Source of the DNA: Escherichia phage ECML-4
Sequence record: JX128257
Length of the DNA stretch: 64,000 nucleotides
Direction: 5' to 3' (one strand)
The notes beneath the pieces were generated by a model. That model was not told where the DNA came from. It made no database searches and saw only the letters and a list, made by a program, of their open reading frames with translations. Of this stretch, positions 1 through 64,000 are shown piece after piece. The position numbers were made by a program, and so were the translations under genes. The number at the start of each line of letters is the position of its first letter. The first letter of the stretch is position 1.

Positions 1-181
1 TTTGGTTGGATTGAATAAAGTGGTGGGATTTATTCATTTATATGATACAATACTCAAGGAAGATATTTATTGGAATTCTGAGTCGTTCTTATTGAAAAAG
101 ACTAATTCTGTGGTTCCGGATGAAAATACAGAATACACGAAAGGAAAACTCCGTGAGCTAATCCTTGCCCACGGAATTTGA

Positions 182-2122
182 TTACCAATCCCAAAGAATA
201 CGACCTGCGTCAGTACGGTTGGACGGCTCCAGTTGTGAACTGTTGAAGTTGTTTGTCGTACTGACTTTCTTCGAGTTATCAACATTTTGTTGTACAGGCA
301 TTACCACACTGGCTGGTGGGTTGGCGTAGGAAGATTTAACTTCCTCAATGTTGTTAGCCGCTCTCCCCTGAACCGGATATGCCCCACCCAGAGTACCTCC
401 CCCGATCCCAGCATATGCATCTTTCAATTGAGAAGTGCGATCTGTTACGTTCACAGCATCCGAAGAAACCCCAGAAGGCATTGGAGTCAGCGTGCTGATA
501 TCTGCATTAGGTTGTGCTGGCGATTGACTGTTCGGTGGTACAGAGGCATTCTCAGGAGCCTTATCGTCTTGGCTTATCAGCATAGACTGTCTTGCTTCCG
601 CCATCTTATTCCTGGCTGCTTCACCACCCAACGCATCGGGGATAATGCTGACAAACTTATCCACGATATCAAACATCGCATTGGTGATAGCATTCAACAT
701 GTTGAAGAAAGGTTTCTTCACATTTTCAGCAAATCCTTTCTTCATGTCTTCAACGACTTTGTTTGCAGCCGCCATGCCGTCATCTATCAGGCCAGTTATT
801 CCACCCGTTACCCAATCAACCAATTTTATCAATTGGCCTTGCAAGTTATCTGCAAGTTTACCAGGTATTTCGGTCAGTGATGTGCTCTTCCCAATACCCG
901 CAAACAAATCGTTGGTGACCCAATCAACAATCGAGTTCAACCAACGCACGGGCGCTTCGGTCATTTTCAGCACTTGTTCACGGAACGCCTTTCCAAACCC
1001 AGCATTGTTCCATCCGAATATTTCAGCAACCCAATCAGCGAGATCCCCGAAACTACCGACCAGCTCTGTTATCCCTGCCTGAACCCGATCAACGATCGAT
1101 ACTTGCGCTTTACCAAGGATTTCTTTAGCATTAAAGAACCCTTTACCGAATTCAAATACAGATGTTATTAACGCCAGAGGTCCAACTCGAAGCATCTTGG
1201 TTGCTGCTTTCAGGGGCGCAAGCAACCCGCCGATCCCAGCACCAAACCCCATGAATAATTTAATGAAGCCACCAACAAGTTTTAATGGGGACATCAGGAG
1301 TTTTAACGCGCCCAGTCCAAGGAGTGCCCCCAGCGCCGCGCCTAACCCAGAAGATTGACCATCTTGTTTAGGCTCAGACGGAGGGATAGAACCAGCCTCT
1401 GGATTGTTCTTGTTTTCTTTACCTTCTTCACCACGACGGAATTTCTCTTCTTCTCTATATTTTTGATCACTTTCATAGATACGTGTCAGAGTATCATTAA
1501 GATCTTCGTTCATGTATCCCAATTTGTCATCAATGCTGTCGAGGCGGGTAACAGTTTCGTTACTGGCATCTTTATTGAAATCCAGCGTGTCCTTATGCGT
1601 TTGAAGCATTATGTCAGTCAGGTTTACGATCTCCCCTCCGACCAACGCCAGCTTATCCTTTAATCCATCAAGGCGTTCAAGACTATCTTCGTTGGCTGCG
1701 CCCAATTGATCTGATATCATGTCAAGATATTCAACTGACATGTCGTCAACCGGACCATTCGCTGCTTCACCAAATTTTTCGATCTTGGTGGCGATACGCA
1801 TCAGTTCTTCATTGCCATCCTTTGTTAGACTGACGGTGTCTTTCATCCAAGTGCTGTAATCCCTTGTGAAAATAGGACTGACGCGGACGAACCCACCAAC
1901 AATATCATTCACCGATGGGAATTTAATTGGCGGGACTTTCTGCTCCTGATTAGACGCCTGTCGTGTCTTCAGAGATTGCAGTTGTTTGTTGACATCGGCG
2001 AGCTGTTTATTCGTCTCGGATTGGGCGCGCAATTGCTTGCGCTCCATCATTTCTTTTTTGATTTTATCCAAAACCTTGACGATGTCTTGCTGCCCTGGTG
2101 TCGGTTGATTGTTATCTGCCAT
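182..2122 (-). CDS. putative tail tape-measure / baseplate-hub-like virion protein (T4 gp29-like)
   Basis: 646 aa; N-terminal coiled-coil-like charged region, central Gly/Ala-rich hydrophobic segment (GLGAALGALLGLGALKLL...GFGAGIGGLL) typical of tape-measure proteins; sits in a co-directional structural cluster. Confidence 0.4.
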   Translation of the reverse strand: MADNNQPTPGQQDIVKVLDKIKKEMMERKQLRAQSETNKQLADVNKQLQSLKTRQASNQEQKVPPIKFPSVNDIVGGFVRVSPIFTRDYSTWMKDTVSLTKDGNEELMRIATKIEKFGEAANGPVDDMSVEYLDMISDQLGAANEDSLERLDGLKDKLALVGGEIVNLTDIMLQTHKDTLDFNKDASNETVTRLDSIDDKLGYMNEDLNDTLTRIYESDQKYREEEKFRRGEEGKENKNNPEAGSIPPSEPKQDGQSSGLGAALGALLGLGALKLLMSPLKLVGGFIKLFMGFGAGIGGLLAPLKAATKMLRVGPLALITSVFEFGKGFFNAKEILGKAQVSIVDRVQAGITELVGSFGDLADWVAEIFGWNNAGFGKAFREQVLKMTEAPVRWLNSIVDWVTNDLFAGIGKSTSLTEIPGKLADNLQGQLIKLVDWVTGGITGLIDDGMAAANKVVEDMKKGFAENVKKPFFNMLNAITNAMFDIVDKFVSIIPDALGGEAARNKMAEARQSMLISQDDKAPENASVPPNSQSPAQPNADISTLTPMPSGVSSDAVNVTDRTSQLKDAYAGIGGGTLGGAYPVQGRAANNIEEVKSSYANPPASVVMPVQQNVDNSKKVSTTNNFNSSQLEPSNRTDAGRILWDW

Positions 2123-2132
2123 TTGTCACCTC

Positions 2133-3521
2133 TCAGACCTTCTGGGCTTGTCCTTTCTCTATTGGCGTCGGAGTTGGTGTAGAAGCCACAGTTTGACCAG
2201 TCTGAGGCGGTAAGACCTTCTGGATCATACTATCTTTGGCAATCTCAGCGACGCATTGATAATCATTTGTCAGGCGTGAAATCTTGTGGCGTATCTTTGT
2301 GACGATATAATGGCCTGTTGATAACTTACTTAACTCGGCAATGTTTTCATTAGATTTCGGGCGGTTCGACAAATCTTCAATATAATAAACCTGCCCAACA
2401 TTCAGACGGTTATCCCCCACGACCAGCAAACGCATAACCGTTGATGCGAGGCTGAATTCTATAACGCGTCGTGCGTAATCTATTTGTTCGGCACCATCCG
2501 GTTGCGCTTCAATGTACCTAACGTTCTCGCGGTCGAATTGATCAGAGAACAAAGGGAACGGATCAAGGTGAGCAGTGCTGTCAAACCATTCTGAATAAAT
2601 GCGTTGGGTCGCTGTCGTGGATTTTGTACTAAAGTCATACACGCGCTCGTTCACTGCCAAGATATCCCGATAATTCGCCATGTACTGATCACGCGCCAGT
2701 TTCTTTTCAGCCTTGATGATCGTCCGCATAAAACGTTCGGAGTTGAAGTTGTTGTCTTGCATCAACGGGGCATCTTGAGGATCACGGAAGAATTTCTTTT
2801 CCGCGCTTGCCTCTTGTTTCTCTTCAGCAGTCATGGACTGATTGCCCTGGTTGAACAATGTCGTCATGCTCTTGAAGTGATAGCCTGTGAAGTCTTCATA
2901 GAAAACAAATGGCATAAACAATTCGTCGTATGCGCGGCTGGCCATATAATCGATGGAACGAAGTACAGGCCAAAGAGGAGTTGCGAATCGTTCTTGCACA
3001 CCATACGACGGATCTATGTCTTCAAATTTGGTTCGAGAATTTAACTGCTCAAAAATCTTGGCCGCCATTTCTGAATAAGAACCGCTCAGACCGATAGACT
3101 TACGCAGCATGCTGTCACGGTACGCATCTGTTGTCACCAAGTGCAGCCAAAATGCTTTTTTAGATGATGAATTGGATTCATCCGCAACTCTGCCCACCCG
3201 ACTCACGCGCAATGAGAGAGTAGTGTAATCAGAAGCCGCTGGTGATTTGAATGACACCACCACTTCTTCACCGCCAAGTATCGGCATTGTGTCCAATATA
3301 TCCCAACCTTCTTTTATCAAGATATTGGCTGTCAGTGAAGGAGAAGCATTACCTTCCAAACCAAGATCTTGGTAGACGTTGAATTCTTGAAATAAAGAAG
3401 ACAGGTCATATGGTCTTGGCGTACCACCTTCTGGAGTATGTGGTAGGATCGCCATATACTTCAAATCAAATGTGGTGGACGGTGTTAAAATACCGTCTTG
3501 AGATTCTTTATTTTCGATCAT
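2133..3521 (-). CDS. putative baseplate hub/structural protein
   Basis: 462 aa ORF, 4-nt overlap with upstream ORF, 10-nt gap to downstream ORF; context only. Confidence 0.35.
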   Translation of the reverse strand: MIENKESQDGILTPSTTFDLKYMAILPHTPEGGTPRPYDLSSLFQEFNVYQDLGLEGNASPSLTANILIKEGWDILDTMPILGGEEVVVSFKSPAASDYTTLSLRVSRVGRVADESNSSSKKAFWLHLVTTDAYRDSMLRKSIGLSGSYSEMAAKIFEQLNSRTKFEDIDPSYGVQERFATPLWPVLRSIDYMASRAYDELFMPFVFYEDFTGYHFKSMTTLFNQGNQSMTAEEKQEASAEKKFFRDPQDAPLMQDNNFNSERFMRTIIKAEKKLARDQYMANYRDILAVNERVYDFSTKSTTATQRIYSEWFDSTAHLDPFPLFSDQFDRENVRYIEAQPDGAEQIDYARRVIEFSLASTVMRLLVVGDNRLNVGQVYYIEDLSNRPKSNENIAELSKLSTGHYIVTKIRHKISRLTNDYQCVAEIAKDSMIQKVLPPQTGQTVASTPTPTPIEKGQAQKV

Positions 3522-4075
3522 TTGGTCAGCTCCTGTTCCAGCTGATTAACAAAGGAAGAAACATAATCTGGATCGAGCACTTGGATGTTACGTTTGGCTT
3601 CGTTTTTGTTTATTGCATCATCGTGATATGTAATGCCAGTCAGTCCGTAATTCGCGATGATTGTCGCGTCGTCCATAGCGCCAAGGCCATATGCCAAACG
3701 GATAGCGCGGGGATCTGTTTCATTCCCAAATTCGTCAACGTAGTATTTTACGTCCCACATCCCATCGAGACCATAACGAGCAGTTAGCTCTTCAATGATT
3801 CTGCGTTCTGGTTTTGGCCAGTCTTCTGTGATATCCATGATACCATTGATAAGACATGGTATCCAGAACAACTCGAAGGAACCATAGACCCGTTCCGCAA
3901 AAGACCTTGGGGTTTCCCCATCGAAAACAGTATAAGGCAGGAGAAGCCCTTCTATGTCCCGAATTTTCTTAACAACCATAACCCGTCGTGTCAAGTTTTG
4001 CAACAGGACTTGGTCATTTTCTTTGACACCAATTAGTTGATGCCATACGAGTGGAAATTTCTCAAAATATTTCAT
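3518..4075 (-). CDS. hypothetical protein (virion morphogenesis cluster)
   Basis: 185 aa ORF in structural operon; no recognisable motif. Confidence 0.4.
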   Translation of the reverse strand: MKYFEKFPLVWHQLIGVKENDQVLLQNLTRRVMVVKKIRDIEGLLLPYTVFDGETPRSFAERVYGSFELFWIPCLINGIMDITEDWPKPERRIIEELTARYGLDGMWDVKYYVDEFGNETDPRAIRLAYGLGAMDDATIIANYGLTGITYHDDAINKNEAKRNIQVLDPDYVSSFVNQLEQELTK

Positions 4076-4087
4076 GGCATCTTCCCC

Positions 4088-5056
4088 TTAGAAGCTGTCG
4101 CCTTCGGTATCAAAGCGGCCTTTGTGCAACGGTTCCAGTTCAATAAATGTCATGTCAATCTGGGTTGACACGATGCTATCATCTTTGTGGACAGCATATG
4201 AAGAATCCGGCGTCTCGTTGACAAACATGTTTGACAAAACACAAGTCGATATTCGATGTAACCATTTATTGCGTTCCCCCTGCACCATGAACGTGATGTC
4301 AAATGTGGAAGGGTGTAGGTAGAATGCACTGGAATTCTTGTTGTATTTGTATTCAGGGTACATATGCATCTTGAACAGACGAATGATCTCCCTCACCATT
4401 TTCGCCTCTTTTTGAGATCGAGGGGTGAATTTAAAGGTGAATGGAATTTCGCGGTTGCGCACCCCTTGGAATATCATTTCTACATATGGGTTTGTCATTG
4501 TGCCCGTGAACAACTCTAATGTATCGTGAGCATTAATTGTTGGTAAGAACGGAATTGCTTCCGAAGCAGATTGAATCGCCTTTGTGGCAGCAAATCGCCC
4601 CATTTCTTTTCCCACGTTTAATGCATCGCCAAGTTTGAATTGGCTCATATCTTGGGCAGCGCGGGATAAGAATTGGGCACCCATACCAGCTAATCCTAAC
4701 TCAGAGCCGTTCCAACCAACGCCATAGTTGGTTGTAATAGATTCAGGCATGCATAACACTATGGACTCGTTAGAGCGGACATGACGCGCCCAAGCATATT
4801 TGCTGATAGAACCTGATTTAGAACCATAAACCACAGGAGTTTTTCCCAGTGGGTTTTGGATAGGGTTCTCAACGGTTTGAGTCGTTGTGTCGCCGTATGA
4901 CGATCCTGATATGCGGTTAATATTGAATAAAACATAATGACCGAGGGTTTTACCCCCCGTTATATCCAACGGATAGACCAATTGCTTCTGAGACTTGGCC
5001 AAGCCTTTTGTGTTCAGAACTTTGATCTTATCGATGGTCGACTTGAAATTCGCCAT
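4088..5056 (-). CDS. hypothetical virion/baseplate-associated protein
   Basis: 322 aa ORF, first gene of the minus-strand structural operon. Confidence 0.4.
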   Translation of the reverse strand: MANFKSTIDKIKVLNTKGLAKSQKQLVYPLDITGGKTLGHYVLFNINRISGSSYGDTTTQTVENPIQNPLGKTPVVYGSKSGSISKYAWARHVRSNESIVLCMPESITTNYGVGWNGSELGLAGMGAQFLSRAAQDMSQFKLGDALNVGKEMGRFAATKAIQSASEAIPFLPTINAHDTLELFTGTMTNPYVEMIFQGVRNREIPFTFKFTPRSQKEAKMVREIIRLFKMHMYPEYKYNKNSSAFYLHPSTFDITFMVQGERNKWLHRISTCVLSNMFVNETPDSSYAVHKDDSIVSTQIDMTFIELEPLHKGRFDTEGDSF

Positions 5057-5108
5057 GGTCTGAAGCCCTTAATTAGAATAGAGTAATGACACTATTTAGG
5101 ACTAGAAT

Positions 5109-5729
5109 ATGGCTATGTATTTGCAGGGGAAGTATGTTCCCGTAAATCCCAAGAAATATAAAGGCGATGTGAACAAAATAGTTTTTCGTTCATCACTAGA
5201 ACTTGTCGCCTTCAAATTCTGTGATATGAATCCTGCTATTGTTTATTGGTCATCCGAAGAAACCGTAATCCCATATATCTCTCCAGTTGATGGTCGCGCC
5301 CACCGCTATTTTATGGATTTGAAAGTATGGACTCGTCGACAAGACTCTGAAGAGTTACAGATAACTCTTATTGAAATAAAACCCAAAGACCAAATTAAAG
5401 AACCCCGAAAAACAAAAACGATGAAGGAATCAACGTTCAATAATTCGATGCGTACATGGCTGGTGAACCAAGCGAAGTGGACCGCCACCAAAGAGCATTG
5501 TGCTAAAGTTGGTTGGAAATTCATTATTTGGACGGAAGAGCATTTGGTACCAGGAGAAGATCCCGAAGTTAAAAAACAATTTGCGCTACGTTCTAAGAAA
5601 AAGCGCGAGGTCGAAATGGAAGATCGACGCCGCGCTCAAAGAATTAATGCGTTGAAAGAGCAGATGAAAAAGGAAACTTCCAACAAACAAACGACAAAAC
5701 CTGAGGATGACGGTTTGTTGTTACCCTGA
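5109..5729 (+). CDS. PD-(D/E)XK-like protein, possibly head completion (T4 gp4-like)
   Basis: 206 aa; E...D...E-x-K arrangement (SSLE, FMDLKVW, IEIKPK) consistent with a TnsA-N-like nuclease fold; Lys/Arg-rich tail; lone plus-strand gene between minus-strand blocks. Confidence 0.4.
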   Translation: MAMYLQGKYVPVNPKKYKGDVNKIVFRSSLELVAFKFCDMNPAIVYWSSEETVIPYISPVDGRAHRYFMDLKVWTRRQDSEELQITLIEIKPKDQIKEPRKTKTMKESTFNNSMRTWLVNQAKWTATKEHCAKVGWKFIIWTEEHLVPGEDPEVKKQFALRSKKKREVEMEDRRRAQRINALKEQMKKETSNKQTTKPEDDGLLLP

Positions 5730-5939
5730 TTTCCTTGGATGTCCAGGGGCAAAACAAGTTTGTTTGTCCCTGCATATCACCCATCCTTCCGAACGGGCTT
5801 GTCTAGCACAATCAGCCCAAGTTTCACCAGCATAAGACTTCATACCGCATCTTGGGTGGTGCTCTTGCCAAGCCCAATCACAAGATTTGCATTCCACGCA
5901 TTCACAATACAAATCTAATGTGTATCCTGCGGTAATCAT
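5721..5939 (-). CDS. small Cys-rich protein (possible zinc-binding)
   Basis: 72 aa with 8 Cys including CECVECKSC; fills the gap between neighbours. Confidence 0.3.
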   Translation of the reverse strand: MITAGYTLDLYCECVECKSCDWAWQEHHPRCGMKSYAGETWADCARQARSEGWVICRDKQTCFAPGHPRKSG

Positions 5940-6347
5940 TTAATCCGCCAGGCGTTCGTAAATTTTTTGACGGAACTCATTCCCTTTTGCACAACCTGTG
6001 GCCAGCAAACGAGTACCGCCTGTCCCGATGACACTGATCGTTGAAAATCTGAGAATACGGCCTGTAATGGACTGATCCACTTTGATGGTCTCAACTTTAC
6101 CCAGGCGAAGTTCATCAGCATCACGGCGGATAAACCCTCGTTTTACGATAACCCGTTTGTTGGTGACTGCGAATTCCGTGGTCATCACATTCAAGATAGT
6201 TGGGATCAGGAATAACAAACTGAAACCAAATGTTGGAATAATCGTTAAAGCGACGAGAACATAAATCCAGAATCCACTCCACCAAGTCGGACGAGTGAAT
6301 GCAACCACATATTCATTTTCGCTCAGCATACGGTCGACGTAACGCAT
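5940..6347 (-). CDS. membrane protein with bacterial PH-like domain
   Basis: 135 aa; two adjacent hydrophobic helices then a beta-rich domain (VTNKRVIVKRGFIRRD...LRLGKVETIKV). Confidence 0.4.
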   Translation of the reverse strand: MRYVDRMLSENEYVVAFTRPTWWSGFWIYVLVALTIIPTFGFSLLFLIPTILNVMTTEFAVTNKRVIVKRGFIRRDADELRLGKVETIKVDQSITGRILRFSTISVIGTGGTRLLATGCAKGNEFRQKIYERLAD

Positions 6348-6348
6348 T

Positions 6349-6870
6349 TTAATTCCTTACTTTGTCAGGATTAGATAAGATTTGTTCGTATCCGACTTCT
6401 CCTTGATAGTCGAAAACATGCTGAAGAATCGCCATATCTTCTACCATCCGATAAACTTCAATTCCAGCGTTCATCAATTTTTTGATTCCATCCATAATAC
6501 GATATGGCTCACGATAATATACTTTATCGATTTTACCGCTATCTATTATCTTTTGAGTGCAATTAGGGCAAGGACTATGTGTCACAAACATAACCAACCC
6601 TGTGAAATCATCTGCATTTTCGGGGATACGCATTAGAGCATTTTCCTCCGCATGAACGACACACGGGTTTGTAACAATTTGCCCGTGTTGTTCCATCTCA
6701 CAAACATTCGGCATGCCAGGAGGCGTTCCGTTCCATCCTATAGCCACAGGCTGATCAGTTTCAGGGTTTACAATAACACAACCGACTTGCAGACGCCGAG
6801 CATAACTGGTTACACCATATGCTGCAGCTGATCGCATATGAGCAAACATCATACGTGGTTTGATAGCCAT
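6349..6870 (-). CDS. cd: dCMP deaminase (cytidine/deoxycytidylate deaminase family)
   Basis: zinc-binding signatures CVVHAEENA (H-x-E) and HSPCPNC (PC-x2-C); 173 aa. Confidence 0.85.
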   Translation of the reverse strand: MAIKPRMMFAHMRSAAAYGVTSYARRLQVGCVIVNPETDQPVAIGWNGTPPGMPNVCEMEQHGQIVTNPCVVHAEENALMRIPENADDFTGLVMFVTHSPCPNCTQKIIDSGKIDKVYYREPYRIMDGIKKLMNAGIEVYRMVEDMAILQHVFDYQGEVGYEQILSNPDKVRN

Positions 6871-7274
6871 TATTCACCTCTCAGAAGACGAGCGAAGCGT
6901 TCAACAATGCGATTGCGCGGCTTCTCGGGAACGATGTCTTCTACCGTAATGGTCAGTGTGTAGTTTGTAGAAAAATCGCAATCGGACTTTGTGATGATTT
7001 TCCGTTCACCAGGCAGCGGATACATCGTTAAAGCCCTATCGACGGAATCTAGAGAAGAACCGACCAAGTCCACCACCCTTTGGTGCCCGAACGATAATGG
7101 ACCTACGACATCCTTTTCAAAAATTTCAATCACGTCGGTGACTAACACACCCAATGCAAGTCTTAGTCCAAGGTTCTGATTTTTATCCCCTAGTGTGTAC
7201 ACAAACTGCCGACGCCACAACTCTTTCCGGTCTTCAGAACGGACGAGAGAATAATTCAAATGGTATTGTTTCAT
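6870..7274 (-). CDS. hypothetical protein
   Basis: 134 aa ORF, 1-nt overlap with downstream gene. Confidence 0.4.
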   Translation of the reverse strand: MKQYHLNYSLVRSEDRKELWRRQFVYTLGDKNQNLGLRLALGVLVTDVIEIFEKDVVGPLSFGHQRVVDLVGSSLDSVDRALTMYPLPGERKIITKSDCDFSTNYTLTITVEDIVPEKPRNRIVERFARLLRGE

Positions 7275-7603
7275 TTCACCAACACCTTTTCCAGGAAGAA
7301 GATCATGTCATCCTGGTCGGCACGGCCAAAGATCTGACCGAGGGACACCATGGAATGAACCTCTTTGACAATCAGGTCTTTGCCTGTTGCACCGCTGTTG
7401 TCCAATTCGAGAATTGTAGACATGCGCTCAACCATATGAGGTGGATGATTGATATAACGTTGAAGATACTTTTCACGCAACGCAATTTTTTCGATAAGAT
7501 CTGACATTTCTGCATTCTCTTCTGAATACAGACGTTCTTTAGATTTCAGTTCTTCGAGGCGTTCGTACATTTCTTTTAATGAAATCATGTTTGTCTCTCC
7601 CAA
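7271..7603 (-). CDS. hypothetical protein
   Basis: 110 aa ORF, 4-nt overlap with next gene. Confidence 0.4.
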   Translation of the reverse strand: MGETNMISLKEMYERLEELKSKERLYSEENAEMSDLIEKIALREKYLQRYINHPPHMVERMSTILELDNSGATGKDLIVKEVHSMVSLGQIFGRADQDDMIFFLEKVLVK

Positions 7604-7650
7604 TAAATTAAGGGGAAGTATACCTTCCCCTTCTTCAATAAAATAAATTA

Positions 7651-8001
7651 TTATTCAGTACAAGCTCGACCAAGTTCAGTCAGGCGGTAGAATGTTACTT
7701 CTGATTTCGGCCAATGCTTATACTCTTCAGAGTCATCATGAACCATAGTGAACGCAGGTTCGATCAGACCTTTAGATAATAATGATTGCCCTGAACGTGT
7801 ATCCCACGGATCACCTTTTACAGAACGAAACCCACCAGCAATCGGAGGGGCATGGAATGTCCATACTGTCTTGCCCTTTTCATTCGTCCAAGACTTCGGA
7901 TTGAAATACCAATGACAAAGGCGTCGATCATCATGGGTTTCAAAATTCAGCATTCCCAGAAGGACACAGAGTTGATGTCCTGTGATTCTTGGCTTTTTCA
8001 T
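7651..8001 (-). CDS. hypothetical protein
   Basis: 116 aa ORF in a chain of 4-nt overlaps. Confidence 0.4.
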   Translation of the reverse strand: MKKPRITGHQLCVLLGMLNFETHDDRRLCHWYFNPKSWTNEKGKTVWTFHAPPIAGGFRSVKGDPWDTRSGQSLLSKGLIEPAFTMVHDDSEEYKHWPKSEVTFYRLTELGRACTE

Positions 8002-8330
8002 AAGATCCCCAAGTCAGTAAGGTAACGATAAGACAGGACTACAGATAGAAATCCAATTAACATCCAAGACGACAGGATAGGCTTGCAATTTAGCGTAGTC
8101 TTTCCATTGGGTATGTTGGGACTTCCAGTAATAACAACCGAATCCGTTTTAGCTCTCAACGTCATGACAGAACCCATGAGAATGATTGGGCGCACATAAT
8201 GTCCGTCGCGATTGCGCTTTACAATACATGGTGAAGAAAATCGCAGGAACGGATCACCGCTTTTATAACCGAACAACTCGACCTTTTCTATTTCTTCGGG
8301 AACCTTTTGTCCAGGAAAGAATATTCTCAT
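7998..8330 (-). CDS. hypothetical protein
   Basis: 110 aa ORF, translationally coupled chain. Confidence 0.4.
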
Positions 8331-8887
8331 AATATGATTCCTAAATTTGTGTATAACAATTCAGCTAGAGTAACAGGTCGTTTGAATTGTTCCCAGCTGC
8401 AGTTCAGATATTCACGTTCTTCGCGGATCTTTTCGTGAAGATGTCCGTGGATATTATACGCCCAACGATCTAATTGATACGGAACGTGTGTAGTCAGAAT
8501 CCGACCGACAGAAGTATCCCGCTCATACATGGCACCAAAGGATGTAATCCAGCCCTCCAGATACAACCGCATTAACATTTTGAAACTGTCGTGGTTGCCC
8601 TGTGCCACCCTGATGATAAAGTTCGGACGCCATTCATCGGGAACGGGGCGGCGCTTGAACTCATCAATGTTCCGCTTGGCTCCTTCGCGCATCAGGCGTA
8701 TGAACCCCTCAGCGCCGATAAAGCAGATGTCCCCCGCCAGTTCAAGGACATCCCGAGATTTCAGCCCTTGGAATATGCTGTCTATAACCGCAGCATCATG
8801 GGATTCTTGAGTATCGAATCCACGAGGTTTAAAGACTTTTTTATGCCCGAGGTGAGTGTCACCAAGGTACTTGACAATTCCTGCCAT
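8327..8887 (-). CDS. calcineurin-like metallophosphoesterase
   Basis: GDTHLG near N-terminus, GNHD and HGHLH motifs. Confidence 0.7.
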
Positions 8888-9229
8888 TTATGGCCTCCTC
8901 ATCCATTCTAATATTGGGATGCCTACAAACCCTTTATGCCAGCGGTGGGGTTTATGGCCTCTGTTGTGATCCAACAAACAAGTATCTGGAGGAACACTGA
9001 AATGGATACCATCGATATCGTAATAATTCCCGTCGATAAGAGTATACACATGCCCTTCAATCTGGCTGTAATGAATCTCCGCTTGCGGATAAACGTGTTT
9101 GAGAACCAGGGCGACTTGATAGCACTTCCCGTTCTTTCCCACATACTCAACATCCACCTGTTGTGGGAAAATGTCCTTGATCAGATTTATCAATATGGTG
9201 ATATCATTCACTACAACAGATGGTTTCAT
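8888..9229 (-). CDS. hypothetical protein
   Basis: 113 aa ORF, His-rich C-terminus. Confidence 0.35.
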   Translation of the reverse strand: MKPSVVVNDITILINLIKDIFPQQVDVEYVGKNGKCYQVALVLKHVYPQAEIHYSQIEGHVYTLIDGNYYDIDGIHFSVPPDTCLLDHNRGHKPHRWHKGFVGIPILEWMRRP

Positions 9230-9242
9230 CTTCTCATCTCAC

Positions 9243-9905
9243 CTATGATAACTCATAGCGATGGCGGGTACATGCAGGGCAATTACAGTCTTTTCTCAAA
9301 ATTGGCATTTCACACCACGTCATCAAACCATGTATTGGAGACATATGATGATAAAACCATGATTTTTTGAGACTAATCAAAGGATATAAAATTTCAATTG
9401 GCCTTTCCCCGTCTCTTGTCATCATATTGTATCCTTCGATGACCTTATTGAAAGCTGGGATCCAGTGGATCGCGTCGTCCCCGTTGACATATGCCAATAT
9501 GTATGTGGGAGGCAAACTCCGGCCTTTAAATTGTGTGTTTAATAACCATATCGGGGCTTGTGCTAAACACGCACGAAACCCGCCGTCCGGCACGTGAATG
9601 CTACTAATCGGTTCTTGGTGATGAGTCCAACGATGCATAAGAAGCGGAGCATTCTTGTTGATCCAATTATAAATTTTATTTCGCGCCCAATTCTCACGTT
9701 TGGATTTGAAATTATTATTTTCAAGATGGCAATACACAGTATGAACCGAATAACCTTTCGATAATAACCAAACCAACATGTATGTGCTATCCACGCCGCC
9801 TGACCAAAACAATGTCACTTCTTGATTATTTTCCGGCAAAGGTGCATCCCCTTGAAGGACACGGTACACAAATTCACAATCAGATACAGAGACAGCGATT
9901 TCCAT
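9243..9905 (-). CDS. PP-loop ATP pyrophosphatase, QueC-like
   Basis: SGGVDST PP-loop; C-terminal C-x8-C-x-C-x2-C cluster resembling the QueC zinc site; 220 aa. Confidence 0.5.
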   Translation of the reverse strand: MEIAVSVSDCEFVYRVLQGDAPLPENNQEVTLFWSGGVDSTYMLVWLLSKGYSVHTVYCHLENNNFKSKRENWARNKIYNWINKNAPLLMHRWTHHQEPISSIHVPDGGFRACLAQAPIWLLNTQFKGRSLPPTYILAYVNGDDAIHWIPAFNKVIEGYNMMTRDGERPIEILYPLISLKKSWFYHHMSPIHGLMTWCEMPILRKDCNCPACTRHRYELS

Positions 9906-10201
9906 TAAATTATTCCCCTCAAAGAGTCATTGATTCTACGCAATTCATTTTCCACCTTTATCTTCATATTTTTGTCGTCGTTCACGAAAATCATTTTATC
10001 TAAATCTTCGCCATTAATCTTTGTATAAAAATAAATGTCATGCTCAAAGAAAATCGTTTTTCCAACAGAACGCATGGCAAAGAATGTCGCAATAGTTCTC
10101 GATAATGGCTTGAACTTAATAGCATTAAAACGCAAAGCCTGATATAGGGGTTTTAATGTTCCCAATCTGATACAGTGCTGAATGATTTCTTGTTCTTTCA
10201 T
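9905..10201 (-). CDS. hypothetical protein
   Basis: 98 aa ORF. Confidence 0.35.
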   Translation of the reverse strand: MKEQEIIQHCIRLGTLKPLYQALRFNAIKFKPLSRTIATFFAMRSVGKTIFFEHDIYFYTKINGEDLDKMIFVNDDKNMKIKVENELRRINDSLRGII

Positions 10202-10283
10202 CCCATTGTCCGAGTGACGGGGTTTCCGATGAATCCCCCTATGTTTGTTGGTTAAACAATGATACTTTAGTCAAGATATAGAA

Positions 10284-10306
10284 AAGCCCCTTTCGGGGCT
10301 TATTCT
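10284..10306. terminator. hairpin terminator (possibly bidirectional)
   Basis: AGCCCC-TTTC-GGGGCT with T-rich flanks. Confidence 0.5.
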
Positions 10307-10590
10307 TCATCAGATTTGAAAAGGTTCCATCGGCCTATTCCATACCATTCTCCAATATTGTTGGAGTAGCGGGTTGTCCTAACTCCACCGATTTCGTACC
10401 CCCATTTGAAGAAACTCCATCTTTCCTTTAGGGTGGGTGGTTTATTTCCGGTTGCCAAGGAGCAAGCTGTAAGCCAACGTGCGATACTAATGGCTTGAAA
10501 AATTGGATGAATAAACGAATAATACACAACACCCAGAGTTATAATGACGAAGACGCATGTCGTAATCAACCCGACAATTTCAAAGAACAT
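10300..10590 (-). CDS. small membrane protein
   Basis: 96 aa; N-terminal hydrophobic helix (LITTCVFVIITLGVVYY); terminator hairpin just downstream. Confidence 0.4.
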   Translation of the reverse strand: MFFEIVGLITTCVFVIITLGVVYYSFIHPIFQAISIARWLTACSLATGNKPPTLKERWSFFKWGYEIGGVRTTRYSNNIGEWYGIGRWNLFKSDEE

Positions 10591-10664
10591 TTATAACCCC
10601 CAATATTGAACACACACTATGATGAACGTTGTGATCGTGAATACCCAGGAGAAGATAGAAAGTT

Positions 10665-11297
10665 TCATTCTTCTACCTTTAGCCCCATCAGGTCTTCCAT
10701 GGTCTTCTGAATACGAAGCCAATCAAGAGCAGCGTCATAACGAGGATCGTGGTATACCATGCCTTCCAGTTCCCAAGCCTTGATACCAGCATAACGATCC
10801 TGTTGCCCAACGCCTTTCAGCCAGCTCACGATGTCGAAGGTGTGATGGTAATCCCAAGGCTCGTTGGAGTCCTGCTTACATGTCACCTCAATGATATGTT
10901 GGGCCTTGCGGAGATCAAACAAGTTTCGGTCACACCAGTCAACCGAGCGCGGGTCTATCCCAAGACGATGACAACCTTTGCGGATTTCATCGGCCAGCTG
11001 GAAGATAGAGGTGTCCTGATCGGTCGGGTACAGGCTGACAGCGCGAGCAGCATCACACGGGTTTCGCTTACCCGTACCTAACCACCATTCAACAGTCCCC
11101 TGATCCTTGACGCGGCCAAGTTTAGTCTGCTCTTTGACATCCAACTTTATGAACGTCGTTCGCTCTTCAACGAGTTGCTGAAGAGTGTAGCGTTTGGTCA
11201 GGTCGGCGATAGTATGCGCCCAGGATAACATAATAGCATCGTCCCAGCGCCCCAGAGTCTCGCTATCGGCGACAGCCAAGAAATTAGATTTATACAT
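10665..11297 (-). CDS. 3'-5' exonuclease, DEDDh (DnaQ-like; DexA-like)
   Basis: Exo I AVADSETLG, Exo II HHTFDIVSWL, Exo III YHDPRYDAALD. Confidence 0.65.
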   Translation of the reverse strand: MYKSNFLAVADSETLGRWDDAIMLSWAHTIADLTKRYTLQQLVEERTTFIKLDVKEQTKLGRVKDQGTVEWWLGTGKRNPCDAARAVSLYPTDQDTSIFQLADEIRKGCHRLGIDPRSVDWCDRNLFDLRKAQHIIEVTCKQDSNEPWDYHHTFDIVSWLKGVGQQDRYAGIKAWELEGMVYHDPRYDAALDWLRIQKTMEDLMGLKVEE

Positions 11298-11634
11298 CGG
11301 TTTCCCCCGCTTTCTCTAAAAGAAGTTTCAAAGGATATGTCCCACAAGCGGTGGCATATTCAACTCTGAAATATGAATTATCGTTCATGGCGAAATTGCG
11401 ATGAGGAAAATATTCACCATCATCAAAACCACCCATCCCTCCACCGACGCGATATTGTTTCAATTCTACTTCGCCACCGTAACGCAGTTGGGCGTAGAGA
11501 CCGATAGGAGCGCGAACATAATGCTCCAACCACACCCAATTACCGTCATGTAGACGGGTGGGTAAAAACGCAAACCGTACCTTGGGATGAAGAACGGCTT
11601 TAGCCAACATTTCTTCCGTCACTTCAGATTTCAT
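11290..11634 (-). CDS. hypothetical protein
   Basis: 114 aa ORF overlapping neighbours by 8 and 4 nt. Confidence 0.35.
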   Translation of the reverse strand: MKSEVTEEMLAKAVLHPKVRFAFLPTRLHDGNWVWLEHYVRAPIGLYAQLRYGGEVELKQYRVGGGMGGFDDGEYFPHRNFAMNDNSYFRVEYATACGTYPLKLLLEKAGETDV

Positions 11635-12236
11635 CCGATGCTTTCCTCTTCGATGACGTCTTCTTCATTAGGAACAACCGAGATCCCAAAGTCGATCATT
11701 TGAGAGAGTTCTTGTAAATCCTTTTCGAATCCATCCCCTTCCCGAATATAGAATACTGGGACCACGCGACGGCGAGTATCTTCAAAGATGGTTTCGGCGA
11801 TTTTGTTAATCTGGCCCACCACATGTGTGAGATTCAAGCCACCAATACCACAACCGATGGCGGGCAAACCGACATAGACAGTTTCATCAGCTTTGGCTTC
11901 AACGATATCATGAATTTGTTCAAACATGATCTGGACTGAGCTAATGATAGATGGCATGCGAGCATTGGGACCTGGGTAAAATTGAGTATACAAATTGAAT
12001 CCCCAGACACCAGTGTCATGATCAAACGCATAGGACATGTTTCCCAAGCGCTGTTCCGGACCACGTTCATCTAATTGGTCGGCGCGGTAAATCTCTGGGA
12101 AATTCAATCGAACGTGATTGGCGATACCCGCGCCCATTACAGACCAACAATTTGCGCCGTGAGCAAAGGCATTGATAAGATTGAAACTCGTGGCGGCTTT
12201 TAATAAATCGCCATTTGTGATAATATAAGTGGTCAT
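11631..12236 (-). CDS. macro domain protein (ADP-ribose binding/hydrolase)
   Basis: INAFAHGANCWSVMGAGIANHV matches the macrodomain N-x6-GGG-V-x2-AI signature; start moved to the ATG at 12236 forming an ATGA overlap with the upstream stop. Confidence 0.6.
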   Translation of the reverse strand: MTTYIITNGDLLKAATSFNLINAFAHGANCWSVMGAGIANHVRLNFPEIYRADQLDERGPEQRLGNMSYAFDHDTGVWGFNLYTQFYPGPNARMPSIISSVQIMFEQIHDIVEAKADETVYVGLPAIGCGIGGLNLTHVVGQINKIAETIFEDTRRRVVPVFYIREGDGFEKDLQELSQMIDFGISVVPNEEDVIEEESIG

Positions 12237-12469
12237 GCGTAACGTCTCCATTGTATAATTTCGTTGTCGACACAACTGACCTGAATGATACACATATTCT
12301 GGCGATGGTCGGTGAGTGTCATAATAAAACTGTCTGGTTGTGACATGACACGATTAACAGATATCCCGCGCGACATCAAACGAAAGCAAATTTCTTGATA
12401 CAAACGTTGCATATATCCTGAAACAGAAGCCGATTCATATGCGCGTTCAAATTCGTATAATTCGTTCAT
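12233..12469 (-). CDS. hypothetical protein
   Basis: 78 aa ORF, 4-nt overlaps on both sides. Confidence 0.35.
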   Translation of the reverse strand: MNELYEFERAYESASVSGYMQRLYQEICFRLMSRGISVNRVMSQPDSFIMTLTDHRQNMCIIQVSCVDNEIIQWRRYA

Positions 12470-12690
12470 TTATTAAGACCATTAATAGCATTTTCAGAGA
12501 TGTATTCGACGAATTGATTGTCAGCCGCCATTTTTAAAAGTTCAAACAATTCAGTTCCAACTGTACTCCCAAACATTCCTTCCAATACTCCTTGGACATC
12601 TTCATCTATTTCTTCGATGATGAGTCCATAAGATTTCAGGCGTCGCGAAATAGCACGGAACTGGGCAATATCTCCAATTTCATTTGCCAT
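12466..12690 (-). CDS. hypothetical protein
   Basis: 74 aa ORF; TATAAT-containing hairpin upstream. Confidence 0.35.
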   Translation of the reverse strand: MANEIGDIAQFRAISRRLKSYGLIIEEIDEDVQGVLEGMFGSTVGTELFELLKMAADNQFVEYISENAINGLNK

Positions 12691-12738
12691 GGTATTATCT
12701 CAATATGGGGTTAGGCGGCAATTATACCGCCATTTTCT

Positions 12739-13152
12739 TCAATAGAGGTCTTCGGAAAAGAGTTCACGGAAAGGAGTGTTCTTCAAACGAACTTGATTGG
12801 TTTGTCCAGCTTCACGGGCTACAATAGCCGCCTCTTCCCTAGACATCCATTGCCCATAGTTATCGATAAACCCTTGTTCACGCGTGCGGGTGTTTTCGAT
12901 AACACCTGCTTCCTTCAATCGTTTCAGTTGCGCATTCATTAATTTGTCGTGGTGACGGGCGCTTACAACGATGACATCACCATATCTGTTGGCAGCGGCC
13001 ACTACGCGGCGGTCAAATTTAGTTGGGTCTGGTATATCCCGAGCATATAGGGCGATATGGGTGTCGTCAACATCCCCTTTGACTTCAGAATATAACTGGC
13101 CACCATTAGGAGATCCAGTGGGTAAAGAACGAAAATAACCGAGTAATTTCAT
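12739..13152 (-). CDS. hypothetical protein
   Basis: 137 aa ORF. Confidence 0.4.
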   Translation of the reverse strand: MKLLGYFRSLPTGSPNGGQLYSEVKGDVDDTHIALYARDIPDPTKFDRRVVAAANRYGDVIVVSARHHDKLMNAQLKRLKEAGVIENTRTREQGFIDNYGQWMSREEAAIVAREAGQTNQVRLKNTPFRELFSEDLY

Positions 13153-13207
13153 AATCTAGTCTATCCATATTTCAGGTTCGGGGATATCAACCATCTCCAT
13201 TGACATA

Positions 13208-13519
13208 TTACGCCTCCACTTCTTCATCAGGAAAATAAGGGCGTAAATCCCCAATTAATTTAGGGAAGAGGGCAAACCCGAACAGATTAAAAGAACGCAT
13301 GGTCCCAACCATACCAACATCATCCAATTCGGTAACGTCAGAAAGGGCACACAACGGTATCCACACGTCTTCTTGTCCTTCGTAATTTACGAAGGCAACT
13401 TCCTCTTTGATGAATCGAGGACACAGAATATCAAACAGCCAATAGACGTATGCCAGTAATGAGAGACTGCGGAAATATACAAACATGGTGAACCCCTCAC
13501 AGGTTTGGAGGGAATTCAC
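13208..13519 (-). CDS. hypothetical protein
   Basis: 103 aa ORF. Confidence 0.35.
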   Translation of the reverse strand: MNSLQTCEGFTMFVYFRSLSLLAYVYWLFDILCPRFIKEEVAFVNYEGQEDVWIPLCALSDVTELDDVGMVGTMRSFNLFGFALFPKLIGDLRPYFPDEEVEA

Positions 13520-13528
13520 CCTCCAGAT

Positions 13529-14860
13529 TTATAGGCTTAATGCCTTTTCAAGATCATCTAAATCATCATTGTAGAGATCAATGTCTTGTTTGTTATTTAA
13601 TTCTTCTCTTTGTTCTTCCAGATTCTTTATCTGATTCAACAATCGTTCACGTGCGTCTAACGTGATTGATGATAAAGACATCTTGAATAATTCATCAAGA
13701 TCACCATCAAAATCTGGATAATCCGTTTGAAACAACGCTTTCAGTTCTGTAATGCTGCGACGCATATCCGTAACCACAGCCCAACTGATGAATAATGCAC
13801 GGTTGTTCAGGCGATGAATTTTATCAGTCATCTCCTTTAACAGGTATTGACGACGGTCTTCATAACGGATCAAACGATAGTTGAAGAAGGAAAGCAGCAT
13901 CTCCTTCCACCCAGAATAACGTCGGATGACACCATCTTCATCCCATGCCGTCCAGACGGGTTTGTTCGCAGAGTATAGTTTGAACATCTGCTCGATTTGT
14001 GCATCATCCAGCTTAGACAATTCACCACGTTTGAACACGACAGTAATGTCCCAGCCGTCTTCGGTCGTGTCATTGGCGTATTCAGTGAGCAAACCCGCCT
14101 TATACAACGGCAACAGAACTTTGGTCTCATACGATTTAGCGAACCAACCAATTGGGACCTCGGTGATGTGAAGGGTTGTAGCATTGATGCGTTTGAAGAT
14201 GCCGCGACTGTATGCTCTTCCTTCCTCAGTATAGCCTGTCTCTCCTTTATATCCATTCCAGTACGGTTTTAAGTCCGTAGGGTCTTCGCCACGGAGAAGT
14301 GCTCTCAGAGCGCCGAGGACTGATTTAACGCAATGGCATGGGGTGTCCGTTGAGTACCCAGATCCGATACCATTAATTCCGTTCACCAAGAACATGGGAA
14401 TAACAGGCAAAAAGAACTTTGGTTCCAATTGTTCTTCACCCAAGTAGTTGTAATCCAAAATCCCCTCATCTTCCTTACGGAATATTTTACGGATAACATC
14501 GGATACAGAAACAGAAATGTAACGAGCAGACGATGCATCACGTCCCATGATAGAACCAAATTGACCATCACGGTCAAAGTATGGAATATTGTTCGTACCA
14601 GGAAACGCCTGAGCCATGTTCACAATCGTATTGCCCATGTTCTCACCACCGGACTTGTAGTTGGTACGAGCGGCGGCGAACATACCCAGACGATCAACAA
14701 TCTCTTCCTTGCCATATTCCAATGCAGTGAAAAGAATTTTGCGCTGACTTGGTTTCAAACTGTCAATCAACTGAGGTATTTGACGGATGCTGTTGAACAC
14801 AGAAAATGCCTTGTGATCATTATTGACATAATCCGTGACATTGATACTTTGAGCGACCAT
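13529..14860 (-). CDS. DNA topoisomerase II medium subunit (GyrA-like cleavage domain; T4 gp52-like)
   Basis: DGQFGSIMGRDASSARY matches the GyrA active-site tyrosine region; LKPSQRKILF matches the GyrA N-terminal box; start set to ATG 14860 (GAGGGAGAA SD, abuts upstream stop). Confidence 0.8.
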   Translation of the reverse strand: MVAQSINVTDYVNNDHKAFSVFNSIRQIPQLIDSLKPSQRKILFTALEYGKEEIVDRLGMFAAARTNYKSGGENMGNTIVNMAQAFPGTNNIPYFDRDGQFGSIMGRDASSARYISVSVSDVIRKIFRKEDEGILDYNYLGEEQLEPKFFLPVIPMFLVNGINGIGSGYSTDTPCHCVKSVLGALRALLRGEDPTDLKPYWNGYKGETGYTEEGRAYSRGIFKRINATTLHITEVPIGWFAKSYETKVLLPLYKAGLLTEYANDTTEDGWDITVVFKRGELSKLDDAQIEQMFKLYSANKPVWTAWDEDGVIRRYSGWKEMLLSFFNYRLIRYEDRRQYLLKEMTDKIHRLNNRALFISWAVVTDMRRSITELKALFQTDYPDFDGDLDELFKMSLSSITLDARERLLNQIKNLEEQREELNNKQDIDLYNDDLDDLEKALSL

Positions 14861-14861
14861 C

Positions 14862-16772
14862 TTATTCTCCCTCTGTTTCAAACAAACAAACATCACTAAA
14901 CCAGGTTTTGCGGTAATCGGCGGCCTCATCACCGAAGCCGTTCTTCAGTGATTCTTTGTAGTTGTCATCCAACGTGACCGTCGTAGTATACGCATCCAGA
15001 TTGTTTAGAATACGTTTGAAGTCTTCAGTGCTGTTACCACCAAGACCTTTCAGATATTTCTTCTTCGTAATCTTCTTGGCGTCAGGGGTTTTTAAAAATT
15101 CTTCATATTCCGTATTGCTCATAAACTCATACATCGTTTTACCACACCAAATACGCATGTATGGTGTGCGCAGGAGTTTCAGCCTACCCTGACGGACGTA
15201 CTCCGGCCAATATGTGCAATACAGAGTAATCAACAAACCACGGATGTGAATGCCATCATCGTCCGCATCGGTGGCTACAACAGTCTGTGGGTAGCGGGTG
15301 ATATCAATCGGCTGACCTGGGACTGCGCCTCCATGAATCGTGCAAAGATTCTTGAACTCCTCATTATTCATTACCTTTGATCGCGGATTGTTTAAACAAT
15401 TGATGAATTTACCACGCAAAGGGAATAATCCAATCTTTTTAGTATCACGGGCGTTCAGGATAGGATTGGACGCGCTGTCACCTTCAGTCAATAACAGAGA
15501 GCACCCACTGCGATCACCACGGGCGGTCGCCGGATAATACTTCTCTATCTCACGATAATCCCGTTTGCTAATATCCTTCTTGGCCTTTTCAAATTCAGCA
15601 TCATCTTGGTCGTTACGCAAGGCGGCCAATTCTTTGCTCAGGCCAGCTGTGACAAACTCCAGAGCCTTCCGGATTAGTTTATCGCTGGGTTTATAGGTCG
15701 TACCAAACTGGCTAACAGGAGTCGTCATACGCTCCTTGGTTTGGCTATCAAAACGAGGGTTGTTGATATCAGCCGAGATGAAAAGCATCATATGGTTTTT
15801 AATCATAGAAGGCTTCAGATCAGTCTTAAACTTTTTCACCAATTGTGGGCGAATCGCATTCACGATCTGGTCAGCAACGTAATCCACATGAGGACCACCG
15901 ATATGGGTGGCAATGCTGTTCACATATGATGCATGAATAAACGTCCCTTGTGAAGGAGCAACAGCAACAGACCACTCCTCTGTTTCATCAACAGAAGAAC
16001 CTTGGCAAAAGTAATCCACAAAATGGCCAAATCGGTCGATACGGATTTGTTTCCCGTTCAGAATGACTTTCAGGCGCGGGTTACAAGCAGCCACTTCAAA
16101 TGCGCGGCGATAGATCATCAACAAGTTATTTTGATCAAGACCTTTGACACCCAGACGCGCATAATCAGGTATCCATGCGATAGACGTCCCAGGGGCATTC
16201 AAATTACTGATCACCGGATTAGAACGTTTGCTCAAATTGTCTTCAAATGTTTGAGTGTAAGACTTCTTCCCGTCATTTGTCGTGACACGGAACCATTTTG
16301 AAAATACGTTGACCAGTGAAGCCCCTTCACCGTTCTGACCACCTGATTTTTTGTTATTGTATTCTTCATCGTCGTCGTTGAAGTTGCTACCCGCATAGAG
16401 GGAGCCAAATAACATTTCAGGGAGCCATTCCTTTGTCTCCCCGTGTTTAACAACCGGAATACCCCCATTGTCAGCCACGATGATCTGACCATTCATAGGA
16501 GAAACGGTAATGGTGATTTCTGTGAGGCTTTTACCTTCTGGCGTTTTGCTATGATCTACAGAGTTGGTGATAATTTCATCAAACTGTTTAATCAATGCAG
16601 GAGAATATTCAAAATTATCCTTGAATATAACTTGATCTTTTATTGGATCATATATCCAAGTTGTTCCAACGGCTGAACGGATACTACCCAGATGACGCTC
16701 TGGGCGAAGAAGGATATGCTCTATGTGAGTGAGCTTTTTGTATTTTCGTTCAATATCAATCATATTAGACAT
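14862..16772 (-). CDS. DNA topoisomerase II large subunit (GyrB-like GHKL ATPase + toprim; T4 gp39/gp60-like)
   Basis: LRPERHLGS, GHKL N-box EIITNSVDH, G1 box DNGGIPV; 636 aa. Confidence 0.85.
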   Translation of the reverse strand: MSNMIDIERKYKKLTHIEHILLRPERHLGSIRSAVGTTWIYDPIKDQVIFKDNFEYSPALIKQFDEIITNSVDHSKTPEGKSLTEITITVSPMNGQIIVADNGGIPVVKHGETKEWLPEMLFGSLYAGSNFNDDDEEYNNKKSGGQNGEGASLVNVFSKWFRVTTNDGKKSYTQTFEDNLSKRSNPVISNLNAPGTSIAWIPDYARLGVKGLDQNNLLMIYRRAFEVAACNPRLKVILNGKQIRIDRFGHFVDYFCQGSSVDETEEWSVAVAPSQGTFIHASYVNSIATHIGGPHVDYVADQIVNAIRPQLVKKFKTDLKPSMIKNHMMLFISADINNPRFDSQTKERMTTPVSQFGTTYKPSDKLIRKALEFVTAGLSKELAALRNDQDDAEFEKAKKDISKRDYREIEKYYPATARGDRSGCSLLLTEGDSASNPILNARDTKKIGLFPLRGKFINCLNNPRSKVMNNEEFKNLCTIHGGAVPGQPIDITRYPQTVVATDADDDGIHIRGLLITLYCTYWPEYVRQGRLKLLRTPYMRIWCGKTMYEFMSNTEYEEFLKTPDAKKITKKKYLKGLGGNSTEDFKRILNNLDAYTTTVTLDDNYKESLKNGFGDEAADYRKTWFSDVCLFETEGE

Positions 16773-16819
16773 CGGCCTATCCCGTCAATGGTAAACACAA
16801 GATTATGTATGGGGTCGGC

Positions 16820-17398
16820 TTATAGACCAAATTTACCGCGCCATTTCTGTACTTTGTGTTCAACAGCGCGTTCTACGTCAGGGATCGTACTCTTGAGATT
16901 GCAATGGCAGTCACAAGCCAGTTTAGCCGTGTGGCGAATAACACCGTTGATCAGATCAAAGATTTGGTCATTTGAACGCTGCGGCTGGTTCAGAAGTCGG
17001 GTGATGCGGCCTTTGTAATGATTGATCCTAGCCAACTGCCTATCCACCGGATCTACACCACCACAGAACCAGTAATCTTCCAAGGTATGCTCTGATAAGT
17101 TTGTTGTGTGGTTGGCCTGAGCCAACGCATAAATGACAGAATCGAATATTTCTTCTTTTGTCATGGAACCATGTTGTTGGATATGCTGATATTCACAAAC
17201 ATACAACAAATCCAGAGCCGAGATGATAACATCCGCCACTTCCCCATTCAAAGGTTCCGACGCAGCAATCCCGTAGAACACGTCCGATAGTTCACATGTT
17301 TCTTCTACAAGTTTACAGAACACAAATACAGATGGACGATCCGGTTCGTTCTGGCTGAGTTCATAAGATGTTTCTAAGATGCGACGAATAAATTTCAT
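16820..17398 (-). CDS. MazG-like nucleoside triphosphate pyrophosphohydrolase (T4 gp56 dCTPase-like)
   Basis: EETCELSD ... EVADVIISALDL resembles the MazG E-x2-E ... E-x2-D metal-binding helices. Confidence 0.55.
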   Translation of the reverse strand: MKFIRRILETSYELSQNEPDRPSVFVFCKLVEETCELSDVFYGIAASEPLNGEVADVIISALDLLYVCEYQHIQQHGSMTKEEIFDSVIYALAQANHTTNLSEHTLEDYWFCGGVDPVDRQLARINHYKGRITRLLNQPQRSNDQIFDLINGVIRHTAKLACDCHCNLKSTIPDVERAVEHKVQKWRGKFGL

Positions 17399-17895
17399 TT
17401 CAAATATCCTTCTAAGCGAAAGCGGTTGATATGTTGTATGATAAAGTCCATAGAGTTTTGAAAACTATATTTCCCCTGATGCTCATATGCATGAATAAGG
17501 GGAAGTCGGCTGTGAGCCAATTGGAATCGCAGTCTTGGTGGCATAGACAACAACTTGGCTGATGTCGCCGCGATAATACGAGAACGCAATATGGGGGAAT
17601 CTGAATCAACGAGAGGGATTTGTATTTTACCCAAATCCAATCCATACTTCTTGGCTTCATAACCACTCAGATGCCGAAGAGCATCATCGCGATATTTTAT
17701 CCAGTACCAATAACCCTCGATAGAATCGAAGTGCCCGTCCAGGGTTTCAATCGGATGATGGGTAAAATGCGATAGGAATTTTCCCAGATCAGTCCGGCTT
17801 TGGCTGTATATGTTGTAATGATTGACACCCTCAGTTATAGGCGTCATCGCTTTCTTTGAAACATTCAGTAATATAAGCATGATATAGAGTCTCAA
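17395..17895 (-). CDS. NADAR (YbiA-like) domain protein
   Basis: VNHYNIYS ... GKFLSHF ... PIETLDGHFDSIEGYWYWIKY ... ATSAKL aligns by eye to YbiA INFYS ... GDFSNFA ... PIKVDG ... TSEHYFQAQKF ... ATAPAKL; true start may be the internal Met (MTPITEG). Confidence 0.5.
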   Translation of the reverse strand: MRLYIMLILLNVSKKAMTPITEGVNHYNIYSQSRTDLGKFLSHFTHHPIETLDGHFDSIEGYWYWIKYRDDALRHLSGYEAKKYGLDLGKIQIPLVDSDSPILRSRIIAATSAKLLSMPPRLRFQLAHSRLPLIHAYEHQGKYSFQNSMDFIIQHINRFRLEGYLK

Positions 17896-18159
17896 ATCAA
17901 AATTGCTGTGTGTAATCAGGTCAAATCTTTTTATATGCTTTCAGGGTACAGATAATAGAGACGCCGCCAAATAGAACGAGCAATATGAATCGTTCCATCC
18001 TAAAATCAGGAAGGGAAAGCAGTCCCACAAGGCTGTCTAAAGCAATCATGAACGTTACTCCAGTCAGCATGCCCAACTTAAAGGAGTTGGAACCTCTTTT
18101 GCAACGTAGCATAAATCACCTCCGATTCAAATGGGGAGTTTCCTCCCCATACAAATTAT

Positions 18160-18663
18160 CTAGCCCAGAAACACTACTAAAGTCAAATTTGTAAAGCAGC
18201 TGCGATTATCTTTTAACATTTGATGGGCAGCGGAAAGGCGCTTAGCATCATGCAGAGTATCTGAAAACACGATGATATTGGCCTTGTCGATTTTGGTCCC
18301 CATAAAATTGGCCATGGTCGACGTTTTCTCTTTTCGATCAAATTTTTCATACTGCTCCCCTGTGGTTACATTTTTCGATTGAGTGAAAAACGTATCACGT
18401 TCACGAGCAGTGTGAAATACACCGAATACGTCGATTTCATTTTCAATTTGGAATTTTTCAGAAAGGAGTTTCTTTAACGCCGCAGTGTGACCAGTCTGGC
18501 GAAGCATTCGATAGTAGAGCATGCTCCCACTGCCTGCGGGATCAAGGTCGTAACGAATCCGGCGGTCTTTTTGAATTTCATACGCATCTAGAACCAATTG
18601 TTGTAGCATTTCAATATGCGCATTAAGGGATACTTCTACTTTTCGTTTAACTAAAGATTTCAT
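18160..18663 (-). CDS. hypothetical protein
   Basis: 167 aa ORF. Confidence 0.4.
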   Translation of the reverse strand: MKSLVKRKVEVSLNAHIEMLQQLVLDAYEIQKDRRIRYDLDPAGSGSMLYYRMLRQTGHTAALKKLLSEKFQIENEIDVFGVFHTARERDTFFTQSKNVTTGEQYEKFDRKEKTSTMANFMGTKIDKANIIVFSDTLHDAKRLSAAHQMLKDNRSCFTNLTLVVFLG

Positions 18664-18729
18664 TGTTGGAGCCTCGAATTTACGTTCCGCTCATGGGGAA
18701 CATAAAAATTATACCCTTAGACACAACAA

Positions 18730-18751
18730 TGAAAAAGAGGCCGAAGCCTCT
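18730..18751 (-). terminator. rho-independent terminator
   Basis: minus strand AGAGGC-TTCG-GCCTCT followed by TTTTT. Confidence 0.6.
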
Positions 18752-18973
18752 TTAATCGTCATATTTGCCTGTCCTGAAATTCCATTTCCTGGCCTTGGAT
18801 AGGTCAAGATCTTTGAATATATTACCGAAGATCTTTTTAAACCCTGACTCTTCTTCAAGATCTTTCGGTCTCTTGACAGGTTCTTGAACCATACCGCCTT
18901 CGGGTTTCCCCACATCAGCGGTAGTGGTGGCCGGAGCAGAAGAGTCTTCGAGGTAATCCTGGAAGCTCTTCAT
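18752..18973 (-). CDS. hypothetical small protein
   Basis: 73 aa ORF followed by a strong terminator hairpin. Confidence 0.35.
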   Translation of the reverse strand: MKSFQDYLEDSSAPATTTADVGKPEGGMVQEPVKRPKDLEEESGFKKIFGNIFKDLDLSKARKWNFRTGKYDD

Positions 18974-18976
18974 AGA

Positions 18977-19798
18977 TTACACCACAGCCAGTTCACAACG
19001 GGCGGAAGTTACAGAATGGCCGTCCGCGTCTTCTACAACACACCAGTACTCACCCTCAGAAGCAGCGGTGACAGCGTGGTTGACCAGAGACGCAGTCGCT
19101 GCTGTTGGGTTAACACCAGCATCAATCACCACACCTTCGCCGCCAGGGGTGTCAGAGTAATACCACGCATAAGAGTACGGCGTGGTGCCGCCAGCAGCAA
19201 CGATAGTGAATGTCGCATCAGCGCCGTCGGCCACGTCCTGAGAAGCAGCCAGATCGGTTGTCAACGACAACAGTCCTGCGATGGTAATGACGGTAGAATC
19301 GGTGTGATTTCCTTCTACAGTAACACCATAAACTGTAACAGAACCAGACTGAAGCAGTTTGAATTTACCACCGCCGATATGGATCGCCTTCGTCAGGTCG
19401 CCAGAATACCAGTTCACTCCTTGATATGTTGCGTTCACAGGAGCAACAGTGGCCAGCAATTCAACGATTTGGCCTATTTCCCCGCTGGCCGTAGCCGGAG
19501 TAATGGTCAGACCTGTGGTAAGAACAGCAGTCGGATCATGGATTTCATAAGAAACCTGGAAACCTACTGGCTTGGTCGGATCAACTTTGGTGACACCGTC
19601 CGCTTGCAGATTACTTTTGGTCAGCAACGCATCAAGACCTTTACATTCGGTCAGGATCTCATCAGGATCTTGATTTAGGCTGGTTTTTTGCCAACCCTTT
19701 GCAACACCCGTCACGACATGATTGCGTTCGGTTTCCGGTTTGTTGCGGACAACTTCCGGCGCGACTAATACTGTGATTGTTGGCATGGTTTCCTCCAC
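18977..19798 (-). CDS. Ig-like domain protein
   Basis: Thr/Val/Gly-rich beta-strand repeats and C-terminal YWCVVEDADGHSVTSARCELAV resembling Ig-like/Big_2 domains. Confidence 0.4.
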   Translation of the reverse strand: MEETMPTITVLVAPEVVRNKPETERNHVVTGVAKGWQKTSLNQDPDEILTECKGLDALLTKSNLQADGVTKVDPTKPVGFQVSYEIHDPTAVLTTGLTITPATASGEIGQIVELLATVAPVNATYQGVNWYSGDLTKAIHIGGGKFKLLQSGSVTVYGVTVEGNHTDSTVITIAGLLSLTTDLAASQDVADGADATFTIVAAGGTTPYSYAWYYSDTPGGEGVVIDAGVNPTAATASLVNHAVTAASEGEYWCVVEDADGHSVTSARCELAVV

Positions 19799-20157
19799 TC
19801 ATCCAAATCGTTGTTCAGAGCCATCATCAGCTCGTTATCTGGTTCGTATGAACCGGAACATAAATCATCTCTCCAAACTCCTAACGTCAACAGCGCTGCC
19901 TTTAGACGAGGATGTTGGTTCTTATCCGTTTTCAACACCAGCATTCGACACACAGCTTCAGTTTCGAAAGTATTGAAAAGAATAATCAATTGATTGATAA
20001 GCACACGAGGACTTTTCCCTGGCACAAATCTCTTCAATGATTGATTAATTAGCGAAATTCGCTGAATGTCTACCATCAAATCATCCCGTGAGACACCAGC
20101 AGTGATATAGTGTCTCAGGGCATATTCCATCAAATTGCTTTCGTCAACGATAGCCAT
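19765..20157 (-). CDS. hypothetical protein
   Basis: 130 aa ORF. Confidence 0.35.
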   Translation of the reverse strand: MAIVDESNLMEYALRHYITAGVSRDDLMVDIQRISLINQSLKRFVPGKSPRVLINQLIILFNTFETEAVCRMLVLKTDKNQHPRLKAALLTLGVWRDDLCSGSYEPDNELMMALNNDLDEWRKPCQQSQY

Positions 20158-20189
20158 ATTGAATTATAATCAGCAGTTATACACTGGGA

Positions 20190-20603
20190 TTATTTAATCT
20201 GGAGTTTTTCAGTCAATTGAGCAATAATTTCATTCCGGTCGGTAGAAACAATTCCCAAAGGTTCGGCCAATGTTTTAAGATCATTGATGTCAAGCAAGAG
20301 AAGGACTTCAACCGTAATATCGGTGGATACCACAGTGCCTGGTTTCATAGGCTTACCGAACTTGTCTAACCCATATCGACGTAAAGTACCCGCCAGCCCC
20401 GTAAGTTCCGCGAGAAGCTCCTTCGTGCCGTCTTTGTATTCACAGACCCAACCGTAGTCACCAGCATAAACGACGCCACCGTCGCCCCCCTGAGGGATGT
20501 TATCCACCACACGCTGGAGATAACTTGGGAGTTTGTTTTCTTCCTGGGCGGTGATTTCCTGGGAAGTTTGGGTATTTTCAATTTTCTTTGGTGTCTTCGC
20601 CAT
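20190..20603 (-). CDS. hypothetical protein
   Basis: start moved to the internal Met (MAKTPKK) to remove overlap with the upstream gene. Confidence 0.35.
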   Translation of the reverse strand: MAKTPKKIENTQTSQEITAQEENKLPSYLQRVVDNIPQGGDGGVVYAGDYGWVCEYKDGTKELLAELTGLAGTLRRYGLDKFGKPMKPGTVVSTDITVEVLLLLDINDLKTLAEPLGIVSTDRNEIIAQLTEKLQIK

Positions 20604-20877
20604 GATCAGTTCTCCTATAGACTGTAATGTATTTACCACAGCAATTGCAGCAATAAACGTGCATGGAATATCCGTCGTCATTGAAATCACACCCACCACA
20701 ACGACAGAACAATTTCACAAACTGGTCACCACTGACTTCTCTTGGAGGAAAATTCTTAAACGAGTATTCTCTGAGTTCACCCTCAAATTGGAATGAATCA
20801 ACAAGGAACTTTGTTTTTCGGCGCAGTGATCCAAATGCCTGTTGCTCATACACGAAGTAAACATCTCTGGTTTCCAT
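20578..20877 (-). CDS. Cys-rich zinc-ribbon-like protein
   Basis: 99 aa; CRCGGC ... CCNCCGKY cluster. Confidence 0.35.
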   Translation of the reverse strand: METRDVYFVYEQQAFGSLRRKTKFLVDSFQFEGELREYSFKNFPPREVSGDQFVKLFCRCGGCDFNDDGYSMHVYCCNCCGKYITVYRRTDHGEDTKEN

Positions 20878-20889
20878 ATTAACCTCAAA

Positions 20890-20912
20890 GAAAAGGAGGC
20901 CGAAGCCCCCTC
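20890..20912 (-). terminator. rho-independent terminator after rIIB candidate
   Basis: minus strand GGGGGC-TTCG-GCCTCC (one G-U pair) followed by TTTTCTTT. Confidence 0.5.
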
Positions 20913-20930
20913 TTTTATGTCAGTTCGCGG

Positions 20931-22514
20931 TTACTTGTACAGACCGTCAACGTCAATAGATTTATGTTGGCGGTTGTATTCCGTGGTATAGTCATCCAAC
21001 ACGAGATATTCACAGCAGCGGATTTTACTAGAACCGTAATCATCAGTGATAGACACGATGTCTTTCGGGTTCAGTTTACAACGCACAACCCGCTGGCCCA
21101 GGCTACCGAAACATTGTTTCAGATACGCCAGAGAACAAACGTGAAGACCATAGGAGCACAGGTCTTTGTTGTTATCGTTCACGAATGAGCGAGCCATCCG
21201 GACGATAGTGCCAGGTGCGTTGCTGACTTTACCTGTGCGCTTATCCATATAATTTCCGCGAACGGATTTGTATAGAATAATGTCGCCGTCTTCATGAATC
21301 TCAATGTCTGAGTATGCCATGAATTCATAGATCCGACCAGACTGAACCAGAGCAGCGCTCGGGTTTTGGAACATCTTGTCAAGGAAACGGCCCAAGCGTT
21401 CCAAGTTCGGATAATCGCCTTTTAATGCCAAAGCCAAAATGCGTTTGGCAACGGAAGTTCCGGTGATATCATATCCACCCCAGCGAACACGGTTGTCTGA
21501 AAGATCAACCATGCCTGTAGTGAATTGTTTGATGGCTTCACGCGGTTTCATCAGAGTGTAAGCTGTTTTGACGTCACGATTTTTAATCGCTTCAACAATA
21601 CGGTCATACGCCTGGTGGCTCGTTGTGATCGTTTCCGGTTTACCATCGACCACAATCACGATACTTTCCGGCAAAATCATGATCTGGTGTTCGTTCAGGA
21701 ACACAGACAGTTCTTTTTCATTAAATGAATTCTGAGTTTGCTTGTCGCCTGTTTCTTCAACAACTGCAACCGTCTTGACCACGAATAATACGGATGACAA
21801 TGCCAGACGAAGTGTACGGCCTAAAATTGCATCAAAGTAACCCACGCGCCGACGGGCATCAAGGGAACCGCGCATCGGATATGTTTCACCGTCATGCTGT
21901 ACGCTGATTTTCACACCATCATTGACTTTAACCACACCATCAACCAATGCAGTAGCCAGTTCTGCTAACGGCGAAATATTTTCTTCATTGAAGCGGCTTG
22001 ACCGAGTTTCTAACGGTTTCAGTTCTTCGCTTCTGAAAAGTTTGGCCTGAATAGCAGCAGAGCTATCATAACGCATACAGATAAACACTGTTTGGTTTTC
22101 CAGGAAACGGCCAACATACCATTCTTCGTCTTCAGAATCGACAGACACCGAACCTTCCAGAACTTCATAGGTGTCGGGGATTTTCCCTTCTTCAGTCAAT
22201 TCTTTAATTGGCGAAATCACGACCACGTTATTAGATTCTTTGATGATACGAACCATCAGGGCGCGGGCAATTGTTTTGGCACTGACACCATAAACTGATG
22301 CCAGAGAAGAATTGCTTTCACCTTTGCTGCTCTTGGTTTGTATTTCTTGAATCTGTTCAGTGGTCAGAGACTTAATCGAAGCCGGATCCACTCCCAGTTC
22401 TTTATCCGACACGCGTTGTATCATTGAGCGCGGTACGCCCAATTCACTGGCTATTGAACTTTGACTTCTGTTCTCATTCAACAGCTTGAGAATACGTTTT
22501 TCTATAGCATTCAT
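20931..22514 (-). CDS. rIIB: putative rIIB-like protein
   Basis: immediately downstream of the rIIA-like gene (T4-like synteny); N-terminal HTH-like segment (SIASELGVPRSMIQRV); 527 aa. Confidence 0.45.
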   Translation of the reverse strand: MNAIEKRILKLLNENRSQSSIASELGVPRSMIQRVSDKELGVDPASIKSLTTEQIQEIQTKSSKGESNSSLASVYGVSAKTIARALMVRIIKESNNVVVISPIKELTEEGKIPDTYEVLEGSVSVDSEDEEWYVGRFLENQTVFICMRYDSSAAIQAKLFRSEELKPLETRSSRFNEENISPLAELATALVDGVVKVNDGVKISVQHDGETYPMRGSLDARRRVGYFDAILGRTLRLALSSVLFVVKTVAVVEETGDKQTQNSFNEKELSVFLNEHQIMILPESIVIVVDGKPETITTSHQAYDRIVEAIKNRDVKTAYTLMKPREAIKQFTTGMVDLSDNRVRWGGYDITGTSVAKRILALALKGDYPNLERLGRFLDKMFQNPSAALVQSGRIYEFMAYSDIEIHEDGDIILYKSVRGNYMDKRTGKVSNAPGTIVRMARSFVNDNNKDLCSYGLHVCSLAYLKQCFGSLGQRVVRCKLNPKDIVSITDDYGSSKIRCCEYLVLDDYTTEYNRQHKSIDVDGLYK

Positions 22515-22546
22515 CTTGTAGTTCTCACTGTGGGGTAATGGGGCTA

Positions 22547-25288
22547 TTATGCCCCGAGAATACGTTTTGAAATAGCCTTCACAAATCTAGTGGCATCTTC
22601 AATCGCATTATGCGCCGTTGGCTGATATTTTGACATCATGAATTTCACCAAACGATGACATTCAACTCGGTATCGGTTTTTGGCCTTTTGCTTTTGAGAT
22701 ATAGTGCTAGTGACCTTTATCTCATCAAATCCTTCAGCAGTTAATTTTTCATTCAATAAATCAACAACTTGAGTTAACTGGTTACAGGCGCGGAAAAATC
22801 TCGTAGTTGAGAAAGGCATTTCTATACGATAATGTAATTCCTCAACAGCCTTGCGGAAATAACCGTACCCCGATCCAGACGGGTTTCGTTTGGCCAGCAT
22901 ACGAACAACCTTCCATTCTTCTTCAGTGATTTGTTGTTTCGCATAACCGATGATTGCTTTTGCCCTGTGTTGATGATGAGCATAGCCATCCGTAACTTCT
23001 CCATGGGAATCAATCAACAGCTTGGCACCATAATCAATGCGATGAGACATGATGTTTATGCCCTTGCGAAGTTTCAGGAGTTTCTTAGATTCAAGCGCCT
23101 GAAATTCATCTTTATAATGCTCAAGCAACATATCAAACACTGCGTCAATGGGGATGAATACTTCTGGGAATTTCTTCATCATCGGAACAGATTTACGACG
23201 CGCAAGAACGATTGTTGGATGCGCTCCCAGCAAATCAAACATGTTTTCGTTTCCATTCTCGCCGAACTTCGTTCTTTCCATCGCTTCACGCAAATGTCCA
23301 GCCGTGGATTGTCGTAAGGTATTACCATGAATTTTATGGATACCTTCTCGGCCAGATACTTCGATATATACGATCTTTTTGCCTGAATCAATAATATCTG
23401 AAACGGTTTTTCCATCCAATTCATAAACGCTGTCGAAGTTAAATGAATTGTAATGGAAACTAAACATCCCAGGATCTTTTTCAACGGTCGGGCGAACATA
23501 TTCCATTTCATGCATGAAATAAACTTCATCCGGATTGAATAAATCGCCAAAAACCTCGATCAGTTTATCGGCAAAGACCAGGTAGTCCGGTGTTGTTTCT
23601 TGTACACCGATCCATGATTCAAAATAAGACTTCAATTCCTCATGGTTGGTGAATGATTCTTTATGTGCCGCCAGCTGATTCCGATTACTGAAATAATTTT
23701 CATTCGGTTTGACGACGATAACGACATTGAAGTTATTACGTGCTGTTTGTATCTTCAGGTTTCGAGCACGATTCGAGTTATCAATAATAACAGCAATTTT
23801 TGATTTAGATTTCAACCAATTTCCGACAGAGTTCACATAAATGCTGTCGTGTACTACACCGTCGTCGTGTACTTCAATTTCGTAAGGACTACCAATAGAC
23901 CGGAAAGGTGCATCCACAGAGTAATCGCGCACGACGTCCGGCGCTCCGATATAACGGAACGTGCCTTTGTAGAAACGGTTATCTGCAGGAAATTCTCGCT
24001 CCACTAATTTACGGAAACCGCTACCGAACATATCGGTCAATTGAGCCTTCTTCATATAAAGCATAAGAGGACCCATAGATTCGGCCTGGCGAAGTTCATA
24101 CATCTTCGCCTGCATAATATTGTCAGCCACATATTTGAACACTCGGTTCAGGCTTTCACGGGTGAACTCGTCATATGACAAGTCTTCACGTGATGGAGGA
24201 ACATTCAATTCTCCAAGTTCAAAGAATGTATAGGAACTCGGGAATTTCTCCAGCACCGAACGTATTTCAGAATCCAATTGCTCAAGATCTATCGGATAAG
24301 AAACCCCGCCCATAACAGCATAGTGGGTATTATCAGAATCAGACTTCGGCTGAATATACGTGTTGCCCACACGGTTTTCAAAATTGATGTCCTGCCAGCG
24401 GAAAGAATAACTGGCATTTTCAACCTTCGGGCGCATTGATGGGCGCATAACTCGACCCAGACGGACCAGTTCTTGTTCAAATGCAGTAAATCGCTGATTC
24501 TTTACAGGCACTTTAACAGTCAGACCATTGAACTCATCAGTGTCTTCTGGTTTCGGATCACGGGTGTCCAAATCCTTGGTGATCAGGTCCACAGTAGGAA
24601 TCCTGTCCGCATTCAGATACATAAGGAAGCGATACAGTTTACCTTCATAACGACTTTCTACAGTAAATGAGTCCGACACTGCAAATGGGGATTTAGAACC
24701 CAGCCCGAACGCGCCGATCTGCCCGTCGTCGTCCTCTTTGGTGCTATGGAAGAGTGTTGTGTACAAACCAGGTCCACGGATGATCTCGCCGTCCTCAGCG
24801 CGGAATACCAACACCCCATTGTAATAACCAGGCGTCCCAATAACAGCAGTGCTGTCAGGGATTTCATCTTCCTTCACAACAATGTTGCCTTCGACAAGCA
24901 CTTCATCTTCCCGCGCTGCGATAGGTTCACCGATAATCATTTCTAACGGAAGGCCAATCCCATAATCCTTGATTTCCAGCCATGGTTCCATAACATCAGG
25001 TAAATGGACCACAACGGGCGTCCCTTTGGGAGCAAGATGCTTGCTGTATCTTTGGGGCATAGGGGTAAGAGGGGCATAATGGGACGGCAACCAACGCTGT
25101 TGGCGATCACGCATATTATGCGAGTCTATACCGTTACATAACGTCTCACGCAAAGATGCGGCCTCTTTATATTTGTAGAGACTTGAGAACAATGTTTCAA
25201 ATAATTTATCCGTCATCTTGACATTAAATGTCTGTCCGACGATAGTGGAAGAAGAGCGCACGAAATGCTCAGACTTGCGCATTTTCAT
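22547..25288 (-). CDS. rIIA: rIIA-like protein with N-terminal GHKL ATPase domain
   Basis: GHKL N-box ETLCNGIDSH, G1 box KDYGIGL, G2 box GAFGLGSKS; 913 aa; adjacent rIIB candidate. Confidence 0.6.
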   Translation of the reverse strand: MKMRKSEHFVRSSSTIVGQTFNVKMTDKLFETLFSSLYKYKEAASLRETLCNGIDSHNMRDRQQRWLPSHYAPLTPMPQRYSKHLAPKGTPVVVHLPDVMEPWLEIKDYGIGLPLEMIIGEPIAAREDEVLVEGNIVVKEDEIPDSTAVIGTPGYYNGVLVFRAEDGEIIRGPGLYTTLFHSTKEDDDGQIGAFGLGSKSPFAVSDSFTVESRYEGKLYRFLMYLNADRIPTVDLITKDLDTRDPKPEDTDEFNGLTVKVPVKNQRFTAFEQELVRLGRVMRPSMRPKVENASYSFRWQDINFENRVGNTYIQPKSDSDNTHYAVMGGVSYPIDLEQLDSEIRSVLEKFPSSYTFFELGELNVPPSREDLSYDEFTRESLNRVFKYVADNIMQAKMYELRQAESMGPLMLYMKKAQLTDMFGSGFRKLVEREFPADNRFYKGTFRYIGAPDVVRDYSVDAPFRSIGSPYEIEVHDDGVVHDSIYVNSVGNWLKSKSKIAVIIDNSNRARNLKIQTARNNFNVVIVVKPNENYFSNRNQLAAHKESFTNHEELKSYFESWIGVQETTPDYLVFADKLIEVFGDLFNPDEVYFMHEMEYVRPTVEKDPGMFSFHYNSFNFDSVYELDGKTVSDIIDSGKKIVYIEVSGREGIHKIHGNTLRQSTAGHLREAMERTKFGENGNENMFDLLGAHPTIVLARRKSVPMMKKFPEVFIPIDAVFDMLLEHYKDEFQALESKKLLKLRKGINIMSHRIDYGAKLLIDSHGEVTDGYAHHQHRAKAIIGYAKQQITEEEWKVVRMLAKRNPSGSGYGYFRKAVEELHYRIEMPFSTTRFFRACNQLTQVVDLLNEKLTAEGFDEIKVTSTISQKQKAKNRYRVECHRLVKFMMSKYQPTAHNAIEDATRFVKAISKRILGA

Positions 25289-25364
25289 AGTATAGAATTC
25301 CTATTCAGTTTCAAAGGGAACACATTATTGGGGTATGGGTATGATACTAGCGGGGGACTCAATA

Positions 25365-25388
25365 GAAAAAAGCCTCCAAAAGGAGGCT
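25365..25388 (-). terminator. rho-independent terminator upstream of rIIA
   Basis: minus strand AGCCTCC-TTTT-GGAGGCT followed by TTTTTT. Confidence 0.6.
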
Positions 25389-25397
25389 TAATCAGGT

Positions 25398-25751
25398 TTA
25401 ACTCTGGTCTACATTTACAACGGCAGCGTTAAAGTTGAATGTCGGATGGGTAGCGCCTGGCTCTAACGTTTCTTCCAGATAACCCGCGATATTCCGCACC
25501 ACGGTTTTAGGCTCAGAACGTGAAGGCTTCGTTGCTCCAAGTTCAATGATACTGGAAGTAACTTGTTCGACTTGGGTGTGAGCCACAACAAAATGGTAAC
25601 GACTACCAAACGCCGCCACTTCAACTTCTGTAATTTCCAAACCACTCAATTCAGAGCTGCTCAACTGCTTCACATTCAGTTGTGAACGAAGGTGTTCCAC
25701 AATGTTGCTATAAACATATTGTGGCGTGATCAGCTGTTCAATAGAACTCAT
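25398..25751 (-). CDS. hypothetical protein
   Basis: 117 aa ORF; terminator hairpin downstream. Confidence 0.4.
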   Translation of the reverse strand: MSSIEQLITPQYVYSNIVEHLRSQLNVKQLSSSELSGLEITEVEVAAFGSRYHFVVAHTQVEQVTSSIIELGATKPSRSEPKTVVRNIAGYLEETLEPGATHPTFNFNAAVVNVDQS

Positions 25752-26038
25752 GACATATCCTCATTTCTTTGGGGGTTATTGTTACTTAACCGGACGACCT
25801 CTGCTCGAAGGAAAAGGATTTCATCGGCCATTATCTTTCCCTCTTCAAACATCACATGGCAACGTGATAATCTGGGTTCGCCTTCAGATAATGCGTGAAG
25901 ACGATATTCAGGGATGACATCATTTACGACGTTTCTTTTTGTTCTTTCCATGGATCTTGGCCTTTTTAGGACGACTAACGGAAGGACGGGCATGCCCAGG
26001 CTCCCCAGGGGTACAACCTTGGGCATAACGTTGGTCAT
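25748..26038 (-). CDS. hypothetical protein (frame and start uncertain)
   Basis: 96 aa ORF; a second frame (25920-26126) competes. Confidence 0.25.
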   Translation of the reverse strand: MTNVMPKVVPLGSLGMPVLPLVVLKRPRSMERTKRNVVNDVIPEYRLHALSEGEPRLSRCHVMFEEGKIMADEILFLRAEVVRLSNNNPQRNEDMS

Positions 26039-26118
26039 CCCAGAGGCGTCCTTTGTGAGACATATCTTCAGCCATCGCGGACAAGGCGAGGGTTGCTACA
26101 GCCGCAGCAGATAATGGT

Positions 26119-26565
26119 TTAGACATCTGTTTCTCCTTTTGCTGCATATGCCAGTGCTTTTACAATCATCACGGCCAATCCGATTGGGTCGCACGTACCT
26201 TCGAATTCTTGTTCTAAAATCTCACGTATTTCATCAGAAGATTGTACTTCGGAGCAGTTCTTGCTCTGTCGACGTTGTTCTTGCTCAACGAGGTCTTTGA
26301 ACAGAAGGTCTTTGAAAGAATACTCATCGAAGTTTTCCAGATACTGCTGGATACTTGGTTGTTTCGCATCCATCGTTCTACGCAGATTGCTGATAGTTGT
26401 ACTCGCCTGTTCGCGGTGTTTGTTCATAACGGAAAAGTTCACGGGTTTTCCCCAAGCGTTCGTCACTGTGTTGGAACATACTTGTCCGAAGAGATCTTGG
26501 AAGGCGTCATCCAGATGAATCAGCGCGGCGGCCAGTTCATCATAAGTTGGTTTTTGAGCAGTCAT
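26119..26565 (-). CDS. hypothetical protein
   Basis: 148 aa ORF. Confidence 0.4.
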   Translation of the reverse strand: MTAQKPTYDELAAALIHLDDAFQDLFGQVCSNTVTNAWGKPVNFSVMNKHREQASTTISNLRRTMDAKQPSIQQYLENFDEYSFKDLLFKDLVEQEQRRQSKNCSEVQSSDEIREILEQEFEGTCDPIGLAVMIVKALAYAAKGETDV

Positions 26566-26945
26566 TTTCGTTTATTCCTATTTTTAGATTTCTTGGCTTG
26601 ACGTTTATGCTGAGCGGCTCCATACAAGCGCGGAGGCTTTTGATAACGCTGTGAGGCAATTATATCCCTGTAGTCGGCTTCGGCTTCACAGCAAGAAACA
26701 TCCGTTCTTCGTAATTGCGCGACCGCTTGTGACACCAGCATTTTACGTTCGCTTTCTACCAGGTCATCACAAATTATCATGCGCTCGCCTGGTTCACAAC
26801 GACGTTTGGGAATGTCGTCAACACTGATGCATTCCACCTCAACGCCTTTCAATTTTTCTTGAAGGATGATGGCCATAGTACGAGCGCCCACCCCTCCTCC
26901 AATAATTGCAATCTTTCTTGGCTTGTCAGACATAATACATTCCAT
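26562..26945 (-). CDS. small protein with Rossmann-like dinucleotide-binding motif
   Basis: KIAIIGGGVGARTMAII (G-x-G-x2-G/A) near N-terminus; 127 aa with Lys/Arg-rich tail. Confidence 0.3.
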   Translation of the reverse strand: MECIMSDKPRKIAIIGGGVGARTMAIILQEKLKGVEVECISVDDIPKRRCEPGERMIICDDLVESERKMLVSQAVAQLRRTDVSCCEAEADYRDIIASQRYQKPPRLYGAAQHKRQAKKSKNRNKRK

Positions 26946-26953
26946 AAAAAAGA

Positions 26954-26994
26954 GGATAGAGCAATAATACCCTATCCCCCTTTATTGAAGAACG
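26954..26994 (-). terminator. terminator hairpin within a repeated intergenic element
   Basis: GGATAG...CTATCC hairpin plus shared 14-mer TTTATTGAAGAACG (plus-strand reading), also present at 29792-29805. Confidence 0.45.
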
Positions 26995-26995
26995 A

Positions 26996-27421
26996 TTAGT
27001 CTTTGGATTCTACTTTATCACCACGCAGATCCTGGACGGGTTTGCCATCCGGCGACATGATGTAGATGGTGTTAATTGTTTCAAACCAAGACAGTTCATC
27101 AACTCCTTCAGTGTATGGAGTTACCGGAACTGAAGTTTTGATATGATCACCAACGTTATTTGGGGCACCATCAGACTTCAGCACTGGCTCCAGGAAGGCG
27201 AAACGACCATTTGGATAAATCACCCCGCCTTTGAACATGCGAATCTTCTTGCGAGGGTTGTTAGCCTCACCAAGACACACCACCAGATGATGAATCATCT
27301 CAGGGCGGGTGAGCAACGTGTCGTCACGGATGATCCCCTGTTTGATAGCAGAGATCACCACTTCATCCAACAAAGCCTGTTGCTGTTCCAGAGTCAAAGA
27401 TTCAGTAAGTTTCACGCTCAT
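26996..27421 (-). CDS. hypothetical protein
   Basis: 141 aa ORF. Confidence 0.4.
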   Translation of the reverse strand: MSVKLTESLTLEQQQALLDEVVISAIKQGIIRDDTLLTRPEMIHHLVVCLGEANNPRKKIRMFKGGVIYPNGRFAFLEPVLKSDGAPNNVGDHIKTSVPVTPYTEGVDELSWFETINTIYIMSPDGKPVQDLRGDKVESKD

Positions 27422-27424
27422 GGT

Positions 27425-27994
27425 CTAACCTTTGAAATTAATTGGGTTCTGAACCCCAGAGTCAAACGCGGCCTGGGTACGGGTATCGCTCACCACCTGA
27501 CAGGTCTTTTCGAGATCGATGCGAGGGTATCCAAAGATGCCAGCAATGACAGATCCAGGGAACTGGCCGAGTTTGGTTTCATAGATAGCACACGCATCTA
27601 ATTTCTTTGTCTGGCTGATACGGAATTCATCACGTCCTGAACTGATGACCACCTGAATTTCTTTGTACAGGCTTGAATCAAACTGGATGTTCTGTTCCTG
27701 GATCCATTGCATAACCGCCTTTGAACCATCAGCACCATAACGACCCTGGAAAGTATCTTTGATCACTTCTTTCAGACCGTCTTTGTACAGGCCAGGTATC
27801 TGAGCCGTCTCTTGTACTTTGTTTGTATAGTTGCTCAGATGGTTTTCAGAATCTTTATTGAACTTTTTGACTTGCTGTTCAATACGATTGAAATCATTGA
27901 AATAACTGACGAAACTACCAACACCGATTACAACAAAAGCCAGAATCGCCAAACCGATGATCCAACCAATTGAAATACCTTTACGCTGCGACAT
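27425..27994 (-). CDS. LemA family membrane protein
   Basis: N-terminal TM helix; C-terminal YETKLGQFPGSVIAGIFGY matches the LemA Y-N-x-FPGS-x2-A-x2-FGF signature. Confidence 0.6.
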   Translation of the reverse strand: MSQRKGISIGWIIGLAILAFVVIGVGSFVSYFNDFNRIEQQVKKFNKDSENHLSNYTNKVQETAQIPGLYKDGLKEVIKDTFQGRYGADGSKAVMQWIQEQNIQFDSSLYKEIQVVISSGRDEFRISQTKKLDACAIYETKLGQFPGSVIAGIFGYPRIDLEKTCQVVSDTRTQAAFDSGVQNPINFKG

Positions 27995-28009
27995 CTTTAC
28001 TTCCTCTTG

Positions 28010-29119
28010 TTAAAACAAACGTTTGTAAGTGCGACCATTGTACTGCATATGGCCTAATATGAAAATTGCGGTAAACGGAACACAACCTAATAAAACGACG
28101 ATAATCACTTCCCATGTCTTGAGGTCACGCCATTTCAGATACTCCATTTCCTTCATTTCAACACGGTTATAGCCTTTGCTGATATTGACTGCAACTTCTT
28201 GGAATACTGATATCCCCATGGGTTTGCCAGTCAATGAAAGACCGTTTCGGGAATGAAGTTCCATGTTATTCATCCCATCAGCAAATGACGTGGATTTACC
28301 CCAATTGATTTTCATATCCTTCGATATGTCAGTAACCACAATGACATCGTTCTTTTTACCACCAGACCATGCATATAGCAGCCCCTGAAAATATTCCACA
28401 GGCTGGCCAGAAGTCACTACCCACACGATATTGACCTGACGTGATGCCCCCAATGTTTTCAAAGTGTTGTTCAGATAATCATTCCAATAATCAACGGGAA
28501 TATCCATCCCTGACATATTCAGAACACGAGTCACCCGATAATAATCATACACCCTTGGATATGACGGGATATGGTCTTTGAACTTCTCAGCGAATTGTTG
28601 GTCAGATTTGGAGAATAAAGAATCCTTGTTCCCTAGAACATAGTTCATATATGCATGTTCACGCGCTGCAGGTTCTCCGATTTTAACTTGCGCCCAACGC
28701 GGGGGCTCTGTAGTACCCTGACGATCAATACGGTCAATGCTCAGATCACCGACGGATGTTAATACGTCCCAATCAACGTCATAAGAGTGCTCATAGCACG
28801 TGCTGCAATGACGCGTTTGTGTACAAGATCGGTTATTTCCTGAACCAGAGCAAGAAGTTGTGTAATAGCACATACATTCATAAGAATGGCTACAACCCAC
28901 CTTATTTCGTTGCTTGTCAGTAACGTATCCATTCAAAATTTCAACATCTCCCGAACTACCCAGGGAAAATGCAGCGTATGCTCCCGCCTGGATAAGACAG
29001 GATAATACAACCACTATCGCAGTAGCAATTAGCGTTTCTTTTGGTTCATGGGTTTTGCGATGGTAAACCACGAACAATATGGCTAAAATAATAGGGACCA
29101 CAAACAGAAGGTAAATCAT
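28010..29119 (-). CDS. membrane protein (two N-terminal TM helices, Cys-rich ectodomain, C-terminal TM)
   Basis: 369 aa; hydrophobic helices at both termini; Cys cluster (CSHSYECMCYYTTSCSG...CTQTRHCSTC). Confidence 0.45.
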   Translation of the reverse strand: MIYLLFVVPIILAILFVVYHRKTHEPKETLIATAIVVVLSCLIQAGAYAAFSLGSSGDVEILNGYVTDKQRNKVGCSHSYECMCYYTTSCSGSGNNRSCTQTRHCSTCYEHSYDVDWDVLTSVGDLSIDRIDRQGTTEPPRWAQVKIGEPAAREHAYMNYVLGNKDSLFSKSDQQFAEKFKDHIPSYPRVYDYYRVTRVLNMSGMDIPVDYWNDYLNNTLKTLGASRQVNIVWVVTSGQPVEYFQGLLYAWSGGKKNDVIVVTDISKDMKINWGKSTSFADGMNNMELHSRNGLSLTGKPMGISVFQEVAVNISKGYNRVEMKEMEYLKWRDLKTWEVIIVVLLGCVPFTAIFILGHMQYNGRTYKRLF

Positions 29120-29502
29120 AACACACCATCCACGAGTTGTTCCTTCGTCATACCAAGAAGTTGATTTTTATGACCTGATTCAGCTCCATTTTTCAACAAC
29201 AGATCCCAACGTTCTTCATGATACTGTGGAGTCATTGCATCGTCAAAAGAAACATGGTGGCGATGCATAATTGTTGCAACGGTATGAAGAACGATTGCTG
29301 TCGCTCTTTTTAAAGCACGTGTATCAGTGATATGGTCTTCATATTCAATACCCATCAAATCGAGTTCTTTCCGAATATATGCAATAGACAAATCACCTTC
29401 AGAATGCAATTTAACAATAGTCGCTTTCTTAGGATGTAACACGCCGTCTGTTTCTTTCATGAACAGATCGTACAAATATTGTTTGTATTCGGGGCGCATC
29501 AT
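29116..29502 (-). CDS. hypothetical protein
   Basis: 128 aa ORF, 4-nt overlaps. Confidence 0.4.
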   Translation of the reverse strand: MMRPEYKQYLYDLFMKETDGVLHPKKATIVKLHSEGDLSIAYIRKELDLMGIEYEDHITDTRALKRATAIVLHTVATIMHRHHVSFDDAMTPQYHEERWDLLLKNGAESGHKNQLLGMTKEQLVDGVL

Positions 29503-29738
29503 CTCGTAATCCCTCCGGCACAGATAATATTCAGTTCACCGCGACGGAAACCGCCTTGCCCATCGTCCAACTTAGTCAGAGGTGTATGTGCATCTCGAAC
29601 TTTCTGAGCGAACTCTTCCGACACCACCAGATGACCCATCAGAGGAGTCTTTTCTTGTTTTGGGGTGGATTCAAAATAGTCACCGAACGTCGCTTCCATA
29701 TCCAGCACAGACATATCTTCAATTCGTTGCATTGCCAT
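29499..29738 (-). CDS. hypothetical protein
   Basis: 79 aa; ATG at 29738 preceded by AAGGAAATACATC, the same initiation context as gene 38210. Confidence 0.4.
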   Translation of the reverse strand: MAMQRIEDMSVLDMEATFGDYFESTPKQEKTPLMGHLVVSEEFAQKVRDAHTPLTKLDDGQGGFRRGELNIICAGGITR

Positions 29739-29819
29739 GATGTATTTCCTTGTAAAAGAAAGGGGAACGGGCTAATAATAACCCATTCCCCTTTATTGAA
29801 GAACGCAATCGCAGTCAGA

Positions 29820-29996
29820 TTACTTTTTCTTCAGCTCTTCCAGCTTGGCTTCAATTTGGTCCAGAATCTCTTTACCTTTCTGGACGATGGCTTCACCGTC
29901 TTGCGCGTGTTTACGAAAAACCAGAGCGCCAGCAATGAAACCAACAACCACGCCTGGGAGCGCATACACCAACAGATCTTGTAACATGATTTATAT
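29820..29996 (-). CDS. small single-pass membrane protein (58 aa; not in ORF track)
   Basis: hand translation MLQDLLVYALPGVVVGFIAGALVFRKHAQDGEAIVQKGKEILDQIEAKLEELKKK; GAGGA SD 8 nt upstream of ATG; terminator downstream. Confidence 0.4.
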
Positions 29997-30025
29997 CCTC
30001 ACTTTTATAAGCAAGGATATTTATA

Positions 30026-31261
30026 TCATCGTTTCAACAAAGACATGAGGTTTACACTGGTCGACTTCGGATTGTCATCTATCTTCCGGACGGGCATTTT
30101 CAGATTAGTGTAAACCTCAGATGGTTCCCAACGCGTACCCTGCTGCAGGTGCCAAATATGAAGAGGAACACCCGTCTCAAAGAACACAGGCATCTTCCAC
30201 TTCTGGACGCCAGGAACGTGCCCTGCAGGAGCTTTTTCGCATAACAAGGTATCTGGTAGCCAGAGGGAACGGGCTTCCCATAATGCCTTACAGGAGTACT
30301 CAGGCCAGATGCGTTCCATGTAGTCGATCTCATCCCAAGTACGCTCAGCATCCCACCCGATGTAACGAGTGTTTTTCAGACGGAAGAATTTCTTAAGCCA
30401 ACAAGCACCGGAAGTCTCAAAGTTCAAACGATTGATGAACGTGATGTGACCAAACTCGGCGACACAATCTTTGAATGCCTGTTCAAGATCAGCCTCAAGG
30501 ATGTCGCATTCTTCATCGGTGATAGGACAGCCGTTGATCTTTTTCTTTCCGTGCTTGGTCACCCAGTCGTCACGGTTTGACAAGAATGCCGCGCCGTTGC
30601 GGTTGGACTCACTACCATCACGGTCACGCAACATGAACCCAGGGACGTCGATCTGATACATGTTGCCGAATACCATGTTCAGGGCTTCCAGGAAGTTCCA
30701 GGCGCTCAGGCGACCGAAGTATTTCCATCCCATAGCCGTGTCCCATAGCTTAACGAATTGATCACTTTGCAGTTTAGTCTCCAACAACGGACGGAAAGCA
30801 TCCATCTGAGTACGACCAGCTAGCCAATCAATGTAGGACTGAACACACGGGATCATCTTCGATTTGCGATAGCGGCAATCAGTATCGAATCGCATACGCT
30901 CGAAGTTCAGGTTATACCAATCACAGAATCGCTTGAACTCTTGTGGTGACTGAGGCGGTACAGGAAACTCACTATAAATCGTCCATGGGCCAATCCCATT
31001 ATAACAACAGCCCCAAAGGAACGCCATCCAGATCTTGCGCTCGATCTTCTCAAGCTGTGTAATGCCTTCAGTGACTTCAATCGCATAATCCATCAGACGA
31101 ACTTGTTGGTTGTGTTCTTCCGTATACGACAGCGCCTCCACCCATGCTTTGAGCAGATACATCCGATTCTCTGGCTTACGATAATCGATTGACAAATCAA
31201 TTGGGTACTTCCATTCAGCCGGAGGCGTATAACCTGTCGGCATTTTAGATAGATGCGTCAT
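30026..31261 (-). CDS. hypothetical enzyme-sized protein (candidate DNA-modification enzyme)
   Basis: 411 aa, Trp/Cys-rich, no motif recognised; lies beside the P-loop kinase and HAD genes. Confidence 0.3.
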   Translation of the reverse strand: MTHLSKMPTGYTPPAEWKYPIDLSIDYRKPENRMYLLKAWVEALSYTEEHNQQVRLMDYAIEVTEGITQLEKIERKIWMAFLWGCCYNGIGPWTIYSEFPVPPQSPQEFKRFCDWYNLNFERMRFDTDCRYRKSKMIPCVQSYIDWLAGRTQMDAFRPLLETKLQSDQFVKLWDTAMGWKYFGRLSAWNFLEALNMVFGNMYQIDVPGFMLRDRDGSESNRNGAAFLSNRDDWVTKHGKKKINGCPITDEECDILEADLEQAFKDCVAEFGHITFINRLNFETSGACWLKKFFRLKNTRYIGWDAERTWDEIDYMERIWPEYSCKALWEARSLWLPDTLLCEKAPAGHVPGVQKWKMPVFFETGVPLHIWHLQQGTRWEPSEVYTNLKMPVRKIDDNPKSTSVNLMSLLKR

Positions 31262-31595
31262 CCTTCACCTCGGCTTCGAGTTGGATATCTTCAGGGTTTA
31301 AAACGGGCTGGCCCAAAGACCAAATTGGAAGGAACCGACGGTCATTGGATACTACCCAGATTTGCTTGGCGGTTTTCGTTTTTTCAGAAATATAATGCTG
31401 GGCATTAACCTGAGTCCGTGCCAGCCCAATTTGCCGCCATGCACCGAAATCTTTAGAAGATGGATTGGTGTTCAGCTGGAATTGGGGAATGATTTTATTC
31501 TGTTCCGGATAATATCGGACAGCGTTAATCATATTGGCATCGCCACGATAGTCAACAGCAATAGCAATGGCATTGCGTGGAATAAGAATTTTCAT
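31245..31595 (-). CDS. hypothetical protein
   Basis: start moved to the internal Met to abut the upstream stop. Confidence 0.35.
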   Translation of the reverse strand: MKILIPRNAIAIAVDYRGDANMINAVRYYPEQNKIIPQFQLNTNPSSKDFGAWRQIGLARTQVNAQHYISEKTKTAKQIWVVSNDRRFLPIWSLGQPVLNPEDIQLEAEVKDDASI

Positions 31596-31596
31596 T

Positions 31597-31800
31597 TTAA
31601 TTCCTTTTGAAACTTTCAATTATGTTGTAAACGAACGGCGTTAATAAAGCAACACCGCCCGAATAATATAACGCGTAAACATTCAATATTTCGGTTGAGT
31701 CTAATTCAACGATGCCCAAATATTTCATAACACCGACAAGCATAGCTGAAAAGCACATCACCAGACCGACGAACACAAAATATTTAGACATCTTTTTCAT
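31597..31800 (-). CDS. small membrane protein
   Basis: 67 aa, two hydrophobic helices. Confidence 0.35.
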   Translation of the reverse strand: MKKMSKYFVFVGLVMCFSAMLVGVMKYLGIVELDSTEILNVYALYYSGGVALLTPFVYNIIESFKRN

Positions 31801-31803
31801 TAT

Positions 31804-32718
31804 CTACGCCTTACGCATTAGCCCCAGAAGGGACACGGATGAGGTCTTTGGTTCTTCCTTGGCGACGGCCTTGTTTTTAGTTTTGGATGCCTTCTGCGGC
31901 TTCTCAGGCACTCTGTGAGCCAAAGGATCCTGACCGCCGACTTCACGCGTCATCGGATTGGTTTCGCAATAGCCGTAGAAGTCTTTCGACATCAGATTGT
32001 TAGCGCGGCAAACTGTGCCAAGCTGATGATAGATAGCATTACCCACCACCCACAACGGGGCGTCGAACGGCAACATAGCCAATTCGCTATCATTCCCAGT
32101 CTTGAATTCTTGGGTGTTCGTAGCCGTTTGGTGGTACAAAACGTCTTGCCCACTGTAATCATCCACGGCAACATTCCAGCCAAGCGCCAGCATTTCAGCC
32201 TTGGACTTCTCGAACTCCTTGGAGTAAGATTCGTTGCGCGACCAGCCGGAATCCCCCGCTTCTTTACCAGAGCGTCCACGGATGCGGGCATCGTACTGAT
32301 AGCGGTCTGGATATGCAAAGTACAGCAGCGCCAAAGAATCAATCGGATAGTTCTTGAACATCCATTCAGGACGCCACTTGTCCGACAGCATCAGGGGTTC
32401 GCCCTCACACACCAGGGTATATCCCTGAGCCAGCCAACCCTTGACGAGGTCGCGAGCAATATCCCCAGAGCCTGTGGCAGCATGAATGGCGTCCATAGAG
32501 GTCCAAGACGCCAGGCCGGATTTATTGGACACTGTGTATTGGCCGACGAAGATTAACTTCAGCTCTTCAAATTTCAGGCCGAAGGGGCGCGTCTTATCCC
32601 CAACAGTGTACGACAATTCAGTCGGCTTCAGCTTAGTGCGGAGCCACTCGATGAACTGTACGACACGAGTGCCTTTACCCGTGCCGCTGGTTCCTTTGAT
32701 TACGATGATCTTTGCCAT
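31804..32718 (-). CDS. P-loop nucleotide kinase-like protein
   Basis: N-terminal IVIKGTSGTGKGT, an NMP-kinase-style G-x-G-K-G-T P-loop; 304 aa. Confidence 0.5.
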   Translation of the reverse strand: MAKIIVIKGTSGTGKGTRVVQFIEWLRTKLKPTELSYTVGDKTRPFGLKFEELKLIFVGQYTVSNKSGLASWTSMDAIHAATGSGDIARDLVKGWLAQGYTLVCEGEPLMLSDKWRPEWMFKNYPIDSLALLYFAYPDRYQYDARIRGRSGKEAGDSGWSRNESYSKEFEKSKAEMLALGWNVAVDDYSGQDVLYHQTATNTQEFKTGNDSELAMLPFDAPLWVVGNAIYHQLGTVCRANNLMSKDFYGYCETNPMTREVGGQDPLAHRVPEKPQKASKTKNKAVAKEEPKTSSVSLLGLMRKA

Positions 32719-33023
32719 TATGCAGCATCCTCAATGCGCCAACTCACTCCACCCAACCAAGGTGCCCAAAACACGGCAACTTGCGGATGACCATTCTCAA
32801 CAAACTTCACTTTATACTGGTCATCAAAGTTATAGAAAATTTCGTCGTCATCAGGTGCCATACCGTTTTCAATCAGAACTCGTTTTAATTCCAACGCTGC
32901 GCCAACGGAAGTTGGTGGATTCTGATTACGGATGAAGTTGTTTACATGGATAATGATACCATCCATATCACTGTCACCGGAACGCTTGTCAGGGCTTTCT
33001 ACAACTTTATTTTGTTCTTGCAC
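32718..33023 (-). CDS. hypothetical protein
   Basis: 101 aa ORF, 1-nt overlap. Confidence 0.35.
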   Translation of the reverse strand: MQEQNKVVESPDKRSGDSDMDGIIIHVNNFIRNQNPPTSVGAALELKRVLIENGMAPDDDEIFYNFDDQYKVKFVENGHPQVAVFWAPWLGGVSWRIEDAA

Positions 33024-33032
33024 GATGTGCTC

Positions 33033-33875
33033 CTATCGGACATATTGATAATGAGAAACCAGGCGATTCACCACTTCATCGAGGTTACGATTTAAGAAGT
33101 CAAAGTGGTTTTGGCCTTCTACATGCTTAATATAAAGCATATCCTCGCAATTCGAAAGATCCAGTTTTTCATAATTGCCCTGAGGGACGAAGATGACGAA
33201 GATGTTATTCAGGGCACACGGCTCAACATACTTCGGATTGTCGTCGATCAGGACATCGCCAGCAAGCAGATGCTTTTCATCCGTGCTCACGAACCCATTA
33301 ATCAACGATTCAAAGTGATGGTATATGAACTGACGCTTGCTGCGTTCGTGTTCCGGTTCGCATTTTGTAACTGCCACCATTTCCACTTGCTCAAACTTCT
33401 GAAGGAGAGCGGCCTTTAAATTCGTAAGGAATTCAACAGCCCCTGGCAGTGGTGACATTCTGGAATACAGATCAGGCATACGCCACCAATCCATCGGATC
33501 ACGTCCTGTTGGCGAATCCATCCACTGACCAGCAACGAATACACGGCGCGTTAACCAGGCCGGATGCGCGCGTTCACGCATGAGGATCGCCAGATCACCA
33601 GCGTGTGACATATAACACTCTTTGGTGATTGGTTGAAATTCAGATGGGTAGTCGTGACATCCCATATTTTCCGCAGCGGCTTTAGAATTAGAAATATTGA
33701 ACCATTCAACCCACGGCGATAGGGAATCAACCAGAGTCAAATCCACATCCACCAGAACGCGATATAACCCGCCAATTTTAGAACATGCGTCATACAGACC
33801 AACGTGATTATTCATCAGATTTCTCCACATTGTCATAACCCGTTGCGGTGCATTGTTCTTCAGTGCAATCGGCAT
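33033..33875 (-). CDS. HAD-superfamily hydrolase (5'(3')-deoxyribonucleotidase-like)
   Basis: HAD motif I in LVDVDLTLVDS (DxDxT), late DVLIDD; start probably an internal Met because the ORF 5' end overlaps the upstream gene. Confidence 0.5.
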   Translation of the reverse strand: MPIALKNNAPQRVMTMWRNLMNNHVGLYDACSKIGGLYRVLVDVDLTLVDSLSPWVEWFNISNSKAAAENMGCHDYPSEFQPITKECYMSHAGDLAILMRERAHPAWLTRRVFVAGQWMDSPTGRDPMDWWRMPDLYSRMSPLPGAVEFLTNLKAALLQKFEQVEMVAVTKCEPEHERSKRQFIYHHFESLINGFVSTDEKHLLAGDVLIDDNPKYVEPCALNNIFVIFVPQGNYEKLDLSNCEDMLYIKHVEGQNHFDFLNRNLDEVVNRLVSHYQYVR

Positions 33876-34170
33876 ACAGAACCACAGAAGATTCCTTCAC
33901 GTAAGTGGTACAGTGATAGGTTTCATCTTCCTGGATGGAATCATCATAATTGCAAACAGTTTGCAACGGACCAGGAGTGGTGTTGTCCAAAGCTGCATGT
34001 GCCTTGATGGTGTCTTCCATCTTATTCACCGCTTGCTGATTGGTGAACGTCGGCGCATCGAGGTCAACAGTAGACGCAACGTCCAGAAGGGTAGAGCATG
34101 CAGTGGTAGAGAAAGCCAGAGCACACACCAGAAGAATCTTATTGAGTTTCATAACAATACCTGTTGTCAA
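33808..34170 (-). CDS. putative secreted/lipoprotein
   Basis: signal-peptide-like MKLNKILLVCALAFSTTACSTLL with Cys after the hydrophobic core; several further Cys. Confidence 0.4.
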   Translation of the reverse strand: MTTGIVMKLNKILLVCALAFSTTACSTLLDVASTVDLDAPTFTNQQAVNKMEDTIKAHAALDNTTPGPLQTVCNYDDSIQEDETYHCTTYVKESSVVLYADCTEEQCTATGYDNVEKSDE

Positions 34171-34212
34171 AGGGATAACAGGGGGAATTATATCCCCCTT
34201 TGTTTTATTGAA

Positions 34213-37209
34213 TCAACCTTTCTTGCCCATCATGGACAACAGATTAACTCGACGTTTGTGAGACCAACCAACCACGTCTAGAATAGACTGAATCGGCTCT
34301 ATGAAGGTCTTTTCAAACGTGGTGTGGTAATCTACCCACTTATCCAGCCCCAACTCCGGAGGGAGGAAGTCAGGGAAGGCTATGCGGTCGTTCCCCACAG
34401 GGTTCCCAGGTTTCAGGTTAATGATTTTAACCTTATCGCCAGATTCTATCGGCGGGAGACCGAGGTCTTCATGCTTGTCTATCAGCTTGTTGTACATAAT
34501 ACAAGCCTTGGCAGCAAAGTGTGTGCCACTGATATAATTTCCGTTGCCGTCTAACCACTTCTCAATATCACTAACGCCAGAGGCTTGAGCAATATCATCC
34601 ACGGTTAATTCCATATATTCCTTCTTATAACCCGCGATCAATTCCTGAACTTCAGCCTCCGTCCCCAGCAGAACTTTCTCATAGCATTTAACCAGACGCT
34701 CACGACACCATTCCGGCGTTGTAGATTTACGCGCTTCCAGACCTTTGAATTTTATCTTTGGCTTCTCATACTTGATGCCTTCGCTATCGTATACTGCCAT
34801 GCAATACATCTTCTTGGCTCGCCATACAGCAGACGATGCGATGACCTCACGTTCCCAGACCATGCGCTGCTCAAACCCGTTCATGGTATTACACAACAAC
34901 TGCGCCCATTCACTGGTTTTTGGCTGGTAATTCTCTTTGATCCATTGGTCAATGTTATCAACGAGTTTGTGATGATCCTTTTCTTCAGGCCACAATTGCT
35001 TGACCAGACGTTCAATGCAAATGTAGTTGGAGTCAGTATCACCCGCGATAACAAAATCCTGACCAGTAGTGCCGCAAAGTTTGTTCAGATAATCATCGGT
35101 GTGGCGTTTGTTCCATTTGTTGATCAGCTGGCCGGAAGTGGTGATTGCTTCAGCGATGTTGATGTTGAAGTATTCTTTAAACCAGACGTTGGAGATTGCG
35201 CCATAACCTGCGTTCATCAAGATCTTCAGACCTTGTTGTAACGTGTCTTGAGCAACCCCCAGATCTTCCCACTTGTGCATGACTTCAGTCAGGTGATCAA
35301 GATCGATGTGCTTGTGTTCTTCATACCATTCAGGATCGTAGAAACGAGACTTCATGGCGGATTCAAGGTGGAAATCACCTTTAGACATTTCCTTACACCA
35401 ACCAGCCCATTGCTCATACTTCAGGCCAGTTGCTTTCTCTCCTTTACGGTCAGCGTATATGCCTCGCATAATTTCGGAAAGGAAGGACATCTTCTCATTA
35501 CTGAAGAACTGAACGTTCGGGGTAAACGAAACGTTATATCGGCGTAGTGTTTCAAAATGGAATTCGCCCAGCGCGACCAATTCATCAACAACTTGTATGC
35601 GTTCATCAATAGCACGCTGCAACTTGTCGTGAAGATTTTTGAGATGACGACGTTTATTCATCGGCGTTGTCATATCATTCATCGCTTTGGTCAATTCCTC
35701 ACACATGGCCTCAATAATATCACGGCGGGTGTGCTTATCAGAAACGATAGTCTCTGGACCAAGGTTGTATTGCTGTATGATGTGGGGATACAGGGAGTTT
35801 AAGTCCTCAGAGAAGACCCAGAAATATATCCCTGGTGCAACCTCCATGACATATGCGCCTTCAAAATCTGTTGGCCCATCATAGACGCGCTGGATTTTCG
35901 GGACAATCCCCTTCTCATAAAGACGATAATAACACATCGCCAGCCACGGCGCTACAGTGCCGAGACCGTCTTCATAGTTGGATTTAGTGCGATAAGCCAA
36001 TACAAACATCAGCTGTATCAAACGCAGTTTTTGTTCTAAGCGCCACACCAGCTTGACGTCTTTGATACCATATCGCGTATGCTTGCAATAATCATTGAAA
36101 TAAAGGTCATACAATGATTTGCTTTCACTATAATCCAACTTCTTCTCACCGAGTTCACAATAAGCGATCCAGTCCAGTGAGTATTTTTCACGGGTGGTGT
36201 AAGTGTGTTTCTTGTACACTTGCATGTAGTCCATCATTGGACAACCCACAAACTGATAAGACGTGACGTCGCCTTTACGGTCTTTGATGAAACGTTTCTT
36301 CAGTTTACCCCAAGGACTGAGACGTTGGGCTTCAGATTCACCAAGAACCTGCGTAATTCGTTCAACCAAATAGGGGCTATCGAACGTTTCAATGTTCCAC
36401 CCAGTCCAACCGTCAAATTGACGCTGCGACCAGTAATCCAAGAAGGCGCGAAGCAGATCTTGTTCCGTCGTATATTCTTTATATTCAACCTCAAGACCGC
36501 CGACTTCTTCATCATTGGGGTCATATTTGAATTTATGGCGATCCTTGGAACACGGCATGCCCCAGACATAGAATTTATTGGTATTCATATCTTGGAGCTG
36601 TATCAGCGTAATAGGGAACGCCGCATTCATGTTCTGTGTGATTTTACCGTTACTGTCAATTATAGGGAATTGGTCAGTCACGTTGTTGGAAATAAAGGAA
36701 CCAGGGAAATGCTCCCGAACGAAATCATGGTTGGCCAGTACTTGCTTATGGAAACGACGAACCCGCGCCTCGCTGCCTTTAAACGTGTGAGATTCAATCG
36801 TTGCGTGTGGGAATGGACCTTTAGTCATTTCTCCGTCACGCCAACCAGCCGAGAACACTTCGATATCCACGTTGGCGATGTGGATATTTGAATAATCAGG
36901 TGTGATCATCCCAGGAAAACTATGGGCGATGAATTGATATGCATAATCCGTTTGTCCATACACCGCAGCCCCTTCGACCTCCTTGTACTCCTCAAGATAG
37001 TTGTCAGCGTCGCGCATTGATGCAAACTTTTTAGACACCAACGGTTCGTTGAGGAGGCCAATCTTTTCAACTTTGGAATAATCAGCTGTGGGTAAATACA
37101 AGGTGGGTTCGAATTTCTTACGCAACATGCGGCGATTGCCGTTGTCGTCTGCGATACGAATCAGAAGGTCGTTACCCTGTCGGGCAACGTTCGTATAGAA
37201 AACAGTCAT
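34213..37209 (-). CDS. family B DNA polymerase (T4 gp43-like)
   Basis: Exo I NVDIEVF, motif A DLNSLYPHI, motif C AGDTDS; start set to ATG 37209 (MTVFYTN) preceded by GGAGA SD. Confidence 0.9.
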   Translation of the reverse strand: MTVFYTNVARQGNDLLIRIADDNGNRRMLRKKFEPTLYLPTADYSKVEKIGLLNEPLVSKKFASMRDADNYLEEYKEVEGAAVYGQTDYAYQFIAHSFPGMITPDYSNIHIANVDIEVFSAGWRDGEMTKGPFPHATIESHTFKGSEARVRRFHKQVLANHDFVREHFPGSFISNNVTDQFPIIDSNGKITQNMNAAFPITLIQLQDMNTNKFYVWGMPCSKDRHKFKYDPNDEEVGGLEVEYKEYTTEQDLLRAFLDYWSQRQFDGWTGWNIETFDSPYLVERITQVLGESEAQRLSPWGKLKKRFIKDRKGDVTSYQFVGCPMMDYMQVYKKHTYTTREKYSLDWIAYCELGEKKLDYSESKSLYDLYFNDYCKHTRYGIKDVKLVWRLEQKLRLIQLMFVLAYRTKSNYEDGLGTVAPWLAMCYYRLYEKGIVPKIQRVYDGPTDFEGAYVMEVAPGIYFWVFSEDLNSLYPHIIQQYNLGPETIVSDKHTRRDIIEAMCEELTKAMNDMTTPMNKRRHLKNLHDKLQRAIDERIQVVDELVALGEFHFETLRRYNVSFTPNVQFFSNEKMSFLSEIMRGIYADRKGEKATGLKYEQWAGWCKEMSKGDFHLESAMKSRFYDPEWYEEHKHIDLDHLTEVMHKWEDLGVAQDTLQQGLKILMNAGYGAISNVWFKEYFNINIAEAITTSGQLINKWNKRHTDDYLNKLCGTTGQDFVIAGDTDSNYICIERLVKQLWPEEKDHHKLVDNIDQWIKENYQPKTSEWAQLLCNTMNGFEQRMVWEREVIASSAVWRAKKMYCMAVYDSEGIKYEKPKIKFKGLEARKSTTPEWCRERLVKCYEKVLLGTEAEVQELIAGYKKEYMELTVDDIAQASGVSDIEKWLDGNGNYISGTHFAAKACIMYNKLIDKHEDLGLPPIESGDKVKIINLKPGNPVGNDRIAFPDFLPPELGLDKWVDYHTTFEKTFIEPIQSILDVVGWSHKRRVNLLSMMGKKG

Positions 37210-37270
37210 TGTTTGTCTCCGGTTAACCGTGCCGTCAGCACGTCCCCGTAATTTAACCGAGGAACGTTCA

Positions 37271-37861
37271 ATGACCAAGGAGTTTAAAATGGCAATCCCC
37301 TTTGTGAGCATGATTCCAGGGGCGCTAAAGCAACTCTGGAATCTTGGGACTGATTTGGTGCAATATAAGCGGGAAATTGTTCAGGCTAAACACGATGTTA
37401 AACTGGAGGCAATAAAGTCTTCTTCAGAATGGGAACTTTCTAAGATTACCGAAGTCGGCGGATCTTGGAAAGATGAATTCTGGACAATCGTTTTGGCTGT
37501 TCCCGCTATCCTTGTTATGATCGCTCCGGTTGTGGAACTTCTAATGTTCCCCACCGAGTATCATAAAGGGGATTTCATCAAAGCAGTAATTGATGGTATG
37601 CAAGCCCTTGAAACAGCGCCTGATTGGTATACTGCTTCGCTATTGACAGCAATTAGTGCATCATTCGGTATCAAGGGGTACAACCATTACAAAAGCAATA
37701 GCCGGAAGGCGCAAGCTGTGGATGCTCTCAAACAGTTTGGGGTCAAAGTGGTTAACAAAGATCCCACTGTTGTTACTCAGTCGGGTTCTCCCGATCTTGA
37801 GTCTGCTCCCCCAGCTGGGTCTACTGCGACCTCTGGTGCGTGGCCTGATCTGAAGAAATAA
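37271..37861 (+). CDS. membrane protein
   Basis: start at ATG 37271 (GAGGA SD); TM helix FWTIVLAVPAILVMIAPVVELLMF; terminator at 37868. Confidence 0.45.
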   Translation: MTKEFKMAIPFVSMIPGALKQLWNLGTDLVQYKREIVQAKHDVKLEAIKSSSEWELSKITEVGGSWKDEFWTIVLAVPAILVMIAPVVELLMFPTEYHKGDFIKAVIDGMQALETAPDWYTASLLTAISASFGIKGYNHYKSNSRKAQAVDALKQFGVKVVNKDPTVVTQSGSPDLESAPPAGSTATSGAWPDLKK

Positions 37862-37867
37862 GTTCAA

Positions 37868-37890
37868 GGGGAGGAAACTCCCCTTCTTTT
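37868..37890 (+). terminator. rho-independent terminator
   Basis: GGGGAGGAAACTCCCC hairpin followed by TTCTTTT. Confidence 0.6.
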
Positions 37891-37901
37891 GGTGTTAGGG
37901 A

Positions 37902-38114
37902 ATGAAAGTGGTAAACAAGAGATTGCTCGTCACCCAAGGCGGGGCGACGATAGTACGTGGACGGATATATGAACAAACCAAGCTGGGTGATCATAAGACT
38001 CGTCTGACGGTTAAAGCCCCCGACGGCGGTTGGCCAACAAAGGTGATTGTCCCAGACGGCCTCATAGAACGAGGGACGGCGACGTATAAGGGTGCAGAGT
38101 TCAAAATTTATTAA
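37902..38114 (+). CDS. hypothetical small protein
   Basis: 70 aa ORF. Confidence 0.35.
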   Translation: MKVVNKRLLVTQGGATIVRGRIYEQTKLGDHKTRLTVKAPDGGWPTKVIVPDGLIERGTATYKGAEFKIY

Positions 38115-38131
38115 AATATTTATTGAATAAA

Positions 38132-38160
38132 GTTTACTTCTTCAATAACTGGCGTATACT
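38132..38160 (+). promoter_or_regulatory. candidate sigma70-type early promoter
   Basis: GTTTAC (38132-38137), 17-bp spacer, TATACT (38155-38160); about 50 nt upstream of ATG 38210. Confidence 0.3.
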
Positions 38161-38209
38161 TCTAATTGTAGTACGAACAAACAACAATCTGAAGAGAAGG
38201 AAATACATC

Positions 38210-38767
38210 ATGGCAATCGAAATTATCGCTCAATCAAAATCAGGCAAGACTGTAATGTACGGCACTGAAGAAGGCCGCTGTATCATCAACTACGGCACTA
38301 TCACTGGCGAGTCTCCAGAGAAAGGTGGTCGCTATCTGGTTGAGTACGGTTCACGCCTGCTAATGGTAAGCAAAGTCGATGGTCGTGAAATCATGATTCC
38401 TCGTAAAGAATACTTTGACTCACGCTCTGCCGCGATGACTTTCTTCCTCTTCCAGAAACGCCACGAACTCTTCGTTGAAGCGAAAGACGCAGGTCTGGAC
38501 GACGCGACGGCTGAGCTGATTGCCGAAGGTAAAATGACTCTCGAAGCTGCTCTCGGAGACATGGATTGCGAAGCCGAAGCACATTATATTGAATATTCCG
38601 CATATCAGAACGAATGTGAAGATGATCCGGAAGACGACGGATTCGACCCTGACCTCCACGGCGGCGAAGACGATAACACCCCTTCCTTAGAAGTTCTGAT
38701 GGCTGGCGGCCAGGCCGCTTGGGAATGGCAGAACGAGAAGAACGCCTGGCTGGATTCCCGTATCTAA
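38210..38767 (+). CDS. hypothetical protein with acidic C-terminus
   Basis: start at ATG 38210 preceded by AAGGAAATACATC; C-terminal ECEDDPEDDGFDPDLHGGEDD. Confidence 0.45.
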   Translation: MAIEIIAQSKSGKTVMYGTEEGRCIINYGTITGESPEKGGRYLVEYGSRLLMVSKVDGREIMIPRKEYFDSRSAAMTFFLFQKRHELFVEAKDAGLDDATAELIAEGKMTLEAALGDMDCEAEAHYIEYSAYQNECEDDPEDDGFDPDLHGGEDDNTPSLEVLMAGGQAAWEWQNEKNAWLDSRI

Positions 38768-38815
38768 TTGACTGAAGCCCCTTCGGGGGCTTACTTTGAA
38801 CTGAAGGACTATATC

Positions 38816-38968
38816 ATGATTTTAATCTTATGGTTTGTATTCACATTTCTGGCCATGGCCGACATCGGCAAGTATCACGTTCTCCCAAGCGACCTGACCG
38901 TCCTACTATACGGCATAGTTTCGTTTGTGCTGGGTTCCTTGCGCGCCCATATGAGGACTATATCATGA
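38816..38968 (+). CDS. small membrane protein (50 aa)
   Basis: MILILWFVFTFLAMADIGKYHVLPSDLTVLLYGIVSFVLGSL; initiation context AGGACTATATCATGA. Confidence 0.35.
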   Translation: MILILWFVFTFLAMADIGKYHVLPSDLTVLLYGIVSFVLGSLRAHMRTIS

Positions 38969-39510
38969 GCACCCCAAAAACTCCTGTCCGTATCGCTGTT
39001 GAGCCTCTGCTGGTTGATGCTGAGAATGCTGCTGAGCAGTACGCGAACAAAGTCATCAAGAACATAATGGACGATCTGGCCTCCAACGACTGGGACGTCG
39101 AGAAGTGCGCTCCGTGGCCGTCTTCGGTTGGCGTCAAGTTTGGTGATCCAGATTACCAACGAATGAAATCAAAACACGCACTCTACCGTTCTTTGACCCA
39201 GGCAGTGAATCCTTCTTACACACCTGGGAAGCCGGATATTGTCAAAGCTGATCCTGAGCGCCATGCTCTGTTTGTCAAGGAAGCACGTCGAAACGCCGCG
39301 ATGCAGTATGAGTCTTTCATTTGTAAACTGGAAAACAAAATTGGTGGTCACAGCGCGGCTGTACTGAATGGTTCCCATGTATGGGGTTATTCAATCCTGA
39401 CCGTGACTACACCAGAGGGGATCGAGCGCTGGAAGACTCAGACGATTATCAATGTGTCCAAGCTGGGCAAACTCTTTAACCAATATCCAACGAGGAAGGT
39501 GAAGGAGTAA
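38965..39510 (+). CDS. hypothetical protein
   Basis: start at ATG 38965 with the same AGGACTATATCATGA context; ATGA overlap with upstream stop. Confidence 0.45.
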   Translation: MSTPKTPVRIAVEPLLVDAENAAEQYANKVIKNIMDDLASNDWDVEKCAPWPSSVGVKFGDPDYQRMKSKHALYRSLTQAVNPSYTPGKPDIVKADPERHALFVKEARRNAAMQYESFICKLENKIGGHSAAVLNGSHVWGYSILTVTTPEGIERWKTQTIINVSKLGKLFNQYPTRKVKE

Positions 39511-39521
39511 AATTAGAACAA

Positions 39522-39544
39522 CAAAGGGGCTTAATGCCCCTTTG
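39522..39544. terminator. bidirectional terminator between convergent genes
   Basis: CAAAGGGG-CTTAATG-CCCCTTTG hairpin with T-rich flanks on both strands. Confidence 0.5.
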
Positions 39545-39545
39545 T

Positions 39546-40004
39546 TTATTTCCCATCCCAAAAGTCGTCTTCATCGTCTACTTCATCAAACGCAGAATCC
39601 AATTCTGCGTCAGAGTACTCTGGTAGACGACCATTCTGTTTCAGATATTCAATTTCGTCATCTTCCAATTGAAGATCCGTTGCTATAAACAGCGCTCCGG
39701 TCTCTTCATCATGTTCAATGCTATAAGACGTATATTCAGAACCCTGAACTGTAATGATGATAGATGTTGGATCTTCTGGATCCACGTGAGCTTCAAACGG
39801 GATACCGTCAATTGGGGCGTCTTCTAAGAATGTTGCAAGGGCTACGGCAGCGCGGACAACATCCGTACCCTGTACCGATGCATAAATTTCTTCTGCGCCC
39901 GTTTCCCCGCGCTCAAAGAATTCAATCGTAGTTCCGTCTTGAACCCCAGTCCAGATAGGCATATCTGCTGGTGTATCGGCTTCAAATAATTTTGAAATTG
40001 GCAT
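39546..40004 (-). CDS. highly acidic protein
   Basis: 152 aa, very Asp/Glu-rich with few Lys/Arg. Confidence 0.45.
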   Translation of the reverse strand: MPISKLFEADTPADMPIWTGVQDGTTIEFFERGETGAEEIYASVQGTDVVRAAVALATFLEDAPIDGIPFEAHVDPEDPTSIIITVQGSEYTSYSIEHDEETGALFIATDLQLEDDEIEYLKQNGRLPEYSDAELDSAFDEVDDEDDFWDGK

Positions 40005-40039
40005 GTTCGTTTCCTCTATGGATAAACCTTATGGGATAT

Positions 40040-40489
40040 TTAGGCTTCTCTCTTCGCCAGCCCTGGTTTGAATACCACCATTTCTTCTACGTTATTGGCA
40101 CTCATAGAGGCTATGGAATCGAATCCTTTATTGATAAGTTCCTTCACATTATCGTGAATCTTACCAGGTTCTATCCCCAACTCACGCATTTTGTTTTCCC
40201 AAACAGAAACGTTATTAGAATCTATTACCAGAGTCTTCTTGGCCTTAACACGAAATGCCATGACAACAGGTTCACCAGATTGACGATAGCGAACGGCGTT
40301 TTCCGCGTAGATCTGCGCTTTTTCTGGATCCCCTGTCAGGTAAAATCCAGCACCCATCGTACCAGAGTCAGTCTGGCCAAATTTTTCAAAATCAAAGACG
40401 TCGAATTCAACATTCGACCCATGATATAAAACAATATCCGTAAAATCGGGCAATGTTGATTCACGATAGAATTCTAGGAAGGTTTTCAT
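40040..40489 (-). CDS. ADP-ribosyltransferase-fold protein (PARP-like H-Y-E class candidate)
   Basis: LYHGSN (H-G-S), GAGFYLTGD (G-x-G-x-Y-F/L), IYAEN, later NNVEEMVVF resembling the PARP catalytic-Glu strand; 149 aa. Confidence 0.4.
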   Translation of the reverse strand: MKTFLEFYRESTLPDFTDIVLYHGSNVEFDVFDFEKFGQTDSGTMGAGFYLTGDPEKAQIYAENAVRYRQSGEPVVMAFRVKAKKTLVIDSNNVSVWENKMRELGIEPGKIHDNVKELINKGFDSIASMSANNVEEMVVFKPGLAKREA

Positions 40490-40528
40490 GGATACCCCAC
40501 ACTTGCTGTATGGGGTATTTAGGAGGGA

Positions 40529-41722
40529 TCAATCAGGGGTAAACTCGTTCACAGGAACTTGTTCCGGCATAGACAATTCGGGGCATGCTGCCTTCATTGG
40601 CTCAATATACGGCTTGCTACCAACAATCCAGAACAGAGCGTTTTCGTTGAGCAGTTCTGGCTTATGCTGTTGGATCCAGGTCATGACCTTGCCTTCATAG
40701 CGAGGATGCAGCTCAATATCACCCCACTGATAATCCATCAGGTCATTATAGCGAACCCAATTCGTTGTATGCAAATCCCAATGGTGTACTGCAAAGCGTG
40801 GGAGCGTTATCTCCGGCTCTCCCTTCTCGCGGATACCCATCAGGAGGCCAGCCAGCGAAACGCTCTTAGAGGCATGCTGAAGATCCTTCTTACCATACAC
40901 ATAATCTGGGTTGTCGTGATAGCAACGAGTGAAATCCGTTATGTGCGGAAGATTAGCTTGTTTTCCAATAATACGCAAACGGCTTTCAATAAAGTCCAGA
41001 CGGTTGGGACCAATCCCGATCAGATATACATTTTTCAGATTTGGTTTCGGGTGCATTGCCAGCCCTGTCAAAATGCTGGTACAAGAATTACATGAACCAG
41101 CAGGAATGATCAGATCTGTGATATGGTCCGGAATGTTAGCAACCTGCTCGCCGCCCAGCATATGAAATCCTGCAATCCTCTCCGGAGAATGCAACGTATG
41201 ATCCAGAGTGATCCCATACTCTAGATAATATGCTTTTGGATTCTGCTGCTCAATCAATTTCTTGCAGCGCGGCTGGATAGTGCTGTTGTAACCCGAACCG
41301 ACAAAGTTGAATTCGCTGCCGAACCAGGCGCTCATCTTCACCATGTCATGGTTCATACACGTGGTGGGTTTGGTAGCGCCCAGGACTGTAGTTGTCTTGC
41401 CGCCGAAATGCCGTGAGACTGCCGTCGCCATAGGGGACTGCGGACTACCAACGACTGTACCATGGATAAGGTCTGGGGAGCCTCCGGCCTTTAAATGCTC
41501 AACCATCAGCCAGATGGCCTGACGAAGTTTACTGCCGTTGATGCCCTGCTTGCCATCTGTATAGTTGGACAGCGGCGCGAAGTAATCTTCACGCTTGAAC
41601 CAGACCTGTTGATTGGTTTCAGGGTTGGCAACGAGTTCACACGGGGTGTGCTTGTAGAGGTAGTCTTCCCAGTGGACCAGGTTGCGGTCGAGGGAAAGTG
41701 TATCGAAGATGGACTTGTTCAT
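40529..41722 (-). CDS. PLP-dependent enzyme, fold type II (ACC-deaminase/D-cysteine-desulfhydrase-like)
   Basis: GINGSKLRQAIWL resembles the G-N-K-x-R-K-L PLP-lysine motif; Gly-rich loop VGSGYNST; 397 aa. Confidence 0.5.
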   Translation of the reverse strand: MNKSIFDTLSLDRNLVHWEDYLYKHTPCELVANPETNQQVWFKREDYFAPLSNYTDGKQGINGSKLRQAIWLMVEHLKAGGSPDLIHGTVVGSPQSPMATAVSRHFGGKTTTVLGATKPTTCMNHDMVKMSAWFGSEFNFVGSGYNSTIQPRCKKLIEQQNPKAYYLEYGITLDHTLHSPERIAGFHMLGGEQVANIPDHITDLIIPAGSCNSCTSILTGLAMHPKPNLKNVYLIGIGPNRLDFIESRLRIIGKQANLPHITDFTRCYHDNPDYVYGKKDLQHASKSVSLAGLLMGIREKGEPEITLPRFAVHHWDLHTTNWVRYNDLMDYQWGDIELHPRYEGKVMTWIQQHKPELLNENALFWIVGSKPYIEPMKAACPELSMPEQVPVNEFTPD

Positions 41723-41791
41723 TCTATTTCTCCTGTAGACATTGGCTTATCATAGCGTATCTACAGGAGTATAGAAAAGGAGAATCTCGGG

Positions 41792-42475
41792 TTACTTGGT
41801 CAGAAAATCCATCAGGCGGCGGAAAAACGATTTGCGTGAGTCACTCACCTTCGGAGGATACTGAAGGATGGGTGGAAGTTCAGGATCCACACCAACAGGC
41901 GCTCCCTGATCGTTCAGAACACGACTGGCTGGTGGAGTCGGTGGAGTCGGCTTCAAAGATTTGATCGCCTGATTCAGATCGGAATTGTCCACAACACTCG
42001 CTTCTTCAGCCACAGAAACACACGGCTTGATTAAAACAGATTTCTTGGACTGCTCATACTGATGAGCGATATCTAGATATTTCTTGCGCTCAGCGTAGAA
42101 ATCTACGTTCTTAACTTTACGGCGGCGAGCAGTAGAACTCTCTTCACCATAAAAGTCATATCCATTTTTGAACATCCAATTCACTGCTTGCTCAAATGAA
42201 TTGAATACCATATACAGGCCGCGCCGCCCGTTGACCATATCGTCTTCGCTGGAATAACCGATGAACACCGCTTGGCCTTTCTTGTTCAGATCAAATGGGG
42301 TGCAGACGCCCGTATCATCTAGGGAACGCGGTGCTAGGTGCCCGTCTCTGTAAATGTAAGCCGGATACAAGAACTCATTCAGAGTGCGCTTGTTGCCTTT
42401 ATATGTGTACAGACGAGCAAATGGAGGCAGATCACAAACAACATCATTGTAATCCCAAATTGTTACATTGCGCAT
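41792..42475 (-). CDS. hypothetical protein
   Basis: 227 aa ORF; Pro-rich C-terminal segment. Confidence 0.4.
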   Translation of the reverse strand: MRNVTIWDYNDVVCDLPPFARLYTYKGNKRTLNEFLYPAYIYRDGHLAPRSLDDTGVCTPFDLNKKGQAVFIGYSSEDDMVNGRRGLYMVFNSFEQAVNWMFKNGYDFYGEESSTARRRKVKNVDFYAERKKYLDIAHQYEQSKKSVLIKPCVSVAEEASVVDNSDLNQAIKSLKPTPPTPPASRVLNDQGAPVGVDPELPPILQYPPKVSDSRKSFFRRLMDFLTK

Positions 42476-42546
42476 GGTGTTTCCTCAAATCAATGAAGGG
42501 GTTTATAAACGGTTAAATTTTAAACCCCTTATTGTCATTGAACAAA

Positions 42547-43065
42547 TCAAATACTGGTCATATAGAGTGGGACAACCTGCTCGGCAATCAACACGACCTC
42601 AGTAATAGTGAAGTCACCGCCATAAGAGTACAGTTTGATTTGCGCCCCGTTTGTCGCCAGATTCCCATCCTTGTCAACACTGAAGAACGTAATGAAAGAC
42701 AGGGTGTCCGGCGGCGGTACGCTAGCATCACGACTTCTTGATAACTGGTTCCCAAGAGAGCCAACAAAGTCAACAATCATGGTTCTGTTTGAAGTGGATC
42801 CAGACCATGAACCGACGATATTGACCTTCACCGGAAGAATAGAATCATAAGGAAACGCGTGAAATTTGTGATCTGATAATTTAAAGAACGGAGCCAAACC
42901 AGTAGGAGAAGAAGGGTTCGGAGTCTTCCCATCCAACACAGTTAACAAATCTATTCCAGTTGCCCCAGAAGTTAGAAGTTGTGACAAACCGGAAAATCTG
43001 ACTTCTGTTTTGATGCGATGGGTCTGAAGCATATTCCCCAAATAGGGAGATATCAAAATGGCCAT
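42547..43065 (-). CDS. hypothetical protein
   Basis: 172 aa ORF. Confidence 0.4.
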   Translation of the reverse strand: MAILISPYLGNMLQTHRIKTEVRFSGLSQLLTSGATGIDLLTVLDGKTPNPSSPTGLAPFFKLSDHKFHAFPYDSILPVKVNIVGSWSGSTSNRTMIVDFVGSLGNQLSRSRDASVPPPDTLSFITFFSVDKDGNLATNGAQIKLYSYGGDFTITEVVLIAEQVVPLYMTSI

Positions 43066-43074
43066 ACTCCCTCC

Positions 43075-43308
43075 TTAAGAAACGATAACCGTCGCATCAG
43101 AATTAATTGCCTTAACCCATCCCACCGTCGGCGGGGTTAAAACGACCATATTTCCTTGATATATGATATGCGCGTTGTTGCCCGTTGGAGCGCTGGGGCT
43201 ATCACACAGATACACAGAACCGTGAGTCACTTGAAGAGTTTTCAAAGATGTGCCGTCTGAGACTTGCGTCCATGTACTTGCGTTTGGTGTGATCTTAGCA
43301 GTTGCCAT
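43075..43308 (-). CDS. hypothetical small protein
   Basis: 77 aa ORF just downstream of the tRNA-cluster terminator. Confidence 0.35.
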   Translation of the reverse strand: MATAKITPNASTWTQVSDGTSLKTLQVTHGSVYLCDSPSAPTGNNAHIIYQGNMVVLTPPTVGWVKAINSDATVIVS

Positions 43309-43355
43309 AATAGACCTCCTTTACAAGTCAGATCTATTTATTACAGACAAAAAGA

Positions 43356-43378
43356 AGCCCGATCGTCCTGATCGGGCT
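43356..43378 (-). terminator. terminator downstream of tRNA cluster
   Basis: AGCCCGATC-GTCCT-GATCGGGCT hairpin; minus strand followed by TTCTTTTT. Confidence 0.5.
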
Positions 43379-43599
43379 ATATTAAACCATCGTGGGGATG
43401 GAAAGACTACTCACAGCAATTTCTGATAATGGGCGTTGGGAGAGTGCGTCGGGAATCGAACCCGAAACCGTCAGGACAATGAAAAGCTATTGCATTTCAC
43501 TTTGCATATCCTCCGGCTTTCTTAACTTCCTTAACCCCAGATTGTTATGAAGTCGGCATGCACACCTTCTTCATCTTCAGGAAGTCACACTCATTGTTC

Positions 43600-43675
43600 T
43601 GGTTGCTTCAACTGGATTCGAACCAGTGACCTCTCCCTTATCAGGGGAACGCTCTACCTACTGAGCTATGAAGCA
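43600..43675 (-). tRNA. tRNA-Ile (anticodon GAT)
   Basis: hand-folded cloverleaf: acceptor TGCTTCA/TGAAGCA, D stem GCTC/GAGC, anticodon stem TTCCC/GGGAG with loop CTGATAA, T arm ACTGG-TTCGAAT-CCAGT, CCA encoded. Confidence 0.8.
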
Positions 43676-43678
43676 ATT

Positions 43679-43767
43679 TGGCGGAAGGTGAAGGATTCGA
43701 ACCTTCGGGGGCTAAAAGCCCCACTCGATTAGCAGTCGAGTCCCTTAAACCTCTCGGGCAACCTTCC
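43679..43767 (-). tRNA. tRNA-Ser (anticodon GCT), type II
   Basis: acceptor GGAAGGT/ACCTTCC, anticodon stem CTCGA/TCGAG with loop CTGCTAA, long variable arm, T arm GAAGG-TTCGAAT-CCTTC, CCA encoded. Confidence 0.8.
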
Positions 43768-44052
43768 GTATACTGCGCCTCGGTCAAGAATTTTCCAAGC
43801 CATGACCTAAATCTGGGTTCTTGACCTGACCGAGCGTAATTTGGACGGGCTTCACACCCGATTGTGCATTTGATCTGCCGTAGCCCAACTCCCCGCGCCG
43901 AAGCGCCGATTGGTTAACTGGCACCAGTGCCTTCTGGTTCGATCTCCTGTAACTTTACAGGCTTTGCGCCCGACCATTTCTGGAAGTTGAGGCATCGTTC
44001 CCGATGTGGAGTCCCCTCATTTTACACAGCTGGCTGCAACGCTTACTGTGTT

Positions 44053-44136
44053 TGGTGTGAGTGGATGGATTCGAACCACCGCGCTGTTACGGGGAGATTT
44101 ACAGTCTCCTGCATTCGACCGCTCTGCCACACTCAC
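44053..44136 (-). tRNA. tRNA-Tyr (anticodon GTA), type II
   Basis: acceptor GTGAGTG/CACTCAC, anticodon stem GGAGA/TCTCC with loop CTGTAAA, 12-nt variable region, T arm GGTGG-TTCGAAT-CCATC, CCA encoded. Confidence 0.75.
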
Positions 44137-44392
44137 ATTTGGTCTACCACCACGTGCTGGGCCACGCTCGAGGACATCGGCCATCCTTCCTCAGCTAATC
44201 CACGCGGCGGTAGATTTAGATCAGAGTGTACGGTGTAGCATTCCGCAGGGGTGCACCTACTGTAGCCCTTTCACTCTGAAATTGTATGAAGTAGGTCTCA
44301 CTCCCCTGGGTATCTGTATCCTGCAGCCTTACATTGGCAGCTATCGCGCGATTCGCACTTCCGAAGGCGCTTCGAGATACTCTACTTCAATT

Positions 44393-44468
44393 TGGCGACG
44401 ATGGCAGGACTTGAACCTGCGACATATGGATTAACAGTCCACCGTTCTACCGACTGAACTACATCGTC
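44393..44468 (-). tRNA. tRNA-Asn (anticodon GTT)
   Basis: acceptor GACGATG/CATCGTC, D stem GTTC/GAAC, anticodon stem GTGGA/TCCAT with loop CTGTTAA, T arm GCAGG-TTCAAGT-CCTGC, CCA encoded. Confidence 0.8.
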
Positions 44469-44469
44469 A

Positions 44470-44670
44470 TTATCCGTGCTTGTTTGCTTCAATTGCCCTT
44501 AATTGAGCATCAGCGTCAGCTTTGGTGTCATGTGTCCCAAGAACCTTCGTCTTGGTGTGGTCAAGGACAACCCACTTGTCGCCTCGCTTTTCAACAAACT
44601 CAACAATCTCTTTGTTGTCGGTAGCGAGGCCATCCCACTCAGCAAGAAACTCACCGAACGTTTTCATCAT
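44470..44670 (-). CDS. small hypothetical protein embedded in tRNA cluster (66 aa)
   Basis: track ORF begins with TTG; more likely start is the ATG-ATG pair at 44670 preceded by GGTGAG. Confidence 0.35.
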   Translation of the reverse strand: MMKTFGEFLAEWDGLATDNKEIVEFVEKRGDKWVVLDHTKTKVLGTHDTKADADAQLRAIEANKHG

Positions 44671-44787
44671 ACTCACCAATTGTTTATTGAACAACTGGTT
44701 TATTTAGGTGCTCCCGAGGCGGTATTTTAATCCCGCGATCCCATCTCGCCTGCCGTAGACCAGAGCATGCTGACAGTCCAACATATT

Positions 44788-44863
44788 TGGTGACCCTGGC
44801 TGGACTTGAACCAGCGACCAATCGATTATGAGTCGACTGCTCTAACCACTGAGCTACGGGGCC
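44788..44863 (-). tRNA. tRNA-Met (anticodon CAT)
   Basis: acceptor GGCCCCG/CAGGGTC (one C-A mismatch), D stem GCTC/GAGC, anticodon stem GTCGA/TCGAT with loop CTCATAA, T arm GCTGG-TTCAAGT-CCAGC, CCA encoded. Confidence 0.7.
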
Positions 44864-44971
44864 AAAATTGGCGGGGTCTGAGGCTTTTCACCTCACCTGC
44901 TGGATTGGCCTCCAGCTGTTCTCTCTGGGGACTCGCTGTCCGGACAGCTATCCCTTAAACTATCGCCCCTT

Positions 44972-45086
44972 AATTCATATTGCTGTGGGTAATACCAAAG
45001 CGGAGGTTTGGAATCTCTCGCCCTATAGCGACCTTTAAACCGTTTGATCAGTCCGATCCAAAGGACTACCCACAGCAATATGAATT
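44972..45086. repeat. 20-bp perfect inverted repeat flanking a 75-nt loop
   Basis: AATTCATATTGCTGTGGGTA (44972-44991) and its exact reverse complement (45067-45086); a 14-bp palindrome GCTGTCCGGACAGC lies just upstream (44935-44948). Confidence 0.8.
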
Positions 45087-45293
45087 TGTTGTGTCCAATC
45101 AAGGACTGTCAACCTTTTATCCCGTTTGTGCATGATCAGTTCATGCAGGCCTCTTTGTGCGCCTCACGGCAACGCGCTTCTGTAGGTCATTGACTTGCAC
45201 CGTAGTCTCACCACAGGCGTTTATTTTTCCAGGGCTTTCCACTTACAAGTCTTAACCAGATCGGGATACGGGCTTGTAAGATCAGATTGGACA

Positions 45294-45371
45294 CAACTTT
45301 GATGGCTCTAGGACTAAAGATCCCGCGTCACCCATAGACTTGGTTTATAAAATCTAGAGCCATCAAAGTTG
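45294..45371. repeat. 18-bp perfect inverted repeat flanking a 42-nt loop
   Basis: CAACTTTGATGGCTCTAG (45294-45311) and CTAGAGCCATCAAAGTTG (45354-45371); an 8-bp hairpin CTTACAAG/CTTGTAAG lies upstream (45242-45280). Confidence 0.8.
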
Positions 45372-45750
45372 CAACCAATGTCGCAACTCGCACTTCAGCG
45401 TCTTCGTCTCGCTTCAGCACTTGTCCTCTACGCTCGGACCAAACGAGGCTGGCCGACAGAAACATGACACCACTCATCACTAGAGCGAGGATGTGGTTGA
45501 TAGCCACGATGCTATATCTCTGTCGCAGAGTGATCACACTTGTCAGGATGATCACTGTTTTGCGAACTTGAAAATACTGCGCCTGTCTCGGGTTTCCCCT
45601 TAGTTCGGCCTCTCATTGTTCGTCTAGTCAGGGAGCTACCCTTGATGACCAGCTTATTTTGAGATCTTCGCCAGCACCCACTAGTGTCTAGAATATGTAG
45701 GTGTCGAGGTCTGCAAGGCATTGCCCTATTTCATACAACGCTCTCTCAAG

Positions 45751-45888
45751 TACGCAAATCGAAGTTCTCTGGGCTTAACAGGTTCGACCCAACATGTTGT
45801 ATATCGCCTAACTTGCTCATGGGACGGACACATCTGTGTACAGACCTTGAGGGTTAAAAGATATACCCAGAGAACTTCGATTTGCGTA
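45751..45888. repeat. 23-bp perfect inverted repeat flanking a 92-nt loop
   Basis: TACGCAAATCGAAGTTCTCTGGG (45751-45773) and CCCAGAGAACTTCGATTTGCGTA (45866-45888); loop contains a T-loop-like GGTTCGACC. Confidence 0.8.
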
Positions 45889-46477
45889 GCCCTTCACTTG
45901 CCAAAGATCAGGGCTAATAACAAGACTTCGCTCACATCTTTGAGGGCACTCAGTGTACAACAGGCTCCGATATTTCATAGGGCATTACTGCCTCGGATTT
46001 AAGTTGCCTTTCTCCTGAAACTCCATGCAGTCTCGCGTCTGACGCGGAATGCCCTCAAAGATGTGGAGCCGTTTTAGGGAGTCGAACCCAAATGCTTGGC
46101 CAGCGCTGACCTTACATCCCATCTGACTTAGGCAACCCACCTCTGCTTACTCAGGAGCTTATCCCCTTTGGACAGTCAGATATAACGGCTTTGGGATTGG
46201 AGGAAGGACTCGAACCTTCTCATGTACGCTCCTGATTTCTCAGAAGTAGCCTGCTCCCATCGACCTATTAAGTACACGCTCCGCTCATTGTTCGGCGGGA
46301 GCTTATTAATCACACCCTCCCGCCTATTGTTAGTGCGCCGAATTTTGTTATGAGGAATCGGAAGACCTCACTGGTGTATGGCTATTAAGCTACTGCCAGG
46401 AACGTGTTATCATTAGCGATTATTTTTGTGGTCAGTTTCTAAAAACCCGCAAAGTCACGCACAACGAAAACGAAAAC

Positions 46478-46542
46478 CTGTTTGAGTCCTAAACCTACCT
46501 GTCTTGGTCTCACATCGCTATGAGTGGCCAGGACTCAAACAG
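46478..46542. repeat. 13-bp perfect inverted repeat flanking a 39-nt loop
   Basis: CTGTTTGAGTCCT (46478-46490) and AGGACTCAAACAG (46530-46542). Confidence 0.7.
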
Positions 46543-46617
46543 CTTGCCGTTCAGTGAGTTAACTATACTTTGTAACCCGTTATTGATAAAACCTTTTATT
46601 TTTGTTGACGAGGGTGT

Positions 46618-46718
46618 GGAATCGAACCACACTTCTGAGCGCTGCCCCGTGTCACCAATGCACCACCTCACCATCGATTTGCCGGAACTTACGCATCCGG
46701 CCTCGTCCTGTCGGTGTT
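46618..46718 (-). ncRNA. tRNA-like element (perfect 7-bp acceptor stem plus canonical T-arm, non-canonical 101-nt body)
   Basis: GACGAGG (46618-46624) pairs perfectly with CCTCGTC (46712-46718); T-arm-like GTGTGG-AATCGAA-CCACAC at 46625-46643; no standard anticodon arm could be folded. Confidence 0.3.
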
Positions 46719-47332
46719 CTTCTGAATCCGGGAAGATCAGCAGGAACTATGAATCAAGTTAATTCAACCAACAGGAATCCTCGTGTTGCCCTTTGACGCA
46801 ACATTATGAACCCTCTATGAAGACTCATAATGTTGTCGGCGTGATGGAGATTAGCGCCCCCGACCTCCCCTTATATGTTGGTGTCGACTTGCCAACAGGG
46901 TGCTCTCTGATTCTGAGCTAATCACGCTACAACAGGGAGTTTCGTTCTCCGACGGTCAAGTGCGTCCACTGACACCAGCGAGGTGGATATTATGCCTCTA
47001 TTCACACAAGCCCCAGAGACTAGGGGTTCACTGTTTTCGGTTTCAAGCCTACTCACACTGTGCTGTTTCCCTCATGTTTGATACTTTACTGCAAGCCAGC
47101 CAATTTGAAAAATCCTCTCCCCTTTGAATTACACTGCCCACAGCAGTGCGGACGAACCTTCATTCAAAACCGGATGCGCCGAAATGGGCGACTGTGTACC
47201 GGACTGATCAGGTCGACCCAGGAGAGAGCAGGTAATCCCGATCAGGAGGATGAGGAGTAACATCATGTAAAACATAGTGTTCCCTCCCTTCCATGCAACT
47301 AACTTTACCGCATTTATTTATTGAATAAAGCG

Positions 47333-47902
47333 TTATTTTATCAATTCTAACTTCACAACGCGGCGCAGAAGGTAAACATATTCGCCAGCAGCTTCATGCG
47401 TCATATAATGGGTAGAAGGTGTGGAATGATTGTTCTGGGTTTCTTTTAATCCAACACGTTCTGCCCAACCATTAATCGAATTCCCATAGAATCCGATGAT
47501 CGCGCCGAAATAAATGCGCTGGCTCTCTGGTTCTAAAATATAGTTGACAGTGAAGCAGATGTCAGAACGAATAGATTCCAACTTTATACCGACCCGACCT
47601 TCAGAGAATTCGTTGCGAACATACAAATGACGAAAACGATCGCGTCGCGCTTGTGATGACTCTTCCAATTCTTGGCGAAGTGAGGATGTTGCATCGATAT
47701 TAAATGAAAATGTCGGGTTTTGCAAATCGGTACGGGCTAACTCTAATGCTGATTCAACAACACGGCGGAAATTGATACTTTTACCTGTCAGACGTTTCAC
47801 TTCATCTGTGATTGTTCCAAAAGGGATTTTCGTGGCGCGTTCTCCTTCGTATTTCGCCAATAAAGGAATAATGTGTTTCATGATTGCTGTGTTAATGTGC
47901 AT
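47333..47902 (-). CDS. hypothetical protein
   Basis: 189 aa ORF; first minus-strand gene next to the divergent switch region. Confidence 0.45.
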   Translation of the reverse strand: MHINTAIMKHIIPLLAKYEGERATKIPFGTITDEVKRLTGKSINFRRVVESALELARTDLQNPTFSFNIDATSSLRQELEESSQARRDRFRHLYVRNEFSEGRVGIKLESIRSDICFTVNYILEPESQRIYFGAIIGFYGNSINGWAERVGLKETQNNHSTPSTHYMTHEAAGEYVYLLRRVVKLELIK

Positions 47903-48265
47903 TTCCTGAGCCTCGTCAAATTAATTAAATGTCCCCACTATTATATTGGGAATATGTTTATTGAATATAACCCCAAGAAAGGCCAATAAAATAATGACAG
48001 CGATTATTAATAGGTAAAAACTACTTTTCTACAACATCAAGAAACTGTATCTTAACGCGGTGCCCTTCGAGTTGTGAGTGTTAACGAACAACGAGAAGCA
48101 GCCTCCATGGCTGCGGAATGGGACTGCCTGTCAAGGCGGTGTTACGAGCGAGGGCGTCAGCCCCCTCGCGAGTATATTCGAATAAATTAACGCGCGAGAG
48201 CGTTTTGATTCCCTTTGGCTAAATATCTTCAACACCATATTCAAACTCAGGTGATGGAGATTATC

Positions 48266-50047
48266 ATGGCCACGCAAACAGTTCCTTCACTCGACGTCAG
48301 AGCCTTTGAGTACATTATCAAACAGCGAATGAAAGCTGATCCCACCTTTAAAGATTATGACTTTGAAGGTTCCGGTCTTAGTGCTATTATTCGTTTGTTG
48401 GCATCTGATGCGAACGCCATAGCCTTTATGCAGAACATGCTTAATGGTGAAGGCCATTTAAAAACAGCAAATCAACGTTCTAATGTTGGTTTGTCTGCTG
48501 CTTTTCTTTCTTACACCCCCGACAACTATCGGGCGGCATACATGTATGCCAACATCAAAGTAACGCCGTATGACGCTAGCACAGCTCCTAATGAGATCAT
48601 TATGGACCGCCGTGTGATGTTCGTTGGTGCAAAAGATGGTAGTTCCTACAACTTTACTGTTGAGAACCCCGTGTCCGCCACGTTGACTGCAGACGGTTAT
48701 TACATGTTCAACAATGTAAAGCTGATTCAGGGTAACTGGTTGTACAAGACTTATGATGTTGAAGGAAGCGCGATTTCGACTTATACGATACCTTCGGAAA
48801 ATGTTGATATCAATCATCTGGTCGTACAGGTACAGGAATCAGAGTCCTCTGATGTTTCAACGACATACCAGAGATACAACAGTCCATTTGACCTGAGCCA
48901 ATATGCCTACCTGTATTTCGTAGAATTAGGCATTGACGGTCTGTATGTGTTTGAATTCGGAGATGGTTATCTTTCGCGTCGAGTAGAAGATGGCAACGTC
49001 ATATTCCTTCAATACTTGGAAACTTCTGGTGCTGATGGAAATGACATCACAAGCCTGTCGTCAGCGTCTTCCATAGGCGGGTTTAACCAAGTTGATGTAG
49101 AATTAGTTTCCGAACGTAGCGCGGGCGGGGACAATCCGGAATCCATTGAAGACACCAAACGGTTGGCTCCTTTAGCTTATCAGGCTGATGGTGCTGCGGT
49201 TACAGAAACCGATTATGGCGTATTGACCGAAAGGTTATTCTCCAACGTCGCCCGTGCTAAATCATATGGCGGTGATACGCTTTCCCCTCCGGATTCTGGT
49301 TACGTTTATATCGCTGTGATACCATCTGTTGGGGAGACTCTTTCAGACGCAGAGAAGGCTGATATCGTTGCCGCGTTGGACAAATACAACGTTGGGTCCA
49401 TCACCCCCAAAGTAGTAGATTCTGAGATCACATATATCCAAGTCGCCACGACTATATTTTGGGATCCGACTTCAACGGTTTATGTTGAAGAACAAATGAA
49501 AGTGGTGGTGGGTAATAGTATCACCAAATGGGGTGAAAACAATCTCGGCGGTTTTGATCAGTTATTCGACAAAGAGATATTGCAGGAAGCAATTACGAAA
49601 ATGGAACGTTCCATTAACTCAAATATCACGTCTGTCGGTTATAAACGTCATTTCAAACCTGATTATGGTGTGTTGGATAGCTTTACTTTCAGTTATGGGA
49701 GAAGCATTAAACCTGGTTCTGTGAAAATAACAGGGTTTAAACCGCTTCCGGCCGAAGTTGATTTCACATATTATATGCGCGATGACAATGGCGATTTGAA
49801 CATGTATAAAGTGAACAACAACGACACCACTAAAGAATTTTTGGTTCAAAAGACTGGTGTTGTGGATTACGCCAACGGCGTCGTAGATCTTCAGCAGATT
49901 ACGGTTTCAAACTATAATACTGAAGGAGTAACGATCGTTGTGCTACCAGATGGCCTGAATCAGAATATACAGGCTTCACAAAACCAGGTATTCAAAATCG
50001 GTGATGTGGTTGTTACGCCAGAGGTGCGCTATGTCCAAAGATCTTAA
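48266..50047 (+). CDS. putative baseplate wedge protein (gp6/J-like)
   Basis: start at ATG 48266 (GGAG SD); about 594 aa; first gene of the plus-strand late module, upstream of fiber and tailspike genes. Confidence 0.4.
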   Translation: MATQTVPSLDVRAFEYIIKQRMKADPTFKDYDFEGSGLSAIIRLLASDANAIAFMQNMLNGEGHLKTANQRSNVGLSAAFLSYTPDNYRAAYMYANIKVTPYDASTAPNEIIMDRRVMFVGAKDGSSYNFTVENPVSATLTADGYYMFNNVKLIQGNWLYKTYDVEGSAISTYTIPSENVDINHLVVQVQESESSDVSTTYQRYNSPFDLSQYAYLYFVELGIDGLYVFEFGDGYLSRRVEDGNVIFLQYLETSGADGNDITSLSSASSIGGFNQVDVELVSERSAGGDNPESIEDTKRLAPLAYQADGAAVTETDYGVLTERLFSNVARAKSYGGDTLSPPDSGYVYIAVIPSVGETLSDAEKADIVAALDKYNVGSITPKVVDSEITYIQVATTIFWDPTSTVYVEEQMKVVVGNSITKWGENNLGGFDQLFDKEILQEAITKMERSINSNITSVGYKRHFKPDYGVLDSFTFSYGRSIKPGSVKITGFKPLPAEVDFTYYMRDDNGDLNMYKVNNNDTTKEFLVQKTGVVDYANGVVDLQQITVSNYNTEGVTIVVLPDGLNQNIQASQNQVFKIGDVVVTPEVRYVQRS

Positions 50048-50885
50048 TAATGGTCACAATGGGGTTAAGTATGAAACCCCGTTGTTTTACCAAAACGATT
50101 TTCCTCTGTTCATCGAGTTCATGGACACGTTCTTTAATTGGCTGTATCGGCAGCAGGGCTTCACTCAAGAAGAAATTTTGGCATATCTGGCAGACACTTC
50201 GAGTTGGATGAATCCTGAGAGTGAAGATTCACCTGTTAAACAACTCATAGATTTAAAGGCCGACAAAACGCCAGGTTCTGAAGCCAAAGATTATTTGTCA
50301 GATAAATTTTTGGTCAGAACATTTGAGAACATGATGGCTCTTGATGCCGAGATGCTGCTAGACGCTGATGGAAGGCCGTTGCTTTCTATTGAAGACAAGA
50401 ACAAGCAGATAGACGACTGGTATAATGATTTTGGGTTTCAACGAACTGTCGATAAATCATTTCAAGAATTTGGACATTTTATTCCAGTCGGTTCGGATTC
50501 TTTATTGACGGCCACGGGCGATACGTTCTCTGTTTATATTGAAGGAACTAAACGAAGAACTCTGGATCATCCGCGTTGGCTGAAATTGTTGAAACACATC
50601 TATAAAATACGTGGAACAAAGAAAGCGATTGAATTGTTCTTTTGGATATATTTCGGTTGTCCAGTCAGCGTCTATTTTACGAAAGAAGACATAGGCGGAC
50701 TGGACGGAAATTTTGAATGTGACGGCACGACAGGGATGCGTGATGATTACTATTATGATGAATACACTTATGTTATAGGAGTCCCAGGCGACGTATCTGA
50801 TTTTGAAGGTGTGTTTGAGCGCGTCTTCCGTCAGCATTTCCATCCTGCTGGATTTACTGTATTCCTAGAAAGCACAAGGAGCTAA
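50030..50885 (+). CDS. hypothetical virion protein
   Basis: start taken as ATG 50030 (MSKDLNN), overlapping the upstream gene end by 18 nt. Confidence 0.35.
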
Positions 50886-50887
50886 AA

Positions 50888-52078
50888 ATGGCCGATTTCC
50901 TGAGTCAATATACAGGTCAGCAGATAGATCAGATATTGGGTTCTGTTGATGACAAAGTAAGTAAAAATGACGTTATTAACGATTTTGAAGTTAACGACCC
51001 GTTGTTTCCACCATCTGCTCGCCTGACTTATGAGTTGAAAAGGTCTGTGGATACGATTAATGATACCCTGACCAACAAAGTTATAAGAACGGATAGTGGC
51101 GAACAGACAATCAACGGTAAGAAGACATTTAATGCGCTGTTGGTTACTAACGGGGGAATCCAAGTCCCCACTGGGAAATCTGTTTCAATCGCGGACGAAC
51201 CAACCAACTCAACAGACGGTGTCAACCTGAGTATGTTGAGGAAACATGGTGTCAGTGAAGACACCGCGCCAGATGGGTCTGGTTTGGCTGGGGAATTATT
51301 GACTTCCGGATATTACAAATTCAAACTGGATTTTAACAGATTGGCTGCGTATACGGAATTAACTCTCCCAACATCAGTTCCCGTGCAAACAGATTCTGGA
51401 GTTCGCACATGGTCAATGACTGCATTTTTTAATGCGTTATTTGCCGACGACCGTTTTAACGGTTATGTAACGACGACCACGTATGATGCCGACATGTTGA
51501 GTCTGGAGTCTCAGCTTAACAATATCAACACGACGTTGAACGGCAAAGTCAACACGTCAACTTACAACACAAAAATGGCTTCGTTGGATTTGAGTATATC
51601 CAACATTAACACATCTTTGAGCAACAAGGTTGAGGTCAGCACATATAATACGAAGATGACTTCCTTGGACGGCAGTATCAGTTCTCTCACGACTGGTAAG
51701 GTCGATGTATCAACGTATAATGCCAAAATGACCACAATTGATAACAGTTTGGGGAACGCTGTTTATCGCACCAAAACAAACTTGTCATCACTGACAGTAT
51801 CGGCTTCTGGAACAACAGCTCTGCCAGACTTTGATTTGGTGAAACTTTGCCAGATATTGGTAACAGCACAATGGGGTACAGGAGATGTCGTAGACACATA
51901 TCGTGTCACCATAACTCGAGACGGGACGATTAAGTCTGAGCTGCTGATCCAGAAAAGTACGAGCGGAACTGTGACGTTTACGGGTTCTGTAGTTGGTGGG
52001 AAACTGAGGATTTCTGTTGTCAATGCCAATACGACAACACCTTGCTCAGTCGATTATTCTATTACAGCATCTTTCTAA
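50888..52078 (+). CDS. tail fiber-like protein with tandem peptide repeats
   Basis: AGGAG SD; repeated units VNTSTYNTKMASLD / VEVSTYNTKMTSLD / VDVSTYNAKMTTID; Ser/Thr/Asn-rich. Confidence 0.5.
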   Translation: MADFLSQYTGQQIDQILGSVDDKVSKNDVINDFEVNDPLFPPSARLTYELKRSVDTINDTLTNKVIRTDSGEQTINGKKTFNALLVTNGGIQVPTGKSVSIADEPTNSTDGVNLSMLRKHGVSEDTAPDGSGLAGELLTSGYYKFKLDFNRLAAYTELTLPTSVPVQTDSGVRTWSMTAFFNALFADDRFNGYVTTTTYDADMLSLESQLNNINTTLNGKVNTSTYNTKMASLDLSISNINTSLSNKVEVSTYNTKMTSLDGSISSLTTGKVDVSTYNAKMTTIDNSLGNAVYRTKTNLSSLTVSASGTTALPDFDLVKLCQILVTAQWGTGDVVDTYRVTITRDGTIKSELLIQKSTSGTVTFTGSVVGGKLRISVVNANTTTPCSVDYSITASF

Positions 52079-52082
52079 AACT

Positions 52083-52120
52083 AAATACCCCTAGATGACA
52101 TGAATACATTTAGGGGTATT
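52083..52120 (+). promoter_or_regulatory. conserved ATACCCC/GGGGTAT hairpin immediately upstream of a tailspike start codon
   Basis: AATACCCCTA (52083-52092) pairs with TAGGGGTATT (52111-52120), 4 nt before ATG 52125. Confidence 0.5.
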
Positions 52121-52124
52121 ACAA

Positions 52125-55100
52125 ATGGCCAACAAACCAACACAGCCTCTTTTCCCTTTGGGTTTAGAAACTTCGGAGTCTTCGAACATAAAAGGCTTCA
52201 ACAACTCCGGCACCATAGAGCATTCCCCTGGTGCAATATTGACGTTCCCTGAAGATACTGATGTTGCGGGTCTCCCATCTTCTGTGCGTTACAATCCTGA
52301 TAGTGATGAATTCGAAGGTTATTACGAAAATGGCGGGTGGTTGTCTTTGGGCGGCGGTGGAATACGCTGGGAAACGCTCCCATACGCTCCCTCCAGCAAT
52401 CTGTTAGAAGGGCGCGGCTATCTCATTAATAACTCCACTGGGACTTCTACGGTGGTTCTTCCTTCCCCTACGCGCGTTGGTGACTCGGTTACAATTTGTG
52501 ATGCCTATGGTAAATTCGCGACGTATCCATTGACCGTATCTCCAGCGGGAAATAACCTGTACGGCTCCACCGAAGATATGACGATATCCACCGATAACGT
52601 GTCGGCGACTTTCACTTGGTCTGGTGCTGAGCAGGGTTGGGTTGTTACATCTGGTGTTGGCCTCGGTCAAGGTCGTGTGTACAGTCGAGAGATTTTCACT
52701 CAAATTTTAGCATCTGATACAAATGAAGTGACTCTCAACATCCCTCCGACAATTGTGGACGTGTACACTGATGGGAAACGCCTTACAGAATCCAAATATT
52801 CTTTAAATGGAAACGTAATCACTTTCGACCCTTCTTTACCTGCTGGCACTGAATTGCAGGTAATAGAATATACTCCGATTCAGTTAGGTACTGGCGGCGG
52901 GGGTTCGGGCGCTTCTGCAATCACCTGGATTTACAATGGCGGATCCGCTATCGGCGGCGAAACCGAAATAACGCTAGACATCGTTGTAGATGATGTTCCG
53001 GCTATTGATATAAACGGGTCTCGTCAGTACAAAAATCTTGGATTCACGTTCGACCCATTGACGAGTAAAATCACTCTGACGCAAGAACTGGAACCAGAAG
53101 ATGAAGTTGTTGTGGTTATAAATGGGACACCAAACATCTATAACCAGATCGATCGTTCTTTACAGGAAGTTGCTCGCGCCTACAATTTTACAAATGCTCA
53201 AGTTATTTTGAGCAACGATTATACTTCTGTGCTGGATAATAAAGTCGTTATTTATGATACGACATCCCAACGTTCTTGGGGGATTCCATCTGGAATTCCA
53301 GCAGGTTCTACAGTGGTTTCCGTCAATGGGGATCAACTGAAATACAAAAATGGATCAACTGAAACCACTGTTACATTGGTGAGCGTACCAGGTAGTGCAG
53401 AGAAGTTGAAGAACGATCTGGCGTCGAACTCTGGCGCGGGTATGTTGAAAACTTCTAGAGGTGATACCGTAGAAGAAGAATTGACTTTTATTAATCAGAA
53501 TATGGTCGTTCAAATTTCAGATTTCGCGAGCCTTAGAACTTTAGTGCCAGCCACAGCGGGCATCCGAGTCAAATTGAAAGGTTATTATTCTGGTTCTGAA
53601 ATTGGTGGCGGAGAATTCATTTCCGTCGCTGGTGATGCTGTTGATGATGCTGGGATGATTGCTCGAGTGTCAAGCAGCTTCTATTGGAAGAGAATTATCG
53701 ACAAACATATTACTCCTGGTATGTATGGCATCAAAGGGAATCTTCCAGAAGATCCGGCAGTGAAACTGAACGCTATGTTTGCGGCTGCGGCTGCGGCTAA
53801 CGCTTATGTCTTACTGAACGATGTCGATACTCTGGTCTGTAAAAGCCCTGTCGTGATCCCAGCACATTCATTAGTGTACGGCAACAAGCGGACCATATTG
53901 AAACGTGATGCATCGTTGTCATATGCTAATGATTTCTTGACAATTATGAATGATTCATATGTCAAGGGGATCTATGTTGATGGTAGCCGTTTAGATTCTC
54001 AGACTCCGCTAGAAGCAGTTTTGGTGCGCATCGCTGGGAATGTGACTATCCATAAGAGCGAGATCCGAAACAATGCTGGCTATGGCGTTGTTGGTAACGC
54101 AGTCCCTGGCATTCGTATCACCAAGAACATTTTTTCCAACTTCGCCAAAGGTTGTGTGGCTATGTTTGGTGACGGAACGGCGACGAGTGATGATCTGCAA
54201 ATTAATGATAACAGATTCTTTAACCTGGGCGCGGGAACCATTTATGTTGGCGGTTACTCAAACTTCCTTGTCGACAAAAACGTCGGAAGAGGCACTTACG
54301 TGGGTTCTCCAGGAAACCGTCTGTATGTTGTGACCAATACCAACGGGACTATCACCCAAAGCGCTGGGCCAGATTTTGGGGCGCTGAAAACGGGTATGTT
54401 CTTTGTATTGCCTGGTGGTTCTGAACATATGATAACGGCAGTCAACAGCCTTACAAGTGTGACAGTAACCCCAGCACCTCCGTCGAATGCAACGGTTCGT
54501 GCAATTGCTGGGACAGGGGATCTTCTGGGCATCCAATCATGCTCCTACGGCACCATCAGCCGTAACAACCTGACCGATTGTGTGACTTACGGAACTGGTG
54601 GAGGCACGATGGAGGGGAGCACTCTGGGGTGCAATTATGTCACATGGGAAGACAACTTCATCCGCAACACAGGTAAGAACGGAATCAACGTCGGGCAATC
54701 AGGCGCTGGGGTCGCCACGTGTTCAATCCTGAGGAACACTCTGATACAGGTTGGTAACGGCGGTCAGGGTGTTGGCCCAGCGTATCTTCTGCCTTGGTTC
54801 GATACGGTAGGTATTGCTCTGTATCAGGGAAACCCAGGTTATATGGCGAATATGGACGTCAGTGATAACAACGTCTCTACATGGTCTGGCGATCTGAATG
54901 ACGGCGCTGCTTGGTTTGGTATGAGCGGTTGTACGGAAGCCACTGTGACTTGTACAGGCAACAAATCTTCTGGTTATTCCGACGGCTATGTTCGTGGAGA
55001 TATATTAGAAGTCACGTTGACAGGTTATGGTACAGGGGCGGCTGCGACTTCATTCGTTAGTGATGGTGAGTCTATACAGATAACTGTTCAAACAGGTACT

Positions 55101-55298
55101 TCACCAACAGCTTCTCCTTATTTTTCAGTGCGGAAGGCGATCCGCACCCGCCATCAACCGATGATAACGGCGCAGATCGTCACCACAACTGGGAACATGT
55201 CTCATTGTTGGGGTATGCAATCTAGTACAGCAGGAAATTGGATGGTGGGTCAGAATACAACTCCTTCAGGGGTCACGACGTATTACGCAAAAGGGTAA
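52125..55298 (+). CDS. tailspike protein (1057 aa) with beta-helix region
   Basis: internal module IDRSLQEVARAYNFTNAQVILS...VVIYDTTSQRSWGIP homologous to the other three tailspikes; C-terminal Gly/Asn/Thr-rich repeats typical of right-handed beta-helix. Confidence 0.75.
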   Translation: MANKPTQPLFPLGLETSESSNIKGFNNSGTIEHSPGAILTFPEDTDVAGLPSSVRYNPDSDEFEGYYENGGWLSLGGGGIRWETLPYAPSSNLLEGRGYLINNSTGTSTVVLPSPTRVGDSVTICDAYGKFATYPLTVSPAGNNLYGSTEDMTISTDNVSATFTWSGAEQGWVVTSGVGLGQGRVYSREIFTQILASDTNEVTLNIPPTIVDVYTDGKRLTESKYSLNGNVITFDPSLPAGTELQVIEYTPIQLGTGGGGSGASAITWIYNGGSAIGGETEITLDIVVDDVPAIDINGSRQYKNLGFTFDPLTSKITLTQELEPEDEVVVVINGTPNIYNQIDRSLQEVARAYNFTNAQVILSNDYTSVLDNKVVIYDTTSQRSWGIPSGIPAGSTVVSVNGDQLKYKNGSTETTVTLVSVPGSAEKLKNDLASNSGAGMLKTSRGDTVEEELTFINQNMVVQISDFASLRTLVPATAGIRVKLKGYYSGSEIGGGEFISVAGDAVDDAGMIARVSSSFYWKRIIDKHITPGMYGIKGNLPEDPAVKLNAMFAAAAAANAYVLLNDVDTLVCKSPVVIPAHSLVYGNKRTILKRDASLSYANDFLTIMNDSYVKGIYVDGSRLDSQTPLEAVLVRIAGNVTIHKSEIRNNAGYGVVGNAVPGIRITKNIFSNFAKGCVAMFGDGTATSDDLQINDNRFFNLGAGTIYVGGYSNFLVDKNVGRGTYVGSPGNRLYVVTNTNGTITQSAGPDFGALKTGMFFVLPGGSEHMITAVNSLTSVTVTPAPPSNATVRAIAGTGDLLGIQSCSYGTISRNNLTDCVTYGTGGGTMEGSTLGCNYVTWEDNFIRNTGKNGINVGQSGAGVATCSILRNTLIQVGNGGQGVGPAYLLPWFDTVGIALYQGNPGYMANMDVSDNNVSTWSGDLNDGAAWFGMSGCTEATVTCTGNKSSGYSDGYVRGDILEVTLTGYGTGAAATSFVSDGESIQITVQTGTSPTASPYFSVRKAIRTRHQPMITAQIVTTTGNMSHCWGMQSSTAGNWMVGQNTTPSGVTTYYAKG

Positions 55299-55310
55299 TA
55301 TTGAATGCCT

Positions 55311-55345
55311 AAATACCCCATATTGGTCATCCTTTATGGGGTATT
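55311..55345 (+). promoter_or_regulatory. conserved ATACCCC/GGGGTAT hairpin upstream of a tailspike start codon
   Basis: AATACCCCATA pairs with TATGGGGTATT, ending 4 nt before ATG 55349; near-identical copy at 57847-57881. Confidence 0.5.
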
Positions 55346-55348
55346 ATC

Positions 55349-57232
55349 ATGATTTCTCAATTCAATCAACCACGCGGCTCCACTTCCATAGAAGTTAACA
55401 AACAATCTATCGCTCGAAATTTCGGTGTCAAAGAAGACGAAGTCATTTATTTCACTGCTGGTATTGATCTCAGTGGATTTAAAGTAATTTATGATGAGTC
55501 TACCCAACGGGCTTATTCTCTCCCTTTCGGTATTGTTTCAGGGACAACTGCAATTAGTCTGGATGAAAGAGCTATCCTCACTCATTCCGCTGGCTCTGTT
55601 GACCTTGGGGAATTAGCAGTAAGCCGCGAAGAATATGTGACTTTACCTGGTTCTTTTAATTTCGGCCATACCATTAATGTGAAAAATGAACTTCTTGTTC
55701 ACGATGATAAAAAATATCGATGGGATGGCACATTACCTAAAGTTGTTCCTGTTGGATCAACTCCTACAACAACTGGGGGAATTGGGGTTGGTGCATGGTT
55801 GAGTGTTGGTGATGCATCGCTACGTGGTGAATTATTTTCAGAATACATCTTATACAAAACACCTCAGGCATTTGGTGCTATTGGTGATGGAGTTGCTGAT
55901 GACACTTTATCACTGCAAGATGCAATGGATTACTGTCAGGTTCACAACGAGAAACTTGTTATCCCATCAGGACGCTATCGAATCACCAAGCCACTGCTAT
56001 ATCGCAACCAGGGTTTTTATAACTATGAGATTGAAGGGCAGGGAGGTGCTGCTGTAATCATCATGGATTCTCTGGAAAAAACTGGAATTACTGCTCCTGA
56101 TGCCTTTGGCGATGATTTTAACGTTAACGCAGCGATGGTAGTTCTGAATGACACTAACCAGAGTAAGTATTGCCGCATTAGTGGATTGCGTTTCGAATCA
56201 CCAGTTGGTGCTGAATATGCTATTTATGTTGGTCAGGCAGAAAATACGTATATCCATGACTGCTTCTGGACTGGTTTCACCTTTGGGTGGTATGACCTTG
56301 GATCATGGGTTACACGCGTAGAACGCTGTATTGCCAGGGATATTGTAGATACTGGGTTCTTTAAGAAAAATGGCACCAGTACCTACATAGCTGAGTGTTA
56401 TGCAGACAGGATGATGCGAGGGTATTACCTCGGGGGTGGGTATTCGGCTATCATAAATTGTGCTTGCGATTTAACCACTCGCTGGGGGTTCTATCTATAT
56501 GGTGGTAGGACTGGTTCTGATTTAGCAACATTCTCTATTAAAGGTTGTGGTTCAGAGCAGTCTGGAACTGATTCTGTATTTTATGTTGACGGGCTAGTTG
56601 CGCTGTCTATAGAGGACCACAACGCAGGTAATGACCCAACTGTTCAACCAGCACCTGCTGCGTTGCTTAGCATGGCTTCGAATACATCATATTCACAAGT
56701 GGTGCTGAAAAATATTAGGACAGTAAATGTGGATACATTAATTTTGGATTCTGCTGACCATAATTATTTTGATTTAACAAATGTCACATGCCGCAGCGAG
56801 ATGTCGAAAGAATTTTATCTCGGTACGAATTCAAGAGTTTTAAAAAGGTCATATGATGGTGAAAGATTCATTACTAGCAACGACCAAGTTGGCATTGGCT
56901 TTGCGGAGTCTGATATTGTTGATGGATGGACAGATCTCACTTTGTCTGGACTAAGAAATGGACAATTTATAATTAGGAGGACTGTAAGCATACCCAGAAC
57001 TTCAGGGGATGCTGGGGCGGTAACTATCACGATGCCATTAAATATGGATACGAATTATACCGTAGCTGCCACTCTGGAGGGTGAATTTAGTCAACTGCAA
57101 TCCATTTGCCCTGTGTTCAGTGTTACAGATAAAACATCATCTAGTTTTTCTTTGTGTGCATCGTCTGCAAAGAATAATACAACATGGTCAGCTATAGATG
57201 TTGAGGTGATTATATATGGGCTGAAATCGTAA
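55349..57232 (+). CDS. tailspike protein (627 aa), pectate-lyase-like beta-helix
   Basis: N-terminal anchor shared with the 60707 gene (KVIYDESTQRAYSLP...HSAGSVDLGELA...LPGSF); FGAIGDGVADDTLSLQDA resembles the Pectate_lyase_3 signature. Confidence 0.8.
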   Translation: MISQFNQPRGSTSIEVNKQSIARNFGVKEDEVIYFTAGIDLSGFKVIYDESTQRAYSLPFGIVSGTTAISLDERAILTHSAGSVDLGELAVSREEYVTLPGSFNFGHTINVKNELLVHDDKKYRWDGTLPKVVPVGSTPTTTGGIGVGAWLSVGDASLRGELFSEYILYKTPQAFGAIGDGVADDTLSLQDAMDYCQVHNEKLVIPSGRYRITKPLLYRNQGFYNYEIEGQGGAAVIIMDSLEKTGITAPDAFGDDFNVNAAMVVLNDTNQSKYCRISGLRFESPVGAEYAIYVGQAENTYIHDCFWTGFTFGWYDLGSWVTRVERCIARDIVDTGFFKKNGTSTYIAECYADRMMRGYYLGGGYSAIINCACDLTTRWGFYLYGGRTGSDLATFSIKGCGSEQSGTDSVFYVDGLVALSIEDHNAGNDPTVQPAPAALLSMASNTSYSQVVLKNIRTVNVDTLILDSADHNYFDLTNVTCRSEMSKEFYLGTNSRVLKRSYDGERFITSNDQVGIGFAESDIVDGWTDLTLSGLRNGQFIIRRTVSIPRTSGDAGAVTITMPLNMDTNYTVAATLEGEFSQLQSICPVFSVTDKTSSSFSLCASSAKNNTTWSAIDVEVIIYGLKS

Positions 57233-57269
57233 TTATTGTATTAAATAAATAACTTATCTTTTATTAAAA

Positions 57270-57296
57270 AACCCCGCTTCGGTGGGGTTAGTTTTT
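57270..57296 (+). terminator. rho-independent terminator
   Basis: AACCCCGCTTCGGTGGGGTT hairpin followed by GTTTTT. Confidence 0.6.
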
Positions 57297-57846
57297 AGAA
57301 GTTGTTGATGGTAATCGGCGATGATTGCTCATTTTGTTTTGGGTAATTCTTCGATCTTCAGTCGTTAAACGCCATCATTGCTGCTTCCCATCCCAGCGCC
57401 ACACACACACACACTATGCATCCGGCATTTAAAGATGCGGAAAGGTAATCAATCTGGCCTTCCTCCCAATCGCTAATTGTGTGGTCTTTCCTCTTGCTTC
57501 TGGTGTTTCTTTGTCCGGCGCTGGGAATTATATGGTAATTTCGGGAAACACGTTGATGGCTAATAACCCATCTGCGCCTGAAAATATAACTTTGTATCAG
57601 GTCACAGGTGCGCAGAGTTGGGTGGCCCATTATGAAACTATCAGATGTGTTCGAAATGATTTCAAATCTGCGCTGTTGGCGATTAATGCAACAGGGACAG
57701 CACAATCTGGTTTGAGTACTACCAATAAATTCTGGTTCGGGGATAACGCGACGATCAATACCACGGTTGTTTGTACTTATCCTGCTGGCAACAAAGCCAA
57801 CACCGATATCACTCAGACAGTTTCAGTTTAAATTGAATTGAGCCTA

Positions 57847-57881
57847 AATACCCCATATTGGCAAATCCTTTATGGGGTATT
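57847..57881 (+). promoter_or_regulatory. conserved ATACCCC/GGGGTAT hairpin upstream of a tailspike start codon
   Basis: AATACCCCATA ... TATGGGGTATT, about 35/40 identical to the 55311 copy; track ORF starts at an ATG inside the 3' arm. Confidence 0.5.
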
Positions 57882-57886
57882 TTCAA

Positions 57887-60652
57887 ATGACCAGAAATGT
57901 AGAAGAATTATTCGGCGGCGTAGTCACAGCTCCCCACCAGATTCCTTTCACTTATAAATCAAGTGTCGGTGGAGAAACTTTCTTTTCTCTACCTTTCTAT
58001 CCTGTCACTGGTGTTGTCACAATCAACGGTGGTATGCAAGTTCCGTTAGAGAACTTCGAGATAGACGGGAATACGTTGAATCTCGGGCGCGCATTGTCCA
58101 AAGGCGATGTTGTGTATTGCTTATTCGATAAAATTCTTTCACCAGAAGACACTGCCAAAGGCATCCGCATATACAAATTTCAAGCCGTGGGTGGAGAAAC
58201 CGAATTCACGCCTGACTTTACTTCTTATGGTGTACAGTCTCTTTATATCGGTGGCGAATACAAAACTCCTGATATAGAATATTCATACAACAGTACGACT
58301 GGGAAAGTGTCTTTGCAAACTGCATTGACTGCAGGCGTTTGGGTAGTCGCTGAAATCTCTGTTAAACAACCGAATATCAGTCCGGCGTTTGACCGCAGTA
58401 TTCAAGAAATTGCCCGTTCTGCTAATGTGAAAGACTCTGAAGTCATCGTTAGTACGGACACCATATCTTTGTTGGATGGGAAGAAAGTTGTTTATGACAT
58501 AGCGGCACAAACCAGTTATGGTTTACCAACCATTCCTGATGGTTCTGTCATTTCTACGATCTCAGACGGGAAATTGAATTACAACCCAGGTGATGTGCAG
58601 GTTGATTTGTTGCCTTTAGAAGATTCATTTATTAATGTGATAAACACTCTGGGGCGCAATGATGGTGCCAAGTATATCGGAGAATGCCATTCTGTTGCTG
58701 ATCTCAGGAATACTGAACCCACTATGGATGGACAACGCATTATTCTTAAGCAACACACTGCGGGTACTCTTCTTGGTGGAGGGGTATTCCGTGCGTTAAT
58801 TGATGGTACAGGAAAGACTGATGATAACGGTACTGTGATCAAAACTGTTGGCGGCGCAGCCTGGTTACGTGTTAATGCTGATAGAGTTAACCCATTCATG
58901 TTTGGTGCTTTGGGTGGTTCTAATGATGATACTATTCCAGTACAATCTTGTGTGGACAGTGGTAAGGCCACACAATTAACTGGTATACATTACGTTAGCA
59001 ATATCCAGTTAAAATATAATACGTCGTCTATTTATGGGTCTGGATTACATTACTCCAGGTTGCATCAGTTGCCTTCTGCTACTGGGAATTGTATTACCAT
59101 AAAAGATACATGCTCCCTTATTGTATTAGACTCCTTTGGGGTATATGGCACAGGTGCACAACAAGGCACATCATTTACTGCGGGTACAACAGGTATCTAT
59201 ATAGAAACTCCTTCAGGTCTCTCAGCCGATTATCCGTTCCACACTACCGCAGACCCAAGACGCGACTTGTGTATTTCTAAGGTCCATATAGCAGGTTTTG
59301 ATGAATATGGGTTAAATATTGATAGTGGTAACTTTAGTGTTACTACAGATTCTCTTTTAGTCAACCACATCAATCAGGTGGGCGTCCGTTGTGCTACTAC
59401 TGATTGGACTTGGACAAATATCCAGGTTAATACCTGCGGTAAACAATGTCTGGTTCTTGATGGTTGTGGTAATGGTCGTATTATTGGTGGTAAATTCATT
59501 TGGGCTAACTGGCAACCTTATGGTACAGTAGGACAGTTCCCAGGCATTACTATTAATAATAGCCAGAATATGGTTATTAATGGTATTGAGGTACAAGATT
59601 GTGGCGGGAATGGCATTGAGATTAGCGATTCATATTCAATTTCCATGAACGGATTGAACACCAATCGTAACGGCATCAACGCTAACAACACTTTCTACAA
59701 CATCGTATTTAACAAAAGTGATGCAGTTATCAACGGATTCGTAGGACTCAATTATGCCGCGAATAGTGGTTCAGGTGCTAACTCTAGTGCGGGCAATTTT
59801 CAGTTCCTGTCTAATGATTGCAGCGTCACCATTAATGGTGTGGTTGAGACTGGTTATATGGGCATTAACTTTATTGGTGATAACAATATTATCAACCCCA
59901 CAAATTCCGACCTGAGCATTAACGGATTGGTTAATTATTCCAAGACTGGTTTGCAAACCATGAACGAGACCCCTACATTTGATGGTGTTAGCACTACACC
60001 TGTTTATGTAAGTGTCCCATCTTCTGTAGGGCAAGTAAATGGTCTGAGACTATCACAAGCCAACAAAGATAAATTACTGTACTCAAGAACAGCAGGTCCA
60101 GAAGGTATTACCATGGCTGCTGTTGTAGTACCTACCATATCTGGAGCTGAAGTATTTAACTTCATGGCCATTGGTTCAGGGTTTAGTGATACATCCAACA
60201 GTCTTCATCTTCAATTAGTTATAGACGCTTCCGGAAAACAAACAATTGCTTTGCTATTGGGGGGCGATGGTACAACCCAAATTTTATCTGGGGATTTACC
60301 TAACGACCTTAAACTACAAAGTGGTGTGCCATATCATATAGCTATTGGTGCTAAACCTGGATATTTCTGGTGGAGTATTCTTAATATTCAGACGGGTAAG
60401 AGAATCAGACGGTCATTCCGAGGCGCTTATTTAGCTGTACCATTTAATTCTATATTCGGATTAACTTCTTCATTAACATTCTTCTCGGATAGCAATGCTG
60501 GTGGGGATGCCTGTTCTGGTGTAGGTGCTAAAGTGTATGTTGGTATGTTCTCTTCTGAGAATGATTATGTAGCTTCACGGTACTACAACCTGATTAATCC
60601 TGTAGACCCTAATAAGTTAATTAGTTACCGTATATTGGATTCTTCTATTTAA
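57887..60652 (+). CDS. tailspike protein (about 921 aa) with beta-helix region
   Basis: start set to ATG 57887 by analogy with the other tailspikes; module FDRSIQEIARSANVKDSEVIVS...VVYDIAAQTSYGLP homologous to the 52125 gene; Gly/Asn-rich repeats. Confidence 0.75.
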   Translation: MTRNVEELFGGVVTAPHQIPFTYKSSVGGETFFSLPFYPVTGVVTINGGMQVPLENFEIDGNTLNLGRALSKGDVVYCLFDKILSPEDTAKGIRIYKFQAVGGETEFTPDFTSYGVQSLYIGGEYKTPDIEYSYNSTTGKVSLQTALTAGVWVVAEISVKQPNISPAFDRSIQEIARSANVKDSEVIVSTDTISLLDGKKVVYDIAAQTSYGLPTIPDGSVISTISDGKLNYNPGDVQVDLLPLEDSFINVINTLGRNDGAKYIGECHSVADLRNTEPTMDGQRIILKQHTAGTLLGGGVFRALIDGTGKTDDNGTVIKTVGGAAWLRVNADRVNPFMFGALGGSNDDTIPVQSCVDSGKATQLTGIHYVSNIQLKYNTSSIYGSGLHYSRLHQLPSATGNCITIKDTCSLIVLDSFGVYGTGAQQGTSFTAGTTGIYIETPSGLSADYPFHTTADPRRDLCISKVHIAGFDEYGLNIDSGNFSVTTDSLLVNHINQVGVRCATTDWTWTNIQVNTCGKQCLVLDGCGNGRIIGGKFIWANWQPYGTVGQFPGITINNSQNMVINGIEVQDCGGNGIEISDSYSISMNGLNTNRNGINANNTFYNIVFNKSDAVINGFVGLNYAANSGSGANSSAGNFQFLSNDCSVTINGVVETGYMGINFIGDNNIINPTNSDLSINGLVNYSKTGLQTMNETPTFDGVSTTPVYVSVPSSVGQVNGLRLSQANKDKLLYSRTAGPEGITMAAVVVPTISGAEVFNFMAIGSGFSDTSNSLHLQLVIDASGKQTIALLLGGDGTTQILSGDLPNDLKLQSGVPYHIAIGAKPGYFWWSILNIQTGKRIRRSFRGAYLAVPFNSIFGLTSSLTFFSDSNAGGDACSGVGAKVYVGMFSSENDYVASRYYNLINPVDPNKLISYRILDSSI

Positions 60653-60653
60653 A

Positions 60654-60677
60654 AATATACCCCTCTTCGGAGGGTAT
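60654..60677 (+). promoter_or_regulatory. ATACCC hairpin with TTCG tetraloop upstream of fourth tailspike
   Basis: ATACCCTC-TTCG-GAGGGTAT followed by T-run; AGGAGA SD then ATG 60707. Confidence 0.5.
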
Positions 60678-60706
60678 TTACTAGAGAAAAACAGGAGATT
60701 CTTATT

Positions 60707-62941
60707 ATGAATCCGCAATTTGCTCAACCAAAAGGTTCTACTTCAAAAGAATCGAACAAAGACAGTATTGCTCGTAAATTTGGGTGTAAAAAGTCGGAAG
60801 TCGTTTATGCGAAATCAGGACAGTCCTTGTCTGGATATAAGGTTATTTATGACAAGGAAACACAGAGAGCGTATTCCTTGCCTGTAGATATTCCAGCAGG
60901 AACCACGGCTATTAGCCTTAGCGCCAGTGCTCTGCTTGTACACTCTGGGGGTTCTGTAGACCTGGGCGAACTAGCTTCCCAACGCAATGAATATAATGTA
61001 TTACCTGGTTCTTTTACTACTGGTGCAATAGTATCCACAAAGAATGATGTACTTACCCACAATGGTATCCAGTATCGTTGGAATGGTTCATTACCTAAAG
61101 TTGTACCTCAGAACTCTTTACCATCCAGTGATGATAATTGGATTGGCTTGGGTGCTTCTTATCTGAAGGAACAGCTTAACAGTACCAGTGGTGCATCCAT
61201 GGTAGTACTGGCTAATGGCAAAACCATTGAAGAAGAATTTGCCGAAGAAGCTGCATGGCAGAACCAAGAGAATATGGTGAGAACCGTTATTCCTAATGTT
61301 TATCACCATATCCGTGGCGTTCAGCGTCACTCTGGTAAAAACTTAGCATGGTCTGCTCCAGACGTTGCTATTGATAAACTTAACCCTACGGATACCGTCT
61401 TCTACCGTATGCCCCAGATTGTTAAAACTGGTGATGGTACTCTGATGATTTTCTGTAATGAGTTGCATGGTAACAATACAGATATTGGTGCTACTCCAGA
61501 TCAGCAATGTAATATCGTTATGAAATACTCCATTGATAATGGGTGGTCTTGGTCGGCTAAGGTAGTGGTAGCTAACTTTGGGGCTACGTATCAGAACGGT
61601 GAGATTGCTGCTGTGTATAACCCAGTAGATGGTCGGGTATACTGTTACTTTACTTCCTGCAAAGGCCAGTTGGGTTGGGGATACTCACAGCCAGGCAATG
61701 ACCCTAATACATCATCCCAGATATATGTTACCTACTGTGATGCGGAAGCTCCTACTATATGGCGTACACCAGCTAACATTACTGCTACCCTTAAGCCAGC
61801 AACGGCAGATTTTATCTGGACTTCACCAACTAAACCAGTTGTTTTACCGGATGGTAAGATGGCAATGATTGTGTCTACCGTCACTGGTTCACGGGTTGAT
61901 TCTTTCCTTACCATCATGAAGTATGACATTAAGTACAGCATGGACTACGTACTTAGTTCCGAAGAATCTGGTGGGGAAGTCGGACTGAACCTTTTGCCGG
62001 ATGGTCGTATGGTGATGAACTCTCGTGCTTACCACACCACAGACCTTAAAGGGCTTCAGAAATTCTATATCAGTGATCATCAGTTTAAGAACTGGCAGCA
62101 CTTATCTGATTTAGTTACATCGGATAGTAAGGGTGACCTGGTTCCTATTTTTGATGGGGTTAATGGTGTTCTTACTTGGGCGTTTACTTGTGCTAATGGT
62201 GTAGGTGATAATTCTATTGGTCGTACTAACTACCGAGTATGGATTAGTCGTGACCTAGTTACTTGGGGGTTAGCTCCTACTGGGGATATCAACACAAGTG
62301 ATTCTGTTGGGTACATCGCATCAATGCCTGGTGGTGATGATGGTTATGTAATCTCTACATCTGAATCAGGTGGTTTTGGTGGTATTTGGTTTACTCAATG
62401 GAATGCTAAGTATATCCAGAACAGAAACTACAACCGCTATCACAAAGAGTTGCGAGAATTAGAGTCAGTAGATGAAACAGCAATGCTCGCATCCGGCGCT
62501 ATTCCTAACTACTCTTTTTACGTAAACAAAGACTCCAACCTAATTAACTTCAACCGCAACGGTACTCCAGTTAAGATTCAGCAATTGGGGGTTAGTCAGA
62601 ATGCTGTTGATAAGTACACTACAACTCAGACCCTAGCATCTATTCCTGTAGATGGTGTTGATATTGTATTAGTCACTGGTTCCGGTATTACTCTTACCCT
62701 TAGTGGGTTTAGCGGTGGATATATGGGCCAGCGTGTGACAGTTATCTCTGATTCATCTGGTGGTGGGGTAGTGCTTAAACGTGCTGATACAACATTGCCT
62801 ACTGTAACGGACAGATTCCACTTTAATGTGGCAGGAGCCTTTACTGCTTTGAGGGTAGACTATGCAACTAAGATGATGGTTACTTTAGTTAAGACTCCAT
62901 CTGGTTGGTTCACGGAAAGTATTGCTAACGTAACAATCTAA
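60707..62941 (+). CDS. tailspike protein (744 aa) with Asp-box (BNR) beta-propeller-like domain
   Basis: N-terminal anchor KVIYDKETQRAYSLP...HSGGSVDLGELA...LPGSF; Asp-box-like SIDNGWSWS and SRDLVTWG in the C-terminal half. Confidence 0.75.
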   Translation: MNPQFAQPKGSTSKESNKDSIARKFGCKKSEVVYAKSGQSLSGYKVIYDKETQRAYSLPVDIPAGTTAISLSASALLVHSGGSVDLGELASQRNEYNVLPGSFTTGAIVSTKNDVLTHNGIQYRWNGSLPKVVPQNSLPSSDDNWIGLGASYLKEQLNSTSGASMVVLANGKTIEEEFAEEAAWQNQENMVRTVIPNVYHHIRGVQRHSGKNLAWSAPDVAIDKLNPTDTVFYRMPQIVKTGDGTLMIFCNELHGNNTDIGATPDQQCNIVMKYSIDNGWSWSAKVVVANFGATYQNGEIAAVYNPVDGRVYCYFTSCKGQLGWGYSQPGNDPNTSSQIYVTYCDAEAPTIWRTPANITATLKPATADFIWTSPTKPVVLPDGKMAMIVSTVTGSRVDSFLTIMKYDIKYSMDYVLSSEESGGEVGLNLLPDGRMVMNSRAYHTTDLKGLQKFYISDHQFKNWQHLSDLVTSDSKGDLVPIFDGVNGVLTWAFTCANGVGDNSIGRTNYRVWISRDLVTWGLAPTGDINTSDSVGYIASMPGGDDGYVISTSESGGFGGIWFTQWNAKYIQNRNYNRYHKELRELESVDETAMLASGAIPNYSFYVNKDSNLINFNRNGTPVKIQQLGVSQNAVDKYTTTQTLASIPVDGVDIVLVTGSGITLTLSGFSGGYMGQRVTVISDSSGGGVVLKRADTTLPTVTDRFHFNVAGAFTALRVDYATKMMVTLVKTPSGWFTESIANVTI

Positions 62942-62948
62942 AATACAA

Positions 62949-62974
62949 GCCCCCAATAAGGGGGCTTTCTTTTG
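62949..62974 (+). terminator. rho-independent terminator
   Basis: AGCCCCCAATAAGGGGGCT hairpin followed by TTCTTTT. Confidence 0.6.
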
Positions 62975-63105
62975 CTATGTCTCGTTAACCTGACAGGAAC
63001 TGGAAGTTCAAAACTATCAGGTGGAGGAACTGGGTTTTTATTTCTATCTGTTTGTTGGCTGTATACTAAATATCTCTATAAAATGGCACTAGATGGAGCA
63101 TCAAA

Positions 63106-64000
63106 ATGCAATCTACAAATTTAAACCGTCGCCCGTATTGGGATGACTGGAATCCTGGGAAACGTTTTTCACGGATTCTTTTTCGTCCGATGCCTATCAA
63201 GGTTCAGACTCGCGAACTGAACCAGATGCAGACTATTCTTCAGGATCAAATTGAAAAACTGGGCAACCATCTGTTCAAAGATGGTTCTATGGTTATCCCT
63301 GGCGGTCTGACGATCACCAATGCCGCAGTCTCTTTGAAATTCACTTTGGCGGGTGGTACTGAATTCACCGATCTGGAAGGTATTTCTGAACTCTACGTTT
63401 TGGGGAAAGACAATAACGCCAAAGCGCGTGTGTTGTCTCTTGAACGTGATCTGTCTGCTCCTGATACGATGTTGGCCATCCTTGAGATGACTGAAGCGGG
63501 TAATGCTGACGGATTCCATGTTAACGATAATCTGTATTTCCAGACTTACGACGTGAATGATAATTTCATTCGTATTGGTTATGGGATCGCGGCTGCTGTA
63601 ACTGGTTCTATCGTTGCTCGTATGACGAAAGGCGTTTACTTCATTCGTGGGATGTTCCTTGATGTTGATGACGCGACTCTCATCGTCGATAAAACTTCAA
63701 ACACTTCTTCCCATCGCGTCGGGTTTAAAGTCACCGAAACCATCGTGACTGAATCTGAAGACGAATCCCTTTATTCAAACGCTCAGGGAACGATTAACTC
63801 CAAAGCCCCAGGCGCTCATCGTCTTCGAATAGATCTGGTCTTATCTCGATTTGATTATGATGCTGTGGTTGAAGACTTTGTTGAACTGGCCAAAGTTCGT
63901 GATGGTAAAATCCAGTCTATGGTGACTCAGTCCACCTATAATATTCTGGAAGACACGTTGGCTCAACGGACGTATGAAACCAACGGCGATTACAACGTTT
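63106..64000 (+). CDS. virion structural protein, 5' partial (runs off window end)
   Basis: open frame from ATG 63106 (GATGGAG SD) to the window end with no stop; part of late module. Confidence 0.5.
   Translation, partial: MQSTNLNRRPYWDDWNPGKRFSRILFRPMPIKVQTRELNQMQTILQDQIEKLGNHLFKDGSMVIPGGLTITNAAVSLKFTLAGGTEFTDLEGISELYVLGKDNNAKARVLSLERDLSAPDTMLAILEMTEAGNADGFHVNDNLYFQTYDVNDNFIRIGYGIAAAVTGSIVARMTKGVYFIRGMFLDVDDATLIVDKTSNTSSHRVGFKVTETIVTESEDESLYSNAQGTINSKAPGAHRLRIDLVLSRFDYDAVVEDFVELAKVRDGKIQSMVTQSTYNILEDTLAQRTYETNGDYNV

Follow-up and report, generated by a model that had tools for sequence, protein, structure and literature searches.

A conserved gene for a predicted lipoprotein between the DNA polymerase and NT5C-like nucleotidase genes of Vi01-like phages

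Results

The locus and its genes

Positions 33000-34300 of the window (the whole 64-kb stretch of DNA that was analysed) match Salmonella phage Vi01 (Kuttervirus, Ackermannviridae) at 100% identity, and many sister phages show more than 99% over the same interval; the Vi01 gene names are used here. Vi01_193, the subject of this analysis, sits between Vi01_190, the gene of a T4 gp43-like DNA polymerase, and Vi01_194, whose product matches the Pfam family NT5C at 6.8e-08 and carries a DVDLT motif near its N-terminus (Table 1). The RefSeq product name of Vi01_193 is "putative uncharacterised protein", while its homologues in several GenBank records already bear the label "putative (conserved) lipoprotein". 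The protein matches Pfam DUF7292 (PF23964) at 1.6e-53, with 180 bits against a cutoff of 27; residues 1-113 align with positions 1-111 of the 112-position profile, which makes the protein a full-length family member. It also matches the PHROG family phrog_3748 at 3.8e-64. Vi01_193 is a genuine, already catalogued gene, and both its family and its lipoprotein label are already public. It does not differ from the DUF7292/phrog_3748 family, which has no assigned function, and the literature searched gave nothing usable on either DUF7292 or Vi01_193. The NCBIfam and PADLOC libraries gave no match to the protein, and a profile search of PDB sequences returned nothing.

Table 1 Features of the Vi01_193 locus, in coordinates of the window
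Feature	Position	Strand	Description
CDS Vi01_193 (YP_004327562)	33808..34152	minus	114 aa; 345 nt; DUF7292/phrog_3748; predicted lipoprotein precursor; RefSeq coordinates
Signal peptide, residues 1-18 (predicted)	34099..34152	minus	MKLNK n-region, ILLVCALAF h-region, lipobox STTA/C (slash, cleavage site)
Lipobox T-T-A-C, residues 16-19	34096..34107	minus	Cys19 is the predicted lipidation/cleavage site; +2 is Ser
Mature domain (predicted)	33811..34098	minus	96 aa; pI about 4.05, net charge -15; C67, C81, C96, C101
Shine-Dalgarno-like AGGT	34159..34162	minus	-10..-7, 6 nt upstream of ATG 34152; RBS annotated there in phage Marshall
ATGAATAA	33808..33815	minus	NT5C-like start codon overlapping the Vi01_193 stop codon by 8 nt
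GGAG Shine-Dalgarno of the NT5C-like gene	33823..33826	minus	Inside the 3' end of Vi01_193; RBS annotated there in Marshall
Downstream gene Vi01_194	33033..33815	minus	NT5C-like 5'(3')-deoxyribonucleotidase, HAD superfamily, 260 aa; RefSeq coordinates
Upstream gene Vi01_190	34213..37209	minus	T4 gp43-like family B DNA polymerase, 998 aa as annotated
Sigma-70-like promoter candidate TTGATT-N18-TATAAT	34187..34216	minus	10/12 consensus positions; straddles the polymerase stop codon
Stem-loop AGGGGGA-UAUAAU-UCCCCCU	34180..34199	minus	Between the polymerase stop and the lipoprotein start

Start codon of Vi01_193 and its overlap with the NT5C-like gene

An earlier note on this DNA, made from the sequence alone, had placed a putative lipoprotein at 33808-34170 without giving a strand. 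The reading frame exists and lies on the minus strand, where the ORF list gives it 120 aa from TTG 34170; its 5' end, on the other hand, is probably 18 nt too long. The N-terminus quoted for the protein, MKLNKILLVCALAFSTTAC, is present exactly in the ORF product and begins at ATG 34152, which is most likely the start of Vi01_193 in preference to the TTG. The ATGAAA at this start is invariant in all seven genera aligned, and an AGGT- or GAGGT-like motif is kept at the Shine-Dalgarno position in five of the seven. The ATG is the annotated start in RefSeq Vi01 and in phage Marshall; the TTG is used in a single record, that of AR2819. As a candidate start, TTG 34170 was rejected: it has no Shine-Dalgarno sequence and falls within a CCCTTTGACAA motif that is missing from distant relatives. 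The mature product would be identical with either start.

The same note described an overlap of the lipoprotein with the HAD hydrolase gene and concluded that one of the two starts needs correction. The overlap itself is real, but it is large (68 nt) only on the longest ORF of the NT5C-like gene, which starts at 33875; from the annotated and homology-supported start of Vi01_194, ATG 33815 (M-N-N-H-V-G...), it amounts to the 8 nt of ATGAATAA. In Menlow, LIMEstone1, phi1_146041, Bue1 and one metagenomic relative, the NT5C frame is closed by a stop codon 0-9 nt upstream of the homologous ATG, and the overlap between the lipoprotein and NT5C genes of these five, where there is one, is a 4-nt ATGA. 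Upstream starts of the NT5C-like gene were considered and discarded, as the closed frame of the relatives offers no alternative start there. With a stop codon this close before the homologous ATG in relatives, no public start needs correcting, and what was read as a conflict is an ordinary start/stop overlap. Overlaps of this kind are usually associated with translational coupling, and we infer that translation of Vi01_193 is coupled to that of the NT5C-like gene.

The export signal and the lipobox

Vi01_193 matches the PROSITE rule PS51257, which asks for a positive charge within the first seven residues and for an uncharged hydrophobic stretch before a lipobox whose Cys stands at position 15-35; here it is Cys19. 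The rule was run on every possible start of all ORFs of at least 40 aa in the six frames. No other real gene in the 64 kb gives a match that starts from ATG, and the lipobox is therefore no chance occurrence. The sister genome AR2819 was scanned over about 150 kb; besides the DUF7292 gene, one real gene in it has a lipobox, namely gp117 (263 aa).

The signal was followed through a set of 31 DUF7292 sequences that reaches down to 35-40% identity. The n-region, MKLNK with a charge of +2 in Vi01_193, carries a charge of +1 to +3 in 31/31 sequences, and each of them has a hydrophobic h-region. The lipobox cysteine is invariant in the 23 close homologues (23/23) and present in 29 of the 31 sequences overall; in these 29 lipobox-bearing sequences the residue at +2 is Ser or Ala, and never Asp. 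The residue at -3 is Thr in Vi01, so that the strict [LVI] is lacking and the site stands at the permissive edge of the consensus, and many relatives have L or M there (SLSAC, SLSGC, SLTAC). Across the 31 sequences, the signal peptide drifts while the cysteine at +1 stays fixed, and in some Kutterviruses the signal peptide has been replaced outright in front of a nearly identical mature part. The two members without a lipobox carry classical SPase-I-type signals, and the domain would therefore be periplasmic in every lineage.

The conservation of the n-region, h-region and lipobox, with a sequence that drifts around a constant Cys+1, bears out the proposal of the earlier note that this is an exported protein, and lipidation is probable. 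We regard it as very likely that Vi01_193 is both exported and lipidated. The +2 rule of the Lol pathway is the established basis for predicting the sorting of lipoproteins to the outer membrane. Because the +2 residue is Ser or Ala and not Asp, outer-membrane sorting is predicted, and Vi01_193 would be a periplasm-facing lipoprotein of that membrane.

The mature domain

The mature domains of the family are acidic, with a pI of 4.05-4.5 and a net charge of -7 to -16 over the 31 sequences, and the four cysteines downstream of the lipobox (C67, C81, C96 and C101) are invariant in 31/31. AlphaFold (AF2) was used to model the full-length protein (pLDDT 74) and also the mature part by itself (pLDDT 79). 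In each of the two models, one helix (residues 38-55) is packed on a four-stranded antiparallel sheet (strands 63-70, 78-85, 90-96 and 101-108), with a pLDDT of 80-90 over the domain. The modelled topology sets C67 beside C81 across two adjacent antiparallel strands, and it has C96 and C101 on either side of a turn. The domain probably holds two disulfides, C67/C81 and C96/C101, which would fit an oxidising compartment.

A structure search of the PDB with both models gave no significant match (best E 0.2-0.9), and a search of BFVD with the full-length model gave nothing significant except the DUF7292 family's own member. The resemblance to monellin/cystatin and PepSY-type folds is weak and non-significant. 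SAUGI, a DNA-mimic inhibitor of uracil-DNA glycosylase, was the top match of the first search at E 0.21; it was gone with the cleaner model and was set aside as noise.

Distribution and synteny

By tblastn, the DUF7292 gene is found in 276 phage records, all with Ackermannviridae-sized genomes, and a polymerase at least 60% identical is found in 277. The near equality of the two counts makes DUF7292 a core gene of that polymerase clade; for Ackermannviridae with hosts among the Enterobacterales, Vi01_193 belongs to the genuine core genes. The hosts of these phages are Salmonella, Klebsiella, Escherichia, Dickeya, Serratia, Shigella, Erwinia, Enterobacter and Yersinia. When 1.84 billion representative proteins were searched with an HMM, no more than six clusters came up, all six of which match the DUF7292 profile; the family is therefore narrow and has no annotated distant relative. 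For two of the six clusters contigs were inspected, and both have the same synteny as Vi01.

The gene order in Vi01 is polymerase, Vi01_193, the NT5C-like gene, DUF7254 and the 5-hmdU DNA kinase. It is kept in phiMAM1, in Bue1 and in the two metagenomic lineages that diverge most; phiMAM1 and one metagenomic lineage have one to three extra small genes inserted into it. The loci inspected show DUF7292 immediately after the polymerase in six genera and in one metagenomic lineage; in another lineage, two extra small genes stand between the two. The divergence of the DUF7292 protein roughly tracks that of the neighbouring nucleotidase, but the pattern is mosaic. In Dickeya phage LIMEstone1 the protein is 90% identical to that of Vi01 and the polymerase 81%; in Klebsiella phages the protein is 58-69% identical and the polymerase 84%. 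As this comparison of Dickeya and Klebsiella phages shows, the divergence does not follow host phylogeny.

Expression signals

Vi01_193, the polymerase and the 5-hmdU DNA kinase share one operon direction. The sigma-70-like promoter candidate (Table 1) is among the top-scoring sites in 7.5 kb and is conserved in Kuttervirus, Taipeivirus and Limestonevirus; promoter-like sites in the region are, all the same, not enriched over shuffled sequence (16 found against 12.7 +/- 3.6 expected). The TATAAT of the candidate is at the same time the loop of a GC-rich hairpin. Five genera are predicted to have a hairpin at the corresponding site; the stem sequences differ, and the z-scores range from -1.2 to -3.2. 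The end of gene 43 in RB49 carries a comparable annotation, a "hypothetical early promoter". The T4-type late promoter TATAAATA has one copy in the window, which is no more than chance, and none near Vi01_193. Transcriptomes of Ackermannviridae were not found in the literature searched. As the promoter sites are unenriched and no transcriptome was found, the timing is drawn only from the operon context, from which we infer early or middle expression of Vi01_193.

Discussion

A tentative model for the role of Vi01_193

The sequence of Vi01_193 and the analogues discussed below suggest a model in which an early outer-membrane lipoprotein changes the envelope of the infected cell, for example by excluding superinfecting phage. 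We offer this model as a whole tentatively, and we would place it somewhat short of an even chance. The gene would be transcribed with the DNA polymerase or just downstream of it, in the block of replication and thymidine-hypermodification genes. Its 114-aa precursor would be exported via Sec and receive its lipid on Cys19; signal peptidase II would then cleave it, and the Lol machinery would sort the lipoprotein to the inner leaflet of the outer membrane. A very acidic domain of about 95 residues, probably with two disulfides, would thereby be displayed into the periplasm. An envelope altered in this way could not be infected productively by phage of the same kind; alternatively, the benefit may be that progeny are not lost to cells already infected and to debris. 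The target may be a conserved component that is exposed to the periplasm, either a receptor protein of the outer membrane or, on the side of the incoming phage, its tail tip or tail lysozyme. A receptor target is hypothetical, as the known primary receptors of the phage family of Vi01 are variable surface polysaccharides and no conserved protein (PMC11721090). Further points against the model are that the protein's divergence is out of step with host phylogeny, that the gene lies far from those for receptor binding, and that the Vi01 lipobox has Thr at -3.

An exclusion or immunity function as such, which is argued by analogy, seems to us possible although doubtful. The most far-reaching form of the proposal would see in DUF7292 a new envelope "immunity" lipoprotein family that all Ackermannviridae of enterobacteria have in common. 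Made early from the slot behind the polymerase, which in T4 holds imm.1 and imm, its members would block productive superinfection via a conserved periplasm-exposed target (an outer-membrane protein, or the tail tip or tail lysozyme of phage that arrive later), independently of the variable polysaccharide receptors; we consider it rather unlikely. A less likely variant of this form would see in DUF7292 the missing outer-membrane lysis factor of the "spanin-less" phages.

Alternative readings of the locus

The alternative that survives best keeps the lipoprotein in the outer membrane and gives it another role than exclusion. Here the acidic, cystatin-like alpha+beta domain would act as a periplasmic binder or inhibitor that neutralises a host envelope enzyme or sensor; the candidates would be a protease, a muramidase, a periplasmic nuclease or a stress-sensing lipoprotein pathway, and the envelope would be kept stable or silent until lysis. 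The low pI and strongly negative charge found throughout the family are in keeping with such a binder, as is the helix-on-sheet topology with its weak, non-significant likeness to monellin/cystatin and PepSY-type folds, and the conservation of the protein across phages of at least six host genera fits a conserved host target. This reading is opposed by the outcome of the structure searches, in which no fold match was significant, and by the lack of a PADLOC or NCBIfam match and of a candidate target. We give it a small chance of being right.

A role of DUF7292 in lysis is unlikely. In its explicit form, this reading takes Vi01_193 for an outer-membrane lysis component, either an o-spanin or an unconventional outer-membrane disruptor, that would be the missing factor of the "spanin-less" Vi01-like phages. 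It takes its support from the survey of Kongari et al. 2018, which found no spanins in Vi01, SFP10 and Maynard (PMC6139136), from Vi01_115c, which is annotated as an "Rz-like spanin" and has no lipobox, and from the fact that DUF7292 is one of only two real lipobox genes in the roughly 150 kb of sister genome. Against these points, Vi01_193 has no adjacent, overlapping or embedded i-spanin gene, and it lies in the replication module with early/middle genes, away from the lysis genes. In Marshall the survey assigned an unusual separated pair (PMC6139136); the homologues of this pair in Vi01, Vi01_116c and Vi01_115c, form the only annotated spanin-like pair, about 70 kb from Vi01_193. Its mature part is a well-folded globular domain and not a short proline-rich tail, the lipid anchor has been lost in two lineages, and the curators of Marshall and Maynard annotated a "conserved lipoprotein" and made no spanin call. 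Taken together, we regard an outer-membrane lysis component as very improbable. The suggestion of the earlier note that the protein may be a spanin component likewise finds no support, given neighbours that encode a DNA polymerase and an NT5C-like nucleotidase, no i-spanin gene next to it, and a mature part that folds as an alpha+beta domain.

The genomic neighbourhood lends itself to a further reading, in which the protein would be a cytoplasmic accessory of the nucleotide or DNA-hypermodification pathway, its hydrophobic N-terminus would be no signal peptide and its four cysteines would bind zinc. The strict synteny with the polymerase, the NT5C-like gene, DUF7254 and the 5-hmdU kinase speaks for it, and so does the overlap of the Vi01_193 stop codon with the NT5C start codon. 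Downstream of the DUF7292 gene lie the genes of the kinase (gp243, 5-hmdU DNA kinase) and of the transferase (gp247, serine:DNA transferase), which are experimentally characterised thymidine hypermodification enzymes (PMC8989533). However, 5-NeOmdU was reconstituted in vitro with gp67, gp160, gp226, gp243 and gp247, and the DUF7292 protein is not among them (PMC8989533). Vibrio phage K382, whose polymerase is 49.6% identical, keeps the NT5C-like gene, the kinase and the transferase while DUF7292 is absent; the DUF7292 protein is therefore not part of the hypermodification pathway. The tripartite signal in all 31 sequences, with the drift that is typical of signal peptides, and the Cys+1 that is invariant among the close homologues also contradict a cytoplasmic location. 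We find this reading scarcely credible. That Vi01_193 is a chance ORF and no gene, for which nothing but its small size can be said, has practically no probability and is already refuted by conservation, given the 180-bit Pfam match, the presence in 276 phage records, the residues that stay invariant down to 35-40% identity and the RBS.

Significance of a family-wide envelope lipoprotein

Members of the Ackermannviridae, among them Vi01, CBA120 and LIMEstone, serve in typing, in biocontrol and in therapy cocktails. If the model of an exclusion or immunity lipoprotein is true, a protein of this kind that is shared family-wide would affect the mutual interference of phages in such cocktails, and DUF7292 would point to a conserved envelope step of infection beyond the recognition of polysaccharides. 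As it stands, Vi01_193 is an annotated hypothetical gene whose start-codon conflict does not exist, and it matters only if a function is established.

Comparison with known phage envelope proteins

Neither by sequence nor by fold did the searches relate Vi01_193 to Llp, Cor, Imm, Imm.1, Sp or any solved structure. The o-spanins (the Rz1 family and its analogues) share with Vi01_193 that they are phage proteins with an outer-membrane lipoprotein signal; they differ from it in that Vi01_193 is without a partner i-spanin, lies in the replication module and has a globular periplasmic domain.

The nearest functional analogue is Llp of T5, which belongs with Cor of T1/phi80 to the outer-membrane lipoproteins that act in superinfection exclusion. 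Llp is a small, disulfide-bonded, periplasm-facing outer-membrane lipoprotein that is made early and blocks the receptor (PMC9586334). Like Llp and Cor, Vi01_193 would be a small phage lipoprotein whose cysteine-containing domain would face the periplasm, and its context is predicted to be early. Membership of the Llp/Cor families was searched in Pfam and PHROG at E <= 0.1, and only DUF7292 and phrog_3748 came up. The mature domain measures 95 aa in Vi01_193 against about 60 in Llp/Cor. The Llp and Cor genes adjoin the receptor-binding or tail-tip gene (PMC9586334), whereas Vi01_193 has the polymerase gene as its neighbour, and about 18 kb separate it from the start of the tailspike genes, which lie on the other strand. 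In contrast with the phages of Llp and Cor, no protein receptor is known for Vi01-like phages. As the phage is lytic, the role of Vi01_193 would be one of "lytic conversion" (PMC9586334).

The position of the gene recalls T4, in which the order is 43, imm.1, imm (superinfection immunity), 42 and beta-gt. T4 Imm is a two-helix inner-membrane protein and in this is unlike Vi01_193. T4 Imm.1, a predicted lipoprotein for which the searches gave no functional annotation or paper, belongs to DUF5481, has no match to DUF7292 and is unrelated to Vi01_193 in sequence. Homology between the two was tried with hhalign and rejected, the probability being 9% and only the signal peptides being aligned. The slot after the polymerase holds no lipoprotein in RB49 and KMI9. 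What T4 and Vi01 have in common is the slot itself, in which the polymerase is followed by a small envelope-targeted protein (by prediction in Vi01) and then by DNA-modification genes. The likeness extends to the design of the protein, as T4 Imm.1 begins with MKIAILVIALGLAGC, a textbook lipobox (LAGC), and has four further cysteines, and Vi01_193 likewise combines a lipobox with four cysteines.

Mosaic history of the predicted lipoprotein gene

Identity comparisons across phage genera set the DUF7292 family, to which the predicted lipoprotein Vi01_193 belongs, apart from the polymerase encoded next to it. Between Vi01 and the Dickeya phage LIMEstone1 (L009) DUF7292 is 90% identical and the polymerase 81%, whereas in the Klebsiella phages (L008 and L010) DUF7292 is 58-69% identical to that of Vi01 and the polymerase 84%. 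The history of this gene is therefore mosaic and departs from host and phage phylogeny. Within some Kutterviruses (rows P0004, P0008 and P0009 of alignment A1, which holds the DUF7292 homologues) the signal peptide (MKLKKDVLFHKIMQVFAVTTMAFSLSAC) is longer than, and wholly different from, the one encoded at window 34099-34152, while the mature domain is nearly identical; the combination suggests that the signal-peptide segment has been swapped out in these phages. In Vibrio phage K382 (L016), whose polymerase (49.6% identical) is the nearest relative outside the clade, DUF7292 is absent between the polymerase and NT5C-like genes, which adjoin (L016:7018-7083), and the kinase and transferase genes are retained.

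Features considered, with record labels (window coordinates unless a locus is named)
Feature	Coordinates	Strand	Label or remark
Vi01_203	28010-29119	(-)	RefSeq gene label 'host lysis protein'; 'putative membrane protein' in sister phage AR2819
Vi01_196	31804-32718	(-)	RefSeq 'guanylate kinase'; AR2819 'putative homing endonuclease'
Vi01_195 (DUF7254)	32718-33023	(-)	'putative thioredoxin' in some records
GC-rich hairpin	34180-34216	(-)	directly 3' of polymerase stop codon; TATAAT-like hexamer in loop
Polymerase, longest ORF	34213-37311	(-)	1032 aa, start 37311
Vi01_115c	L014:1665-2671 (Vi01 77664-78670)		outside window; 'Rz-like spanin'
T4 imm.1	L015:2637-3014	(-)	directly after gene 43, before imm

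Neighboring genes and the intergenic hairpin

The 1032-aa polymerase reading frame is longest-ORF inflation, as with the nucleotidase gene; all annotations start the polymerase at 37209 (998 aa). The hairpin that follows its stop codon is present in five genera, with stems that differ in sequence (GGGGGA/UCCCCC, GGGGGC/GCCCCC, AGUGGGG/CCCCACU and GGGCUGUAG.../...CUACAGCC). No U-run accompanies it on the (-) strand. The element may act as a promoter, as a structure at which the mRNA ends or is processed, or in both ways.

Contrary to both of its record labels, Vi01_196 is the 5-hmdU DNA kinase gp243, an activity shown experimentally (PMC8989533); it matches Pfam HMUD2 at 5.6e-169. Vi01_195 has no Pfam match beyond DUF7254 itself. 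In the Ackermannviridae loci that were inspected, this family is found alongside the nucleotidase and the kinase, with tblastn signals weak or undetected in the most divergent loci.

Comparison with proteins annotated for lysis and with T4 Imm.1

The N-terminus of the Vi01_115c product is signal-like and lacks a lipobox, and the adjoining Vi01_116c resembles a secreted protein, not an i-spanin anchored in the membrane. Vi01 was classed as spanin-less by Kongari et al. (2018), who nevertheless accepted the near-identical pair of phage Marshall (PMC6139136). Vi01_203 carries an N-terminal hydrophobic segment. Because the protein satisfies the lipobox rule only when translation is taken to begin at an internal TTG or GTG, this segment is probably a membrane anchor and not the signal of a lipoprotein.

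The N-terminus of T4 Imm.1, MKIAILVIALGLAGC, is a textbook lipoprotein signal, and the protein has four further cysteines; its RefSeq name, 'iduronate sulfatase', is a misnomer. Imm.1 belongs to a family (DUF5481) unrelated to DUF7292, but its gene occupies the same position as the DUF7292 gene, directly behind that of the polymerase.

Follow-up and report, generated by a model that had tools for sequence, protein, structure and literature searches.

The window analysed here, 64,000 nucleotides of Escherichia phage ECML-4 (record JX128257), derives from a Kuttervirus (ViI-like, Ackermannviridae) genome with 99% identity to Salmonella phage Maynard; over the 36-40 kb region the identity was 99.2%. 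With this region as query, hundreds of related records were recovered from phages of Salmonella, Klebsiella, Escherichia, Dickeya, Shigella and Serratia. A gene map was made for the window, the whole annotated Maynard genome was used for genome-wide counts, and the 90.6 kb of Maynard outside the window's coverage served as independent sequence for replication. Non-coding DNA makes up 10.5% of the window and 11.3% of the Maynard genome.

Three copies of an AT-rich 14-mer were considered, namely exact TTTATTGAATAAAG on the plus strand at 38119-38132 (site 1) and 47317-47330 (site 2) and the variant TTTATTGAATATAA at 47957-47970 (site 3). These positions had been given in the initial annotation and were exact for all three copies. 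It had also reported a GTTTAC/TATACT pair after site 1, which was present at 38132-38137 and 38155-38160 with a 17-bp spacer, and had rightly placed site 2 by the stop codon of gene 47333-47902 and site 3 in a divergent region. The underlying element is a 9-mer, TTCAATAAA (TTTATTGAA on the opposite strand), referred to below as the box, and the 14-mer is a local form of it. The features at the three sites are as follows.

38119..38132, plus strand: site 1 AT-rich block TTTATTGAATAAAG, containing the inverted box TTTATTGAA; directly 5' of the -35 hexamer, at about -48 to -35
38132..38137, plus strand: -35 hexamer GTTTAC (TTTACT at 38133-38138); the LIMEstone1 record annotates GTTTAC as the -35 of a 'putative early promoter'
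38141..38148, plus strand: second box copy TTCAATAA in the promoter spacer, TTTACT-TCTTCAATAA-CTGGCG-TATACT
38155..38160, plus strand: -10 hexamer TATACT, 17 bp from GTTTAC
38210..38767, plus strand: gene downstream of the predicted site 1 promoter (185 aa, phrog_4823, function not assigned)
47333..47902, minus strand: gene downstream of the predicted site 3 promoter (189 aa, phrog_3788), with site 2 just past its stop codon
47957..47970, minus strand: site 3, read as TTATATTCAATAAA, with the box TTCAATAAA at 47965-47957
47940..47945, minus strand: perfect -10 hexamer TATAAT, 11 bp after the site 3 box
47317..47330, minus strand: site 2, read as CTTTATTCAATAAA, with a -35-like TTTATT (47329-47324) overlapping the box TTCAATAAA (47325-47317)
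47302..47307, minus strand: -10-like TAAAGT of the predicted site 2 promoter (TTTATT-N16-TAAAGT); GTAAAGTTAGTTGC is kept in relatives
47129..47275, minus strand: small 48-aa membrane-type ORF downstream of site 2, without Maynard annotation (phrog_8415 match, E = 1e-31)

Site 1 occupies a 95-bp gap between two plus-strand genes. Its layout, with TTTATTGAATAAAG, TTTACT, TCTTCAATAACTGGCG and TATACT in direct succession, is one of ten such promoters in the genome, and its spacer is identical to those of the Maynard promoters at 59515 and 93637 and to that in LIMEstone1. A generic sigma-70 scan at this site also returned TTTACT-N16-TATACT, and transcription would be predicted from the sequence to start near 38167, 43 nt 5' of the ATG at 38210. 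On the minus strand, site 2 reads CGCTTTATTCAATAAATAAATGCGGTAAAGT, that is TTTATT-N16-TAAAGT, with a predicted start near 47295, and 2 nt lie between it and the stop codon closing the minus-strand ORF 47333-47902. The symmetry of this copy arises automatically, because the TTTATT serving as -35 abuts the AATAAA of the box. A 16-mer, CGCTTTATTCAATAAA, was also found upstream of the phage HU-like gene; it matches the site 2 block apart from the base in front of it (C at the HU-like gene).

Site 3 lies in a 363-bp divergent region (47903-48265) before the baseplate genes. Its -35 hexamer is weak only (ATATTC/TATATT), and a start is predicted near 47933, about 31 nt 5' of the ATG at 47902. An alternative leftward promoter in the same region, TTTACC-N16-CATTAT at 47991-48018, was rejected; it is not conserved in Klebsiella phage May, unlike the pair formed by the box and TATAAT. 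Judged by sigma-70 and T4-early-type criteria, sites 1 and 2 carry GTTTAC and TTTATT as -35 hexamers, and the -10 hexamers of sites 1, 2 and 3 are TATACT (17 bp), TAAAGT (16 bp) and TATAAT, respectively. An Rfam and tRNA scan of 43.0-48.3 kb returned five known tRNAs only.

Copy number and conservation of the box

Dinucleotide shuffles gave about 22 repeated 14-mers per shuffled window. The exact duplication of the 14-mer, which extends to a common 16-mer TATTTATTGAATAAAG at 38117-38132 and 47315-47330, is thus weak evidence when taken alone, and the analysis was therefore shifted to the 9-mer core and to independent sequence. When up to two mismatches were allowed, the 14-mer pattern gave 11 matches against 1.06 expected, a count reached in none of 100 shuffles. 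The 9-mer itself was found 13 times in the window, in either orientation, against 1.37 expected (Poisson; p = 2.7e-9), and the enrichment persisted after correction for all 9-mers (p = 3.5e-4). It tops the intergenic enrichment among window 9-mers, with 8 of the 13 copies in the 10.5% that is non-coding and 5 within genes. In the 90.6 kb outside the window, the enrichment was replicated (14 copies against 1.49 expected; p = 7.6e-10).

The initial annotation had made its motif depend on intergenic enrichment across the genome, and such enrichment was found in Maynard, where 24 of the 40 copies of the 8-mer core fall in the 11.3% of non-coding DNA (p = 2e-13). The deposited Maynard annotation places 16 of 23 9-mers between genes. 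It was also noted that 19 of the 24 intergenic 8-mer copies in Maynard share the direction of the next gene (p = 0.007), most of the copies lying roughly 50-110 nt upstream of it. Of the five that face the other way, three form the inverted partner found, as at site 1, immediately 5' of a -35. Across the genome, the box mostly stands alone as one 9-mer with no second arm beside it.

We give almost no weight to the explanation that an AT-rich word has recurred by chance in a genome that is itself moderately AT-rich. The repeated 14-mers of the shuffled windows would be in keeping with it, and the five in-gene 9-mers could stem from codon usage, but the enrichment is about 10-fold and was replicated in independent sequence. 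Chance would also have to account for the intergenic bias (p = 2e-13), the orientation bias, the fixed spacing to the -10 hexamer and a cross-genus conservation that exceeds the coding background. No description of the box emerged when the literature was searched for the motif strings. A viral_contigs scan with the 16-mer TTTACTTCTTCAATAA was uninformative and returned, among the matches listed, mostly chance ones in unrelated contigs.

Conservation was found to follow the promoter parts of each site. At site 1, the Kuttervirus relatives and Serratia phage 3M (a close relative of phiMAM1, Miltonvirus, at about 91% identity) have kept TTTATTGAA, TTTACT, TCTTCAATAA and the -10 hexamer, and the flanks have diverged. 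Relatives carry TTTATTGAAAAAC instead of TTTATTGAATAAAG; they retain the left arm together with the -35, the box in the spacer and the -10, and in five relatives the right arm has changed from TAAAG to AAAAC. In the relative L018, a plain hairpin replaces the site 1 cassette. The -35/box block of site 2, CGCTTTATTCAATAAATAA, is identical in 11 of 11 relatives, including Klebsiella phage May (Taipeivirus), and GTAAAGTTAGT is likewise identical in all of them, with five spacer bases and the downstream small ORF being variable. For site 3, phage May has kept ATATTCAATAA and TATAAT at equal spacing around an unrelated 12-nt spacer, and the Maynard_81/82 cassette also shows a box and -10 kept while the spacer diverges.

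A more distant comparison was available in LIMEstone1, a Dickeya phage of the subfamily Aglimvirinae with approximately 59% genome identity to ViI (PMC3296691). The orthologous cassettes of this phage have 95% and 85% identity, against 71% and 75% for the adjacent upstream coding sequences, and TTCAATAAA occurs 7 times in the 50 kb examined. In the record, its depositors labelled GTTTAC/TATACT a 'putative early promoter' and also flagged promoters overlapping terminators.

The two readings offered in the initial annotation fared differently in this light. That of an AT-rich promoter element was borne out by recurrence, co-orientation and the cross-genus cassettes, whereas that of a dimeric protein site recognised through the dyad lost ground with the dyad, which is not conserved. 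A palindromic operator of a dimeric regulator was accordingly rejected as the selected feature, since the right arm is lost in relatives and most copies are single 9-mers, although a protein may bind a single 9-mer box.

Promoter arrangements and terminator cassettes

A scan of the Maynard genome identified ten intergenic promoters of the form TTTAC(T/A)-N16/17-TAnnnT. Each of the ten points in the direction of the next gene; nine lie 29-78 nt from the gene start, the remaining one being 287 nt upstream. The 9-mer, as TTTATTGAA or TTCAATAAA, was found 3-15 nt upstream of the -35 in seven of the ten and also in the spacer of five to six. Aligned copies outside the window read, in order, TTCAATAAA or TTTATTGAA, an optional GC hairpin, TTTACT, TCTTCAATAA, N6 and TATAAT or TATACT.

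In a second arrangement, the 8-mer ends 10-12 nt before a -10 hexamer and a good -35 is missing. Half of the intergenic Maynard copies (12 of 24) have a -10-like hexamer either 6 or 10-12 nt after the 8-mer, against 2.2% expected (p = 2e-14). The exact spacing recurs as well: 5 Maynard copies have 12 nt between the end of the 8-mer and the -10 (p = 2e-7), which corresponds to 11 bp after the 9-mer. Within the window, the second arrangement was encountered at site 3 and at 34.2, 29.8 and 26.9 kb, the latter three with a -10-like hexamer in or next to a terminator loop. The -35 hexamers of the 10-12 nt class are poor (TTCTTC, ATATTC) and the TGn element is absent, and for these reasons this class may need a factor. 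The further box copies in the window are listed here.

34180..34212, minus strand: cassette following the DNA polymerase gene; the box TTCAATAAA (34212-34204) precedes the hairpin GGGGGA-TATAAT-TCCCCC, whose loop contains TATAAT (34192-34187)
29759..29800, minus strand: cassette; box at 29800-29792, immediately followed by a strong terminator hairpin that has TATTAT (29780-29775) close to its loop, and then by a U-tract
26948..26989, minus strand: paralogous cassette; box at 26989-26981 and a terminator hairpin, TATTAT at 26969-26964
7610..7642, minus strand: terminator-flanking inverted box TTTATTGAA (7642-7634), then the hairpin GGGGAAG-gtatac-TTCCCC and a T-rich tail
44683..44691, minus strand: intergenic box copy with an apparent -10 TATGAT at 44671-44666

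The copy at 44683 is probably no promoter for the next ORF, because its apparent -10 overlaps the RBS and ATG of that ORF. For the 34.2 kb cassette, a generic scan returned TTGATT-N18-TATAAT (10/12). The hairpins at 26.9 kb (dG -26.7 kcal/mol, z -4.9) and 29.8 kb (dG -28.9, z -6.5) are followed by U-tracts, with the AAA of the box pairing with the U-tail, and the cassettes cross-match one another over about 100 nt. A stem-loop in or next to the promoter was observed at 26.9, 29.8 and 34.2 kb and in Maynard at 59.5, 78.7 and 93.6 kb, and at none of sites 1-3. The initial annotation had held that the dyad cannot fold as RNA, and folding agreed with this, as no hairpin and no excess of structure over shuffled controls were found at sites 1, 2 and 3 (z = -0.04, 0.07 and -0.57).

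These cassettes raise the question of whether the motif is simply the A-tract or T-tract flank of intrinsic (bidirectional) terminators, or an RNA-level gene-end signal. A GC hairpin with a U-tract directly adjoins the box in four window copies, and in two of these the U-tail base-pairs with the AAA of the box. As a general account, however, we judge this very improbable, because sites 1, 2 and 3 lack a hairpin or structure (z about 0), the conserved TTC/GAA part of the box is left unaccounted for, and many copies sit within promoter spacers. The copies at 26.9, 29.8 and 7.6 kb may be terminator flanks only.

The second arrangement also brings to mind the MotA box of phage T4, which lies 12 +/- 1 bp from the -10 (PMC2988021). 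By this analogy, the box at site 3 and at 34.2, 29.8 and 26.9 kb would be a -30 element at which an activator replaces -35 recognition, defining a middle-type class. The likeness consists of a 9-bp box in place of a good -35, 11-12 bp from a strong -10; the geometry in which the 9-mer ends 11 bp before the -10 is shared by site 3 and four other copies. The fixed 11-bp spacing, the weak -35 hexamers of these copies and the retention of the box and -10 across a diverged spacer, at site 3 and in the Maynard_81/82 cassette, all speak for such a class. Against it, ViI-like phages are reported to have no MotA or AsiA homologues (PMC3184105), the sequences are unrelated (TTCAATAAA and TTTGCTTTA), and the box is also found in other places, both 6 nt from the -10 and 5' of the -35. 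Most copies, moreover, have T-rich -35-like hexamers at 17 bp, and two of the copies are mutually paralogous, so there are fewer independent cases. We consider a MotA-like class distinctly unlikely.

Candidate roles of the box and comparison with known systems

We favour, at somewhat better than even confidence and judging from the sequence, a model in which the box is a cis element of host sigma-70 RNA polymerase promoters and of compact PeSL-like promoter-terminator cassettes. The broader claim, that the sites are promoter elements, is considerably more likely than this specific model. What was observed directly is the architecture, together with enrichment, orientation, fixed spacing and conservation across genera, whereas initiation by polymerase at the sites, action of the box via alpha-CTD or the neighbourhood of sigma-70 region 4, and early expression are predictions of the model.

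Under the host-polymerase model, the box at site 1 would occupy the UP-element position upstream of GTTTAC-N17-TATACT, with a second box filling the spacer, and the promoter would serve gene 38210-38767. At site 2, TTTATT would supply the -35 and the box would open the spacer, and transcription would restart after gene 47333-47902 into the small membrane-protein ORF, possibly reaching the ORF-poor region and the tRNA genes further downstream. At site 3, the box would lie in the -30 region, 11 bp 5' of TATAAT, and the promoter would drive gene 47902-47333.

The closest parallels to this model are found in T4-type early promoters (-35 GTTTAC/TTTACW, -10 TAYWAT, AT-rich UP region), which site 1 resembles in its GTTTAC-N17-TATACT and AT-rich upstream block. 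T4 early promoters have been described as the 'UP/-35/TGn/-10' type (PMC2988021). In contrast, the upstream block here is a specific 9-mer with a central C/G that is used in either orientation and recurs in the spacer, and the TGn extended -10 was not seen. The host lineage of the promoter also differs, being Ackermannviridae with hypermodified T rather than glucosyl-hmC. The E. coli UP element, an alpha-CTD site at about -60 to -38, is a further parallel, given the box at -48 to -35, its presence upstream in seven of the ten promoters and its AATAAA/TTTATT tracts. The consensus of the UP element is pure A/T. The conserved central C/G of the box and its use in both orientations differ from this consensus and count against the host-polymerase model, and the same word is also found in the spacer. 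In addition, the box lies 6, 10-12 or 14 nt from the -10 in different copies, or else 5' of the -35, so no single RNA-polymerase contact fits them all.

The cassettes resemble the PeSL elements of RB49/phi1, PST/T4 and nt-1/KVP40, which are repeated intergenic units built from an AT-rich region, a terminator stem-loop and a sigma-70-like promoter. In T4/PST, the consensus PeSL promoter is TTTACW-N17-TAYWAT, preceded by AT-rich DNA and, immediately 5' of the promoter, by a stem-loop; the stem-loops of RB49/phi1 cover the -10 or occupy the space from the -35 to the -10 (PMC4122927, PMC2839356). Layouts of this type were found in the window (26.9, 29.8 and 34.2 kb) and in Maynard (59.5 and 93.6 kb), whereas sites 1-3 are without a stem-loop and the box is unlike any PeSL consensus in PMC2839356 or PMC4122927. 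PeSL elements are linked to recombination, with indels and gene shuffling among close relatives, and to mini-circle formation. Here, a single indel breakpoint abuts a cassette: the window-Maynard breakpoint at 29744/29747 (a one-gene indel of a small gene) abuts the 29.8 kb cassette, and the other breakpoints abut none. Concerted evolution of PeSL-like cassettes could be the source of the reuse of the box in either orientation and at varied distances.

A further caveat to the host-polymerase model concerns the DNA itself, as hypermodified thymidines in the phage DNA (PMC5889632) may bear on how a T-rich box is read. ViI-type DNA derives from hmdU and carries the 5-NeOmdU hypermodification (PMC5889632, PMC3184105). 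In a competing explanation, the box is the recognition site of a DNA-binding protein, of phage or host-nucleoid origin, that would bend or occlude promoters as an infection-time switch, turning them on or off. The phage encodes an HU/IHF-family protein (orthologue of Maynard_98; PF00216 E = 6e-30, PDB IHF/HU 1e-21, SPO1 TF1 4e-11) and a small winged-helix (wHTH) protein of 68 aa (orthologue of Maynard_164), and both are candidate binders, with SPO1 TF1 acting on hmU-containing DNA as the comparison. TF1 prefers hmU DNA and inhibits SPO1 early transcription. The likeness to TF1/IHF-type regulators consists of an HU/IHF-family protein, hmU-derived DNA and a box upstream of the HU-like gene.

A protein site would suit a specific word with a central C/G that is placed in either orientation upstream of the -35 and, operator-like, at several positions relative to the -10. 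The presence of HU/IHF-family and wHTH proteins in the phage, the CGCTTTATTCAATAAA preceding the HU-like gene itself and the hmdU origin of ViI-type DNA also argue for it. On the other hand, the sequence specificity of HU-family proteins is usually low, and the IHF consensus WATCAANNNNTTR was matched by the box at TCAA only, with no TTR after it in the copies inspected. The box is also missing in three to four of the ten TTTACT promoters, and the dyad is not conserved. Taken together, we regard a protein recognition site as rather unlikely. A more specific version, in which TTCAATAAA is the box of a phage-encoded factor programming the early-to-middle switch, with the HU/IHF-family protein as the most obvious candidate, is held with similarly low confidence. 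If this were true, binding in the spacer or upstream would modulate or shut the TTTACT early promoters, and binding at approximately -30, 11 bp from the -10, would activate promoters without a -35.

Prior work on this family provides little to compare with these promoters. In the paper on the ViI-like phage CBA120, early promoters were not identifiable by informatics, eight sigma-70-like sites only were reported, and neither MotA nor AsiA was found (PMC3184105). A 2024 review of the Ackermannviridae nowhere mentions promoters or transcription (PMC11721090), and our literature search found no promoter, transcriptome or start-site study for Ackermannviridae or Kuttervirus.

What is described here is an ordinary phage promoter architecture, T4-type early or PeSL-like, in a family whose early promoters are undescribed. 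It provides a concrete, conserved promoter grammar consisting of TTTACT-N16/17-TATNNT with or without the TTCAATAAA box, and of the box followed by N11 and TATAAT, often fused to terminators. The predicted start sites are directly testable, and the grammar would be useful for annotating these phages, which are in wide use in therapy and biocontrol, for designing expression cassettes and for choosing engineering sites. As biology, the finding is expected, given the strong host-type early promoters and PeSL-like cassettes of T4-like phages, and it would be surprising only if a phage factor reads the box.

Cassettes and leaders compared between phages

We compared the cassettes, compact promoter-terminator units carrying the recurrent promoter-associated box, between Salmonella phage Maynard and Dickeya phage LIMEstone1. 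The apex of the terminator hairpin was found to be flipped in two orthologous cassettes (Maynard 93608-93712 and 78703-78823), reading GGGGCGTTTGCCCC versus GGGGCAAACGCCCC and CCCCAACGTTTGTTGGGG versus CCCCAACAAACGTTGGGG in the Maynard/LIMEstone1 pairs. This is a loop inversion in which the stem is kept.

It was also noted that the predicted transcribed leaders 3' of the TTTACT promoters, TTTAC(T/A)-N16/17-TAnnnT, have in common a conserved block, CATAAGCAG(C/T)AC(A/G)ACAC...GAAATGAAGGAACTA, at the following locations:

Maynard 59540-59591, leader with conserved block
Maynard 93660-93712, leader with conserved block
Window 38161-38209, leader of site 1, the box upstream of a T4-early-type promoter

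The Maynard and LIMEstone1 versions of the block are nearly identical, and the site 1 leader carries a looser form, TTGTAGTACGAACAAAC. This block may be a 5'-UTR element.

Surroundings of site 2 and a shared upstream 16-mer

Several features lie near site 2, another copy of the box, or near a further box copy in Maynard:

47129-47275, minus strand, small ORF of 48 aa, hydrophobic and conserved (MFYMMLLLILLIG...), preceded by a strong RBS and directly downstream of site 2
44864-47128, ORF-poor stretch (2.2 kb, GC 0.48) lying between the tRNA genes and this ORF
43600-44863, minus strand, tRNA cluster
46562-46590, minus strand, promoter-like TTTATC-N17-TATAGT inside the ORF-poor stretch
Maynard 82744-83022 (L003 4478-4756), HU/IHF-family gene annotated 'transcription factor'
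Maynard 82664 (L003 4398-4406), box upstream of that gene

The small ORF matched phrog_8415 (E = 1e-31) and is without annotation in Maynard; a counterpart of diverged sequence is present in Klebsiella phage May. Blocks 45084-45887 and 45933-46628 of the ORF-poor stretch are ~98% identical to Maynard, whose corresponding 2 kb is likewise unannotated, and tRNA and Rfam scans of the stretch gave no match. The product of the Maynard gene labelled 'transcription factor' belongs to the HU/IHF family (PF00216, 6e-30; relationship to SPO1 TF1 at 4e-11), and CGCTTTATTCAATAAA, a 16-mer identical to the one at site 2, lies ~80 nt upstream of this gene.

Gene-content differences from Maynard

Relative to Maynard, the window contains extra genes at 6.9-7.3 kb (6874-7273) and 27.4-28.8 kb (27421-28779), a one-gene indel at 29744-29747 that abuts the cassette at 29.8 kb, and a tRNA/homing-endonuclease region (43415-45084) that varies; its tail-spike genes (55816-63032) are replaced. 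A (CA)7 microsatellite (57400-57413) was observed within a 299-bp intergenic region separating two tail-spike-region genes.

A candidate late promoter

A second conserved motif of intergenic DNA in the window, CTAAATA(C/T)C(C/T)C, with ATA after it in many copies, was encountered on both strands:

48219-48227, 52081-52089, 55309-55317, 57844-57852 and 63066-63074, plus strand, motif copies
40514-40522, 40035-40043 and 31779-31787, minus strand, motif copies

For most copies, the next gene read in the same direction starts 20-39 nt further downstream; on the plus strand these are tail-spike and baseplate genes. While the late consensus is unidentified according to the CBA120 paper (PMC3184105), the depositors of the LIMEstone1 record labelled the TAAATA core a 'putative late promoter'. 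The motif is probably a gp55-type late promoter.

What the first reader, a model, noticed from the sequence alone, without database searches (positions are those of the whole stretch)
39546..40004. Highly acidic 152-aa protein next to the ART-fold gene
Extreme Asp/Glu content with few basic residues is typical of DNA-mimic or anti-restriction proteins (Ocr/ArdA-like in charge distribution), and it sits directly upstream of the ART-fold gene. No homology is claimed.
Basis: inference. Interest (0 to 1): 0.45.

Follow-up and report, generated by a model that had tools for sequence, protein, structure and literature searches.

The report
Acidic virion protein of Vi01-like phages
The very acidic 152-residue gene is real and is a conserved particle-associated protein of Vi01-like (Ackermannviridae) phages, already catalogued as an "unknown structural protein"; it is probably carried inside the phage head, and nothing tested here shows it to be an Ocr/ArdA-type DNA mimic.

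Summary
Positions 39546-40004 (minus strand) encode a 152-aa protein with 40 Asp/Glu, 6 Lys/Arg and pI 4.05, the most acidic of 72 putative genes in the window.

The window is a Kuttervirus (Vi01-like Salmonella phage). The protein belongs to phrog_3852, a family confined to Ackermannviridae. Its orthologues (LIMEstone1 ORF174, Sajous1 gp115, ViI Vi01_184) were detected by mass spectrometry in purified virions.

The gene has its own copy of the family's CTAAATAcCcc motif. That motif is annotated as a late promoter in LIMEstone1 and also precedes the tailspike genes.

The model shows a folded beta/alpha core (residues 17-125) and a disordered acidic tail ending in an invariant DD(F/L)W. It has no significant structural or sequence relative, and no match to Ocr or ArdA.

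The invariant N-terminus, M..SKLFE|A, copies the N-terminus of the phage's own T4-like scaffold protein (..NLFE|G) and fits the (L/I)xE cut motif of T4-type prohead proteases. The neighbouring ART gene starts with a near copy of the T4 internal-protein capsid-targeting sequence.

Best reading (inferred): a late, capsid-targeted internal head protein, possibly ejected with the DNA. A DNA-mimic or anti-restriction role is neither supported nor excluded. The ART is not an obligate partner, because distant relatives keep the acidic gene without it.

The parts
39546..40004 (-). CDS of the acidic protein (152 aa plus stop). It is the orthologue of ViI Vi01_184, LIMEstone1 ORF174 and Sajous1 gp115, and a member of phrog_3852.
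39981..40004 (-). Codons 1-8, MPISKLFE. This is a conserved N-terminal peptide (S4, L6, F7, E8 invariant) followed by a variable linker. I propose it is a capsid-targeting/propeptide segment with an LxE| prohead-protease site. It resembles the scaffold N-terminus MKPELQNLFE|G and T4 Alt ITELFDEDT.
   Evidence: the cleavage itself is inferred, not shown
39630..39956 (-). Residues 17-125: predicted folded core with the order beta-beta-beta-alpha-beta-beta-beta-beta-alpha. 10-residue pLDDT block means over residues 11-130 are 72-94.
39549..39614 (-). Residues 131-152: disordered acidic C-terminal tail (pLDDT < 50).
39558..39575 (-). Residues 144-149, DEDDFW. The motif [DE]DD[FL]W is kept in every homologue and is followed by 0-11 further residues. 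In the Sajous1 genome it occurs only in this protein.
40011..40017 (-). Ribosome-binding site AGAGGAA; the GAGG lies 8-11 nt upstream of the ATG.
   Evidence: read directly from the sequence
40030..40044 (-). CCTAAATATCCCATA, the gene's own copy of the Ackermannviridae CTAAATAcCcc regulatory motif. It starts 40 nt before the ATG and overlaps the ART stop codon. The same spot is annotated as a putative late promoter in LIMEstone1.
39520..39546 (.). G+C-rich hairpin (11 pairs) with T-runs on both strands. It acts as a bidirectional terminator between the acidic gene and the convergent gene that ends at 39510.
40040..40489 (-). Neighbouring gene (context): ART-PolyVal/DUF3990 protein. Its N-terminus MKTFLEFYRE|S closely resembles the T4 IPII/IPIII capsid-targeting sequence. 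It is also virion-associated and has its own CCTAAATACCCCATA motif at 40509-40523.

Best explanation
This is a late-expressed, particle-associated protein that is conserved throughout the Ackermannviridae.

The most likely mechanism has three steps.
1. The protein is made late, from its own CTAAATA-type promoter.
2. It is recruited into the T4-like prohead core by its conserved N-terminal peptide (M..SKLFE), which imitates the N-terminus of the phage's scaffold protein. The gp21-like prohead protease then trims it after Glu8.
3. The mature, roughly 144-residue protein (net charge about -33) stays inside the head with the aminated (5-NeOmdU) DNA. Like T4 internal proteins and Alt, it is probably ejected into the next host together with the neighbouring CTS-bearing ADP-ribosyltransferase.

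Once in the cell, its conserved carboxylate surface and the DD(F/L)W tail would bind a basic partner, most plausibly a DNA-binding one.

Status of each step.
- Shown: the gene and its conservation; virion association of the orthologues (published proteomics); the promoter motif; the fold prediction.
- Inferred: location in the head, N-terminal cleavage, ejection, and any decoy activity.
For: **Virion association**
- LIMEstone1 ORF174 is annotated 'confirmed structural protein'.
- Sajous1 gp115 gave 31 spectra from CsCl-purified virions, similar to the neck protein (33) and above the baseplate tail tube protein (24).
- The LIMEstone1 paper states that all 12 of its unknown structural proteins have structural counterparts in ViI. 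Vi01_184 is annotated 'phage associated protein'.

**Late expression**
- All 6 CCTAAATA sites in the window lie 29-44 nt upstream of an ATG in the correct orientation. They precede this gene, the ART, two tailspike genes, a 322-aa ORF (its position corresponds to the Sajous1 baseplate tail tube cap gene gp56, by my coordinate mapping) and a 65-aa ORF.
- The 15-mer has 4 exact matches against 0.29 expected.
- The same motif is described as a unique regulatory motif of EspM4VN and is annotated as a putative late promoter before ORF173 and ORF174.

**Targeting peptide**
- S4, L6, F7 and E8 are invariant in 28 sequences and kept in relatives of 41-44% identity, while residues 9-17 vary.
- In the whole Sajous1 genome, only the scaffold protein gp156 (MKPELQNLFE|G) and this protein have an ..LFE N-terminus at an annotated start.
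- T4 shows the same relationship: gp22 MLKEQLIAE|A against IPII/IPIII MKTYQEFIAE|A.
- T4 Alt ITELFDEDT resembles ISKLFEADT.
- Kuttervirus has gp21-like protease (36% identity, E = 1e-20), gp22-like and gp23-like genes.
- The T4 literature says 10-residue N-terminal CTS peptides ending in Glu target diverse proteins into the core and are then removed.
- The N-terminus is disordered in the model.

**Neighbour**
- The ART has a near-T4 CTS and is also a virion protein.
Against: - No experiment localises the protein to the head rather than the tail, or shows its N-terminal processing. The stored part of the Sajous1 peptide table does not include this protein.
- Mass-spectrometric presence is not proof of packaging. 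In the same data set RegB-like gp211 also has 31 spectra, and LIMEstone1 identified ORF174 from a single peptide.
- The N-terminal motif is short. By rough estimate, 'LFE' within the first 10 residues is expected about 0.4 times per genome.
- The motif is not the MKT(F/Y)xEFxxE type seen in the ART.
- The gene sits in a cluster with the tail needle knob gene, which would equally suit a tail location.
- A net charge of about -33 (the mature form) next to packed DNA is electrostatically awkward.
- T4 internal proteins are patchy and fast-evolving. This gene is present in essentially every Ackermannviridae genome (276 records), which suits a core structural or assembly role better than an arms-race effector.
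Confidence: 0.45

Rival explanations
1. It is an assembly component of the prohead core and not an effector. It would be an acidic counterpart of T4 gp67 and the acidic internal peptides. It would pair with the extremely basic Kuttervirus 'prohead core protein' or with the scaffold during head assembly, and be partly retained in the mature head.
For: - Presence across the whole family and conserved synteny.
- Intermediate conservation: 73% identity to PP35, against 85% for the polymerase and 63% for the ART.
- T4 gp67 is an 80-aa core protein with 35 D/E, an internal KLFAE|A site and a poly-acidic tail.
- The Kuttervirus head module has only one small core gene, and its product is very basic (34 K/R in 105 aa). 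No acidic gp67-like gene sits there.
- The N-terminus resembles that of the scaffold.
Against: - No sequence similarity to gp67, gp68, gp22 or Inh.
- The gene lies about 40 kb from the head module.
- It has a folded globular domain, unlike gp67.
- Nothing shows an assembly phenotype.
Confidence: 0.2
2. It is an external or tail-associated virion component, such as a decoration, neck, baseplate or needle-associated protein. Its negative surface would serve particle stability or host-surface interactions.
For: - Virion proteomics.
- It shares the CTAAATA motif with tailspike genes.
- It lies three genes downstream of the Sf6-type tail needle knob gene.
- Conserved in all family members.
Against: - The conserved N-terminal peptide, separated from the domain by a variable linker and matching the scaffold/protease motif, has no obvious role in an external protein.
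- No fold similarity to known decoration, neck or baseplate proteins.
Confidence: 0.15
3. It is an Ocr/ArdA/Arn-like DNA mimic that blocks host restriction or nucleoid proteins. This is the first reader's idea, in the version compatible with the data: a mimic pre-packaged and injected with the DNA, as T4 IPI* is against GmrSD.
For: - Net charge of -34, with acidic positions conserved by position.
- A folded domain and not a random acidic coil.
- Virion association would deliver it before any phage gene is expressed.
- Precedent: T4 internal proteins are described as a diverse set of packaged anti-restriction proteins.
- Lee et al. note that GmrSD-like enzymes may target hypermodified thymidines.
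Against: - No homology or fold match to any known mimic.
- Late expression rather than early.
- Universal conservation is untypical for anti-restriction genes.
- The DNA is already hypermodified.
- No binding partner is known.
Confidence: 0.12
4. It is a chaperone, adaptor or inhibitor dedicated to the neighbouring ADP-ribosyltransferase, analogous to the small acidic class I chaperones of type III secretion effectors.
For: - Adjacent genes, each with the same promoter motif, and both products found in virions.
- Size, acidity and the beta-beta-beta-alpha-beta-beta-beta-beta-alpha order are similar.
Against: - phiEa2809 and Kevin keep the acidic protein but have no ART in the locus.
- The structural scores are below significance.
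- T3SS chaperones are not themselves exported, whereas this protein is in the particle.
Confidence: 0.07

Closest known systems
Orthologues already in the literature: LIMEstone1 ORF174 ('unknown structural protein'), ViI Vi01_184 ('phage associated protein'), Sajous1 gp115 ('putative structural protein')
   Same: Same gene: 73-97% identity, same length, same position after the PLP and ART genes, same terminator and promoter motif.
   Different: Nothing of substance differs. The function has never been assigned. The window's phage is closest to vB_Hercules_SET (99.5% identity over the 3.7-kb locus).
T4 internal head proteins IPI*/IPII/IPIII and Alt (capsid-targeting-sequence cargo)
   Same: - Small proteins of unrelated folds, found in virions, in a phage with a T4-like gp20-gp21-gp22-gp23 head module.
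- A short conserved N-terminal peptide ending in Glu that resembles the scaffold N-terminus.
- A neighbouring packaged ADP-ribosyltransferase, as Alt is in T4.
   Different: - T4 IPII and IPIII are basic and patchily distributed. This protein is extremely acidic and present across the whole family.
- Its N-terminal peptide (..SKLFE) is not the MKTYQEFIAE type.
- Head location, cleavage and ejection are untested.
T4 gp67 and the acidic internal peptides of the T4 head
   Same: Strongly acidic polypeptide associated with a T4-type head. Both have a KLF(A)E| site and a poly-acidic C-terminal stretch.
   Different: No sequence similarity. It is twice as long, has a folded alpha/beta domain, and is encoded far from the head gene cluster.
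DNA-mimic anti-restriction proteins Ocr (T7 gp0.3), ArdA and T4 Arn
   Same: Comparable size and extreme negative charge (the properties of Ocr and ArdA are from my own knowledge).
   Different: - No sequence or fold relationship.
- Those proteins are expressed immediately after DNA entry and are not virion components. This one is late and particle-associated.
Class I type III secretion chaperones (ExsC, ShcA, STM2138)
   Same: About 130-150 aa, acidic, with a similar order of secondary-structure elements. They are the only recurrent theme among the weak fold hits.

Membership tests
phrog_3852 / Ackermannviridae 'unknown structural protein' family | Full-length sequence match to the family profile | tested here: met
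   E = 2.5e-88 over residues 1-152 of 152. 27 close homologues were found. An exhaustive profile search found only 7 representatives at the 50% clustering level among 1.84 billion proteins.
phrog_3852 / Ackermannviridae 'unknown structural protein' family | Conserved genomic position: last gene of the leftward cluster next to the PLP decarboxylase, convergent with the genes beside the DNA polymerase | tested here: met
   Same arrangement in Guerrero, Vi01, Sajous1, PP35/LIMEstone1, phiEa2809 and Kevin.
Ocr (T7 gp0.3) DNA mimics | Sequence membership (Pfam Ocr model) | tested here: not met
   No Pfam family at E <= 0.1. No PDB sequence relative.
Ocr (T7 gp0.3) DNA mimics | All-helical fold that mimics bent B-form DNA | tested here: not met
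Ocr (T7 gp0.3) DNA mimics | Immediate-early expression on DNA entry | tested here: not met
   The gene has a late-type CTAAATA motif and its product is in virions. This rests on inference from the motif and from published proteomics.
Ocr (T7 gp0.3) DNA mimics | Carboxylates arranged with the spacing of DNA phosphates; binds type I restriction-modification enzymes | not testable with these tools
A binding assay would be needed.
ArdA anti-restriction proteins | Sequence membership (Pfam ArdA model) and the three-domain ArdA fold | tested here: not met
   No Pfam or NCBIfam hit. No ArdA structure among the fold hits.
T4-type capsid-targeted internal head proteins (functional class) | Present in purified virions | tested here: met
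   Published proteomics of orthologues: LIMEstone1 ORF174 and Sajous1 gp115, with the ViI counterpart stated in the LIMEstone1 paper. Caveat: some non-structural proteins were also detected in those data sets.
T4-type capsid-targeted internal head proteins (functional class) | Short N-terminal targeting peptide ending in Glu, removed by the prohead protease | tested here: inconclusive
   The invariant ..S.LFE| followed by a variable linker fits (L/I)xE| and the scaffold N-terminus. It differs from the MKTYQEFIAE type, and cleavage has not been observed.
T4-type capsid-targeted internal head proteins (functional class) | Phage has a T4-like scaffolding core and a gp21-type protease | tested here: met
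   Guerrero prohead protease is 36% identical to T4 gp21 (E = 1e-20), with gp22-like and gp23-like genes. These genes lie outside this window.
T4-type capsid-targeted internal head proteins (functional class) | Located inside the head and ejected into the host with the DNA | not testable with these tools
   Requires head/tail fractionation, osmotic shock or injection assays.
Class I type III secretion chaperone fold | Significant structural superposition on a chaperone of known structure | tested here: inconclusive
SSB-type acidic C-terminal tip (…DDDIPF-COOH) | Acidic run ending in an aromatic residue that carries the free C-terminal carboxylate | tested here: not met
   DD(F/L)W is invariant but is followed by 0 to 11 further residues, depending on the phage.

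The most novel reading that the evidence does not exclude
The protein is the first example of a pre-packaged DNA-mimic decoy. It would be a conserved, extremely acidic internal head protein that all Ackermannviridae inject together with their aminated DNA and a capsid-targeted ADP-ribosyltransferase. Its role would be to neutralise a DNA-binding host defence or nucleoid protein before any phage gene is expressed. Its N-terminal ..SKLFE tag would define a second, scaffold-mimicking capsid-targeting signal alongside the T4-type MKT(F/Y)xEFxxE signal.
Probability: 0.12. Interest if true: 0.7.

Novelty: new member of a known kind. Interest (0 to 1): 0.35.

Why it matters
Ackermannviridae are among the phages most often isolated for biocontrol and therapy of Salmonella, E. 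coli O157, Klebsiella and Dickeya. Half of their genes, including about a dozen particle proteins, still have no function.

Showing that this abundant acidic protein and the adjacent ART enter the head through N-terminal tags would matter in three ways.
- It would define the ejected-protein repertoire of the family. Kutter et al. believed these phages lack an Alt-like enzyme.
- It would give a handle for packaging foreign cargo in these phages, as the CTS does in T4.
- It would point to what these phages must neutralise on arrival.

If the protein turns out to be only a core or assembly component, the result is ordinary.

Tried and rejected
- **Family libraries:** Pfam, NCBIfam and PHROGs gave only the unnamed phrog_3852.
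- **Homology searches:** the word-indexed search and the exhaustive profile search found no relatives outside Ackermannviridae.
- **Solved structures by sequence:** the PDB profile search gave nothing (best E = 0.04, to an unrelated AliC).
- **T4 head proteins:** a profile comparison with gp67, gp68, gp21, gp22, Inh, Hoc, IPII, IPIII and Alt gave no similarity.
- **Sajous1 peptide table:** I looked for the mature N-terminus there, but the stored file is truncated and lacks this protein.
- **Other papers:** the tailocin paper has no proteomics. The AG3, phiD3 and EspM4VN text read here does not mention the orthologue; AG3 analysed only six gel bands, and the phiD3 and EspM4VN protein lists are in figures that are not held.
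- **rIIA 'MTDKLFE':** this looked like a third LFE N-terminus, but it is internal to the annotated rIIA gene, so I rejected it.
- **Phage SSB tail mimicry:** rejected, because the SSB ends in ..DEFEQFLKQD.
- **Role in 5-NeOmdU synthesis:** set aside, because hypermodification is reconstituted without this protein.

Full report
**What the window is**

A 3.7-kb stretch around the finding is 99.5% identical to Salmonella phage vB_Hercules_SET. It is 97-98% identical to Vi01, Maynard, Marshall and many other Kuttervirus genomes (Ackermannviridae).

**The observation**

An ORF at 39546..40004 on the minus strand encodes 152 residues. An AGAGGAA ribosome-binding site precedes the ATG, and a G+C-rich bidirectional terminator hairpin follows the stop codon.

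The protein has 40 Asp/Glu and 6 Lys/Arg, a net charge of -34 and pI 4.05. It is the most acidic of 72 putative genes in the window, almost twice as acidic per residue as the next one (z = -4.3).

It is clearly a gene.
- It matches phrog_3852 (function unknown) end to end (E = 2.5e-88).
- It occurs in 276 phage records, all or nearly all Ackermannviridae.
- Its family alignment has 81-82% mean column identity.

The family is narrow. A word-indexed search of 5.8 billion proteins found 27 close homologues. An exhaustive profile search of 1.84 billion cluster representatives found only 7.

The acidity is under selection. Relatives of only 41-44% identity (phiEa2809, Kevin, three metagenomic proteins) still have 36-43 acidic and 2-6 basic residues. 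Of the 40 acidic positions, 19 are kept as D/E in at least 90% of a diverse set.

**Context**

On the minus strand the gene order is as follows.
- A 77-aa ORF, preceded by a terminator and a TAATAAATA element.
- An Sf6-type tail needle knob gene (42547-43065).
- A gene with a weak NDUS4-like Pfam hit (41792-42475).
- A PLP enzyme (40529-41722).
- An ART-PolyVal/DUF3990 protein (40040-40489).
- The acidic gene.

The PLP enzyme is the orthologue of ViI gp226 (YP_004327553 = Vi01_182). That enzyme was shown experimentally to decarboxylate O-serinyl-thymidine in DNA to give the hypermodified base 5-NeOmdU (PMC8989533).

The hypermodification pathway was reconstituted without the acidic protein. 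The adjacency therefore does not make it a pathway member.

The order PLP - ART - acidic is the same in Limestonevirus (PP35, LIMEstone1). In the distant genera represented by phiEa2809 and Kevin the order is PLP - NDUS4-like - acidic, with no ART. The ART is therefore not an obligate partner.

**It is a known particle-associated protein**

The LIMEstone1 record annotates the ART and the acidic protein as ORF173 and ORF174, each an 'unknown structural protein; confirmed structural protein'. This matches the 17.33-kDa and 16.62-kDa entries of the published virion proteome, each identified from one peptide (PMC3296691).

That paper also states that all 12 unknown LIMEstone1 structural proteins have structural counterparts in ViI. 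The Vi01 record accordingly calls Vi01_183 and Vi01_184 'phage associated protein'. Kutter et al. confirm that Pickard et al. found 41 particle-associated ViI proteins, including 18 uncharacterised ORFs.

In CsCl-purified Sajous1 virions, gp115 (this protein) gave 31 spectra and gp116 (the ART) gave 10 (PMC10892097). With only six tryptic sites and about three peptides of usable size, 31 spectra suggests a fairly abundant component.

There is a caveat. The same table lists 31 spectra for a RegB-like nuclease, so detection alone does not prove specific packaging.

**Late promoter motif**

The sequence CCTAAATATCCCATA starts 40 nt before the ATG. An almost identical 15-mer precedes the ART gene and two tailspike genes. 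That makes 4 exact matches against 0.29 expected at two mismatches or fewer.

All six CCTAAATA octamers in the 64-kb window lie 29-44 nt upstream of an ATG in the right orientation. A seventh site, ACTAAATACCCC, precedes the 1057-aa ORF at 52125-55298, which lies directly upstream of the tailspike genes.

The motif is the 'CTAAATAcCcc' regulatory element reported for EspM4VN (PMC7283392). LIMEstone1 annotates the same positions as putative late promoters. Its similarity to the T4 late -10 element TATAAATA rests on the T4 consensus quoted. Late expression agrees with a virion protein and disagrees with an Ocr/ArdA-like immediate-early role.

**Structure**

An AlphaFold2 model built from 27 homologues has mean pLDDT 75 and pTM 0.71.
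- Residues 1-6 are disordered.
- Residues 17-125 form a core with the order beta-beta-beta-alpha-beta-beta-beta-beta-alpha; the 10-residue pLDDT block means for residues 11-130 range from 72 to 94.
- Residues 131-152 form a disordered tail.

The protein is therefore not simply an acidic coil. No significant structural neighbour was found.
- BFVD returns only an orthologue.
- Foldseek against the PDB has nothing below E = 0.28.

The only recurring theme is class I type III secretion chaperones: ExsC as the top Foldseek hit, ShcA in both searches, and STM2138. All are below significance. Ocr, ArdA and Arn do not appear. Sequence searches of Pfam, NCBIfam and the PDB are negative.

**The N-terminus**

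In the family alignment M1, S4, L6, F7 and E8 are invariant. Residues 9-17 are variable, and the folded domain starts at W18. This is the pattern of a signal peptide joined to a domain by a linker.

LFE|A fits the (L/I)xE| motif of T4-type prohead proteases. The review read says only that T4 gp21 cuts after a glutamyl residue in a short sequence motif; the (L/I)xE form is my own recollection.

Kuttervirus has the T4 head module of portal, core protein, gp21-like protease (36% identity to T4 gp21, E = 1e-20), gp22-like scaffold and gp23-like capsid protein. Its scaffold begins MKPELQNLFE|G.

In the complete Sajous1 genome, the scaffold and this protein are the only annotated proteins with an ..LFE N-terminus. 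A third apparent case, rIIA, is an internal Met.

T4 shows the same logic. The scaffold gp22 starts MLKEQLIAE|A, and the internal proteins IPII and IPIII start MKTYQEFIAE|A. This decapeptide is the capsid-targeting sequence that carries even foreign proteins into the prohead core and is then cut off. T4 Alt starts MELITELFDEDT, to be compared with MPISKLFEADT here.

The neighbouring ART starts MKTFLEFYRE|S (MKTFLQYLQE|S in PP35). This is a near copy of the T4 sequence at the positions reported to matter (4, 7, 8 and 10). It is the only such N-terminus in the Sajous1 genome.

Together with the proteomics, this makes capsid targeting the most economical explanation for both proteins. For the acidic protein the motif is short and of a different type, so I rate this step at about one in two.

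**What it might do**

Nothing tested here identifies a target.

The DD(F/L)W motif at the end of the acidic tail is invariant. In the Sajous1 genome it is found only in this protein. It is followed by a variable number of residues, so it is not an SSB-type C-terminal tip.

Universal presence and moderate conservation argue for a core role. Identity to PP35 is 73%, against 93% for the PLP enzyme, 85% for the polymerase, 63% for the ART and 44% for the NDUS4-like protein. Two candidates for such a role are an acidic counterpart of T4 gp67, or a partner of the very basic Kuttervirus core protein. No homology to T4 head proteins exists.

An injected acidic decoy against a DNA-binding host protein remains possible. 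It would parallel T4 IPI* against GmrSD. The only evidence for it is charge plus delivery.

A dedicated ART chaperone is unlikely, because relatives lack the ART.

**Verdict**

The gene is a known but functionally unassigned particle protein of Ackermannviridae. Membership of the Ocr and ArdA families is rejected, and function by analogy cannot be decided.

The useful new points are these.
- The gene has its own late promoter motif.
- It has a scaffold-like N-terminal peptide.
- The adjacent ART has a T4-type capsid-targeting sequence.
- The ART is not a conserved partner of the acidic gene.

Interest is moderate to low unless the packaged-decoy reading is confirmed.

Noticed in passing
window 40040-40489 (-): The ART-PolyVal/DUF3990 protein begins MKTFLEFYRE|S, a near copy of the T4 IPII/IPIII capsid-targeting sequence MKTYQEFIAE|A. 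Its orthologues are virion proteins (LIMEstone1 ORF173; Sajous1 gp116, 10 spectra). It looks like an Alt-type packaged ADP-ribosyltransferase, although Kutter et al. 2011 state that ViI-like phages have no Alt or ModA homologue. Candidate H-Y-E residues (YHGS, GFYLT, a late Glu) are conserved between this window and PP35.
   Followed up: partly
window 5093-5100(-), 40030-40044(-), 40509-40523(-), 44701-44708(-), 52081(+), 55308-55322(+), 57843-57857(+): The CCTAAATA(Y)CCCATA motif always lies 29-44 nt upstream of an ATG. It corresponds to the 'CTAAATAcCcc' element of EspM4VN and to the putative late promoters annotated in LIMEstone1. Before the tailspike genes it forms the 5' arm of a hairpin (AATACCCCATA...TATGGGGTATT) whose 3' arm abuts the start codon, which suggests coupled transcriptional and translational control.
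   Followed up: partly
window 44470-44667 (-): A 65-aa ORF in the tRNA region begins MKTFGEFLAE, again like the T4 capsid-targeting sequence, and has its own CCTAAATA motif. Homologues occur in Ackermannviridae and in T4-like Straboviridae (KP27, phiR1-RT, Vibrio and Aeromonas phages). My N-terminal motif scan of ORFs of at least 40 aa found no such ORF in Sajous1.
   Followed up: partly
window 40529-41722 (-): The PLP-dependent O-serinyl-thymidine decarboxylase (orthologue of ViI gp226) lacks a 27-residue insert that follows Met-Asn in ViI and Guerrero. Its first ~20 residues match the Limestonevirus (PP35) version, so the 5' end is a small mosaic.
   Followed up: yes
locus L002 (Vi01 NC_015296) 3747-4202; protein P0003: The Vi01 reference copy of the acidic protein carries a compensated frameshift over residues 41-62 (MHRYRARMCPRCR...). 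All other orthologues lack it, so it is probably a sequencing error in the type genome.
   Followed up: no
window 41792-42475 (-): A 227-aa protein has a weak NDUS4 (complex I subunit) Pfam hit (E = 3e-4, below the cut-off). It stays next to the PLP decarboxylase and the acidic gene even in phiEa2809 and Kevin. It evolves fast (44% identity to PP35) and its function is unknown.
   Followed up: no
locus L008 (Guerrero) 9003-9320: The Kuttervirus 'prohead core protein' is only 105 aa with 34 Lys/Arg. It begins MMEITE|I, like T4 Alt MELITE|L. It could be a basic counterpart of the acidic protein inside the head.
   Followed up: no
window 38210-38767 (+): This ORF, on the opposite strand two genes beyond the shared terminator, is the second most acidic protein of the window (39 D/E in 185 aa). 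It has a C-terminal ...ECEDDPEDDGFDPDLHGGEDD stretch and belongs to phrog_4823 (function unknown).
   Followed up: no
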